The translations under genes and the position numbers were made by a program. 42,610 bases of DNA from a virus (lineage: Duplodnaviria > Caudoviricetes). How positions within the stretch are numbered: position 1 is the first letter of the stretch; the number at the start of each line of letters is the position of its first letter. Under the pieces are notes generated by a model that saw nothing but the letters and a program-made list of their open reading frames with translations, did no database searches and was not told where the DNA came from. The DNA is taken from positions 1-42,610 of the IMG/VR virus record IMGVR_UViG_3300044728_000289; one strand, written 5' to 3'. Of this stretch, positions 1 through 42,610 are shown in pieces.

Positions 1-210
1 GGCGAAGACCCAGTCCGGCCAGCCGTAGCCGCAGGCGTGGTCCGCGCCGGTCTCGATGGTGTGAATGCCCCTGACGGCAGCTTCCGAGTAGCGGACATGA
101 AACCCGCACCAGCCCCGCTCCCGGGCCCTGGCCAGGACCCAGGTCTCGAACTCGTCTTCACCGGCGATCTCGTTCTTCAGGTTGCCCGGCAGATGGGCCC
201 TACGTGGCAT
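1..210 (-). CDS. VRR-NUC domain nuclease, 5' part (continues across the junction to 42316)
   Basis: Manual translation from ATG at 210: MPRRAHLPGNLKNE...GWPDWVFARDGQVMFRELKTEVGQTSRHQKHWIALLAAAGLDVDIWRPRD, 125 aa. Matches the PD...E-x-K VRR-NUC pattern. Confidence 0.85.
   Translation of the reverse strand, partial: MPRRAHLPGNLKNEIAGEDEFETWVLARARERGWCGFHVRYSEAAVRGIHTIETGADHACGYGWPDWVFA
2..127. repeat. Terminal overlap, copy 1 (identical to 42485-42610)
   Basis: 126 nt exact match between window ends. Base 1 (g) differs from 42484 (c) at a synonymous Ala codon position. An ORF continues across the join, so this is a circular or permuted assembly. Confidence 0.95.
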
Positions 211-1354
211 GCGGGTAGGCTGCCAGTCTGCCCCTGGCGAGCGCCACCATCTCCGGATCGAGGTCGTAGCCGATGACGTTGCGGCCCAGCTTGACGGCCG
301 CCAGGGCGGTCGTCCCCGAGCCCAGGAACGGGTCCAGCACGGTGTCGCCGCGGAAGCTGTAGAGCCGCACCAGGCGGTCCGCCAGGGCCTCCGGGAAGGC
401 CGCCGGGTGCAGGTCCTGGCGCTCGCCCGGGATGGTCCAGACGCCGTTGGTCCACTCCAGCCACTGCCCATGGCTGAGGTTGTGGGGCAGGCTATCGCGG
501 TGCTGGTTCCATGATCCGCGGCTGAAGACGGCGATCATCTCCACCCGGGCGATGACGTGGACGGCGCTGGGGCTGTCAACGCTGCCGCGAGCGGTCGAGC
601 GGGTGATGGTGCCCTCGTTCCAGACGATGCTGTGCTGGTACGTCAGGCCCGCGTTCTGAAGCTCCAGCACCCAGTCGGCGTACACCGCGCGGTGCCGGTC
701 GGCGCCCTCGTCGAAGGTGTCCAGGGGCAGCACGATGGCCAGCCGGCCGCCGATGGCCAGGACCCGGGCCATCTCGTTGGCCCAGGTGCTGACCAGCGGC
801 ATGTACTCGTGCTCGTAGACCAGGCGGTCGTCGGAGCCGCCGTAGGCCTTGCCCAGGTTGTAGGGCGGGCTGGTCACCAGCAGGTCGACCGCGCGGTCGG
901 ACAGATAGATCTGCGCGCAGTCGCCCTCGCTGATGGTCAACTCGAAGGCCGGCTCAGGCGAGACCAGTTCCACCGCCTCGCCGCGGGCAACCAGATCCTC
1001 CCGGCGCGCGGCCTGGCGCTCTTCGCGCTGTTCGGCCTTGACGACCTCGACCACCTCGGTGAACGACATCTCCGCCGGCAAATCGAGCACGCGTGCTCGA
1101 TTTCGGTCAGACACCATCAACCGCCGGGCCTGGTGAACGCCCAGGGGAAAGCTGTCGCGGACCCAATCCTCCCAGTCGCCATGCTTCATGCGGCCCTTGA
1201 TAGCGTTGAGCATGGCCCCCAGGTAGAGGCCGTCGGCGCGCGTACGCTCCAGCTTGATGAGCAGACCGGCGGCGCTGGAGATGGCCTGAGCCTGGAGGTC
1301 CTCCAGGCTCAGGGTCTCAAAGTCCAGCCCCTGCTCCAGCAGGGAGAGGCTCAT
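200..1354 (-). CDS. DNA amino-methyltransferase (N4-C/N6-A, beta class) with DUF3102-like N-terminal domain
   Basis: Catalytic TSPPY precedes HPAAFP and the SAM motif DPFLGSGTT. N-terminus GAMLNAIKGRMKHGDWEDWV resembles DUF3102. Start moved to ATG 1354 (ATGA overlap with the upstream stop). Confidence 0.9.
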   Translation of the reverse strand: MSLSLLEQGLDFETLSLEDLQAQAISSAAGLLIKLERTRADGLYLGAMLNAIKGRMKHGDWEDWVRDSFPLGVHQARRLMVSDRNRARVLDLPAEMSFTEVVEVVKAEQREERQAARREDLVARGEAVELVSPEPAFELTISEGDCAQIYLSDRAVDLLVTSPPYNLGKAYGGSDDRLVYEHEYMPLVSTWANEMARVLAIGGRLAIVLPLDTFDEGADRHRAVYADWVLELQNAGLTYQHSIVWNEGTITRSTARGSVDSPSAVHVIARVEMIAVFSRGSWNQHRDSLPHNLSHGQWLEWTNGVWTIPGERQDLHPAAFPEALADRLVRLYSFRGDTVLDPFLGSGTTALAAVKLGRNVIGYDLDPEMVALARGRLAAYPHAT

Positions 1355-1809
1355 GCGCTCTCGGCGTCGTCGCGCAGCATCTCCAGATCCTCGTTGAGGT
1401 GCTTCATGTGGAGGTGGATCAACCGCCACTTCTTGCCCTCGCGGGTGCGGCCGTCCGTCTTCAGCATGGCGCTGTGAGCGACGGCCTCGGTCGTCAGGCT
1501 GGCCGTCTCGATGTACAACAGCCGCCCGGCGAGCCAGACAATGGGGTCACCGGACAGCTTGTAGATCCAGGGCCCACTGAGGTTGTCCGGATCTGGGGCA
1601 CAGACGAGCACAACGTCGTCGTTCTCGAACAGGCGGCGGAACTGCCGCGTAGTCTCGACGAAGCGACGGCGGTCCCAACCGAATTGGGCCAGGGCGCCCT
1701 GGTAATCCAGCCCCTCCGGGTGGCCGACCAGAAAGTCGAACAGCCGCGAGACATCATCGTTGCTGCCCATCGGGGGCGGCAGCGGCCCCTGTACCACGCG
1801 CAGGCTCAT
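1351..1809 (-). CDS. Hypothetical protein
   Basis: ORF MSLRVVQG..., coupled to both neighbours by ATGA overlaps. Confidence 0.75.
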   Translation of the reverse strand: MSLRVVQGPLPPPMGSNDDVSRLFDFLVGHPEGLDYQGALAQFGWDRRRFVETTRQFRRLFENDDVVLVCAPDPDNLSGPWIYKLSGDPIVWLAGRLLYIETASLTTEAVAHSAMLKTDGRTREGKKWRLIHLHMKHLNEDLEMLRDDAESA

Positions 1810-2531
1810 GAGGCCAGGCCCCCTTCGATGACCCGCAACTCGGTCTGCCATGTCTTGTCGTAGGCCTCGACGATGGCCCGGTCGGCCACCCGCTTCAGCC
1901 GCTCAACGGTGGTGAGGGCGATGGCCAGCATCTCGCGTTCCTCCTGGGTGAAGGCCACTCCTTCGCTGGCGCGGATGGCCTTGATCAGGAACTTTGCCGC
2001 CTGGCCCAGGCTGGCCTCGACCTCGATGTAGCGCACCGTGTGATGCTGACGCTTTGTCTCGGCCTCCTTCTCCTCGGCCTCCTTGTGTCGCCTGACCATC
2101 GCCGCGGCATGCGGGATTTCGTCGACGACCTTCGTCCCCCGCTCCTCGGCCCGCTGACGAGCGTTGTCGCGGATAGTGCGCACGTCACGACGGTGAGTCC
2201 GCCGAACAGTTGACAGCGGGGCCTGATACAGCGCTGCCACGGCCTCCGCAGCAGCCTCTGTTTCGGCACCCATGCTGGCCCGCTCACGAGCCTCATTAGG
2301 GGGGAGAGCGGCACCGCTCTCCCCCTGGAGCATCGCTCCGGCGTGGGCATCCCGACGAATCGTCGGTTCGGCAACGTCGACCCGTCGGGAGTATTCCTTC
2401 AACGACACGCGCGCCGGATTCGACTCATCCAAGGTCCAGTGCCAACGGAGGAGAAGGAGGGCGCGCGTGGCGCCCTCGGTCCTTTTCTCCAGGGAGCGGT
2501 CTTCCTCGACCACATTCAGGGGCAGGGTCAT
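1806..2531 (-). CDS. Hypothetical helical protein, possible HTH
   Basis: Start MTLPLNVVEE at a TGATG overlap. VSLKEYSRRVDVAEPTIRRD is HTH-like. Confidence 0.7.
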   Translation of the reverse strand: MTLPLNVVEEDRSLEKRTEGATRALLLLRWHWTLDESNPARVSLKEYSRRVDVAEPTIRRDAHAGAMLQGESGAALPPNEARERASMGAETEAAAEAVAALYQAPLSTVRRTHRRDVRTIRDNARQRAEERGTKVVDEIPHAAAMVRRHKEAEEKEAETKRQHHTVRYIEVEASLGQAAKFLIKAIRASEGVAFTQEEREMLAIALTTVERLKRVADRAIVEAYDKTWQTELRVIEGGLAS

Positions 2532-3091
2532 CAGAATGCGGGCTCCTCCTCCAGGGCGGCCATCTCGGCCTGCAGCCGCGCCTTCTTCTCGGCCGCGGTC
2601 TCGGCCGGCTCGGCCTTGGGGGCAGCCTGGTACGGGCGGACCTTGAGGACCTTGAGGCGGTCGTTGCCGTTGCGGTCGACCTGCCACTCCAGGGTCAGCA
2701 GAGCCTGCTTGCCGATCAGGCTCTCCTTCCAGCCGTAGCCGATCATCGTCTTGACTTCGTCGTCGTCGAGGACCTTGCCGACCAGGGCATTGGCGCGCTG
2801 GCGAGCGCCGGCGATGCGCCACTCCGGGTTCTGCGCCTTGGGGTTGTAGCGGGTCGAGTCGGACGTGATGTCCCACAACTCCGCGACCTCGTCCTCGGCG
2901 TTGGTCCAGGCCACGCCGGTCGCCGGGTCCCAGATGGTCCATTTGTGGATCAACATCATCTGGTCGTCGCGTTTGCGGTACTGCGAGTTGCTCGGCTGCT
3001 CGTCGATGTCGACCAGCTTGCCGATGTAGTTCTTGGTGTCGTCGAGGCCGTCGAAGTCGTTCGGGAAGGCCTCATCAGGTTGTCTAGGCAT
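2531..3091 (-). CDS. Putative ssDNA-binding protein
   Basis: Beta-rich core and acidic C-terminal tail ending EEEPAF, as in phage SSBs. Function is inferred. Confidence 0.5.
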   Translation of the reverse strand: MPRQPDEAFPNDFDGLDDTKNYIGKLVDIDEQPSNSQYRKRDDQMMLIHKWTIWDPATGVAWTNAEDEVAELWDITSDSTRYNPKAQNPEWRIAGARQRANALVGKVLDDDEVKTMIGYGWKESLIGKQALLTLEWQVDRNGNDRLKVLKVRPYQAAPKAEPAETAAEKKARLQAEMAALEEEPAF

Positions 3092-3113
3092 AACTCGGGT
3101 GCTCTCCGTTTGA

Positions 3114-3473
3114 CTAGCGGGCGCAGGTCCAGCGCCGAATGGTGATGCCCTCGGAAGCGAACTCCCCAGTCATCACGCGAGCCAGGTAGTCGAGGCTCTG
3201 GTATGGGTCGAAGGCGTCGTCGTACCCCCGTTGCTCGAAGTCCCAGTACAGGCCAGTGCGCAGCGTGCTCAACTGGACTGCCCCCAGGCTGGAGCCGTGG
3301 TCGCCCACGGCCCGCGGATTGTAGGTCTGGCCGGTCTCGCAGGCGACGATGGCCCGCAGCCGGCCGTAACTGACGCCATGGTTGGCGGCGGCGTCCCAGA
3401 TGGCCTGGTGGGTGTCGTCGGCGGTGAACGGGCTGGCGGCCACCATGGCCGCCAGCACCAGGCCAAGGATCAA
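3114..3473 (-). CDS. Secreted lytic transglycosylase (SLT/lysozyme-like fold)
   Basis: TTG start in a TTGA overlap. Signal-like MILGLVLAAMVAA, then AIVACETG (catalytic Glu), NPRAVG, SLGAVQL and FDPYQS. Confidence 0.75.
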   Translation of the reverse strand: MILGLVLAAMVAASPFTADDTHQAIWDAAANHGVSYGRLRAIVACETGQTYNPRAVGDHGSSLGAVQLSTLRTGLYWDFEQRGYDDAFDPYQSLDYLARVMTGEFASEGITIRRWTCAR

Positions 3474-4018
3474 GCCAGCACCAGATGCCGCCGGTCGCGC
3501 GGGACCATCGACGGGATCATCCGCAGCGTCGCCGGCGACCGCTCGATCTCGTCGTCGAGGTACGGCAGGTCGTCGATGTCGGCCGCCACCCGGCGGTCGG
3601 TCGCCGCGGTCATCCAGGCGCAGGTCAGCATCTCCCAGATCATCTGCTGCGGCTCGGCGCGGTTGCTGTGCGGGTCGCTGATCAACTGCCAGGGGAAGTC
3701 GAAGCCGCACTCCGCCGGGTCGAAGTTGTCGACCCGGTCGAGCAGCAGGTCGCACGCCTCGGAGTAGTGCGGCCGCCAGGGCTCGGTCCAGTCGTCCAGG
3801 CTGTAGAAGCTGACGACCGACGTGTCCAGCGCCTCGAAGATGTGGCGCGCGGTCTGGCCGAGCAGGCACGAGTTGCCGTCGCGCAAGCGCAGGCGACCCA
3901 GGTCAAGCTCGTCGTACCAGCCTGGCGCGACCCGGTCGAGCAGCGTCGCGCCCTGGTCAACCAGGGCCGTCGCCATCTCGGCCGTGAACTGGCTAGCTGG
4001 GACCGGGGTCAGGTGCAT
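3470..4018 (-). CDS. Hypothetical phage protein
   Basis: GGAGG upstream. The GATLLD...PGW...LDL..L....CLLGQ pattern resembles small proteins of high-GC phages. Confidence 0.75.
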   Translation of the reverse strand: MHLTPVPASQFTAEMATALVDQGATLLDRVAPGWYDELDLGRLRLRDGNSCLLGQTARHIFEALDTSVVSFYSLDDWTEPWRPHYSEACDLLLDRVDNFDPAECGFDFPWQLISDPHSNRAEPQQMIWEMLTCAWMTAATDRRVAADIDDLPYLDDEIERSPATLRMIPSMVPRDRRHLVLA

Positions 4019-4244
4019 TGGGAGCCTCCTCCGTCATGGTCAGCAGCGCCACCAGGCGCTGCATGATGTGGATCGTGCCGCCCATCTCCGCAGTCATGCG
4101 GACCAGGGCCCAGGCCCCGTCTTGGTAACCCTGGGCGTGGTACCGACGCGCCAGCTTGGCATCGTCGGTCCCCAGCACCCGCGGGTCCAGGGCCCTCCGG
4201 CGGAAGAACGCCCTGTCAATCTCTGCCTCGTTCAAATCAGGCAC
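3993..4244 (-). CDS. Hypothetical protein, first gene of the long leftward operon
   Basis: GTG at 4244 lies 6 nt after a -10 element (leaderless geometry). The ORF track gives an alternative TTG at 4250. Confidence 0.65.
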   Translation of the reverse strand: MPDLNEAEIDRAFFRRRALDPRVLGTDDAKLARRYHAQGYQDGAWALVRMTAEMGGTIHIMQRLVALLTMTEEAPNAPDPGPS

Positions 4245-4250
4245 GGACAA

Positions 4251-4280
4251 ACCTTACTCGAGACGAGGATCAAACGTCAA
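4251..4280 (-). promoter_or_regulatory. Leftward sigma70-type promoter
   Basis: TTGACG-18 nt-TAAGGT-6 nt-GTG on the minus strand. Confidence 0.65.
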
Positions 4281-4489
4281 GCGGGGACGCCGGAAGGCTC
4301 CCCGACGAGGTCCTCCGGCGGCACCCGCAGCGCGTGCGCCAACCGTCTGACCGTGCGCGCGTAGGGCGCGTCCTCACCGTTCTCCAGGCGGATGATGGTC
4401 GAGCGGACCAGGCCGCTCTTCTCGGCCAGTTCGGCCTGGGTCATCCAGCGGGCCTCCCTGATCTCGCGTAATCGATGTAGCTTGGGCAT
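4277..4489 (-). CDS. XRE/Cro-CI family HTH transcriptional regulator
   Basis: LREIREARWMTQAELAEKSGLVRSTIIRLENG is an HTH_3 signature. 70 aa from ATG 4489, no peptidase domain. Confidence 0.9.
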   Translation of the reverse strand: MPKLHRLREIREARWMTQAELAEKSGLVRSTIIRLENGEDAPYARTVRRLAHALRVPPEDLVGEPSGVPA

Positions 4490-4495
4490 GCCGGG

Positions 4496-4523
4496 AGTAT
4501 GCCACATCCTGGCCTGATCTGAA
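4496..4523 (-). promoter_or_regulatory. Promoter of the XRE gene (extended -10, leaderless)
   Basis: TTCAGA-16 nt-CATACT with TG extension, then 6 nt to ATG 4489. Confidence 0.55.
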
Positions 4524-4544
4524 CGGCTGATCTGCCGGCACGAG

Positions 4545-4574
4545 TTGACGGATAGGACCAAGATCGGGCATACT
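4545..4574 (+). promoter_or_regulatory. Rightward sigma70-type promoter (leaderless)
   Basis: TTGACG-18 nt-CATACT-7 nt-ATG 4582. TGCCGGCA palindrome at 4533-4540 just upstream. Confidence 0.7.
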
Positions 4575-4581
4575 TACGTCC

Positions 4582-4875
4582 ATGAACCGCACCGCCGCCG
4601 CCCGCCGCCGCCAGGCCGCGCTGGCCACCCCGATCTTCTCCGCGAGCTTCCGCGAGCCAGGCCAGACCGTCACGGTCGGCGTCCAGAACATCGTCACCGT
4701 CCGCATCGACGTGAGCACCCCTGGGCCCGACGAGACCATGGAGACGGCCATGTACATCCTCGGCCGCCAGCACGTCCGCGAGATGATCGAAGCCCTCGAA
4801 TCCGCCGAGGCCGCCATGATCCGCCAGGAAGAGGCCCTGGCGCGCTGGAACAATCGCAAAGGAGCCGCCGCGTGA
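4582..4875 (+). CDS. Hypothetical early protein
   Basis: ORF with high-GC3 codon usage directly after the promoter. Confidence 0.8.
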   Translation: MNRTAAARRRQAALATPIFSASFREPGQTVTVGVQNIVTVRIDVSTPGPDETMETAMYILGRQHVREMIEALESAEAAMIRQEEALARWNNRKGAAA

Positions 4876-5111
4876 ACCTGCCTTTCCGCGTCTTCAACCG
4901 CCACGGCCGCCTGGTCGGCGCCAGCATCTGGGGCGAATCGGCCGCCGCCCTGGTCAGCATCGAGGGCGCCGGCGCCACCGTGCGCCTGGACCGCAAGGTC
5001 GTCTGGCGCGAAGGCGAGGCCTTCGACGGCTTCGCCGGCGAGAGCTACGACGGCGCGGCCGGCACCATGCTGGCGCGCTACGACGAGCAGGTGGCCGGGG
5101 CCGCCCGGTGA
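4872..5111 (+). CDS. Hypothetical early protein
   Basis: AAAGGAG RBS and GTGA overlap; MNLPFRVFNRHG... Confidence 0.75.
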   Translation: MNLPFRVFNRHGRLVGASIWGESAAALVSIEGAGATVRLDRKVVWREGEAFDGFAGESYDGAAGTMLARYDEQVAGAAR

Positions 5112-5533
5112 CCGACTACCCCGACGACCTGTACGGCGGCACGCCCCCGCACGAGCCGCCCGACACCAGCCGCGAGGCCGCCGAGTTGATCCGCGACTCG
5201 GCCGCCACGCTGCGCGAGCAGGTCTACCGCTACATCGGCCAGCAGGGTGACAGCGGCGCCACCGACGAAGAGATCCAGCTTGCCCTGGCCATGGCCGGCA
5301 ACACCGAGCGCCCGCGGCGCCGTGAGCTAGAGGAGCAAGGCCTGGTCATGCGCGCCGGCTACACCCGCATGACCACGTCCAAGCGGCGCGCCGACGTGTG
5401 GATCATCGTCCCCGAGGACGACGGCCTGCGGGCCCCGCTGCCCTGGTTCGACGGCCCCCTGGTGCAGCCCGACATGTTTGCCGGCATCCTTCCCGCAGAT
5501 GTTGCATCTAAGTCTGAAGTCGAGTATAAATAG
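5108..5533 (+). CDS. Winged-helix DNA-binding protein
   Basis: DTSREAA...GATDEEIQLAL...RPRRRELEEQGLV...G.TR.T.SKRRADVW is a common phage wHTH pattern. The 3' end runs through promoter copy 1. Confidence 0.75.
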   Translation: MTDYPDDLYGGTPPHEPPDTSREAAELIRDSAATLREQVYRYIGQQGDSGATDEEIQLALAMAGNTERPRRRELEEQGLVMRAGYTRMTTSKRRADVWIIVPEDDGLRAPLPWFDGPLVQPDMFAGILPADVASKSEVEYK

Positions 5534-5539
5534 GACATG
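5479..5539 (+). promoter_or_regulatory. Repeated early promoter cassette, copy 1
   Basis: TGCCGGCA...TGTTGCATCTAAGTCTGAAGTCGAGTATAAATAGGACATG (-35 TTGCAT, 17 nt, -10 TATAAA, 6 nt, ATG). Confidence 0.9.
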
Positions 5540-5929
5540 CCGAAGAAGGTCACCGCCCAGACCACCTGGGGCCCCGTCACCCGCTCGACCGTCCGCGTCT
5601 ACACCCACGTCGTCGTCAGCTTCGAGCGGACGCCCGAGACCATCGCCGCCAGCGTGGCCAGCGACACCGCGAGCGCCGAGCGCAGCATCGCCTACTACCA
5701 GAAGGTCCTGGCCAGCGGCGAGTTTGGCAAGTACGAAACGCGCGAGACCTACGAGGGCTACCTGGCTGGCGCCGAGAAGCGCCTGGCGCGCACGACCCCC
5801 GAGAACGTCCATGGCAACCGCGAGTTGATCGCGCACGGCTGGTGCGGCCGCCTGGACCTGGCGCAGAAGCTCCAGGCCAAGGTCCGCCAGTACGGCTACC
5901 TGGCCGAGATCTTCCCGCTCGACGACTGA
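5537..5929 (+). CDS. Hypothetical early protein
   Basis: ORF begins at the ATG of promoter copy 1. Confidence 0.8.
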   Translation: MPKKVTAQTTWGPVTRSTVRVYTHVVVSFERTPETIAASVASDTASAERSIAYYQKVLASGEFGKYETRETYEGYLAGAEKRLARTTPENVHGNRELIAHGWCGRLDLAQKLQAKVRQYGYLAEIFPLDD

Positions 5930-5937
5930 GCCAGCGC

Positions 5938-5973
5938 CCTGGCCGCCGCTGTAACCCGGCGGCCAGGACTTCT
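5938..5973 (+). terminator. Hairpin, probable intrinsic terminator
   Basis: 11-bp perfect stem CCTGGCCGCCG/CGGCGGCCAGG with an 8-nt loop and a weak U-tail (ACTTCT). Confidence 0.55.
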
Positions 5974-6001
5974 GGGTGCGAGCCCCAGCCCGACCAGCGT
6001 A

Positions 6002-6061
6002 TGCCGGCACCCGCCCGCCAATGTTGCATCTGAGTCTGAAGTGGAGTATAAATAGGACATG
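6002..6061 (+). promoter_or_regulatory. Repeated early promoter cassette, copy 2
   Basis: TGCCGGCA...TGTTGCATCTGAGTCTGAAGTGGAGTATAAATAGGACATG. Confidence 0.9.
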
Positions 6062-6310
6062 CAAGCAGCAACCGTCTCGACCTTCATGACCGACAAGTTC
6101 CGCACCAGCATCGAGTTCGGCCTCTCGCGCAACGAGATGGACGACACCGTCGGCGCGCTGGTCGCCTTCAGCGAGGCCAGGCAGACGGCCCGCCTGGCCG
6201 CGGACCTGGCCCCGACCCGCCTGCGGTCGGCCTGGATCGCCCGGCAGAACCAGGCCACCGGCTACATCAACGCCGCCAAGCGGCGCATCGCCCTCCTGGG
6301 CGTCGGCTAG
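6059..6310 (+). CDS. Hypothetical early protein
   Basis: ORF begins at the ATG of promoter copy 2. Confidence 0.8.
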   Translation: MQAATVSTFMTDKFRTSIEFGLSRNEMDDTVGALVAFSEARQTARLAADLAPTRLRSAWIARQNQATGYINAAKRRIALLGVG

Positions 6311-6356
6311 CTCGGATCTCAGGGGCCCTCGGGCGGGCTCCTGACACCCCAGCTAG
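6307..6356 (+). other. Long imperfect intergenic RNA hairpin
   Basis: Outer stem CTAGCT/AGCTAG and inner stem TCAGGGGCCC/GGGCTCCTGA give about 22 paired positions. No U-tail; followed by an AAGGAG RBS. Confidence 0.55.
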
Positions 6357-6374
6357 GGGACAAGGAGAACCAGC

Positions 6375-6872
6375 GTGGCACTCATTGACAGCACGGCCCT
6401 GGAGGCCGTCATCGCGCGGATCAACGAGCGGCTCGAAGACGATTTCGTCAGCTTCACCAGCCGCCTGGACGACATCGAGGAGAAGGCCCGGGACGTGAGC
6501 GACCTGACCGACCGCGTCGACACGCTCGAAAATCAGGACGGCGACCCGAACGACTTCGACTCCCGCATCGACGACCTCGAACGGGAGATGCGCGACAAGG
6601 TCGACGAGTCCGACGTGCCGGACTTCAGCGACTTCGAGACCCGCCTGGAGCAGGCCGAGGAGAACATCTTCGCCCTCCGGAACGCCCCCGTCCCAGCGGT
6701 CGACCTGACCGACCTTGGCAGCCGGCTCGGCGCCCTGGAGCAGCGGGCCGACGACGAGAAGAGCATCGAATCCCTGGCCGAGCGGGTCGCGGCTCTGGAG
6801 GCCGCGAGCGCCCGCACCACCAGCTTCTTCAGCCTGCTGCGCCAGGCCGCGGAGTTGGTCCTCGGCCGCTAG
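6375..6872 (+). CDS. Acidic coiled-coil protein with R-h-x-x-h-E repeats
   Basis: RLDDIE, RVDTLE, RIDDLE, RLEQAE, RLGALE and RVAALE; AAGGAG RBS. Confidence 0.8.
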   Translation: MALIDSTALEAVIARINERLEDDFVSFTSRLDDIEEKARDVSDLTDRVDTLENQDGDPNDFDSRIDDLEREMRDKVDESDVPDFSDFETRLEQAEENIFALRNAPVPAVDLTDLGSRLGALEQRADDEKSIESLAERVAALEAASARTTSFFSLLRQAAELVLGR

Positions 6873-6879
6873 GCCTAGT

Positions 6880-6920
6880 GACACCTGCCGGCGCCTGCCG
6901 GCAGGTGTCCTTTGCTTGTT
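6880..6920 (+). terminator. Intrinsic terminator abutting promoter copy 3
   Basis: 13-bp perfect stem GACACCTGCCGGC/GCCGGCAGGTGTC, 4-nt loop, then CTTTGCTTGTT. Confidence 0.75.
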
Positions 6921-6956
6921 GCATCCTGGGCTGAAGTCGAGTATAAATAAGACGTG
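6896..6956 (+). promoter_or_regulatory. Repeated early promoter cassette, copy 3
   Basis: TGCCGGCA...TGTTGCATCCTGGGCTGAAGTCGAGTATAAATAAGACGTG. Confidence 0.9.
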
Positions 6957-7175
6957 CAGAAGAAAGCAGTCATCGTCCTGGCCGTCGGGACCCGCACCTT
7001 CACTGTCGAGACCCCCTTCGTCAACAAGATCGGGACCTACACCGCGATGGTCGACTTTGGCCCCAGCGGTGGCCGCCAGGCCGTCCGCCATGCCAACCGC
7101 GAGCAGGCCATCAAGAACGCCGTCGAGATCGGCACCCGCTTCACCCAGTTCATGATCGACCGGGAGGCCAAGTAG
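6954..7175 (+). CDS. Hypothetical early protein
   Basis: GTG start at the predicted +1 of promoter copy 3. Confidence 0.75.
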   Translation: MQKKAVIVLAVGTRTFTVETPFVNKIGTYTAMVDFGPSGGRQAVRHANREQAIKNAVEIGTRFTQFMIDREAK

Positions 7176-7177
7176 TC

Positions 7178-7435
7178 ATGACCGACCGCACGCTTAGCGC
7201 CCTCACCCTGGTCGCCCAGGGTGGGGTCATCGTCAACGAGGCCGGCCACGCGCTGGTCCCGAGTGCCAAGACCGAGGGCGCCTACTACCGCACCAGCAGC
7301 GCCTCGTGCTCATGCCCCGACCACAAGTACCGCGGCGTCGTCTGCAAGCACATGCTGGCCGTCCGTGTGATGCGCACCATCGCCCTGGCCGAGCAGGAAA
7401 CGATCACCGCCCTGGCCGCCCCGCAGGCGGCCTGA
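7178..7435 (+). CDS. SWIM zinc-finger protein
   Basis: CSCPDHKYRGVVCKH (CxC...CxH); GGGAGG RBS. Confidence 0.85.
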   Translation: MTDRTLSALTLVAQGGVIVNEAGHALVPSAKTEGAYYRTSSASCSCPDHKYRGVVCKHMLAVRVMRTIALAEQETITALAAPQAA

Positions 7436-7446
7436 AAGGACCATCA

Positions 7447-7653
7447 ATGACCACCGGCCTCTCGCTCATCAATGGCAAGGCGACCTACCGGACCAGCCAG
7501 TCCGACGGGACCCGCGTCTATGACATCGACGTGATCCTCGACCTGAACCACCCGACCATTCGCAAGATGGTCGAACGAGCCAAGACCGCCGCCCGCAAGC
7601 AGTCCGTTGAGGGCGGCGGCGCCCTGGTCGTCAAAGCTTGGCGCCTCCAGTAG
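7447..7653 (+). CDS. Hypothetical early protein
   Basis: AAAGGA RBS before ATG 7447 (MTTGLSLING...). Confidence 0.7.
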   Translation: MTTGLSLINGKATYRTSQSDGTRVYDIDVILDLNHPTIRKMVERAKTAARKQSVEGGGALVVKAWRLQ

Positions 7654-7654
7654 G

Positions 7655-7714
7655 CGCCGGCATTCGCCATTGCTTGTTGCATCTATGTCTGAAGTCGAGT
7701 ATAAATAGGACATG
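7655..7714 (+). promoter_or_regulatory. Repeated early promoter cassette, copy 4
   Basis: CGCCGGCA...TGTTGCATCTATGTCTGAAGTCGAGTATAAATAGGACATG. Confidence 0.9.
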
Positions 7715-8626
7715 CAGAACGACAGCAACCCGCGCGACCTGTTCAACGCCGCCTACAAGGCCAGCGTCGCCCTCGGGCGCAAGTTCGAGGTTGGCGATCT
7801 GACCCCCGCGCTGCGCCAGGCCGCGCGGGCCTACGCGGCCAGCTACGAGGGCGACTTCAGCTACATGGTCGAGATGCACGCCCAGGTCATCGCCGGCACC
7901 GGCGCCTTCCTGAGCGACAGCCAGAGCAAGGGCGTTCTGAACTGCCTGGCCGCCGACGCTCGTCGCCGCCTGGCCAGCCGCACCCCTGCCCCCGCGACTG
8001 GCGCCCCCGCGATCACCGTCCCACTGGGCACCTTCACCGTCGTCGCCCTGGACGGCTCGCGCACGACCATCCGCCTGCAGGAGCCGCGGACCAAGGACGG
8101 CCGCATCTTCGCCAGCTACCTGAGCGGCCAGGACAACGACGTTGACTTCACCTACTTCTCGACCCTCCGCGGCGGGATCCCGAGCGGCCGCCAGGACAAC
8201 TGCCCGATCCAGCGCCGGGCGCTCACCGCGATCCTCACGCCAGGTGCCGACCTCAAGGCGATGGGCCTGGCCTACAGCCTGGAGAGCAGCAACTGCTGGC
8301 GCTGCGGCCGCACCCTGACCGTGCCGGCCAGCATCCACTCGGGGCTCGGCCCCGACTGCGCGGCCAAGGTCGGCGCCATGTACGACGAGCCGACGACAAC
8401 GACCGAGGCCGCCGCCCCGGTCGTTGCCAAGGAGAACCCGACCGTGGCCTCAGCGCCAGAGACCCCGACCGCGGCGGTGGACAGTGTACGGAGGAGCGCC
8501 AATGGCCAGGCGATGAGCCGCTACGAGGCGGCCCAGGTCGACGGGACCCCGCGCCCAGCCGGTGGCTGGACCTACGACGACATCTTCCCCAGCGAAGCCG
8601 ACTGGGACGCCCGAGGAGTCCGCTAA
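7712..8626 (+). CDS. DUF6011-type zinc-ribbon protein
   Basis: CWRCGRTLTVPASIHSGLGPDCA motif. Confidence 0.8.
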   Translation: MQNDSNPRDLFNAAYKASVALGRKFEVGDLTPALRQAARAYAASYEGDFSYMVEMHAQVIAGTGAFLSDSQSKGVLNCLAADARRRLASRTPAPATGAPAITVPLGTFTVVALDGSRTTIRLQEPRTKDGRIFASYLSGQDNDVDFTYFSTLRGGIPSGRQDNCPIQRRALTAILTPGADLKAMGLAYSLESSNCWRCGRTLTVPASIHSGLGPDCAAKVGAMYDEPTTTTEAAAPVVAKENPTVASAPETPTAAVDSVRRSANGQAMSRYEAAQVDGTPRPAGGWTYDDIFPSEADWDARGVR

Positions 8627-8847
8627 TGATCGAACTCGTCCGCCTGGATCGGGTGCTGTCCAGTGGCAGCACCATGCCGGTGTTCATCAATCCGGCGCAA
8701 GTGCTGTTCGTTCAGGGCAACTGGAGGCCCGGCGAAAGCACGGTCTACTTCGCCTTTGACCAGACCGTCACGGTCAAGGGCTACACCTCTGACGTGGCCT
8801 ATGCCCTCTCGGGCGACGCCGTCCGCGAGCCCGTCCTGCGGACCTAA
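8626..8847 (+). CDS. Hypothetical small beta protein
   Basis: GAGGAG RBS, TAATG overlap; PVFINPAQVLFV. Confidence 0.75.
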   Translation: MIELVRLDRVLSSGSTMPVFINPAQVLFVQGNWRPGESTVYFAFDQTVTVKGYTSDVAYALSGDAVREPVLRT

Positions 8848-9788
8848 TGGCCAGCACGTCACACCGCCGCTGTCAGTACCAGGGTGAGGGGTGCATGGGC
8901 ACCGCGCACGCTGGCCATGACCAGTGCGCGCACTGTTTCTTCCAGTACGTCAAACCAGCCCTCCAGGCAGAAAGGCTTGCCGTGAAACGACGGCGCGCGA
9001 TCAAGAAGCAGCAGCTATCAGGCGCCAACCGCGCCCTGATCAGCGAGGTCGACCTGAAGGAGCCGCAGATGCGGGATCAGGTCGCTGACGCGGTCACCGC
9101 GGAATTGCCCGTCCGCTGGATTCCGCCGGTGGTCCGCGAGCAGGTCGTTGCCATCGCCCAGACCCTAGCCGAGGCCGAGGAGGACATGGGCCCGGGGTTC
9201 GCCGCGGAGCTTGGGGCAGACATGCGCGATCTGGTCAAGACGGGCGTGCTCAACTCCCTGGTCGTACCTGTCGACCTCCCCAAGCCACTTGAGAAGGAGG
9301 GCGGACCGACGCCCTGGATTCCGACCCCCGGCGGTGCCACTGGCCGCCGCGGGAAGCCGCCCATCACCGATGACATTCGCCTGGAGATCGCCCACGCCTA
9401 CGAGGCCGGCGAGCCCGTGCTGACCATTGCCCGCCGGCATGATGTCGCCCGCGGCACCGTGCTCAATATCGCCAAGGAGCTTGGCGTCAATCGTCACAGC
9501 CCGGCCACTGAATCAGTGGCACCACCCGAGGAGGTCCCCGAAGTGCCCATCAAGACCCGCACCACCATCGAGGTGCCGCACGACACGCCGCTGCCTGTCA
9601 CTCAGCCGCGGGCGGTCATCACCGCTAATGGCATCGCCGGCGCGGTCGGCACATGGAAGGTGACGTTCACCGTCACCCGCACCGAGACCATCGAAATCAA
9701 GGCCGACAGCCTGACCAGCGCCGCTCGCGGGGCCCAGGTCAACCTGCCCGAAGGGTCCGAAGTGGTCAGCCTTGAGCGGGTTGGCTAA
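8847..9788 (+). CDS. Putative regulator with N-terminal Cys/His cluster and central HTH
   Basis: CQYQGEGC...CAHC, then IAHAYEAGEPVLTIARRHDVARGTVLNIAK (resolvase/homeodomain-like HTH). Confidence 0.65.
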   Translation: MASTSHRRCQYQGEGCMGTAHAGHDQCAHCFFQYVKPALQAERLAVKRRRAIKKQQLSGANRALISEVDLKEPQMRDQVADAVTAELPVRWIPPVVREQVVAIAQTLAEAEEDMGPGFAAELGADMRDLVKTGVLNSLVVPVDLPKPLEKEGGPTPWIPTPGGATGRRGKPPITDDIRLEIAHAYEAGEPVLTIARRHDVARGTVLNIAKELGVNRHSPATESVAPPEEVPEVPIKTRTTIEVPHDTPLPVTQPRAVITANGIAGAVGTWKVTFTVTRTETIEIKADSLTSAARGAQVNLPEGSEVVSLERVG

Positions 9789-9925
9789 TGGAGGCTCTCA
9801 ACTGGGCCTTTGGCATTTCGATGATGGGGGTCTGCGCCCTCATCATCGCCGGGCCGTTCATTGTCGCCGGCCTGGCCATCTACCACGTCGGCAAAGAGGC
9901 CGGCCGCGCGGAGCGATTCAAGTGA
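9788..9925 (+). CDS. Small membrane protein (45 aa, absent from ORF track)
   Basis: Manual translation MEALNWAFGISMMGVCALIIAGPFIVAGLAIYHVGKEAGRAERFK. TAATG and GTGA overlaps fill the gap exactly. Confidence 0.7.
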   Translation: MEALNWAFGISMMGVCALIIAGPFIVAGLAIYHVGKEAGRAERFK

Positions 9926-10158
9926 GCTTTCTCGACAGCCTGCGGACGATGGACGAGGTGTGGGCCCTGGAGGCGGCCCACCACGGCCTCGACCCCGAGG
10001 CCCACACCCAGCTACACCACGTCTTCTACGCCGGCGCGGCGGCCCTGTTGATGCTGATCACCAACGCCGCGGACGACGGCGAGGACCCGAATGGCATCTT
10101 CGAGCGCCTGGCCAATGAACTGGCCGACTTTGGCCAGGCCAGCCGGCTGCCCGACTAG
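9922..10158 (+). CDS. Hypothetical protein
   Basis: GTG start at a GTGA overlap; FYAGAAALL motif seen in small phage proteins. Confidence 0.7.
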   Translation: MSFLDSLRTMDEVWALEAAHHGLDPEAHTQLHHVFYAGAAALLMLITNAADDGEDPNGIFERLANELADFGQASRLPD

Positions 10159-10307
10159 AGCAGCCGCGCCAGCGCCACCAGGCCAATGGTCAGGGCCTGG
10201 GGCGCTGGCAACTGGTTGGTGAAGTAGAAGACGAACACGAGCAACAGTGCCACCAGTGCGATCAGCCAGCCGATAGTGATCACCGGCGCGCTCACATTGA
10301 GATTCAT
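10155..10307 (-). CDS. Putative holin or two-TM membrane protein
   Basis: GGGGAG RBS, two hydrophobic segments, located at the end of the lysis cluster. Confidence 0.6.
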   Translation of the reverse strand: MNLNVSAPVITIGWLIALVALLLVFVFYFTNQLPAPQALTIGLVALARLL

Positions 10308-10315
10308 AGCTCCCC

Positions 10316-10456
10316 CTACTCGGTTGGCGGATGTTTCCGCCGGGTGACCTGCCAGCGCCAATGCACGATATGGACGAGGATCGCTCCCACGATGCCGGCG
10401 ATGAAGCCCTGGACTGCCGCTGGGTTGTCACTCAGGTACAGCAGCAGGGCTTGCAT
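10316..10456 (-). CDS. Small single-TM protein (holin/antiholin candidate)
   Basis: MQALLLYLSDNPAAVQGFIAGIVGAILVHIVHWRWQVTRRK, with a basic C-terminal tail. Confidence 0.55.
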   Translation of the reverse strand: MQALLLYLSDNPAAVQGFIAGIVGAILVHIVHWRWQVTRRKHPPTE

Positions 10457-10464
10457 GGGATTGT

Positions 10465-11004
10465 CTATCTGATCAGCCAGAGGCAGGACATGGCGCCGAG
10501 CGAGGCCCACTGCTGGCGGTCCAGGGTGTCCCAGACCGAGCGGTAGCCGGGGGCGCTGTTGGCGATCCAGAGCAGCCCATCTCTGGTCACCCCGCGGACG
10601 CTGACCCAGTGGTACCAGGCCTGCCCCGACAGCGCGCCGGGGACCTGGCGGTAGATCTCGTAGGCGGTGTCGAAGTCCAGCCAGCCGTGGCGGCTGTCGA
10701 GGCCGTACTCGCGCAGCACCCGCTGTAGCTGGCTGCCCGACCCATCCATGAGGCCGTAGGTGCTGTTGATGTTGTGCGGGTAGCCGATCTCCGCAGTGGC
10801 GCTCCACTCGTCGGCCAGGATGTTGACCTGGGTCGACCGCTCCAGCCAGGCCAGGCTGCAGGCGGCGCAGGTCCAGCCCGCGGCCTGGTTGTGCTGTGGC
10901 TCGTTGGGGTTGTAGCTATCCCACCAGCCGGTCGGGTCCGGCGGCGGGACCGGCGCGGGCGCGAGCGAGTGGACGGGCGCCCAGAGGCTACTCGTCGCTG
11001 GCAA
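10465..11004 (-). CDS. Papain-like/C39-type peptidase, probable endolysin catalytic unit
   Basis: Q...WTCAACS (Cys), YHWVSVRG (His) and WIANSAPG (Asn); next to membrane genes. Confidence 0.7.
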   Translation of the reverse strand: MPATSSLWAPVHSLAPAPVPPPDPTGWWDSYNPNEPQHNQAAGWTCAACSLAWLERSTQVNILADEWSATAEIGYPHNINSTYGLMDGSGSQLQRVLREYGLDSRHGWLDFDTAYEIYRQVPGALSGQAWYHWVSVRGVTRDGLLWIANSAPGYRSVWDTLDRQQWASLGAMSCLWLIR

Positions 11005-11224
11005 CGTAGCTGCCCTGCTCGGCGCTCCAGCCCAGCACCATGCCGCTGCTGAAGGCCTGCTGGACGCCGACGGGGGTCTGGATCTCGGGCGTCACCGGCA
11101 GCCCGACGTAGGTGCCCTCCGCGCGGAGCTTGCGCCACAGCTTGTAGATGGCGCTGTCCGGGTTGAAGTCGCCCGCGGCCTCGGTCGCCGCCCAGGCCTG
11201 GTCGTCGATCCAGCTACCGGCCAT
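10988..11224 (-). CDS. LGFP-repeat-like small protein
   Basis: AIYKLW...VGLPVTPE...GVQQAFSSG...W resembles one LGFP repeat. Confidence 0.55.
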   Translation of the reverse strand: MAGSWIDDQAWAATEAAGDFNPDSAIYKLWRKLRAEGTYVGLPVTPEIQTPVGVQQAFSSGMVLGWSAEQGSYVASDE

Positions 11225-11472
11225 CAGGCCGCGCCGCGGACGTGCTGCGGGATGTCCGGGTCCGGCTCGCTGACCCCATTGGGGTGCGGCGTCAGAGCTT
11301 CGTTCGGCGTCCCGCCGGGAAGCTCCAGCACACCCGCCTCAAGGTTCAGGTTGGCGCCCTGGGCCTCGCCGTAGCCCATCGCCTCGACGATGGTCTGGGC
11401 CGTCTGCTGGAAGGCCCCGTACTGCGCGCGTAGACGCGCCAGGGAGGCCTCGGGGATCTTGATGCTAGACAT
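11224..11472 (-). CDS. Hypothetical protein (possible fibre chaperone)
   Basis: GAGGAG RBS before ATG 11472; follows the fibre gene. Confidence 0.7.
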   Translation of the reverse strand: MSSIKIPEASLARLRAQYGAFQQTAQTIVEAMGYGEAQGANLNLEAGVLELPGGTPNEALTPHPNGVSEPDPDIPQHVRGAA

Positions 11473-11483
11473 GTAGCTGCTCC

Positions 11484-12854
11484 TCAGGAGGGGGTCTGAG
11501 CGGCTTCCAGGGCACTGATACGAGCCAGTGCGTCCTTGAGTGCGGCGTACAGCACCGGGGTGATCATCCCATACGTCAGGCCGCTCAGGGCCTCGCCGTC
11601 GTAGGTCACCGCCTCGGGCAGCGGGGTGACCCACTCCTCGGCCAGGAAGCCGATCTCGGGGATGTCGTCGCGGTGCAGGTAGCGGTAGGCCTGGATGTCG
11701 CCGCTGGTGACCATCGCCACCGCGGCCGCGGTGTCCAGCGGCGCGATGCTGGACTTGCTGGTCCGCGTCGACTCCTGCTGCCAACCGGTTGTGCCGCCCG
11801 CGGCGCCGTTGACCCAGAACAGCTTGCTGTGCCCATTGGCCTCGTTGACCGCGACCTGGGCGATGGCGCTGCCGGGCGTGACGTTGAGGAAGGCGACGCA
11901 CTCCCCCGAGACCGCGGTCAGGTACGTGTTCGAGCCCGACACCCGATGCCGCGAGGCGTACACGTCGGGGGCGTTGACCAGCCCCGCGGCGTCCAGCCGG
12001 GTCGCCCACAGGCCATTGCCGTAGGGCACCTCCAGGCGGCCGCCGCCGGGGACCCAGCGGATCATGACCTGATTGCTGGCCTCGAAGTAGACGATGCCGC
12101 CGTTGACGTTCAGGTTGCCCTGGGTGCCCATGCTGCCGTTGACCGTCAGCGTGCCCGCGATAGTGGCCGAGCCGGTGACACCGAAGTTGCGGCCGACGGT
12201 CAGGTCCAGGCCGACGCTCTGTGACTGGCCGACCGTCAGTGTGCCGGCCACCGCCATGCTGGCCACCGCGGTGGTCCCGCCGGTGACGGTCAGGGTGCCG
12301 TTGAGGGTCGTCCCGCCGTTGACGGTCAGGCCGGCCAGGTACGTCATGCCCGGGGTGACCGTCAGGCCCTGGGTGGCCAGCAGTTGGGTGCCCAGGCCGT
12401 CGGCGCCGTAGCCGTACAGGGTCGCGCCGGTGCCGAAGATCAACTGGGTGCTGGCACCCAGGCGGATCATGCCGTCGGCCTGGATCGTCAGCCGCGGGGT
12501 GGCGCCCTGCTGCAAGGTGACCGTCTGGCCGACGATGACGAGGTCCTTGTACAAGCCGGCGCGGTCGTAGGCCTGGACGACGCCGCGGCCGCCGCCCGCG
12601 GTCTCGTAGTAGATCTCCAGGCCGGCCCCGGCGTCGAACAGCGGCGCACCCGCGGTGGTCCGGAAGGCCCCGGGCAGGTCCAGCGGGGCGGTGATGGCCT
12701 GGCCGGAGACCTTGAGGCCCTTGCCCGTCTCGTGGGTGTGGTTCTCGACGGCCAGCGCCAGGACCTGCACGTCGTCCTTGACGAAGGCGTCATTCGGGGC
12801 GGTCGCGTAGGGGAAGTTGTTGACGGTGTAGTTGGTGCTGGTCAGTCGGGCCAT
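11484..12854 (-). CDS. Tail fibre/spike with C-terminal peptidase S74 intramolecular chaperone
   Basis: GxLTV beta repeats; STRTSK (Ser/Lys dyad), IGFLAEE, LPEAV, terminal RISALE coil. Start at ATG 12854 with GGAGG. Confidence 0.85.
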   Translation of the reverse strand: MARLTSTNYTVNNFPYATAPNDAFVKDDVQVLALAVENHTHETGKGLKVSGQAITAPLDLPGAFRTTAGAPLFDAGAGLEIYYETAGGGRGVVQAYDRAGLYKDLVIVGQTVTLQQGATPRLTIQADGMIRLGASTQLIFGTGATLYGYGADGLGTQLLATQGLTVTPGMTYLAGLTVNGGTTLNGTLTVTGGTTAVASMAVAGTLTVGQSQSVGLDLTVGRNFGVTGSATIAGTLTVNGSMGTQGNLNVNGGIVYFEASNQVMIRWVPGGGRLEVPYGNGLWATRLDAAGLVNAPDVYASRHRVSGSNTYLTAVSGECVAFLNVTPGSAIAQVAVNEANGHSKLFWVNGAAGGTTGWQQESTRTSKSSIAPLDTAAAVAMVTSGDIQAYRYLHRDDIPEIGFLAEEWVTPLPEAVTYDGEALSGLTYGMITPVLYAALKDALARISALEAAQTPS

Positions 12855-14782
12855 CAGGCCACCTCCTCGGTCCATTGCACGCCCTTGACGCGCAAGCTGC
12901 CGCGCCACTGGCGACCCACTTCGTCGAAAGCCTGGCGCACCTGATAGTCGGTGAAGCTCAGATTCTGGACCGTCTCGTCCGGCAGGACACAGCGCACGGT
13001 GCCCTTGTTGTCGACGGCCGCCTCGACCAGCCGCTGGATCTCCTTGCGGCCCATGCGGATCGGCACCCCGTCCCGTCGTACCAGGCCGTCGGCGCACAGG
13101 ATGTCGGCCTCGAAGGTCATGATCCGCTGCGGCCGCAGCGCGTGGCCGATGGCCACCGAGGAGACCAGCGGGCTGGTCGCCGGCGCGGCGTTGTGGAGGT
13201 GGATGCGGAAGCTGCCCAGGGTCGTCGTGGTGCCGTTGGGGAAGGGGAACTCCTCGATCACCACCTGATCGAAGTGATTGTCGAGGTCCAGCCAGGGGCC
13301 GACCGGGTCGGTGCGGTAGCTGACGGTGACGTAGTTCGAGACGTTCAACTGCGGCCCGGTGACGGCGATGTGACGCAGCGTCTTCTGGCTGGCGTGGTAG
13401 CCGCCGTGCCACAGCGGCAGGTCGACCCAGTCATCGTCGGTGCTGAAGGCGTACAGGTCGCACGACGCCGGGTTAGGGGTACAGGGGTTCTGGAACCAGT
13501 TGATGGTGCCGTCGCTGCAGCCGATGTACGTGCGCGTGTGGCCGGCCGCGGACGCGCCGATGGCCGAGACGAACAGGCTGGTCCCGATGCAGCCCATGAA
13601 GGCGTGACTGAGGCTGCCGTGCCAGGCGTCGACGCGGGTGGCCGCGGGGTCGCTGCCCTGGCCGGTCATGCCGCTGGTGACGAAGCCGCCGAACTTCATC
13701 AGGTAGCTGTTGCCCGAGTCGGGGTTGTAGAGCATGGCGTAGGCGAACATCGTGCCCAGGCCGGCGAAGGCCGTAATCTGGCCTGCCACCGGGCCATCGT
13801 TGCTGATCAGGCGGTCGGTGCCGATGTCCTCCAGCGTCAGGTCGGCGCCCAGGCGGAAGAAGCTCTGGCCGTAGCCGACGTACAGGTCGTTCTCGAACTG
13901 CCCCTGCACGCGACCGTTGTCCGGGCGCACGGCGAACTTCAGGAAGGGGTATAGCTGCTGGTCGGTGCCGGTCTGGTCCAGGGTGTAGATGCCGTCGGTC
14001 TTCAGGATCAGCATCTGCCCCGCGGCCGTCGCCGCCAGGTCGGTGACGTAGCCGGCCGCGTCGCCCACGCGGAAGATCAGCGCGGTGTAGTTGGCCTCGA
14101 CCGTCGGGTCGGCGTTCACGTCGCACTTGCGCAGGCGGTTGACGCCATCGGCCCACCAGAACTCGCGGCCGATGGCCAGGAAGGCCAGCGCGGTGAAGGT
14201 GGCCATCGGGGTGTAGGTGGCGCCGTCCGCGGTGTGCTGGGCGACTGCCCCGAACAGGGCGATGAAGGCCCGCCGGATGCCGTCGAAGTTGCTGGTGAAG
14301 ACCTCGACGTTGACGACGTGGATGCCCGCGCCGAAGTCCTTGACGACGGCCCAGGTGTTGTCGGCCGCGCGCTTCAGGATGTACCGCCCGTTGGCGGCGA
14401 ACAGGTTGCCGCCCAACTCGAAGAAGCAGCGGATGCCGTTGACCGTATCGCGGGTCGGGGGCGTGTACTCGGTGATATACGGGCCCTTGCACCACGGCCA
14501 GACTGACAGGTCGACGCCCATCGCCTGGGCGTAGCGGAAGTCCTGCCACTTCTCCTGCAGCCGCAGGCCCATGCCCAGCGCCAGGCTCTCGAAGGGCTCC
14601 TGGCGGTCACTGATCGGGCTGGTCCCGCCGTAGCTGTACTCGGGCGGCTGGACCTGCGCCAGGTCGGCGCTCTTGGTCGAGACCAGTGCCGGCTGGTTCG
14701 GCCCGGGGCTGCCGAGCAGGAACCCGTCGCCGTCGATCTTGATGCTGAAGGGATAGGGCTCGCGCTTGACGTACAGGCTCAC
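12854..14782 (-). CDS. Probable tail nozzle/stabilisation protein
   Basis: 642 aa, beta-propeller-like sequence character, located between adaptor and fibre. Confidence 0.55.
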   Translation of the reverse strand: MSLYVKREPYPFSIKIDGDGFLLGSPGPNQPALVSTKSADLAQVQPPEYSYGGTSPISDRQEPFESLALGMGLRLQEKWQDFRYAQAMGVDLSVWPWCKGPYITEYTPPTRDTVNGIRCFFELGGNLFAANGRYILKRAADNTWAVVKDFGAGIHVVNVEVFTSNFDGIRRAFIALFGAVAQHTADGATYTPMATFTALAFLAIGREFWWADGVNRLRKCDVNADPTVEANYTALIFRVGDAAGYVTDLAATAAGQMLILKTDGIYTLDQTGTDQQLYPFLKFAVRPDNGRVQGQFENDLYVGYGQSFFRLGADLTLEDIGTDRLISNDGPVAGQITAFAGLGTMFAYAMLYNPDSGNSYLMKFGGFVTSGMTGQGSDPAATRVDAWHGSLSHAFMGCIGTSLFVSAIGASAAGHTRTYIGCSDGTINWFQNPCTPNPASCDLYAFSTDDDWVDLPLWHGGYHASQKTLRHIAVTGPQLNVSNYVTVSYRTDPVGPWLDLDNHFDQVVIEEFPFPNGTTTTLGSFRIHLHNAAPATSPLVSSVAIGHALRPQRIMTFEADILCADGLVRRDGVPIRMGRKEIQRLVEAAVDNKGTVRCVLPDETVQNLSFTDYQVRQAFDEVGRQWRGSLRVKGVQWTEEVA

Positions 14783-15798
14783 ACGCGCACCGCCGGGCCG
14801 AAGATGCGCCGCGGCTTGAGCGTATGGCTCGGCAGCGGGGCGGTGAAGTGTTCGCGGCAGCGGTCAGAGAACCAGGCCGCGGCGGCCTGCTGGTCGCGCA
14901 CCAGGCGCTGGTTGGCCTGCGGCTCCAGCAGATGGGCGAAGCGCCGCCAGGCGATGACCAGGGCCGACGAGGCGACCCAGTCCCGCTCGACCGGCGCCTC
15001 GTCGGTCTCGTAGAACAGCCCGGCCTGGCCGCCGAACGTACCACCCGCGGGGCGGCAGTGGTCGAAGGCCCGCTTCAGGCAGCGCAGGTAGAGCAGGTCG
15101 CCCACCTGAAAGCTGCGGGTGCCGGTGTTCAGGTACATGCGGCCGGCGTCGACCTCGACCTCGCCGCGGACGACCCGCTGGAAGGGGTCCTGCACGTTGC
15201 GGTCTTCGTCCTGCGCCAGCCAGCCGACCTGCAGGATGTCGCTCGGATCCTGCAACCAGGGCGCCACGATGCCCAGGTCGTGCCTGGTCGCGCCGAAGCT
15301 GGGGATAGCCGCCACCTCGACGATCAGCCAGCACTGCTTCAGGCCGTCGTTGATCAACTGGTGCAGCGTCGGCACGTCGAACGGGCCCAGGATCTCGAAC
15401 CGCTCGCCCACGCCGTTGATGTCGTTCCCCTCAAGCTGCTCATACGTGTAGAACATCAGGTCCGCGTAGGTGTGCGCCTCAAGCTCGGCGTACGTGGTCG
15501 CCAGGGTCGTCGAGATGGGCGGGTTGGTCCATTCGAGGTCCGGGAAGATCTCGCCGTCGGCCGGGTTGTAGGCCTGGATGTAGCGGTGTTTGTCCTCGAA
15601 CAGGACCGCGTTGGGGCGGTACAGCGGGCGGTCGATGAGCATGTCGGTCTGCGGGATGCCCGACTGGATGGGGTAGACGTGGCAGGCCAGGACGGTGGTC
15701 GAGCTTCCGCCCATGGCGCGCACGTTGTACTGCTCGGGCCCGACATACGGCCCCGACTCCATGGCGACAGTGCGGCGGTACTCGGCCAGGGTCGGCAT
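14779..15798 (-). CDS. Probable head-tail adaptor/tail tubular protein
   Basis: MPTLAEYRRTV N-terminus and LHQLINDGL helix; position in the structural module. Confidence 0.5.
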   Translation of the reverse strand: MPTLAEYRRTVAMESGPYVGPEQYNVRAMGGSSTTVLACHVYPIQSGIPQTDMLIDRPLYRPNAVLFEDKHRYIQAYNPADGEIFPDLEWTNPPISTTLATTYAELEAHTYADLMFYTYEQLEGNDINGVGERFEILGPFDVPTLHQLINDGLKQCWLIVEVAAIPSFGATRHDLGIVAPWLQDPSDILQVGWLAQDEDRNVQDPFQRVVRGEVEVDAGRMYLNTGTRSFQVGDLLYLRCLKRAFDHCRPAGGTFGGQAGLFYETDEAPVERDWVASSALVIAWRRFAHLLEPQANQRLVRDQQAAAAWFSDRCREHFTAPLPSHTLKPRRIFGPAVRV

Positions 15799-16077
15799 CT
15801 ACATTCCCGCAAGCTGGCTGATGAACGCCAGCGGGATCAGGTCGAAGCCCGCATCGAGGTCGTTCACGCCGGACTTGATCGTCGCCTCCTGGCCGTCGAG
15901 GAAGTGGTACGGAGCGCCCTTCAGGTCGGTCACCGCCAGCCACTCCTGGCTCTGGGTGACGCGGCTGCGCAGCGCCAGGTAGTCGCGCATGAGGGTGCCG
16001 ACCTCAACGTTGACCTGGCCGGCAGTCTGCGGCGCCGCGCCGATGGTCGCGGGTGGAACGGGGGCGGGCTGCGTCAT
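15799..16077 (-). CDS. Hypothetical virion-module protein
   Basis: AAAGGA RBS; clean ORF. Confidence 0.7.
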   Translation of the reverse strand: MTQPAPVPPATIGAAPQTAGQVNVEVGTLMRDYLALRSRVTQSQEWLAVTDLKGAPYHFLDGQEATIKSGVNDLDAGFDLIPLAFISQLAGM

Positions 16078-16087
16078 GGGGTTCCTT

Positions 16088-17950
16088 TCACGCGGTGGTG
16101 TACTTCGACATAACCATCCAGCCGCCGCCGCCGTCGCACATCAGGATGACGGCGTTGCCATTGAACAGCTTGCACTCGGTGCCGGTGGAGCCGTCCCCGA
16201 AGCAGAAGACCATGCCGCCGACGGTGTAGATCGAAACGTTGGCCGTGCCCCAATTCTTGGCGATGATCGTCGACCCCGCGGGCTGGTTGTTCGGCACGTA
16301 GTACGTGCCGGCCGCCGTCTGGAGGATGTTGAACCAGCCGATGCCCAGGTAGGCCCCGTTACCCGGCACGGCGTAGGGGTAACGCCAGACCGACGACAGG
16401 TGGGTCTTGTTGCTGAGCGTCTGGGCCTGGCCGTCGGTGATGACCTCGTAGGACGCCCCGGACATGCTCCAGCCGCCGACCCGCCACTTGTTGTCGGTGT
16501 CGATGCCGAAGTAGCTGGCGTAGGCGCCATGGCGGTGAAACGCGATCTTGGCCGCGCCGCCGGCGTTGTTGCCGACCTCCAGCCCGCCCTCGCTGCCGCC
16601 GGCGGAACTGATGCCCGTTCCACCGGCGACGACGATGCTGCCGCGTCCGCTGGAGAGGAAGCCGCTGCCGCCCATGCTGATGTACTCGGTGGTGATGGTC
16701 GAGGTCACCGTCAGCGTCTGCGCCTGCATCGACGTGATGACCGACGAGGCCGCGCCCAGCGAGCCGGCCCCGACGTTGCCGTTGACCTGCAGGTTGTCTG
16801 TCAGCGTCACCCCGCCGTTCGGCGCAATCGTCAGCGGCGTTGTCCAGGCGGCGCCGATGGGGTTCGCCCCGGCGACCGCGAACTGGGCGCGGATGCCCGA
16901 CGGGTCCACGATCCAGGCGCCCGCCGGCTGGCCGATGTCGTACCGATTCCAGCCGCTGGCGTTGTAGAAGGCGTTGTAGGCCAGATCTACGCCGCCCTTG
17001 GCCGCGAAGAAGGCGTACCCATTCGGCGCCTCGATGGTCAGCCAGTCGGTCGCCCCGGGGGTGATGCCGAGAAACGGGCGGGCTGCCGCCGCTGCCGCCC
17101 CCAGGGCAATCGAGCCGCTGACGGTGCCGCCGGTGAGTTGCAGGTAGCGCAGGTCGGCCTGCGCTTGCGTCAGTCCGCCGCTCGGGTTCTGCCAGGCCGT
17201 CGCGTAGTCGACCCCGCTGACCTTGGTCAGAACCTGGGTGGCGGTACCGCCCGCGGGGACACCGGGCCCGGCGGGCCCCTGACTGCCCGTCGAGCCGGTG
17301 GGCCCCTGGCTGCCGGTCGTCCCAGTGTCGCCCTTGGGCCCCTGGCTGCCGGTCGCGCCGGTGTCGCCCTTGACGCCCTGCGGCCCCTGGCTGCCGGTCG
17401 CCCCCGCGGTCCCTGGATCGCCCTTGACGCCCTGGGGTCCCTGGGTTCCGGTTGCGCCCTGAGGCCCCTGGCTGCCGGTCGCGCCAGTGGTCCCGGGCGG
17501 GCCCTGAGGCCCAGGGACGGTCGAGGCGGCCCCGGTCGCGCCGGTGGGTCCAGCGGGGCCGGTGGCGCCAGGCGGACCGGGGATGGTGCTGTCGGCGCCC
17601 GTCGGACCCATCGGCCCGATCTCGCCCTGGGGACCCTGGGCACCCATCGGCCCCTGGGGGCCCGGCGCACCCGCGGCGCCAGGTGTGCCGGGCGCACCCG
17701 CGGCGCCGTCGGCACCCGGCAGACCCTGCGGCCCGACGGGTCCGGGGACGGCGCTGTCTTCGCCGTCCTGGCCTGGGGGACCGGGCGGCCCAGGTGGGCC
17801 GGACGGCCCCTGGGGGCCCTGCCAGGCGGGTGGCGCACTGGGGGTGAGCGGTGGGCCGCCATTGGGCGGCACCGGCTGCAGCGGCGGCGCGGGGACCTGC
17901 CCGGGCGGCAGCAGCGGCGGGGCTGGCGTACCGCGGGGCGCCACCTGCAT
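16088..17950 (-). CDS. Collagen-like fibre protein
   Basis: About 60 Gly-X-Y triplets, [11 protein letters not shown] motif, and the fibre motif [27 protein letters not shown]. Confidence 0.85.
17263..17821 (-). repeat. Gly-X-Y coding tandem repeats
   Basis: Recurrent GGCCCCTGGCTGCCGGTCG units (TGSQGP) with 9-nt periodicity. Confidence 0.85.
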
Positions 17951-18384
17951 CAGATGTCGGTGACCTTGGCCCCGGGCTTCTTGATGATGACCGTCGCGCG
18001 CACCCCGGTCTGGATGGCGCGGTTGTCGCGGGCGTGGACCATGGCCTCAACGTCCTTGTAGGCGCGCGTGTAGTCGGCCTCGCGGGTCAGTCCCAGGACA
18101 CGCATCGCCTCGACCTTGTCCATGGCCAGCCAGCGCGCGGCGTCGACCGCATCGGGGGTGCCGGCATCATCTGGCACGCGATCCAGGCAGCCGTCCCGCT
18201 GGACCTGCACCTCCTTCACCCGCCCGTCGAGCAGCTTGCACAACAACTGCACCTCGCCCCAGTCCTGGCAGAAGCGGCGCTGGTCTTCCCAGCACACGCG
18301 GAACCACCCCGGGCCGAAGGCGCAGTCGTGGGCGTGCAGCGGCGTGACAGTGAGTGTCGGAATGCGGCCCAGCGGGTCCAGCAT
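17950..18384 (-). CDS. Hypothetical protein
   Basis: TGATG overlaps at both ends. Confidence 0.7.
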
Positions 18385-18476
18385 CAGGCAGACTCGGGCG
18401 CCTCGGGCTGATCCTCGTCCTCAGGCTCAGACGCGGGTTCCGGCGGCGTGGGCTCGGGATCGGGTTGCAACGTCAT
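18384..18476 (-). CDS. 30-aa acidic Pro/Glu-rich peptide
   Basis: GGAGG 5 nt before ATG 18476; MTLQPDPEPTPPEPASEPEDEDQPEAPESA; stop overlaps the next ATG. Confidence 0.5.
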   Translation of the reverse strand: MTLQPDPEPTPPEPASEPEDEDQPEAPESA

Positions 18477-18490
18477 GAAGTCCTCCATGC

Positions 18491-18898
18491 TCAAGGTCGG
18501 GTGCCGTTCGGGGGGACGGCCTGGAAGGCGTTGGCCGGCCAGGGCCCGGGCTTGGCCAGGCCCTCGTTGCCGCGCCAATCAACCGGGCTGTGCGTCCACA
18601 GGCCCATCGCCGCACCCTGCTGGCCGCTGATCCACGTCGCGTCGTAGGGCGCGGTGGCCTGCACGTCCGGCGGGAACACGCCCCAGCCGTCGACGGCGTT
18701 TTCGAGGAACTCGCCGGTGATGCTCCAGCCCTTGACGGCCTTGCGGACGGCCTGGCTGGAGTGGACGCGCACCCGCCGCGTGGTCGTCCCCGGCGGCTTC
18801 ATCTGGAACCACAGGTTGCCCGGCGGGTCGGCGTAGCGGGTGGTGACGCGGTCGTTGATGTAGCCCGTCTCGGTACCGGGCGCGGTGTAGGCGGCCAT
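18491..18898 (-). CDS. Hypothetical virion-module protein
   Basis: TGATG-coupled ORF. Confidence 0.7.
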   Translation of the reverse strand: MAAYTAPGTETGYINDRVTTRYADPPGNLWFQMKPPGTTTRRVRVHSSQAVRKAVKGWSITGEFLENAVDGWGVFPPDVQATAPYDATWISGQQGAAMGLWTHSPVDWRGNEGLAKPGPWPANAFQAVPPNGTRP

Positions 18899-19281
18899 CA
18901 GTTGACCGCCTTGGCCGGCTCCGTCCCCACCGGTGGCGCCGGGTTCTCCGCCGTCGGCAGGTACTTGGGGGCGTCGTTGGTGGTCTTGGCCTGGGGCTCG
19001 ACCGGCGTCTCCGACTTGCCCTTCGCCTCGACCCAGGCGACCCAGTCCTCGATGACCTCGTCGCCGCTGACCTTGTAGCCCTTGGCCTCGTAGTACGCGC
19101 GGCTCGAGTCGGGCGCCACGAAGGTGGTGCCGTCGGGCTTGGTGTAGGTGTGGTACAGGTTCGGGTCGACCTGCTCGTGCGGCCCGCTCTGGGCGCCCTT
19201 GAGGGTGTTGGCCTGGTAGGTCGGGCCCTCCTGGGTGTCCAGCACGTCCTGGCGATGGTCGACCGTCTTCTTCTCAGCCAT
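18898..19281 (-). CDS. Hypothetical protein
   Basis: AGAGGA RBS before ATG 19281 (MAEKK...). Confidence 0.7.
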   Translation of the reverse strand: MAEKKTVDHRQDVLDTQEGPTYQANTLKGAQSGPHEQVDPNLYHTYTKPDGTTFVAPDSSRAYYEAKGYKVSGDEVIEDWVAWVEAKGKSETPVEPQAKTTNDAPKYLPTAENPAPPVGTEPAKAVN

Positions 19282-19870
19282 GGGGAATCCTCTGCCGCAC
19301 TGGGCGTGCCGCCTGGTCAATGGGGTCGTAGCCGTGCTGGCTGTTCAGCTTGGCCTGCAAGCCCTCCAGGCTGGCCTGGTCGGCCGTCTCGACGCCGATC
19401 AGCAGGCGCTCCTCCTGGGGCTGGACCTCGGGCGTCAGCACCGGCTCGTAGCTCCAGGCCGGCATGCCCGTCTTCTCCGAGACCTGCTTGAGGATGTCCT
19501 CGCACTGCTCGGCCGTCCACTGCTCGAAGGGGTAGTCGACGTTGATCGCCGGGTTGCGCAGCCCGATGGCGCGGATGCGGTTGATGGCCTCGGCCTTCTT
19601 CCGCTGCCCCGCCAGAATGACCGGGTGGTACTCCCGCTCATACCGCTGGCGCTCCGACAGACCGCCCTCGGCTGGTCGCGCTTCGCTCAGTTCTACGAAA
19701 CCCTTGTCGCGGTAGTAGGCACGGTTCTGGGGGTCGCCCTGGAGCGCCACCACCATGCCGTCCGGCCGCATGAAGAGGCGGGTCGGATAGTTGTAGTTCA
19801 GCCCGCGCTGGGGCTGAACACCGGCCACCGTGCGGGCCTTCAACTCCTCGATCAGATCGCTCATGCCCAA
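19274..19870 (-). CDS. Hypothetical protein downstream of the capsid gene
   Basis: 198-aa ORF in frame with the capsid gene; start is TTG 19870 or ATG 19864. Confidence 0.7.
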   Translation of the reverse strand: MGMSDLIEELKARTVAGVQPQRGLNYNYPTRLFMRPDGMVVALQGDPQNRAYYRDKGFVELSEARPAEGGLSERQRYEREYHPVILAGQRKKAEAINRIRAIGLRNPAINVDYPFEQWTAEQCEDILKQVSEKTGMPAWSYEPVLTPEVQPQEERLLIGVETADQASLEGLQAKLNSQHGYDPIDQAARPVRQRIPHG

Positions 19871-19873
19871 ACT

Positions 19874-20728
19874 CTACGCTGCCCCGAGGACCAGCACCCC
19901 GAACAGGTCGCGCATCTCCTGATGGCCGTAGATGACCTCTGACGCGAGCTTCCAGGCGAAGAAGTCGATGTCGTAGAAGAGGTGCATCTTGGGGCTCCGC
20001 TGCACCACCAGGGCGATGGCGTCGCGGTGGAAAATCGCGTTGTTGGCCTGGCCCGCGGCCGGCTTCACGAGGTTGGTGGTTACCGCGAGCGTCAACCCGT
20101 ACATGTCGCCCAGGCGGCCGTTCTTGACCGGCATGTTCGAGTTGCCGATGTAGAGCGCATTCGACCAGCGATCCAGCGCCAGCTTGGCCACCTTCTCGGC
20201 TGGGCTCATGACGAAAAAGCGGTCGTCCTGCGGCACGTCGGCGTCGTCGAGCAGCTTGATCGCCGCCAACACGTTGGCATCCGAGGCCGCGGTGCCGAGG
20301 GTCCCGACGGTCTGGCTGAAGCCACCCAGGTCGGCCGCCAGCTTGGTGTCGATGTCGCGCGCCAGGGCATACCCCAGCTTGCGCTGGTATTCCGCCTGGA
20401 CATTTACCTGTGCCTGAACCTTAACAATGTCCTCGATGCCAAACGCGGCATAGGACCAGATGTTGAGGGTGATCGTGGTCGCCGTCTCGGCCACGGTCTC
20501 GTACAGGATGGCCGTGTTCTCGGTCTTGGGCCGCGCGGCCAGGTTGCCAATGCTGGCGACCTTGACGGTTTTGCCCACCGAGGCGTCGTCCTCGAAGCCG
20601 CGATTGACCATGGTCGCCAGGACCAAGTTGCTTTCAGTCGCGCGCAAGACCTGCTTCGACCAGATGTCCGGCGAGAAAATGCCGTCGCTGATCGTTTTGT
20701 CAACGAATTCCGCAGCCCCGGTGGCCAT
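19874..20728 (-). CDS. Major capsid protein (HK97 fold, P22-coat-like)
   Basis: PDIWSKQVL...GKTVKV, GYALARDID, LDDADVPQDDRFFVMSP, GRLGDMYG, AIFHRDAIALV, VIYG; GAGGTG RBS. Confidence 0.9.
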   Translation of the reverse strand: MATGAAEFVDKTISDGIFSPDIWSKQVLRATESNLVLATMVNRGFEDDASVGKTVKVASIGNLAARPKTENTAILYETVAETATTITLNIWSYAAFGIEDIVKVQAQVNVQAEYQRKLGYALARDIDTKLAADLGGFSQTVGTLGTAASDANVLAAIKLLDDADVPQDDRFFVMSPAEKVAKLALDRWSNALYIGNSNMPVKNGRLGDMYGLTLAVTTNLVKPAAGQANNAIFHRDAIALVVQRSPKMHLFYDIDFFAWKLASEVIYGHQEMRDLFGVLVLGAA

Positions 20729-20750
20729 GTCTATTCACCTCAGAGTGAGA

Positions 20751-21659
20751 TCAGCGTCTGTTGATGGGAATCCCGCGGGTCAGACGCACCCTGGTGCCCG
20801 GTCGCGGTTGGCCATTCGCGTCGAAGTAGGTCTCGTACTCGGTCAGGCTCATGCGGTCGATCTGCTCGTCCGTGATCTCGCGGACGCTTGCAGCAGGGCC
20901 GCCGTCTAACTCGGGTACCTGTTCCTGGCCAACGGTTTCCGATAGCAGTGCCTTACGTAGGGCAGGCTCGCGCTTCTTGATCTCGGTCTCGACGGCCTGG
21001 CTCAGTCTATGGCTGACCAGGGCGTCGTTGACCGCGCTCATGTACTCCTGCACGCCCTCGGCGTAGGTCTTGCCCACGCCCCATTGCTTCCCCCCAACCT
21101 CGGCCTGCACCTCGGGCGGCAGGCTCTGCTGGAAGGCCACCACGCCCTCCATGAAGGGGGTTGCGGACTGCGCCGCCTGGCGCTCCTGCTCCTGGCGGAT
21201 CAGGTCGGGGGCTGTCAGTTCCCCGAGTTGGTAGTAGTCGCCGCGTGCCAGCGCCTCGCGGCGCTCAAGCTCGGCCTGGCTCTGGGCCTGCTGCTCCAGC
21301 AGGGCCCGCGCGCGGCGCTGCGCCAGGTCGCCCAGCATGCCCGCCAGGGTCGGGTCTTTGGTGACCTCGTCCCGCGGCAGGTTCTTGGCCAGGATGGCCA
21401 GGGCTGCCTTGGGGTCCTCGGTCTCCCGCGCCTGCCGCCACCAGTCGATGTCTGGCGCGGTTGGTGCATCTGGGGCTGGCTCGGGGGCAGGGGCTTCCGG
21501 CGCCGACGATGCTGCCGCGAGGAACCGCCCACGCTCGTCCCGGCCACTGGGCGACGAGGCCGTCTCAGTGGCTGGCGCAGCGGGTGGTGCGGCGGCCGTC
21601 TCAGTGGGCGGCGCGTCGTCGATGAGGTCCGGATGCTGACCCCGGGTTGATTCGGCCAT
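20751..21659 (-). CDS. Capsid scaffolding protein
   Basis: Pro/Ala/acidic N-terminus with GRDERGRF, helical body, C-terminal IDRMSLTEY; directly upstream of the capsid gene. Confidence 0.7.
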   Translation of the reverse strand: MAESTRGQHPDLIDDAPPTETAAAPPAAPATETASSPSGRDERGRFLAAASSAPEAPAPEPAPDAPTAPDIDWWRQARETEDPKAALAILAKNLPRDEVTKDPTLAGMLGDLAQRRARALLEQQAQSQAELERREALARGDYYQLGELTAPDLIRQEQERQAAQSATPFMEGVVAFQQSLPPEVQAEVGGKQWGVGKTYAEGVQEYMSAVNDALVSHRLSQAVETEIKKREPALRKALLSETVGQEQVPELDGGPAASVREITDEQIDRMSLTEYETYFDANGQPRPGTRVRLTRGIPINRR

Positions 21660-22778
21660 CTATCGCTTGACTTGCCCGAATGTAGCTGGTGACTGAAACG
21701 ACGGCAAGGTGTTGCGGATCTGGCTCAGGGCATCGTTGGGGTCGATGCCGTACTTCTCCTGAATGCCCTGCAGGACCATCTGCTGGGTCGACTGCGGGCT
21801 GCGGAAGAAGTCCACCGAGTTGACCTTGTTGGGCGTCGGGATGGCGCCCAGGACCGACGACATGTTCTGGCTGTTGGCGTTGGGGTCGCGGATGTCGTCG
21901 ATCATCTGCTGCAGGTAACCGAGGCCCCCGCTCGCGCCGGTGCTGTTCTGGGTGCTCTGGGCCTGGTCCCCGACGGCGCCGAAGCCGGCCACTGACTGGC
22001 CGCCCAGCAGCCGGCCCATCTGCCCCAGGGCCTGCTGCTGGCGGAACGGGTTGGCCTGTAGCTGGGCCGCCGTCTGGACCACGCTGAGGCCCTGGCCGAA
22101 CTGCTGGGCCTGGGCCTGCTGAGTCTGGACCGGCGCGCCGTAGCTGCCCTGGGGCGCGCCCGATTGCAGTGCCAGGAAGGTGTTGGGGTCGCTGGCCGCC
22201 TGGATCTTGCTGGTGTCCGGGTTGCCGCCGGCGGCGATGTAGGCCTCCCAGTTCGGGAACATGACCAGCTTGCCGCCCTGCATCTGCCCGATCTGGGTGC
22301 CGGGCCCGAGCGGGCCGGGGGCGCGGACAAAGGTCCCGTCCGCGGGGCGGCTGAAGCTCTCCTGGGCGGCCGGCGTGTACGGCCGGTAGTAGCCCGTCAG
22401 ACCAGCTTCGCTGATGCCCAGGCCGACGTTGAACTGACGGACCGACTCCTTGAACTTGTCCTGATCGAAGCCGAAGGTGACGTTGAACTGGCGGACGGCC
22501 TCGTCGAAGGCCTCCTTGTTGCCCGAGGCGATGGCGCCGATCAGGCTGTTGATCTGGGCCCCGAGCTTCTGGGTGTCGCCCGAGCTAACCGTGCCCTGCG
22601 GGGTACCGGGAGCCGCCGCCTGGCCAGTCGGGGTCGCCGCCCCGCCACCGACGAGGACGGGCGTGCCGCCGGCGGCGTTGCCCTCGCCCTGGCTGGCGTT
22701 GATCGCGGCCGCCGTCGGATCGCTGGCGTTGACTCGCATCGAGCCGCCGCCCTTGAGCGGAACGTCGTACTGAGGCAT
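21660..22778 (-). CDS. Probable internal virion/ejection protein
   Basis: Rich in Gly, Gln and Ala, no Cys, F.E.VRQFNV repeated twice. Confidence 0.5.
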   Translation of the reverse strand: MPQYDVPLKGGGSMRVNASDPTAAAINASQGEGNAAGGTPVLVGGGAATPTGQAAAPGTPQGTVSSGDTQKLGAQINSLIGAIASGNKEAFDEAVRQFNVTFGFDQDKFKESVRQFNVGLGISEAGLTGYYRPYTPAAQESFSRPADGTFVRAPGPLGPGTQIGQMQGGKLVMFPNWEAYIAAGGNPDTSKIQAASDPNTFLALQSGAPQGSYGAPVQTQQAQAQQFGQGLSVVQTAAQLQANPFRQQQALGQMGRLLGGQSVAGFGAVGDQAQSTQNSTGASGGLGYLQQMIDDIRDPNANSQNMSSVLGAIPTPNKVNSVDFFRSPQSTQQMVLQGIQEKYGIDPNDALSQIRNTLPSFQSPATFGQVKR

Positions 22779-24421
22779 CAGACCGTGATGGTTACCGTCC
22801 GCTGCGGCGGGCTGACGAAGGGCCCCTGGCCGGCGCGGCCCGCCTGAAACTGCGCCGCCATCTCGGGGGTGATGCCAAAGGTCCCGCTGCCACCCGCGGC
22901 CAGGCCGACCGGCGCAGCTTGCGGGGTGACGCTCGGCTGAGCCTGGTTGGGGCTGACGAAGGGGGCGGCCGCCACCGCGCCGCCCATGGCCGCTGGAGCT
23001 CCGGCCGCTGCCGGTGCGGCTGCTGCGGCCGCAGGTGGACTGGCCACCCCCGCGGCTGGGCTCGTAGCTGCTGCAGCACCCGCGGCAGCCGCGGCCGGGT
23101 GATCCTGGCCGGTGAGTGCCTTCCAGCGTTCCAGCATCTGGCCGAGCACGCCATAGGCGGCCTGGCCCTGGGGGCTCTGGATGTCGGCGCCGGCGCTCTT
23201 GACCATGTTCGCGGCGGCGTCGTAGACCTGCTGCCCGCCACCAAGCTGGGTCGTGTAACCCTGGATGCCCTGCAGTAGCTGGGTCGCGTCGAAGCCCGCG
23301 GGCATGGCGTGCAGACCGCCGCCCAGGGGGCCGAACTTGCCGCTGCTGCTCTGCCCCTGGCCGGCCAGGCCGAGGACGTTGTTGAGCATGCCCTGGGCAC
23401 TCTCGACGCGCTGGTTGAGCATGTTGGCGCCGGTCGTGCCAGCCTGACTCTGGGCCGTCCGCTCGGTGCTGTAGAGGCTGCTGGCGGCGTTGATGGCGGC
23501 CGTTCGCTCGGCCGTCTCGCTGGTCCGCTGCGACTCGGCCGCGCGGGCCGCGGCGTCGTCCTTGGCCTGCTGCTCGCGGGCCTGGTTGGACCGCGCCGTC
23601 TCGGCCGCGCTGCCCTGGCTGACGGCCAGGTTGCCCTGCTGCACGCCGATGCCGGCCTGGGCGACATCGTTGGTCTGGCGCGCAACCAGCGAGTCCAGGG
23701 CCAGCTTGTCCCGCGCCAGGTCGCGGTTGAGGTCCGCGTTCTCCTTGTCGAAGTCAAGCTGCGCCTGGCGCAGGTCGGCGTCGGAAGCGTTCTTGTTGCT
23801 GTCGAGCGCCAGCCGCTTCTCCGCGATCATCGCGTCCTGGGCCGCCCGCGTCGCCGCGGTGGTCGCGTTGGTCGCGGCGATCTCGTTGCTGATGGCGGCC
23901 TGGCGGTTGTTGTCGCCGGCGATCTTCAGCGCGTTGTCGATCTGCTGCTGGTTCTGGCCCTGGTCGCGCAGCTTGGCGTCCATGGCCGCGATCTCTTGAT
24001 CGGTCATGAACAGGCCGCGCCGCTGCTGGTTCTCGGCCCGCTTGGCGTTGTCCTTCTGCAGCGTCGCCAGTTCCTCGCGCAGCTTGGCGGCGTTGGCCCG
24101 GGCGCTTTCCGCGGTGCCCTCCGAGGCGCCGACGCGAGCGACCTTCTCCTCCTTCGACTCGCCTGGGGCCGGGTCGGCACCCTGGTCAGTGATGGTGAAG
24201 TCGACCGTGTTCAGGTCGATGGGCTGGTTCGGGATCTTGGTCGTGAGGTCGGCGTCGGTCGCCAGCGAGACGCGGCGGGTGTTGCCCGCGCCGTCGGTCA
24301 GGATCAGGACCGCGGCGCCCTGGCGGGGCTTGCCGAACTGGTCGACGGCGGTCGGATCGGCGCCGACGGACTGGACCGTGAAGCCGGGGTATCCCTGGGC
24401 GATCTCAGCAACCGTTGGCAT
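22778..24421 (-). CDS. Probable ejection protein (long Ala/Gln coiled coil)
   Basis: Extended coiled coil with AAETARSNQARE as in DNA-pilot-like proteins; no Cys. Confidence 0.55.
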   Translation of the reverse strand: MPTVAEIAQGYPGFTVQSVGADPTAVDQFGKPRQGAAVLILTDGAGNTRRVSLATDADLTTKIPNQPIDLNTVDFTITDQGADPAPGESKEEKVARVGASEGTAESARANAAKLREELATLQKDNAKRAENQQRRGLFMTDQEIAAMDAKLRDQGQNQQQIDNALKIAGDNNRQAAISNEIAATNATTAATRAAQDAMIAEKRLALDSNKNASDADLRQAQLDFDKENADLNRDLARDKLALDSLVARQTNDVAQAGIGVQQGNLAVSQGSAAETARSNQAREQQAKDDAAARAAESQRTSETAERTAAINAASSLYSTERTAQSQAGTTGANMLNQRVESAQGMLNNVLGLAGQGQSSSGKFGPLGGGLHAMPAGFDATQLLQGIQGYTTQLGGGQQVYDAAANMVKSAGADIQSPQGQAAYGVLGQMLERWKALTGQDHPAAAAAGAAAATSPAAGVASPPAAAAAAPAAAGAPAAMGGAVAAAPFVSPNQAQPSVTPQAAPVGLAAGGSGTFGITPEMAAQFQAGRAGQGPFVSPPQRTVTITV

Positions 24422-27400
24422 CAGGGCGCTCCACTGCCGACGAGTCTACGGCCGGCGATCTGCTTGGCGGCATCCAATCGTTTGCGCTCCTCAGCCTCGG
24501 GGGTGATGCCCGACCAGCGGGCGGCGTTCTGGCCGCTGATGGTGGCCAGCACGCGCTTCCAGTACATCGCCTTGTCGTCGTCGCTCATGCGCTGGTACGA
24601 CGGTGTGCGCACCTCGGCCTGGAAGCGGGCCAGGTCGGCGCCGCGGAGTTGGGCCATGGCCCGCTGCTCCGTCTCGCTCAGCTTGATCTCGCTGCCGCCG
24701 CGGGAGACCGTATCGGGGTACTTGGTGAACGGCTTGACCTCGCTGTAGCCGGCGCGGTTTAGGCGGTTCAACTCGCTCTCCAGCGGGCTGATCGGGCGGC
24801 TCTGCTCGCGCGCCAGGACCCCGCCCAGACCAGCCTTGGCACGCTGCTCGGGCTGGCCGGTCATCGGGTCAATGCGCGCGGGTAGCTGCTGGCTGAGGCC
24901 CGGAATGCGGCTCATGACCGTCTGCGGGATCGCCCCCGGTAGCTCCTTGCTGACATCCCGCGCAATGGGGTCGGTCAGCGCCACCCCGCTGCCACCCAGG
25001 CCGCCCCACGGCACGAAGCGGCTGGCGTAGCCGATGGCCGTCTTGCCGACCGTCCGCGGGCCGCTGTCGCCGTCGCCCAGGGCGTGCAGCAAGTCGACCG
25101 CGGTACTCAGGTAGCTCGCGTCCGACATGACCCGCAGCGTGCTGGCGAAGGCCGCCTCCTGCACCCGCGGGTTGGTCCAGTCAATGCCGTTCTTACCCTG
25201 CTTGGCCGACACCCCGGTGGTCGCCTCGTACATCGCCGCCGGCACCGCGAATGGGATCTGGAACGGCCCCCAGCCCGAGTAGTCGTACCACTGGCCGCCG
25301 ATCTTGACGCTGCTCGGCCGCTCGGGGTTGTCGGGCCCGGTGACGTTGCCCGCGGCGACGTTGCTGATGATGGTCATCGACAGCAGGCTCTGCACCAGTA
25401 GCTCGGCGCCCTCGTGGGTGGCCGTGCGGGTGTCGCCTATCGCCAGGCCGCGCGCCATCTTCCAGGCGTGGACCGCCTCGCCCAGGACCGGCGTCCGCTG
25501 CAGGCCCAGCCGCCAGATAGCGTCCGGGACGCCACTGAAGGGGACCAGGGCGTCGACCGCCAGGCCGAGCAACTGGGTGCCCTTGTTGGTGCTGCTGAGC
25601 AGGTCCTGCTTCCAGTCACTGAGGCGTTGGCCGACGCCCTTGCCGCCTTCGTTGCTGAAGACGGTGCTGGTCCCCGACTTCTTGCCCGCCTCGAAGATGT
25701 CGTTGGCGTTGGCGCGGATGACGGCATCCATGTCGGCCTGGGTGACCGCGCCGGCCTCGCGGATGAGCCGCTGGGCTTCCATGGTCGCGCCCATGTTGCC
25801 GGCGATGACACGGAAGAAGTCGTCCGCGGCGCCCAGGGCGCGCAGGAAGATGTGGCTGCCGTGGGTGTTCGGCGCCCCCGCGCGGGTCTGACTGGTGACG
25901 CCCGTCAGGGCCGCTTGACGGGCGGCCCGCCAGGCGTCCGGAATGCTGCCGCCCATGGCCATCAGGCCCAGCAGGGCATCCTGCTCGCGGCCCGACACCG
26001 CCGCCACCAGGGGCTGCTTGATCATCTCGGCAAGCTGGCTGGACAGGTTCATGACGTGCGTCCCGAGGCCCGACAGCATCCAGTCCTTGCTGGTGGCGAT
26101 GACCTCGCCGGCGACGGTGCGACCAGGGTTGGTGCCGGGCTTGGGCGGCCCCACCTGGCGCGCGGCGAAGTCGAACTGGCTGCGCAGTTGAGCCAGGTCG
26201 GGCCCCTGCCCCTTGGCCAGCCCGAAGCCGCCCTTGATCGCCCCCGGCGCGATGGAGCCGGTCAGGGCCCCGAGCAGGTCGCGGTTGACGCGGCCGATGG
26301 TGTCCTGCTTCTCCTTGTCGGTCATGCTGAACTCGCTGGCCGTCGCCCCTGCGATGGCCCCGCCCACCCGCGGCAGGTTGCCGGCGATCAGTCGCGCCAC
26401 CATCGGGTTCTTCAGCCCGCGCGGGCTGAGCGCGCCGGCGATGGCGGCGGCGCCGAGCTTGGCGGTGCGGTTCGGATCGTCGTCGTCGACCTCGGCGCCC
26501 GCGGCCGCGCCGGCCACCGCGCCGCCCAGGTACTGCGCCCCGGGGGCCTTCAGGTAGTTGTCGACGATCTGCTGGCGGCCGGGGGAGATCGGGGGCGCGC
26601 CCTGGGCGCCACCGATGGTCTCGGCCTCGCTGATCATCTTGGGCTGGACGCGGATGATCTCCCGCCCGGCGATCTCAGGGGTCGGGTTGAGGTGGCGGAT
26701 CGGGATGTCGTTGCCGGCCGCCTTGGCCCGCGCGGCGATCTCCTCGGCCACCTGGCGCAGGTTCAGGGCGTCGGGGTTGTCGCGCTTGAGGCCGACCTGC
26801 TTGGCCAGCGCCCGCTCGGGCTGGTTGATGTAGATCGCCGCCAGGTCCTCGATCTGCGGGTCGATGACCAGCGCCTCGGTCCGGCTGGACTGCTTGATCG
26901 CGGCCTGGTTCAGCCGCGCCGCCTCGGTCGGCGTCAGCTTGTTCAGGTTCGGGCCCGTCTTGCGGGTCGGGTTCATCATGTTGAACGCCTCGGTGCGCGC
27001 CGGCTGGACCCGCGGCGACTCGCCCCGCAGGAGCAGCGCGGCGATCACGTCCGGGTCGGTCAGCCGCCCACTGCGCACAGCATTGGCAAGCTCGGTTGGC
27101 ATGCTGGCCAGGAGAGTCATCATGCGCATGTCCGCGGCGCCGCTGGGGCCGACCGCCAGGTCGGTACTGGCGATCTGCCGCCCATCGCCCACGTCGATGC
27201 CCTGGTCCTGCCAGCCGACCTTGCGCGGGCCGAACGGGGTGGCCTCGGTGGTGGCGCCGACCAGGCTCTGCTCGCCGCGCCACATGATCTCTTTGATGCC
27301 CTCGCCGGTCGAGTGCTCGTGGGCCGGGTAGTCCGGCGCGAGCGGGCCGAAGTGGTGGTGGAAGGTGACCACCATCGGCGTCTGCGGCCGCCAGACGTAG

Positions 27401-30400
27401 TACAGCTTGGCCGCCGCGGTGGCGACCAGGGGCTCGCCCGCGCCGACGTAGCTGTAGACCCGCGGCAGCGCACCGGGGTCGCGGGCGCCGGCGGCATCAG
27501 GGATCTGGCTGCTGCCGTAGAAGGCCACGTCGCTGCCGCCCTCGCGGCCGGTGAAGTCGAGCGCCCCGGGGCGGTCGATCCGCGGCGCCTCGCCGGCCTT
27601 CTGGGCGTTGTTGACGACGGCCTGGCTGATGTCGGTCGCGGCCGCCAGGTCGCCCTGGGTGAACTTGCCGGTGAACTGGCCGTGTCGCGCGAGCGCGAGC
27701 GTGCCGCGGTTGCCCGCGCCGGTGATGACGGTCAAGCTGTCCTGCAACTGTTCCAGGCCGCTGGCCAGGATGCGCTGCATCATCTGCTGCGCCTGCTGCG
27801 CGTCGAGCACGCCACCCGTCAGCCGCGGCACCAGCACCTGGCTGACCCGCTGCTGCAGGCTGGCGATGCGGTTGGGGGTCAGGGCTTCGAGGACCTCGTG
27901 CAGGGCCTGGCGGCTGTAGGCCTGGACCGCCGGCGCTAGCTCGCGCTCGGCCTGGGTCGTCGGCACCGCGCGGGCGGCCACGCTGAGCGTGTTCTTGGCC
28001 GCGCGGATGATGTCCTCGGAGGCGGTGATGGGGACCGTCTTACCAGCCAACTCGGCCGCGCTGAGGGCGGCGCGCGCGCCCGCGCGGGGGTTGGCCATCA
28101 GCCCGACCAGGGCCGCCCCGCCGAGCTTCAGGTTGCGGTTGGGGTCGTCCTCGTCGGCCTGGGCGCCACCGAGCGCCGCCCCGGCGCCAACGGCCAGCCG
28201 CTGCGCCTTGTAGAGCGCCTGGTGCTCGGTCTGCCCCTTGATCGCCTCGTCGAAGAGCCAGTGGTGCATGACGTGCTGGAAGCTCTCCGGCGGGATGTCG
28301 CTGCCGTAGCCGGCCTGCTGAAGCTCGCCAATGCGCTGCATCAGCATCTGCCGCATCTCCAGCGCCGCCGGGCTGCCCTTGCTGCCGAAGCTCTGGTTGA
28401 CGGCCTCGAACAACTCGGGCGCCTTCTCCTTGCCGACCCAGATGTTCAACTCGTTGGAGTCGACCGTCGGGAAGTCGCCCATGCCGAGCAGGTGGGCAAC
28501 AAAGCCCTCCTTGGCCGTGCCAACGCCGACCAGCTTGCCAAGCTGGTCAACGATGCCCTGGATGTCGCCCTGCTGGCCAAGCTCGTTGATGACGGGCGTC
28601 AGGTCGCGGATGTTGGTCAGGTTCTTGATGCCCGCCTTGATCTCCTCGGGCTTCAGGTCGCGCGAGGCGGGGTTGCCCAGGGACATCATGCTGGCCCCGG
28701 TGCCGCCCTCCTTCTCGGGCTTGCGTAGCTGCTGCATCAGCGAGCCGGCGCGAGCGGCGCTCACGTCGCCTTGCTCCAGCGCGTCCAGGGTCTGCTTGCC
28801 CTCGGGGCTGAGCAGCCACTGCGCGAAGGCGTCCTCGGGGCGCACCATCTGCCGCCCGCCGGTGCCCTGGCTGACCGCCTCGGGTGCCAGCTTGACGCCG
28901 AACTGGTCCCAGACCCGCTGGGCATCGGGTAGCTCGCGGGCGCTGTCGCGGATGCTCGACATGGTCAGCAGGTAGGCCTTGATCACGTCGCGGTCGGTCA
29001 TCTGCCCGGACAGGAGCTTCTGGCGCTGCTCGGTCAGGAACTGCATGACGCCCTGGAGGTGCTGCGGGCTGGTCCGGGCCTGACCGAGCAGAGCGTTGCC
29101 AACCTCCTGGGCGCTGGCCAGGCCGCGCTCCTGCAGCCGCCGCAGCGTGCCCGCAGCCTGGGTCTCGCCGGGTGCCAGGAAGCCGGTCTCGCGCAGGCGG
29201 ACCCCCAGCGGTATCTTGGGCACCGCCTCGGCCGCAGCCTTGGCTGCCCTGGCCGCGCCGCGTGGTGAGGCCGCGAGGCCGACCAGGGCGCCCGCGCCGG
29301 CCTTGAGGCCGCGGTTGGGGTCTTCCTCGTCGGTGCCGGCCTCGGCCCCCAGGGCCCCGGCGATGGGGCTGGTGAAGGCCGCGGGACCGCCCGAGTAGGC
29401 GTTGCGACTGCGGTCCAGACCATTCTGGAACAGCACCCGCACGTCGTGCGAGACCGACTCGCCGGTCACCGGGTCGGTCATCGGGATGCGCTTGCCGCCG
29501 CTGTAGCGCAGGCCCTCGAAGCCCGCCGCCTCCAGGGCGCGGTTGGCAAAGTTCCGGTCGACGCTGGACAGGGCCTCCCAAAGCCTCATGCCGTCAACCG
29601 CCCGCTCACCGTAGTTCGTAACCGCCAACACCTTCCCCAGGGCCGACTCGGCGTTGAAGCTGTCGGGGCGGTCGGGGCCGTAGTTATCCAGATAGTCGAT
29701 GACCCGCTGGTTGATCTCGGGCGTCGTGGGCTCTTCCAGATCGAGCAGGTCCATGTCGCGCGGCATGTCGATGGCGCGCACGTTGGGCCCGGCCGGGACG
29801 GTGCCCGCGATGTCCTGAATGCGCTGGTCGATGCGCGCCAGGTGCGCCTCCAGGGACCGCTTCGCGTCCAGCATCATCTGCTCGCGTGGTGACCCTGGTG
29901 GCGCCAGGTCCGCAGCCAGGTCCTGCTCGACGCCCTGAAGCTGACGACGGACCTGGCGCTGCTCCAGGGCGTAGCTCTCGGCCTCGCGGAAGCCCTCAGG
30001 CTGGCGGTTCTGAGCATAACCTCGGGCCAGCGTCTCGCCGCCGGGCTCGTTGGGGTACTTCGTCCGCAGGTTGACTGCCGCCCGGCGGTCGCCCTTGGCC
30101 ATCAGATCGTCGATCTGCTGCTGGATCTCGGGCGGGCGGACGCGACCCTCGCCGCGGACGACGCCACCAGCCACCCGCGGATCGCTGGTCAGGTACAGGC
30201 CCGGGCCGACAAGGTTGGCCCCGGCGTCCTTGGTCAGGTCGGTCTGGAGGTAGTCGCTGGCGCCACCATGGAAGCCACGGACGATCTCCTGGGCGCGGTC
30301 CTTGAAGTTCTTGGCCACCTCCAGCAGGCGGTCGATATCAAGCTCGCCGCTCTCGTCGATCAGGAAGCGCGCCACCGGACCGCGGACGATCTGCTGGGCG

Positions 30401-32772
30401 ATCTGCCCAATGGGCGCGTCAGCCCACTCCTGGGCGCCCTTCTGGAACGTCCCGGGGGCGTTGCGGAACATCTGCCCCAGGCCGCTCTGGGACCACTCCT
30501 GCATGCCCTTGGCGATCTTGGCTGCGCGGTCGGCGCCCGCCGGGCCGAGGAGGGGGATGTTGCGCAGGTCGCTGACAGCACCGCGGATCTGCCCGAACTC
30601 CGCGCCGGGCATCGGGATCAGGATGTTGACCAGCAGGCCCGTCAGATCGGCAAGCTCGACGCCCCCGATCAGGACGTTGCGCATGCCGCCACCCTTGAGG
30701 CCGGCGCTGACGATGCCACCCGCATCCATCTCGGCCGCCAGGCCCAGGCCCGGGCTGGTGCGGCGGGCGACCTCGCCAATCATGTCGTCGTAGCGGCCCG
30801 CGGCCGCCGCCCGCATGCCGTACTGGATCGCCGGCAAGATGCCGCTGCCGGTCTGGGTGTTGCGGCCGTATTCATTGATGGCGCGGATCGGGTCCTTGAC
30901 GGCCTCCTCGGGCGTCATCGTCGAGCCGGGCGTGATGCCCTGTAGCTGACGCCCAAACTCGCTCCCCGCGCCCCTGACCGCGCCGACCGCGGCGTCACCC
31001 GCCAGCGCCAGGTTCCGGCCCACATCGAACGGCGCCGAGGGGGCATTGGACTGGGCCTGCTGCGGGTTGGTCAGATCGTCGCTCGGGGTCGGCAGGCCAT
31101 TGGGGCGCGCGGCGGTGGCCGGGCTGCGGAAGCCGGCCTGGAACTGGTCGAGCGGGTTGCCGAAGTCCCGCGGCTTCGAGATGTCGGCCAGGATGTCCTG
31201 GCCCTGCTGGCGGACGCGGCTGCTGATGTCGTCGGCCTGGCCCTGCAGCAGCATGCGGCGGGTCTCGGCCTCACTGCGCTGCATGGCCGTCGTGCGCTCG
31301 CTGTCGGCCTGCATGCTCTGCAGGGTCTGGGCACCCTGGTCGCGCAGGGCCCCGGCGCGGTCAAGCAGCCCGCGGCTGGTGCTGAGGGCGTCGTCGAGAC
31401 CCTGGCGTGCGGCCGTGCCGACCGTGCTGCTGGCCTCCTGAATCTGAGGCATGTAGCGGTCGACGATGTTCTGGATCTTGCCGACGTAGTTCGGGTCGGT
31501 CATGTAGCCGCCCGCCTTGAGGGCGCCGACGAAGCCCGCCACCGTGTCCTGCCCCTTCGCGGCGGCGTACCGCGGGGCGTTCATGATCAGGTCGGCAAAG
31601 TCCTGAAAGCTCTGGGTCAGGTTGTCGTAGGCGCGGAAGGCGTCACGGATGGTCACCGGGCCCGCGCCATAGTCCTCCCAGGTCTGGGCGTTGATACTGC
31701 CCGCGGGGCCCTTGCCCTTGATGCCGAACAGGTTGTTGCCCTCGGCAAACTTGCCGAAGCCGGTCTCGTTGGCGGCCATGCCGATCATCGCCGCCGCGGG
31801 GATGCCGGTGCGGTCGGCCACCGCCTGGGCGGCCGGCGCGATGCTGCGGATGAACGCCTCGGGGCTGCTGGTGTCCAGCTTGATGTCGGGGACCGCGCCG
31901 GGGTTGGCACTCTTGGTCGGCACCGCCGGGTGGTCCGCGTACAGGGCGCCCTGGACGGCACCCATGCGCCGCTCCATCTCCTGCGGGCTCATCCACTCGC
32001 TGCCGCCAGTGAGGTCGCGGCCCGACTGCCCGACGTGGAACTTGCCACTGCCCGGGTCGTAGGCGTCCGCAAAGAAGTAGTGGCCGGGGGTGGAGATGGT
32101 GATCGGGTTGCCCGAGCTTGCCTCGCGCGCGAAGTCGTCCCAGCGCGAGCCGGCCACGATGTGGGTGTCGACGCCCATCTGCTTGAGTAGCTGCTGCTGG
32201 CTGCTGATGCCGGCCATGCCGCTGTTGGGCGTCCAGCCGAACTGCCGCGCCAGGTCGGTCGCCTCGCGCAGGGTCGGATTGCGGCCGTACATCTGGGCCC
32301 AGCGCACCGCGGCCGCGGGCCCGCAGGCCGAGTAGGCCTCCTCGGCCGTCAACTGGTCGTTGCCGAACTGCGAGATATCCTTGAAGGCACCCGTCGCGGC
32401 GGTCGCCTGTGCGGGCTGGGTAACCAGTCCATCCTGTTGGGGGGCGATGGCCGCGCGGGCCTGGTCGCCCGCCTCGTTCAACGCCGAGCCAGCCTGGGTG
32501 CGGGCGTTGTTCGCGTAGTCCAAGAACTGCTGCCCGTAGTTGTGGGCCGGCTGCTGGGCGGTCTCGAACTCCTGGCGGCGCTGGTTGACGTAGTCGGTGA
32601 ACTGCTGGCCGTAGTTGACGGCCTGCTGCGCAACTGGTTGCGCAATTGACTGCGCCTGCTGCTGACCCTGCTTGAGCAGCGTCTCGCCCTGCCGCTGGGC
32701 CTGCTTGACGTAGTCGTCGAAGCGCCCGAGCAGGTCCTGCTTGGCGTCGTCTTCGAGCAGGAAGCCAGGCAT
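24421..32772 (-). CDS. Giant multidomain internal virion protein (C39-like peptidase, GH73, ART-like, HhH-GPD-like, helical C-terminus)
   Basis: ACGPAA...GHYFFAD; ANETG..NNLFGIK..FRAY..YMTDPNY; FHGG..GPGLYLT..YA..GFEGLRY; LVGVGTAKEGF..LLG.GDFPTVD; repeated DPNR hairpins. Confidence 0.85.
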   Translation of the reverse strand: MPGFLLEDDAKQDLLGRFDDYVKQAQRQGETLLKQGQQQAQSIAQPVAQQAVNYGQQFTDYVNQRRQEFETAQQPAHNYGQQFLDYANNARTQAGSALNEAGDQARAAIAPQQDGLVTQPAQATAATGAFKDISQFGNDQLTAEEAYSACGPAAAVRWAQMYGRNPTLREATDLARQFGWTPNSGMAGISSQQQLLKQMGVDTHIVAGSRWDDFAREASSGNPITISTPGHYFFADAYDPGSGKFHVGQSGRDLTGGSEWMSPQEMERRMGAVQGALYADHPAVPTKSANPGAVPDIKLDTSSPEAFIRSIAPAAQAVADRTGIPAAAMIGMAANETGFGKFAEGNNLFGIKGKGPAGSINAQTWEDYGAGPVTIRDAFRAYDNLTQSFQDFADLIMNAPRYAAAKGQDTVAGFVGALKAGGYMTDPNYVGKIQNIVDRYMPQIQEASSTVGTAARQGLDDALSTSRGLLDRAGALRDQGAQTLQSMQADSERTTAMQRSEAETRRMLLQGQADDISSRVRQQGQDILADISKPRDFGNPLDQFQAGFRSPATAARPNGLPTPSDDLTNPQQAQSNAPSAPFDVGRNLALAGDAAVGAVRGAGSEFGRQLQGITPGSTMTPEEAVKDPIRAINEYGRNTQTGSGILPAIQYGMRAAAAGRYDDMIGEVARRTSPGLGLAAEMDAGGIVSAGLKGGGMRNVLIGGVELADLTGLLVNILIPMPGAEFGQIRGAVSDLRNIPLLGPAGADRAAKIAKGMQEWSQSGLGQMFRNAPGTFQKGAQEWADAPIGQIAQQIVRGPVARFLIDESGELDIDRLLEVAKNFKDRAQEIVRGFHGGASDYLQTDLTKDAGANLVGPGLYLTSDPRVAGGVVRGEGRVRPPEIQQQIDDLMAKGDRRAAVNLRTKYPNEPGGETLARGYAQNRQPEGFREAESYALEQRQVRRQLQGVEQDLAADLAPPGSPREQMMLDAKRSLEAHLARIDQRIQDIAGTVPAGPNVRAIDMPRDMDLLDLEEPTTPEINQRVIDYLDNYGPDRPDSFNAESALGKVLAVTNYGERAVDGMRLWEALSSVDRNFANRALEAAGFEGLRYSGGKRIPMTDPVTGESVSHDVRVLFQNGLDRSRNAYSGGPAAFTSPIAGALGAEAGTDEEDPNRGLKAGAGALVGLAASPRGAARAAKAAAEAVPKIPLGVRLRETGFLAPGETQAAGTLRRLQERGLASAQEVGNALLGQARTSPQHLQGVMQFLTEQRQKLLSGQMTDRDVIKAYLLTMSSIRDSARELPDAQRVWDQFGVKLAPEAVSQGTGGRQMVRPEDAFAQWLLSPEGKQTLDALEQGDVSAARAGSLMQQLRKPEKEGGTGASMMSLGNPASRDLKPEEIKAGIKNLTNIRDLTPVINELGQQGDIQGIVDQLGKLVGVGTAKEGFVAHLLGMGDFPTVDSNELNIWVGKEKAPELFEAVNQSFGSKGSPAALEMRQMLMQRIGELQQAGYGSDIPPESFQHVMHHWLFDEAIKGQTEHQALYKAQRLAVGAGAALGGAQADEDDPNRNLKLGGAALVGLMANPRAGARAALSAAELAGKTVPITASEDIIRAAKNTLSVAARAVPTTQAERELAPAVQAYSRQALHEVLEALTPNRIASLQQRVSQVLVPRLTGGVLDAQQAQQMMQRILASGLEQLQDSLTVITGAGNRGTLALARHGQFTGKFTQGDLAAATDISQAVVNNAQKAGEAPRIDRPGALDFTGREGGSDVAFYGSSQIPDAAGARDPGALPRVYSYVGAGEPLVATAAAKLYYVWRPQTPMVVTFHHHFGPLAPDYPAHEHSTGEGIKEIMWRGEQSLVGATTEATPFGPRKVGWQDQGIDVGDGRQIASTDLAVGPSGAADMRMMTLLASMPTELANAVRSGRLTDPDVIAALLLRGESPRVQPARTEAFNMMNPTRKTGPNLNKLTPTEAARLNQAAIKQSSRTEALVIDPQIEDLAAIYINQPERALAKQVGLKRDNPDALNLRQVAEEIAARAKAAGNDIPIRHLNPTPEIAGREIIRVQPKMISEAETIGGAQGAPPISPGRQQIVDNYLKAPGAQYLGGAVAGAAAGAEVDDDDPNRTAKLGAAAIAGALSPRGLKNPMVARLIAGNLPRVGGAIAGATASEFSMTDKEKQDTIGRVNRDLLGALTGSIAPGAIKGGFGLAKGQGPDLAQLRSQFDFAARQVGPPKPGTNPGRTVAGEVIATSKDWMLSGLGTHVMNLSSQLAEMIKQPLVAAVSGREQDALLGLMAMGGSIPDAWRAARQAALTGVTSQTRAGAPNTHGSHIFLRALGAADDFFRVIAGNMGATMEAQRLIREAGAVTQADMDAVIRANANDIFEAGKKSGTSTVFSNEGGKGVGQRLSDWKQDLLSSTNKGTQLLGLAVDALVPFSGVPDAIWRLGLQRTPVLGEAVHAWKMARGLAIGDTRTATHEGAELLVQSLLSMTIISNVAAGNVTGPDNPERPSSVKIGGQWYDYSGWGPFQIPFAVPAAMYEATTGVSAKQGKNGIDWTNPRVQEAAFASTLRVMSDASYLSTAVDLLHALGDGDSGPRTVGKTAIGYASRFVPWGGLGGSGVALTDPIARDVSKELPGAIPQTVMSRIPGLSQQLPARIDPMTGQPEQRAKAGLGGVLAREQSRPISPLESELNRLNRAGYSEVKPFTKYPDTVSRGGSEIKLSETEQRAMAQLRGADLARFQAEVRTPSYQRMSDDDKAMYWKRVLATISGQNAARWSGITPEAEERKRLDAAKQIAGRRLVGSGAP

Positions 32773-33233
32773 CAGATCAACTGCGGCACGGTCGGCACCG
32801 TGGGCGGTGGCGGGGCGGGCATCTGCGGCACCGCGGGCAGCGGTAGCTGGGCCGCGGGCGCGAGCGGGGGCGGTAGCTGCTGGGCGGCCATGGGTAGCGG
32901 CCCCGGCGGTAGCTGCGGCTGGGGCGGCTGGATGGCGGCCGCGTCAGGGGCCGGGTGAATCTCGCCTGGCACGCTGGTGTCGGGCAGGGTGACGCCGATC
33001 CGCTCGACCACCTTCAGGAACTGATCGGGGTCGCGGCGAGCCTCTTGCTGCAGCCACTGGCGGTCCTGAGCTTCGTACTTTTGGCGGTAGACGCGATCCA
33101 GCGCCTCGTTGCTGACGCGGCTCACGTCGGGCCCGCGGGTCGGGAAGATCTGCTTCGCCAGGTCCTCGGCATCACCCGTCACCTCGCGGGTAATGTCGTC
33201 CTGAAGCTGCAGGACCTCGTCGGCCTTGGGCAC
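32772..33233 (-). CDS. Hypothetical protein with Pro-rich tail
   Basis: GTG start overlaps the upstream TAG (MPKADEVLQL...). Confidence 0.65.
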   Translation of the reverse strand: MPKADEVLQLQDDITREVTGDAEDLAKQIFPTRGPDVSRVSNEALDRVYRQKYEAQDRQWLQQEARRDPDQFLKVVERIGVTLPDTSVPGEIHPAPDAAAIQPPQPQLPPGPLPMAAQQLPPPLAPAAQLPLPAVPQMPAPPPPTVPTVPQLI

Positions 33234-33643
33234 TACAGCGTCGGCTCCAGGGCATCCACCCGCGTGTCCAGGCTGCTGAGCGCACTGTCCTGCTGGGTGT
33301 TCTTCAACTCGACCGCGTCCAGTCTGCTGTTCTGGGTGCCCTGCTCGGTATTGATGGTCGTGAGCGCCGTGGCGTTGGCACTGATGGCGGTCGTGTTGGT
33401 GGCGATGGCAGTCGTGTTGCTGCCGATGCTGACATCCTGGGCGGCGTCCTTGTTGGCCAGATTGAGGACCGTCGTCTGGAGCGTGGCGATGTCGGCCAGA
33501 GCCTGCTGGGCCTGGATCTGATTGGCCAGGATGTTGGCGATCTGGGTGTTGATCGGCGCCAGGCTGGCGTCGATCATGGCCTGCACGTCGGCGCCGGTCA
33601 GCGGCGCGCCGGGCCCGCTCGGGACGTAGGTCTGCTCGGTCAT
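33233..33643 (-). CDS. Trimeric coiled-coil protein (tail needle/plug-like candidate)
   Basis: I..NTTAI..N heptads with Asn core positions; RLDAVE and RVDALE trimer motifs. Confidence 0.55.
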   Translation of the reverse strand: MTEQTYVPSGPGAPLTGADVQAMIDASLAPINTQIANILANQIQAQQALADIATLQTTVLNLANKDAAQDVSIGSNTTAIATNTTAISANATALTTINTEQGTQNSRLDAVELKNTQQDSALSSLDTRVDALEPTL

Positions 33644-35562
33644 GCGCCCGGCCCTCCAACGACCTGCTGGTATGGTGGCGGGGCGACGCCAGCCCCATTT
33701 GGTGCCGCGGCGAGCGCGCCCAGGTCTGGCACGCCACCCATGCCTGGGCCGCCGCCTTCAAACACGCCGGGCTGCGGCGCGCCGGGGGCGCCCCCAGGCG
33801 GCAGGCCGGGCTGGCCACTCGCCGCGAGTTGCCCCTCCATGGCGAGTTGCTCGGCCTGCTGCCCCTTGGCCAGGATGTCGCCACGGCCGGCCAGCATGAA
33901 GACCTGGCTGTCCAGCCACTGCTGGTACTGCGGCGACTGGCGAATGCGGTCGCGCGCTTTTGAGCGCCTAATCTCGTCGGGGTTGTCGCCCAGGTACTCG
34001 ACCGCCTCGTCCTGGCCCCAGGTGCCGGCGGCCAGCCGCTCGTGGGCGTAGCGGGCCTTGATCATGTCGTCGGTCGGCAGCGCCTGCTGCACTTCCCAGA
34101 CGATCCTGACCGGCCGCTTGTTGTCCTCGGGACCGATGCCGATGTAGCCGCTCGGGTTGTCCTCCGCGGTGTAGCCGACCCAGACCTTCTCCTTCACCTT
34201 GTACGTGATCAGGTCCCACATCTTCTCGGTCTGCCCCTTGAGGAAGGCGGCGATGCCGTTGCTGACCGGGGCAACTCGAGTCCGGCTGTAGCTGAGGACC
34301 TGGCTGATGGCGAAGCCCGCGCCCTCCATGCCGCTGAGGGTGGTGACCCGCGGCGACTCAAGCTGGCTGATCGCGTTGTCGATCAACTGCATGTGCTTTT
34401 CCAGGGTCTGCGCATCGGGGTAGTCGATGCGCGATAGCTGCCGCCCTGGGGCCAGGTTGACCACCTCGCCAGGGAGCGGCCCAGGGTCGCGGTCGCGCGG
34501 CTTGCCGTCGTTGCCGATGACCGGCGCCGCGGAGCTTTCGCCGTAGTTGACCAGGGGGCTGAGCAGGTCGCGGGCGACGTACTGGGCGTGCATGGCGCGC
34601 AGGTACTGGCGGTACTGGACCAGCCACAGCTTGGTCTGCGAGATGCCCCAGCCGATCTTGCGGTTCTTCCAGTGGTTCATCCACAGGCCCGGGGCGAAGT
34701 CATAGGGCACGCCGAAGGGGTAGCCGTGGCGAAACTGTTTGACGATCTTGCTGGTCGGCGTCCCCGAGTAGTTGCTGCCCGACACCGCCCAGGAGCACCA
34801 CGCCTCGTCCCAGTGCTCGATCAGTTCGATGCTGGTCGGCAGGACCTTGGTGTTGTTCTCCCCCTGAGGCTGGCCAAGCTCCTCGGGGACGAGGTTGCCG
34901 TCGGCGTCCAGGCCCAGGCGGTAGCGGCGCAGCGTGGAGCGCAGCGGGCGCTCGGTGACTTCCAGCACCTCGCACAGGCGGCCGCCCGACCAGACCGGGT
35001 AGATCGTCCGCGCGTCCACGCTGAGCCAGGCGAAGGGCGGGCCAGCCAGCTTCTTGGCCTCCTCGGTGCTCTTGTCGTACTCGTCGTACTCGCCGTCCTT
35101 GGGCCGCGGGATGCTGTACCGCCGGTCCCAGGCGTCGCGGTTGTAGAGGATCTTGCCCCAGCCACCACCGTCGTTCAGCGCCGCGTCGGTGACGCTGTTC
35201 ATGGTGTCCTGACCAGGCTCCCTGGTCGCTAGCTCCCACAGCGTGCTGGTGGTGAACCGCTCGCGCAGGCTGGCGTTGGTCTGGGCGTTGTCCGACTCAC
35301 CCGTCTTCAGGCTCAGCACCGGCCGCTCCAGGGTCATCATGGCCGTCTGCTGGAAGGCCTCCTCGGTGATGTCCGGGTCGCGCGGGTCGACGTTGACCAG
35401 GGTGTACTTGGCGTCGGCGCCGGACATGGCCGGGACCTTCATCTCGCGCTGGTCGCGGTAGTTGTCTAGCTGGGTGTCGTCGTCGACGTACAGGTCGTGC
35501 AACTCGGACTGCAGGTGCTGCAGGTACTCACGGCTGGGCGCGGCCAGCTTCTTCTCAGCCAC
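33640..35562 (-). CDS. Portal protein
   Basis: About 640 aa after the terminase; DAALNDGGGWGKI, VDARTIYP, ELIEHWD, HGYPFGVPY; low-complexity tail. GTG start at 35562. Confidence 0.75.
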   Translation of the reverse strand: MAEKKLAAPSREYLQHLQSELHDLYVDDDTQLDNYRDQREMKVPAMSGADAKYTLVNVDPRDPDITEEAFQQTAMMTLERPVLSLKTGESDNAQTNASLRERFTTSTLWELATREPGQDTMNSVTDAALNDGGGWGKILYNRDAWDRRYSIPRPKDGEYDEYDKSTEEAKKLAGPPFAWLSVDARTIYPVWSGGRLCEVLEVTERPLRSTLRRYRLGLDADGNLVPEELGQPQGENNTKVLPTSIELIEHWDEAWCSWAVSGSNYSGTPTSKIVKQFRHGYPFGVPYDFAPGLWMNHWKNRKIGWGISQTKLWLVQYRQYLRAMHAQYVARDLLSPLVNYGESSAAPVIGNDGKPRDRDPGPLPGEVVNLAPGRQLSRIDYPDAQTLEKHMQLIDNAISQLESPRVTTLSGMEGAGFAISQVLSYSRTRVAPVSNGIAAFLKGQTEKMWDLITYKVKEKVWVGYTAEDNPSGYIGIGPEDNKRPVRIVWEVQQALPTDDMIKARYAHERLAAGTWGQDEAVEYLGDNPDEIRRSKARDRIRQSPQYQQWLDSQVFMLAGRGDILAKGQQAEQLAMEGQLAASGQPGLPPGGAPGAPQPGVFEGGGPGMGGVPDLGALAAAPNGAGVAPPPYQQVVGGPGA

Positions 35563-36175
35563 GCTGCAGCCACCGCCGCCAGACGTACTCCAGATCGCTC
35601 TGGCGCGCCCGCGGCACATCGTGGGCGCCGACGCGCTGGCCAGTCACACTCAGGAACCGATGATGGTCGTACATCTCTACCCAGTCCCGCCGGCGCCGCC
35701 CCTCGGGCAGACGGCCGCGGACGAAGATCCTGAGCCCGTCCCCGCCGGGGGACTGCTCGGTGTAGCTGTCCAGGGCGGCCACGATCTGCGGCGCCTCGGT
35801 TGGGTGCTCGCTCACATGATCGAGATCGACGCCAACGAGCCCCCAGCGCGGGTCGACACAGAAGCTCAGGCCGTCCCAGGGCCCCTGGCGATAGGCCTCG
35901 AAGCACGCGTCGAAGCTCGCCCAGGTGGCCTCGTCCCGCCCATCCGCCGGCTCGCCTGACGGCTGGCTCGGGGGCTTGGACCAGCGCCCGTTCACGTCCT
36001 GGGTGTACTTCCAGACCGCCCAGGCACGCTGGTTACGCAGGCTGGGCGGGATGTTCCAGCGGTCGACCAGCAGCGCCCCGGCCGGGGGCGGACCCTTGTA
36101 GGGGCGGGGCTGGTCGGCCCCACCAGCGATGGCCTGGAGCCACCGCGGCAAGGGCGGCCGGACCAGCGGGCTCAT
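35555..36175 (-). CDS. Stand-alone primase-polymerase (AEP, NrS-1 N-terminal-like) domain
   Basis: IPPSL....WAVW, KPP, TWASF, GVDLDH, SYTEQSPGGDGLRIF, VEMYD..RFLSVTG. Confidence 0.75.
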   Translation of the reverse strand: MSPLVRPPLPRWLQAIAGGADQPRPYKGPPPAGALLVDRWNIPPSLRNQRAWAVWKYTQDVNGRWSKPPSQPSGEPADGRDEATWASFDACFEAYRQGPWDGLSFCVDPRWGLVGVDLDHVSEHPTEAPQIVAALDSYTEQSPGGDGLRIFVRGRLPEGRRRRDWVEMYDHHRFLSVTGQRVGAHDVPRARQSDLEYVWRRWLQRG

Positions 36176-36193
36176 TGCCCGCGGAGTGTACGC

Positions 36194-37444
36194 CTAGCGC
36201 GCGAACGAGTAACGACTGGTCGTCGAGCTTGCCGCCTGGCTGGCGCCCAGGTGGGCCAGGCTGAGCGCCGTCACCGTGTCGTCGTGCAGGCCGTCGGGGG
36301 CGGCGTATTTGACCATGCCGGTCTGGGTCCGGCTGGACTCGTAGGCGCGTAACTCGCCGGCCTGGACCTCGTCGTCGAGCAGGGTGATGGCGCCGTTCTC
36401 GATGGCCAGCGCGAGGCTCTCGATGACGGCGCCCTTGGTCGCGTTGGTGGCCGTCCAGCCGAACACCGGCAGCGCCGGCTGGGGCTTGCCGACCAGCGGC
36501 TGGTAGCCCCGCTGGAGGCGCTCGACCAGGGGGCCGCCCATGCTGTTGGCCTCGGCCACGATCAGCCGCGGGCGGTACAGGTTGTACCAGCGGTGCAGGC
36601 GGCTGACCTGCAGGTCGTAGCTGACCTCGGTCATGCGGTCCAGGGCGACCTGCTCCATGAGCGTCGCGTCGAACATGCTGAAGACGGTGAAGTCGCCCGA
36701 GCGAGCCCAGTCCACGCCCATGACGTACTGGTGGCCGGGATGGGGCGGCTCGGGCTTGAGGCGCGCGACCGCGTCAACGCCGCGGAACACGCCCAGGCCG
36801 GTCAGGTTCAGGAAGACGGCCAGGATCTCCTGGGCAAACTCCCGCTCCGGCATGCTGGCCTTGGCCGCCTCGATCTCCTGGGCCTGGATGAACGGGTTGA
36901 CGCTGGTCGGCATCTGCCAGCTTGCCCACTCGGGCTGAAGCTGATCCAGGCCGCGCTGGTAGAGCAGATAGAAGTCGTTGAGGCCCTTGGGCGTGCTCAG
37001 GAACCAGGCGTCGCCGGCCAAGTCCATCAGCGTCGGCCGCAGCGCCAGGTTCCACGTACTCAGTAGCTGCGGCACCATCGCCGCCTCGTCGACGATCAGG
37101 CGGGCATACTTGCGGCCTCTGGCCGGATCGGGCCCGTCCAGGGACCAGCACTCGATGACGCCGTCGGTGACCAGTTCGAGGCGGTACTCGCCCTCCAGCT
37201 TGCGCCGCGTGATCGGCGCGAGCGTCGTCACCAGCACCCGCCAGAACTCGGCCAGCAGGCGGTAGGTCGGCGCCAGGTAGGCCGCGGGCTGACCAGCCAG
37301 GGCCGTCTGCACCAGCAGGTGCTGCGCGAGCGTGCTCTTGCCGGTCCGCCGCCCCAGGTCGGCCACGTTGAAGCGGCAGGCCTCGGCCAGGATCTGCTGC
37401 TGGGCCTCGTGCGGCCAGGGCAGCGTGATCTTCAGCGTCGGCAT
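36194..37444 (-). CDS. terL: Terminase large subunit
   Basis: Walker A GRRTGKST, Walker B LIVDEAA, STPKG, nuclease motifs GVDWARSGD and HDDTV. Confidence 0.95.
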   Translation of the reverse strand: MPTLKITLPWPHEAQQQILAEACRFNVADLGRRTGKSTLAQHLLVQTALAGQPAAYLAPTYRLLAEFWRVLVTTLAPITRRKLEGEYRLELVTDGVIECWSLDGPDPARGRKYARLIVDEAAMVPQLLSTWNLALRPTLMDLAGDAWFLSTPKGLNDFYLLYQRGLDQLQPEWASWQMPTSVNPFIQAQEIEAAKASMPEREFAQEILAVFLNLTGLGVFRGVDAVARLKPEPPHPGHQYVMGVDWARSGDFTVFSMFDATLMEQVALDRMTEVSYDLQVSRLHRWYNLYRPRLIVAEANSMGGPLVERLQRGYQPLVGKPQPALPVFGWTATNATKGAVIESLALAIENGAITLLDDEVQAGELRAYESSRTQTGMVKYAAPDGLHDDTVTALSLAHLGASQAASSTTSRYSFAR

Positions 37445-37450
37445 CGCCGG

Positions 37451-37813
37451 CTAGTGCTGACCGTTGGTCCCGTTCAGCCTGGGTTGGGCTGGCGCGCCCT
37501 GGTACTCGACCACGATGGTCATCTGGGTCTCGTTCTGGACCTTCTCGGTCGGCTTGAAGCCATTGCGGTCGAGGATGTCCTTGGCGGCGGCCAGCCCGAT
37601 GCCCGGCTGCTTGTGGCCGATCAACGTGCCCATGCGGGTGATCGCGGGGTCAACCAGGGCTGCCAGCCGCTCTCTGGCGTTCTCTTTGACGTGTGGTGCC
37701 GAGCCGCCGTGCATGCGGCACACGGTCCCGCCGCGGATGGCCGGGTTCTGACACGGCAGCTTGCTGTGCCTGTTATGGGCGCTGCATTTGCGGCGGGTGT
37801 GCGGCAGGCTCAC
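37451..37813 (-). CDS. terS: Terminase small subunit (HGGxSTG-type Zn motif)
   Basis: CSAH...PCQNPA...VCRMHGG, AAAKDILDRNG; directly upstream of TerL. Confidence 0.7.
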   Translation of the reverse strand: MSLPHTRRKCSAHNRHSKLPCQNPAIRGGTVCRMHGGSAPHVKENARERLAALVDPAITRMGTLIGHKQPGIGLAAAKDILDRNGFKPTEKVQNETQMTIVVEYQGAPAQPRLNGTNGQH

Positions 37814-38046
37814 GCGGCCTCTTTGTGCTTGCGCACCTTCGCTTTGGGCGCTTTGGGCGGCTTGCGAAACCTTTGCAAGCCACCGAGCTTCTCGACGAGC
37901 GCGCGAGCTTCAGCTTCCGCGCCGGCCAGGTTGGAGGCCCAGCCGTAGGCCGTGTGATCGCACAGCCAAAGCTGGTCGGTGATCTGGACCATCACACAGC
38001 CGTGGGGGCAGCCCTTGTCGCGCTTGGTCCCGACGATCTGCCTCAC
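37810..38046 (-). CDS. Small Cys/His protein with basic tail
   Basis: CPHGC...WLCDH; overlap-coupled to neighbours. Confidence 0.6.
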   Translation of the reverse strand: MRQIVGTKRDKGCPHGCVMVQITDQLWLCDHTAYGWASNLAGAEAEARALVEKLGGLQRFRKPPKAPKAKVRKHKEAA

Positions 38047-38204
38047 GACGGCACCATCTTAGGAGCGTGGCAAGCGCACTTGCACGGCCACTTGCCGCGC
38101 TTGCCCGCGCCGTCGCCATAGCGACCCAAGCAGCGCCAGTGTTGGCCGACCTTGCACGCCTGGCTGCTCTCGATAGTGAACGGGTACGCCCGAGTTGGCG
38201 GCAT
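38043..38204 (-). CDS. Small Cys-rich protein (CxCxCH)
   Basis: ATG 38204 at a TGATG overlap; AC...H..C...CKCACH. Confidence 0.6.
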   Translation of the reverse strand: MPPTRAYPFTIESSQACKVGQHWRCLGRYGDGAGKRGKWPCKCACHAPKMVPS

Positions 38205-39019
38205 CAGCCGACCCACGGATCGAACGGCTCGGGTTTGAGCCTGATGAAGGGCGGCCGGTCCTGGGGGCAGACGTGCTCGTGGCTCCACTTGCTGCCGCAC
38301 TCGTAACACGCGGGGTGCTTGCCGTTGCACGTGAAACGCCCGGCGTAGGCCTCGGTGACGATGGGCCGCGCCTGGTCCCAGAACTGGCCGAAGGAGTTCT
38401 CCAGGGTCCGCGGACTGTCGAAGATCTGGAGCGTTCCCAGGGCCCGATTCAGAACCACGTAGCGGAACCTGGCCTGCACGCCGAACTGGTGGCTGACGGC
38501 CCACAGGTAGATCGCCGGCTGCCATAGCTCCTGGGCGACGCGGTCCTCACCCCAGGTGCCGACGGTCGTCTTGAAGTCGTAGATCACCGGTCCCGACGGG
38601 TGATCCAGATCCAGCAGGTCGATGGCGCCCACGGTGGGCGCCCCCAGGCTGGCGTCGCTGGGGATGCTGAAGGCCCATTCACTGCGGCCTTTCAGGCCCA
38701 GGTGCTGGACCTGGGTCAGCAGGTCGATGGCGGTGCTGATGGTGCCGGCCGGGATCGGCTGGCCCCACCAGGCGTACTGTGCCCTCAAATGGCCTCTGAG
38801 AGCGCGCTCAGCGTCGTGGCCGGCATACAGGTCCTCCAGTGCCAGGTGGAAGGCTTTGCCATATGCCAGGGCCTCTGAGGGCTCAATTTCGCTATGCCGG
38901 ACATATCGGTCGGCAAAGACCCCCGGGCATTGGGCCCAGGCCATGAAGCGGGAGGCCGACCAGTGGGGATAGACCAGGCTGTCGGCCGGCTGGTCGAGGA
39001 CGTTGACGGGCTGACTCAC
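38204..39019 (-). CDS. PD-(D/E)XK RecB/Cas4-like exonuclease
   Basis: SASR....QCP, GKAFH, GAIDLL, IYDFKT, QPAIY, C-terminal Cys cluster. Confidence 0.85.
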   Translation of the reverse strand: MSQPVNVLDQPADSLVYPHWSASRFMAWAQCPGVFADRYVRHSEIEPSEALAYGKAFHLALEDLYAGHDAERALRGHLRAQYAWWGQPIPAGTISTAIDLLTQVQHLGLKGRSEWAFSIPSDASLGAPTVGAIDLLDLDHPSGPVIYDFKTTVGTWGEDRVAQELWQPAIYLWAVSHQFGVQARFRYVVLNRALGTLQIFDSPRTLENSFGQFWDQARPIVTEAYAGRFTCNGKHPACYECGSKWSHEHVCPQDRPPFIRLKPEPFDPWVG

Positions 39020-39348
39020 TGCAGGGCCTCGCGGACGTTGGCGAGTTGGGCCCGCAGAGCTTTGCGCGCGGTCTGGACGTGCCATGACGAGTGCAGGTTG
39101 CCTTCAGTCGTGGCGATCTCTTCTAGCGCCGCCCGCAGCCGCTCGTTCTCGGCTTCGGCTGATTCGGCGCGAATCTTCCATCCGCGCATGCCGATCCCTT
39201 CTTTCAGCAGCCGCTCGTTCTCGGCGCGCAGTGCCTCATAGGCGTCCGCGAGCGGCAGGGCGTACAGTCGCCCGCCTTCGTCATCGCACGTGTTGGCCCA
39301 GCGGCGAACCTCCCCGAGGGCCACATCACCTAGTGGTTTGGTCGTCAT
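39016..39348 (-). CDS. Hypothetical coiled-coil protein
   Basis: AENERL repeated twice. Confidence 0.65.
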   Translation of the reverse strand: MTTKPLGDVALGEVRRWANTCDDEGGRLYALPLADAYEALRAENERLLKEGIGMRGWKIRAESAEAENERLRAALEEIATTEGNLHSSWHVQTARKALRAQLANVREALQ

Positions 39349-39357
39349 ATCAAACAG

Positions 39358-39480
39358 CTAGCTCCCCCAAAGCCGCCGAACCCAGCCTGGGAACAGGCGG
39401 GTCAGCACCGTGTGGATCAACGGCACGCTGGCGTAGGCCAGTCCGACACCGAGCAGGAACGAATCCCAATCAACGCTCAT
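39358..39480 (-). CDS. Small membrane peptide (40 aa)
   Basis: MSVDWDSFLLGVGLAYASVPLIHTVL...; fills the gap between genes. Confidence 0.5.
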   Translation of the reverse strand: MSVDWDSFLLGVGLAYASVPLIHTVLTRLFPGWVRRLWGS

Positions 39481-39862
39481 GAGGTCGCTCAAGTGCCTCC
39501 TGTGCCCATCGGACGTACTGGTCGGCATGCGCCGAGTCATCTGCAATCAGAAACAGAACCGCCCGCAGCCGCTCCAGATGATCGCGCTCGACCTCAACGA
39601 TGCCGAGCCGCGCGCGCAGGGCCTTGATCTCCAGATCCTTGTTGGCGTTGGACTGGGTCAGGTTCTCGACCGCCTGCTGATAGACCACCTCGCCCTGCAC
39701 CGCCCGCTGCTGGCGCGCGTCGACGATCTGCTGCTTCTGGTTGTCCAACCGGCGCAGGTCGGTCTGCAGCAGGGTGATCGCCGCCGCCATCTCGTCGAGG
39801 CGCTTGTAGATCCAGCGGATCGGCGGCGAGGCCTCGTGGTCGGGGATGTCCATGTCGGGCAT
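39470..39862 (-). CDS. Hypothetical coiled-coil protein
   Basis: ATG 39862 at a TGATG overlap. Confidence 0.65.
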   Translation of the reverse strand: MPDMDIPDHEASPPIRWIYKRLDEMAAAITLLQTDLRRLDNQKQQIVDARQQRAVQGEVVYQQAVENLTQSNANKDLEIKALRARLGIVEVERDHLERLRAVLFLIADDSAHADQYVRWAQEALERPHER

Positions 39863-40125
39863 CAGTCGTCGTCCTGGGCCGGGGCAGCTTCCGCGGCAGC
39901 CTTGACCTCGGCCGCCCACTTCGAGCGGTAGGCACTCTGGTTGCCCCGCGGGTCACCGATGCGGGCCCAGTAGTCGAACCGCTCCTGCATCGCATGCTGG
40001 CGGTAGCCGGTCGGCGCGTCGTCCTTGTGGATGCTGTGCCAGGCTCCGTCCTCGGGGTCCTGCACGAGCAGGTAGCCGAACTCTTTCGCCCACCGACAGC
40101 GCGGCGGGAATGGTGCTTTCGCCAC
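39862..40125 (-). CDS. Hypothetical protein
   Basis: AGGA RBS; ORF fills the gap. Confidence 0.65.
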   Translation of the reverse strand: MAKAPFPPRCRWAKEFGYLLVQDPEDGAWHSIHKDDAPTGYRQHAMQERFDYWARIGDPRGNQSAYRSKWAAEVKAAAEAAPAQDDD

Positions 40126-40129
40126 GGTC

Positions 40130-42238
40130 CTATTCTAGCTCCATCTCTGTCTGATTCCGAACCCCGTCCCGAACCCCGTCCGACACCTCCCCCTCCGGGG
40201 GGTTGGGGGACTCGGACGAGGTTCTCAAACCGGACGGCAACCAGAACACCGTCGGGGCCGGCCCCGAGACGCCCAGCTTGGGGCCTGGTCCCGTTGCCAC
40301 CAGGCCCATCGCCACGCGGTTCTTCAACTCCGCCCGGGTGGCCACATCCTTGCCCCCGATGTGGCGCGCAAGCTTGACCAGCGTCACGCCGGTCGTCGCG
40401 TCGTGGCAGCCCAGGTCGAACAGGCCGTCGGCAAGCTGGTCCCACAGCGGGCGGCGGTCGTGGGTCTCCGGATGCAGCTTGACCGGCGGCGAGTCCTCGC
40501 GGAGGCAATAGTCGCCATCGCGCAGGATCAGCGGCAGCCAGGGCGGGGTGTCCTCGGACAGGCGGCCCTTGGCCTTCAGGTCACGAACCGGCTGGAGGCC
40601 ATCGGGGTCGTTCTTGATGTAGTCGAGATCGAGCAGGATGTCGGCCGCGCCGGCGAAGGCGCTGGAGCCGCGGCCGGCCTGGCCGACTGGGCCACCAGAC
40701 TTACGGCCGTGGCGCAGGTACAGCACGGCGTAGCCGTCGTTGGCCAGCCGTCGTAGCTCGTTCATCGCCTCGCGGGCCTTGCCAGCGTCGTTCTCGTCGT
40801 CGATGCCAGCGATCATGCTCAGCGTGTCGATCACGATCAGGTCGACCTGGCGGTACTGGACGCGCTTGCGGATCTCGCGGATGACGGTCGACCAGGGGTA
40901 GTTGCCCAGCTTGGCCTGGGGCAGGGTGTAGAAGCCGTCGTGGAAGTCCAGCACGCCCCAGCGGGCGCAGGCGGCGCGGAAGCTGCCGCCACCCTCCTCG
41001 GTGACGTAGTAGATCGTCCCCGCGGTCAGCGCCTGGCCACAAAAGTCGGCCGCGCCGGTCAGCAGCGCGCGACTCAGGCAGAGCGCCAGGCTGGTCTTGC
41101 CGACCTTGGGATAGGCCGTCAACTCTGTTACGAGGCCTTTACCAACGAGGCCGTGACAGACCCAGTCGATGTGCTGCGCGGACAGGTTCCGAAGCTCGTC
41201 CAGAGTCAACTCGGCAAACAGGCTATCGGGTTCGAGAACCTCGTCCCGAACCTCGTCCCGCTTCTCATCCCCTAGGGTTGGGCCGAGGTTCCATTGGGAC
41301 GAGGTTCTCCCGGGGTCACCTTCGAGCCTACCGGAGAGCTTCTCGTCAGGCGGGTTGATGGCGTATTTCGCGGCGCTGTGCGCGAGCCGCAGCACGTCCG
41401 CGAGCGTTACCGGAGGTTTACAAAACTCGAGGTTGATGGCCTCCAGCCGGACCCCGATCTCGTACTCCTCCAGGCCATCCTCGCCGCGCAGCCGGCCCGC
41501 GATGGACATCAGCGTGTTGTCCCTGGTGCCCTCCGGAATGTCGGTCATCGGCCGCCAGCCGTAGGTCCCCTGACCAGCCAGGCCAGCGATCCGGGCGACC
41601 GCGACTTCACGCTCACCGCCAAGCTCGACGACCCAGTCGGGCAGCCGCGGCAGGTCGGCCAGGGCGTCCTCATCCAGGGCCCAGACCCAGCGGTACATCG
41701 CGCGGCTGACGTGCATGCTGGGCGGCAGGATGACGTAGCCGCCCTGGCCGCGGAAGTCGATCCCCGACCGCTTGCTGAACAGCGTCGGCGCCTCGGCCCG
41801 CCAGGCGAAGAAGCGGTGCTGACCGCCGACCCGGCCGGTGTGGCTGAATGGCCCGGCGGGCAGTTCACCCATGTCGCTGGCGGCCCGCACCGCCAGGTCG
41901 CCATCGAGGTCAACCACAACCACGCCGGACAACTCGCCGGTGGCCAGGCCGATGTTGGCGCCGGGCCACTGTCGCCACCACTTCTCCACCTCGGCCTCAG
42001 CCGGTACGCGCGCCTGGTACTCGGCCCACGCTACCAGCGGCGTCTTGCCCATCTTGGTGCAGGTGACGCGCTGCCAGATGACGCGGTCGCCCTGGCGCGT
42101 GCGCTCCTGATGGGTGTGCGAGACCAGGGCCGGACAGACGGGGAAGATCGGCAGACCCAGGCTGCGGTAGTAGAGAGCCCAGTAGACGACGGGATCGCTG
42201 ACCGCGGGGAGCGGCCCGGGTGTACTATTCGGTTCCAT
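40130..42238 (-). CDS. Bifunctional primase-polymerase, PriCT and AAA_25/RecA-like helicase
   Basis: ANIGLATG..VVVVDLD, GGQHRFF, IDFRGQGGYVILPPSMH; EGTRDNTL; Walker A AYPKVGKTS, Walker B IVIDTL, RGSSAF. GAGGAG RBS before ATG 42238. Confidence 0.9.
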   Translation of the reverse strand: MEPNSTPGPLPAVSDPVVYWALYYRSLGLPIFPVCPALVSHTHQERTRQGDRVIWQRVTCTKMGKTPLVAWAEYQARVPAEAEVEKWWRQWPGANIGLATGELSGVVVVDLDGDLAVRAASDMGELPAGPFSHTGRVGGQHRFFAWRAEAPTLFSKRSGIDFRGQGGYVILPPSMHVSRAMYRWVWALDEDALADLPRLPDWVVELGGEREVAVARIAGLAGQGTYGWRPMTDIPEGTRDNTLMSIAGRLRGEDGLEEYEIGVRLEAINLEFCKPPVTLADVLRLAHSAAKYAINPPDEKLSGRLEGDPGRTSSQWNLGPTLGDEKRDEVRDEVLEPDSLFAELTLDELRNLSAQHIDWVCHGLVGKGLVTELTAYPKVGKTSLALCLSRALLTGAADFCGQALTAGTIYYVTEEGGGSFRAACARWGVLDFHDGFYTLPQAKLGNYPWSTVIREIRKRVQYRQVDLIVIDTLSMIAGIDDENDAGKAREAMNELRRLANDGYAVLYLRHGRKSGGPVGQAGRGSSAFAGAADILLDLDYIKNDPDGLQPVRDLKAKGRLSEDTPPWLPLILRDGDYCLREDSPPVKLHPETHDRRPLWDQLADGLFDLGCHDATTGVTLVKLARHIGGKDVATRAELKNRVAMGLVATGPGPKLGVSGPAPTVFWLPSGLRTSSESPNPPEGEVSDGVRDGVRNQTEMELE
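40159..40226. repeat. Iteron-like cluster A
   Basis: GAACCCCGTCCC and GAACCCCGTCCG in tandem, then GGGTTGGG, then inverted GGACGAGGTTC. Confidence 0.65.
41234..41309. repeat. Iteron-like cluster B
   Basis: GAACCTCGTCCC twice in tandem, then GGGTTGGG, then an inverted copy giving a 14-bp perfect IR (GAGAACCTCGTCCC/GGGACGAGGTTCTC). Confidence 0.75.
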
Positions 42239-42270
42239 CGCGCTTTCTCCTCGGGTTGGGGAGTTGGAAT

Positions 42271-42297
42271 GGCCCCCTCTGTACAGGGGGCCTTTTC
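42271..42297 (+). terminator. Hairpin with U-tail on the plus strand
   Basis: GGCCCCCT-CTGTAC-AGGGGGCC-TTTTC. Confidence 0.5.
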
Positions 42298-42315
42298 TAT
42301 GGCCTGCTGACGAGG

Positions 42316-42610
42316 TTAGCGGAGTGGTGAGGCAAGCTCGCGCAGGATGCGCACCTCGTCCCGCGGGCGCCAGATGTCGACATCCAGACCGGCCGCCGCG
42401 AGCAGGGCGATCCAGTGCTTCTGGTGACGGCTGGTCTGGCCGACCTCGGTCTTCAGTTCGCGGAACATGACCTGGCCATCCCGCGCGAAGACCCAGTCCG
42501 GCCAGCCGTAGCCGCAGGCGTGGTCCGCGCCGGTCTCGATGGTGTGAATGCCCCTGACGGCAGCTTCCGAGTAGCGGACATGAAACCCGCACCAGCCCCG
42601 CTCCCGGGCC
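42316..42610 (-). CDS. VRR-NUC domain nuclease, 3' part (starts at 210 across the junction)
   Basis: In-frame continuation to TAA at 42316-42318. Confidence 0.85.
   Translation of the reverse strand, partial: ARERGWCGFHVRYSEAAVRGIHTIETGADHACGYGWPDWVFARDGQVMFRELKTEVGQTSRHQKHWIALLAAAGLDVDIWRPRDEVRILRELASPLR
42485..42610. repeat. Terminal overlap, copy 2
   Basis: Identical to 2-127. Confidence 0.95.

Follow-up and report, generated by a model that had tools for sequence, protein, structure and literature searches.

Polyvalent proteins, giant polypeptides with several activities encoded among virion genes, are already a published general theme (Iyer et al., 2017, PMC5512222). The section of that paper on their evolution describes domain accretion with no sequence mechanism, and the words 'glycine', 'transmembrane' and 'linker' do not occur in its main text. 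One such protein, the 2811-aa gp47 of phi24B, was found in virions by proteomics and is a proposed ejection protein (bioRxiv 10.64898/2026.04.10.717836). The T7 gp16-like ejection proteins (PHROG 6651; Synechococcus and Pelagibacter podophages; ProddE) combine a helical core with a muralytic N-terminus. Short conserved sequences have been proposed as crossover points between modules in phage mosaicism (PMC3029335), and GxxxG-type runs are a feature of glycine-zipper effectors such as the T6SS effector Tde1 (PMC10240207).

The window analysed here, the whole 42,610-nucleotide stretch from a soil virus infecting bacteria, contains a 2783-aa protein that shares features with each of these systems (Table 1). 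Its gene lies among late virion genes, between a terminase/portal-like gene and the major capsid gene. As in polyvalent proteins, several disparate catalytic domains (GH73, C39-like, ART-like and module 2) are joined in one large polypeptide that includes a lysozyme-type domain and a candidate ART with an H-Y-D pattern. Relatives sharing its ART and hairpin carry LPD38 above the cut-off (P0022, P0051 and P0054), and the module-2 homologue is part of an InPase protein whose gene neighbours one for ART-PolyVal. Pfam searches with the whole protein and with segments found no LPD, MuF or MPTase domain, markers that are common but not universal among polyvalent proteins; gp47, in contrast, has LPD5, LPD1, LPD38 and MuF-C, and the portion of that report available to us describes no repeats. 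The overall layout fits known polyvalent proteins.

Table 1. Features of the giant protein and its neighbouring genes in the window.
Feature	Position	Strand	Basis
Giant internal-virion/polyvalent protein, 2783 aa	24421..32772	minus	ORF; family and structure matches
C39-like peptidase (aa 144-246), likely wall peptidase	32035..32343	minus	Pfam PF13529, E 7e-5 (segment search), below Pfam cut-off
GH73 glucosaminidase (aa 312-440)	31453..31839	minus	Pfam PF01832, E 2e-24, above cut-off
Hydrophobicity maximum of the protein (aa 701-719), after the wall enzymes and ahead of the cargo	30616..30672	minus	KD19 1.79
Short acidic-Gly motif (aa 803-812), ahead of ART module	30337..30366	minus	Sequence comparison
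Module 1, ADP-ribosyltransferase-like, H835/Y860/D1110	29401..30285	minus	Conserved motifs
Repeat 1 (aa 1135-1172)	29257..29370	minus	Pairwise scores; likeness to repeat 2 continues to about aa 1189 (29206)
Unit of 392 codons spanning half of repeat 1, module 2 and half of repeat 2; missing from P0002/L038	28132..29307	minus	Alignment
Module 2 (aa 1215-1526), a mobile cargo with an HhH-like motif (K1421/D1438)	28195..29130	minus	Homologues
Repeat 2 (aa 1527-1564)	28081..28194	minus	Pairwise scores; candidate allele-exchange point about 28157
Module 3 (aa 1583-2078), no family named	26539..28026	minus	Homology and structure searches
Repeat 3 (aa 2079-2119), at usual single-hairpin position of family, ahead of core	26416..26538	minus	Pairwise scores; family hairpin profile
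Fourth hairpin, degenerate (aa 2130-2180); P0002 has it too	26233..26385	minus	Family hairpin profile
Conserved alpha-helical core (aa 2209-2783), internal-virion-protein-like	24424..26148	minus	PHROG 6651, tblastn, Foldseek BFVD
547-aa Ala/Gly/Gln-rich gene, candidate second ejection protein	22778..24421	minus	Gene order
372-aa gene, candidate third ejection protein	21660..22778	minus	Gene order

The C-terminal core matched the PHROG 6651 'internal virion protein' (E 7e-11), 'internal virion protein D' of Desulfovibrio phage ProddE (tblastn, E 3e-7) and, in Foldseek BFVD searches, internal virion and polyvalent proteins (E down to 5e-13), some of them LPD-annotated; solved ejection-protein structures gave no match. 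A homologous core and a peptidoglycan hydrolase domain are thus shared with the gp16-like proteins, whereas the protein described here is about twice their size and has a variable cargo slot and repeated hairpins. The C39-like position is occupied by M23 or NlpC/P60 in relatives. The core match, the N-terminal wall hydrolases and the repeats at module ends agree with the modular ejection-type protein proposed in an earlier note on this DNA, and from its sequence the protein is probably a packaged virion component that enters the host by ejection. The most hydrophobic segment would be a candidate membrane span.

All three DPNR motifs of the protein, starting at aa 1151, 1543 and 2099 (window 29320-22, 28144-46 and 26476-78), lie in the single open reading frame and occur nowhere else in it. 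The earlier note had recognized three related Gly/Ala linkers around them, and this was confirmed by pairwise local scores of 118, 81 and 90; shuffled sequences scored at most 59, 57 and 54, with none of 2000 shuffles reaching the observed score in any comparison. At the DNA level repeats 1 and 2 form a 107-nt direct repeat, 71% identical, with the copies 1176 nt apart. The suspected degenerate fourth linker was missed by a profile built from the DPNR copies alone. A profile of 48 hairpins from other proteins, with the 2783-aa protein and its relative P0002 left out, found exactly four positive sites, scoring 16.8, 7.2, 23.2 and 8.4 bits where the highest of 200 shuffles scored 6.6 bits, and the fourth copy is therefore regarded as real, if marginal. 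The order of repeats and modules is not an assembly artefact, since independent contigs assembled from other runs span repeat 1 and module 2 (X4 record 14; X5 record 21), module 2 and repeat 2 (X3 record 4; X20 record 12), and also repeat 3 (X5 record 17).

The description of each linker as two small-residue, hydrophobic helices overstated the second property. Small-xxx-small-xxx-small runs were found in all four copies, although on both arms only in repeat 3, and hydrophobicity was weak, with Kyte-Doolittle 19-residue maxima of 0.53-0.83 for repeats 1-3 and 0.53-1.01 over the hairpin copies, below the level of a membrane-spanning glycine-zipper hairpin. The Pfam glycine-zipper match of repeat 3 (E about 1) fell below the cut-off, and pLDDT was <50 across most of repeats 3 and 4.

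The proposed order of modules and linkers stood in so far as the repeats fall at module ends, but no library confirmed the HhH-GPD label given to module 2. HhH-GPD domains are defined by an HhH motif with a lysine, followed by a catalytic aspartate; K1421 and D1438 follow this pattern and are invariant in four of four module 2 homologues. Module 2 has homologues in P0006 (58% identity), P0033 (36%) and MW202675.1 (30%). An atlas match to DUF7178 (0.93) carried a low recognition score, PF23802 gave no match in the phage's own genome, and hhalign to the DUF7178-like group gave 0.1%. Module 2 had no PDB match, and its single-sequence structure model reached a pLDDT of 42. For module 1 no Pfam match was obtained in the segment search, and ART-PolyVal (PF18760) matched its relatives weakly (E 0.0018-0.033); H835 and Y860 are invariant in the alignment, with D1110 present in three of four rows. 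The sole homologue found for module 3 is the P0002 copy (70% identity).

The comparison with P0002 (locus L038; 2393 aa, about 66% identical, with a capsid protein 98.6% identical) bears directly on the origin of the repeats. The alignment contains one gap, and its 392 aa equal the distance from the DPNR at 1151 to that at 1543. The single linker of P0002 at this place is a hybrid in both protein and DNA, its left flank resembling repeat 1 and its right flank repeat 2, and one 119-bp stretch of L038 aligns to both window copies. Module 2 may have been gained by this phage or lost by P0002; the exact hairpin-to-hairpin indel comes from one pair of phages, and the 1176-nt skip was not found in contigs of eight runs with near-identical strains. 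A contig from another run (X5 record 20) shows 99% identity from the module-3 side as far as 28157, a position within repeat 2, and about 84% identity across module 2; this allele-exchange contig is single, at a depth of 3.6, and the second run stopping at 28157 is from the same study. In a hairpin tree of 47 columns and 55 rows, the five DPNR copies of the window and P0002 form one clade (99/89), within which repeats 1 and 2 and the P0002 hybrid form a sub-clade (98/90), suggesting that the window copies arose by duplication within the gene. In P0006 and P0033, by contrast, the hairpin that follows module 2 is of the other type.

A search of 1.84 billion representatives with the hairpin profile yielded 53 matches. 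In the 60-protein family set, which is biased in that most members were found through the hairpin itself, one hairpin was seen in 48 proteins and none in 10, with more only in the window protein (four) and P0002 (three). In all 40 proteins having both, the core comes after the last hairpin. Where a hairpin had 60 aa or more ahead of it (53 hairpins), the preceding module was ART in 13 cases, DUF7178-like in nine and module 2 in three, and these were paired across the hairpin with six, three and three downstream types, respectively. The hairpin, usually single, closes a cargo slot holding an ART-like, DUF7178-like or module-2 domain, and the motif has no Pfam family above cut-off. As the earlier note anticipated, relatives vary in the number and identity of their modules.

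Exchange is not confined to the hairpin. Homology blocks end there in 58 of 503 end bins against 34.4 expected, a modest enrichment that low-complexity masking could inflate, and other boundaries are as frequent. Wall-enzyme domains are exchanged among relatives without any repeats, and an indel of 90 aa that separates P0040 from P0056 lies away from the hairpin. The ART of L018 is bracketed by a different, unrelated duplicated sequence of about 100 aa (score 295; shuffle maximum 66), so the mechanism is generic; in L022 it lies between weaker duplicates, and L009 is without ART.

Taken with the hybrid linker and the partner shuffling, the exact repeat-to-repeat indel supports the 'recombination joint' among the options raised earlier. 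The DPNR repeats are probably, on a balance that is favourable rather than decisive, duplicates of a family-wide Gly/Ala hairpin that closes the cargo slot, the extra copies having come from cargo-adding recombination and now being crossover points. Each addition of a module would duplicate the joint, and the extra copies would then serve for further crossovers. During infection, the wall hydrolases would open the cell wall and the stretch past aa 701-719 would reach the cytoplasm, where the ART-like and HhH-like modules may modify host proteins or DNA early. Each hairpin may tether or pack the chain in the manner of a glycine zipper, its path in and out of the membrane keeping successive modules on the same side; the low Kyte-Doolittle maxima and pLDDT values given above count against such a membrane role. 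Compared with the boundary sequences of PMC3029335, as far as that source is available to us, the joint here differs in that it is a protein motif, kept in frame within a single gene, and that every module added brings a further copy of it.

That the extra repeats are inert scars and flexible spacers left by duplication, with a structural role for repeat 3/4 only or for none, would accord with the generic duplication pattern of L018 and L022, with the loss of the upstream motif and part of helix 1 from the extra window copies, and with six listed relatives that keep the core without a full hairpin (the P0056 entry in that list is an artefact, as it has one). We nevertheless consider this unlikely, as the acidic-DPNR-x-x-K-x-G and Gly pattern has been retained in repeats 1 and 2 although their DNA is about 70% identical, and as proteins whose flanking regions are unrelated still share the hairpin.

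That each hairpin is a glycine-zipper translocator carrying the adjacent effector across the host membrane seems improbable. The small-residue runs, the weak Pfam glycine-zipper matches (that of repeat 3, and those of some profile hits such as P0046 at E 4e-5), the Tde1 precedent and a zincin peptidase in P0043 independently bracketed by hairpin-like units are in its favour. Compared with what is described for Tde1-type effectors in the part of that literature available to us, however, the arms here are shorter and weakly hydrophobic, stand after the cargo rather than before it, and score below the Pfam glycine-zipper cut-offs. Most relatives, moreover, have one hairpin or none: ART or DUF7178-like cargo occurs with one, with half (L017, L018, L022 and P0041) or with no hairpin, and the L018 cargo is flanked by a non-hairpin duplicate. 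The claim that a hairpin translocates its own effector is accordingly not upheld.

The joints might instead be proteolytic release sites: a host protease, possibly of prepilin/TadV type, would cleave G-R-Q-x-G/A before the hairpin and acidic-Gly before the cargo at the membrane, freeing the cargo. The pre-hairpin motif is strongly conserved (R in 31, Q in 37, G/A in 50, F in 33, A in 41 and L in 42 of 55 rows), scores far above shuffles and could be a cleavage site in the family. In several relatives the cargo is likewise preceded by a short R-Q-x-G or D-E-x-G motif; the acidic-Gly motif ahead of the ART module is seen before cargo in P0002, P0020, P0053 and P0041 as well. In an unrelated polyvalent phage a different short double-Gly motif follows the module-2 homologue and recurs at other domain ends. 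Prepilin peptidases cleave at G/A ahead of a hydrophobic stretch (PMC3244431), and processing of polyvalent proteins was predicted by Iyer et al. (PMC5512222), with no zincin detected in the 2783-aa protein. Against this, the motif is missing from all window and P0002 copies (scores -11 to -18). The earlier suggestion of processing at DPNR or SPR is not supported, the candidate family motif lying upstream of the hairpin and being lost here. The class III (prepilin) signal peptide, as given in the part of PMC3244431 available to us, is [GAS]-X4-[DE] near the N-terminus before one transmembrane helix, whereas the family has P, R, A or Q at +5, deep inside the protein. No TadE, Flp or N-methyl Pfam match was found in 12 segments, and the long motif does not recur ahead of ART domains. 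The C39-like domain itself is an unlikely cutter, since the C39, M23 and NlpC motifs never occur two together in any of the 60 proteins, and the RQ motif is found alongside C39 (13), M23 (7) or neither (16). We therefore think release at the joints rather doubtful, and give equally little credence to a universal cassette of cut site and membrane hairpin that would anchor the ejected protein in the host membrane, let a host prepilin-type peptidase release each enzyme into the cytoplasm and double as the DNA crossover for in-frame stacking or swapping.

With the joint read as a duplicated crossover point, the family likely shows how polyvalent proteins accrete domains: a concrete in-frame case that combines an exact repeat-to-repeat indel and its hybrid joint with the shuffling of partners across one motif, plus another example built on a different repeat. 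Since the hairpin marks the cargo slot, new early-acting phage enzymes (module 2, module 3 and the DUF7178-like module) may be read from position, and a natural plug-in slot in an ejection protein bears on what phages deliver before gene expression begins. The gene is also the largest of three adjacent genes, an arrangement that may correspond to the gp16-like cassette with its gp15- and gp14-like partners, for which a three-protein ejectosome is reported (PMC13434306); the 547-aa and 372-aa genes beside it have no family match, and their homologues occur in six and eight of the fetched loci, respectively.

Related linkers with a DPNR loop recur within one giant protein, as the earlier note had claimed. 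The DPNR motif is found at aa 1151, 1543 and 2099, comparisons of the repeats with one another score 81-118 whereas shuffles reach at most 54-59, and a profile built from 48 other hairpins, with this protein and P0002 left out, recognized exactly four sites, the second and fourth of which barely exceed the best shuffle. Repeats 1 and 2 form a 107-nt direct repeat (71% identity, spacing 1176 nt), and the junctions between repeats and modules are bridged by contigs from other sequencing runs. A degenerate DPNR DNA pattern gave no matches in the viral contigs.

The hairpin profile returned 53 proteins from 1.84 billion representatives. In a family set of 60 proteins, which is skewed towards hairpin carriers, 48 have one hairpin and 10 have none, more being found only in the window and in P0002, the giant protein of the close relative L038. 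Left out of this set were P0024, P0029, P0044, P0052, P0055, P0046 and P0016, as being short or unrelated; P0043, which belongs to a different family; L032 and L020, which duplicate P0010 and P0026; and L044 and L045, nearly the same as L042 and L043. Sixteen giants were reached via the portal-like gene, wall enzymes or core; seven carry a full hairpin, all of them seeds of the hairpin profile, and three of the nine without one have a half hairpin, as judged by eye. The last hairpin lies upstream of the core in 40 of 40 proteins. Two cargos are stacked in the related protein P0041, with one half and one full hairpin. It was also observed that the unrelated giant P0043 (2005 aa) has three hairpin-like units, the first and second of which are separated by an HtpX/M48-like zincin.

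The suggestion that these repeats are recombination joints for swapping cargo is supported by the comparison with P0002, whose contig encodes a capsid protein 98.6% identical to that of the window. A single gap of 392 aa, the same length as the spacing of repeats 1 and 2, distinguishes the two giant proteins, and the single P0002 linker at this gap joins the left flank of repeat 1 to the right flank of repeat 2. Inter-linker content likewise varies amongst relatives, the region upstream of the hairpin falling into 22 clusters among 53, and the ART (ADP-ribosyltransferase), DUF7178-like and module-2 cargos each pair with several downstream types. The DPNR copies of the window and P0002 constitute one clade, in a tree with few columns, and the similarity of repeats 1 and 2 continues for about 15 residues after the hairpin ends, reaching into the beginning of module 3. 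Taken together, these sequence features fit a duplication of the joint within the gene upon addition of a module. In the same tree of few columns, hairpins following module 2 outside the window and P0002 are of another type.

The exact repeat-to-repeat indel was seen in one phage pair, and no linker-to-linker skip was found in contigs of eight runs, joints in other-run contigs whose sides measured 21-39 nt being disregarded as likely foreign. In one contig, identity drops within repeat 2, from 99% to about 84%. Hairpins were modestly enriched among homology-block ends (58 vs 34 expected), with other boundaries equally common. In L018, a related contig, a direct repeat of about 290 nt (5478-5771 and 6890-7184; 207/287 identical), unrelated to the hairpin, flanks an ART cargo and a half hairpin; L009/L022 provide a weaker instance of cargo between duplicates. 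No duplication flanks the half-ART of contig L017 (score 30 vs shuffle mean 35). The pair P0040 and P0056 was rejected as a hairpin indel, being explained by truncation plus a 90-aa insertion. Between window 19874-32772 and L038, identity outside the capsid protein is 94% for the 372-aa, 86% for the 302-aa, 61% for the 547-aa and about 66% for the giant protein, the 547-aa and giant genes (putative ejection genes) thus diverging fastest.

The giant protein begins with a C39-like peptidase and a GH73 glucosaminidase. In a scan of 11 relatives, SLT or GH73 was found as glycan hydrolase, together with a peptidase of C39-like or M23 type; NlpC/P60 fills the peptidase slot in two further relatives. 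Across the giants of L002-L043 and P0004-P0054, the wall-enzyme slot holds one glycan hydrolase and one peptidase in either order, and two peptidase motifs (C39-like, M23, NlpC/P60) never occur together in any of the 60 proteins. A self-processing role for the C39-like domain was considered and rejected. In P0005, a family member, a LAGLIDADG endonuclease (aa 589-650), probably an intein, interrupts this domain.

For the core, matches were obtained to PHROG 6651 ('internal virion protein') and to proteins of ProddE and S-CBP1 that are annotated as internal virion proteins. A core model made from 30 sequences, with a mean pLDDT of 69, gave 53 BFVD matches at E up to 0.001, including internal virion proteins and polyvalent proteins. 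No clear match was found among solved structures in the PDB (Foldseek best E 0.03, VIA-align best Z 5.8), which does not establish the fold as new. Neither the core as a single-protein query nor the whole two-protein alignment, the patterns of which were poor, found a relative in the viral contigs; an alignment of seven core sequences was too diverse to serve as a query. The giant protein would work as gp16-type ejection proteins of the polyvalent kind do, and most likely is one of them.

Such a protein would be ejected into the host, its two N-terminal enzymes breaching the cell wall; membrane passage may occur around aa 701-719, where hydrophobicity is highest, and the cargo would work in the cytoplasm. 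For a standard double span the hairpin is not hydrophobic enough, and its structure is poorly predicted. It may be a glycine-zipper-like tether or packing element keeping consecutive modules on one side, so that a unit of cargo plus hairpin could be stacked without change of topology.

Proteolytic release of cargo at the joints is a rival explanation, as a conserved RQxG motif, resembling pilin-type cleavage sites, precedes hairpins in the family. However, the motif has no Pfam support and is gone from the window's own copies. Nor does it agree with the prepilin motif as published (PMC3244431). The earlier proposal that the hairpins translocate successive effectors, each its own module, is less likely, since one hairpin or none is enough in relatives.

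As for the cargo modules, module 1 contains the H-Y-D pattern given for polyvalent ARTs in PMC5512222. Relatives carrying this type of ART with a hairpin end in LPD38 at the C-terminus. Searches of GenBank phages and PDB sequences gave no match for the ART module. Shortened ART modules, which retain both ends but have lost most of what lies between, were noted in L017 (aa 642-730), L032 (aa 781-840) and P0038 (aa 702-749). Homologues of module 2 occur in P0006, P0033 and the InPase-bearing protein of MW202675.1; a search among proteins of 607-2000 aa found none. Its 'HhH-GPD-like' assignment is tentative: an invariant Lys and Asp are compatible with an HhH-type site, but no library confirms it, and a single-sequence fold of repeat 1-module 2-repeat 2 was unusable (pLDDT 42). 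Module 3 had no match in 212-678-aa proteins, phages, PDB sequences, the atlas, Pfam, PADLOC, PHROGs or NCBIfam; a by-eye likeness to DarT-type ARTs found no support and is not claimed. In MW202675.1 (L046:7089-15751), four genes between the portal and capsid genes, encoding ART-PolyVal, M15, GNAT, InPase and the module-2 homologue, bear a short double-Gly motif where domains apparently end, with 5, 1, 2 and 7 regex matches in the four genes compared with 0 in the portal.

Polyvalent virion proteins (PMC5512222), ejection-protein cassettes (PMC13434306), boundary-sequence recombination (PMC3029335) and glycine zippers (PMC10240207) are already described, with bioRxiv 10.64898/2026.04.10.717836 a further source on polyvalent virion proteins. 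The hairpin family and its cargo-joint role appear to be the new part, not being found in literature judged partly by titles and the start of abstracts; the supplement of PMC5512222 may bear on the motif. No literature was found on DUF7178, or joining glycine zipper, phage and internal virion protein.

Selected features of the window
Feature	Coordinates	Strand	Remark
N6/N4 DNA methylase gene	200-1429	minus	
Giant ORF, 2783 aa	24421-32772	minus	
Three genes (547, 372 and 302 aa) and major capsid gene		minus	follow the giant ORF
Portal-like gene, 659 aa		minus	named by position; no family match
Terminase	36194-37444	minus	
PD-(D/E)XK exonuclease gene	38204-39085	minus	
Primase-polymerase/AAA helicase gene	40130-42592	minus	

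At 42.6 kb the window looks like a complete phage record, and DNA nearly identical to it comes chiefly from soil metagenomes. The sole host lead is L037, a contig of 1.7 kb from a Chloroflexota MAG; its portal-like gene is 64% identical, which weakly suggests a Chloroflexota host. A tRNA-Trp predicted by ARAGORN at 6743-6826 (minus strand) overlaps an opposite-strand 165-aa ORF (6375-6872) and may be spurious. The portal-like ORF of a related contig (L023:9956-12943) has 996 aa compared with the usual ~660, the insertion being internal.
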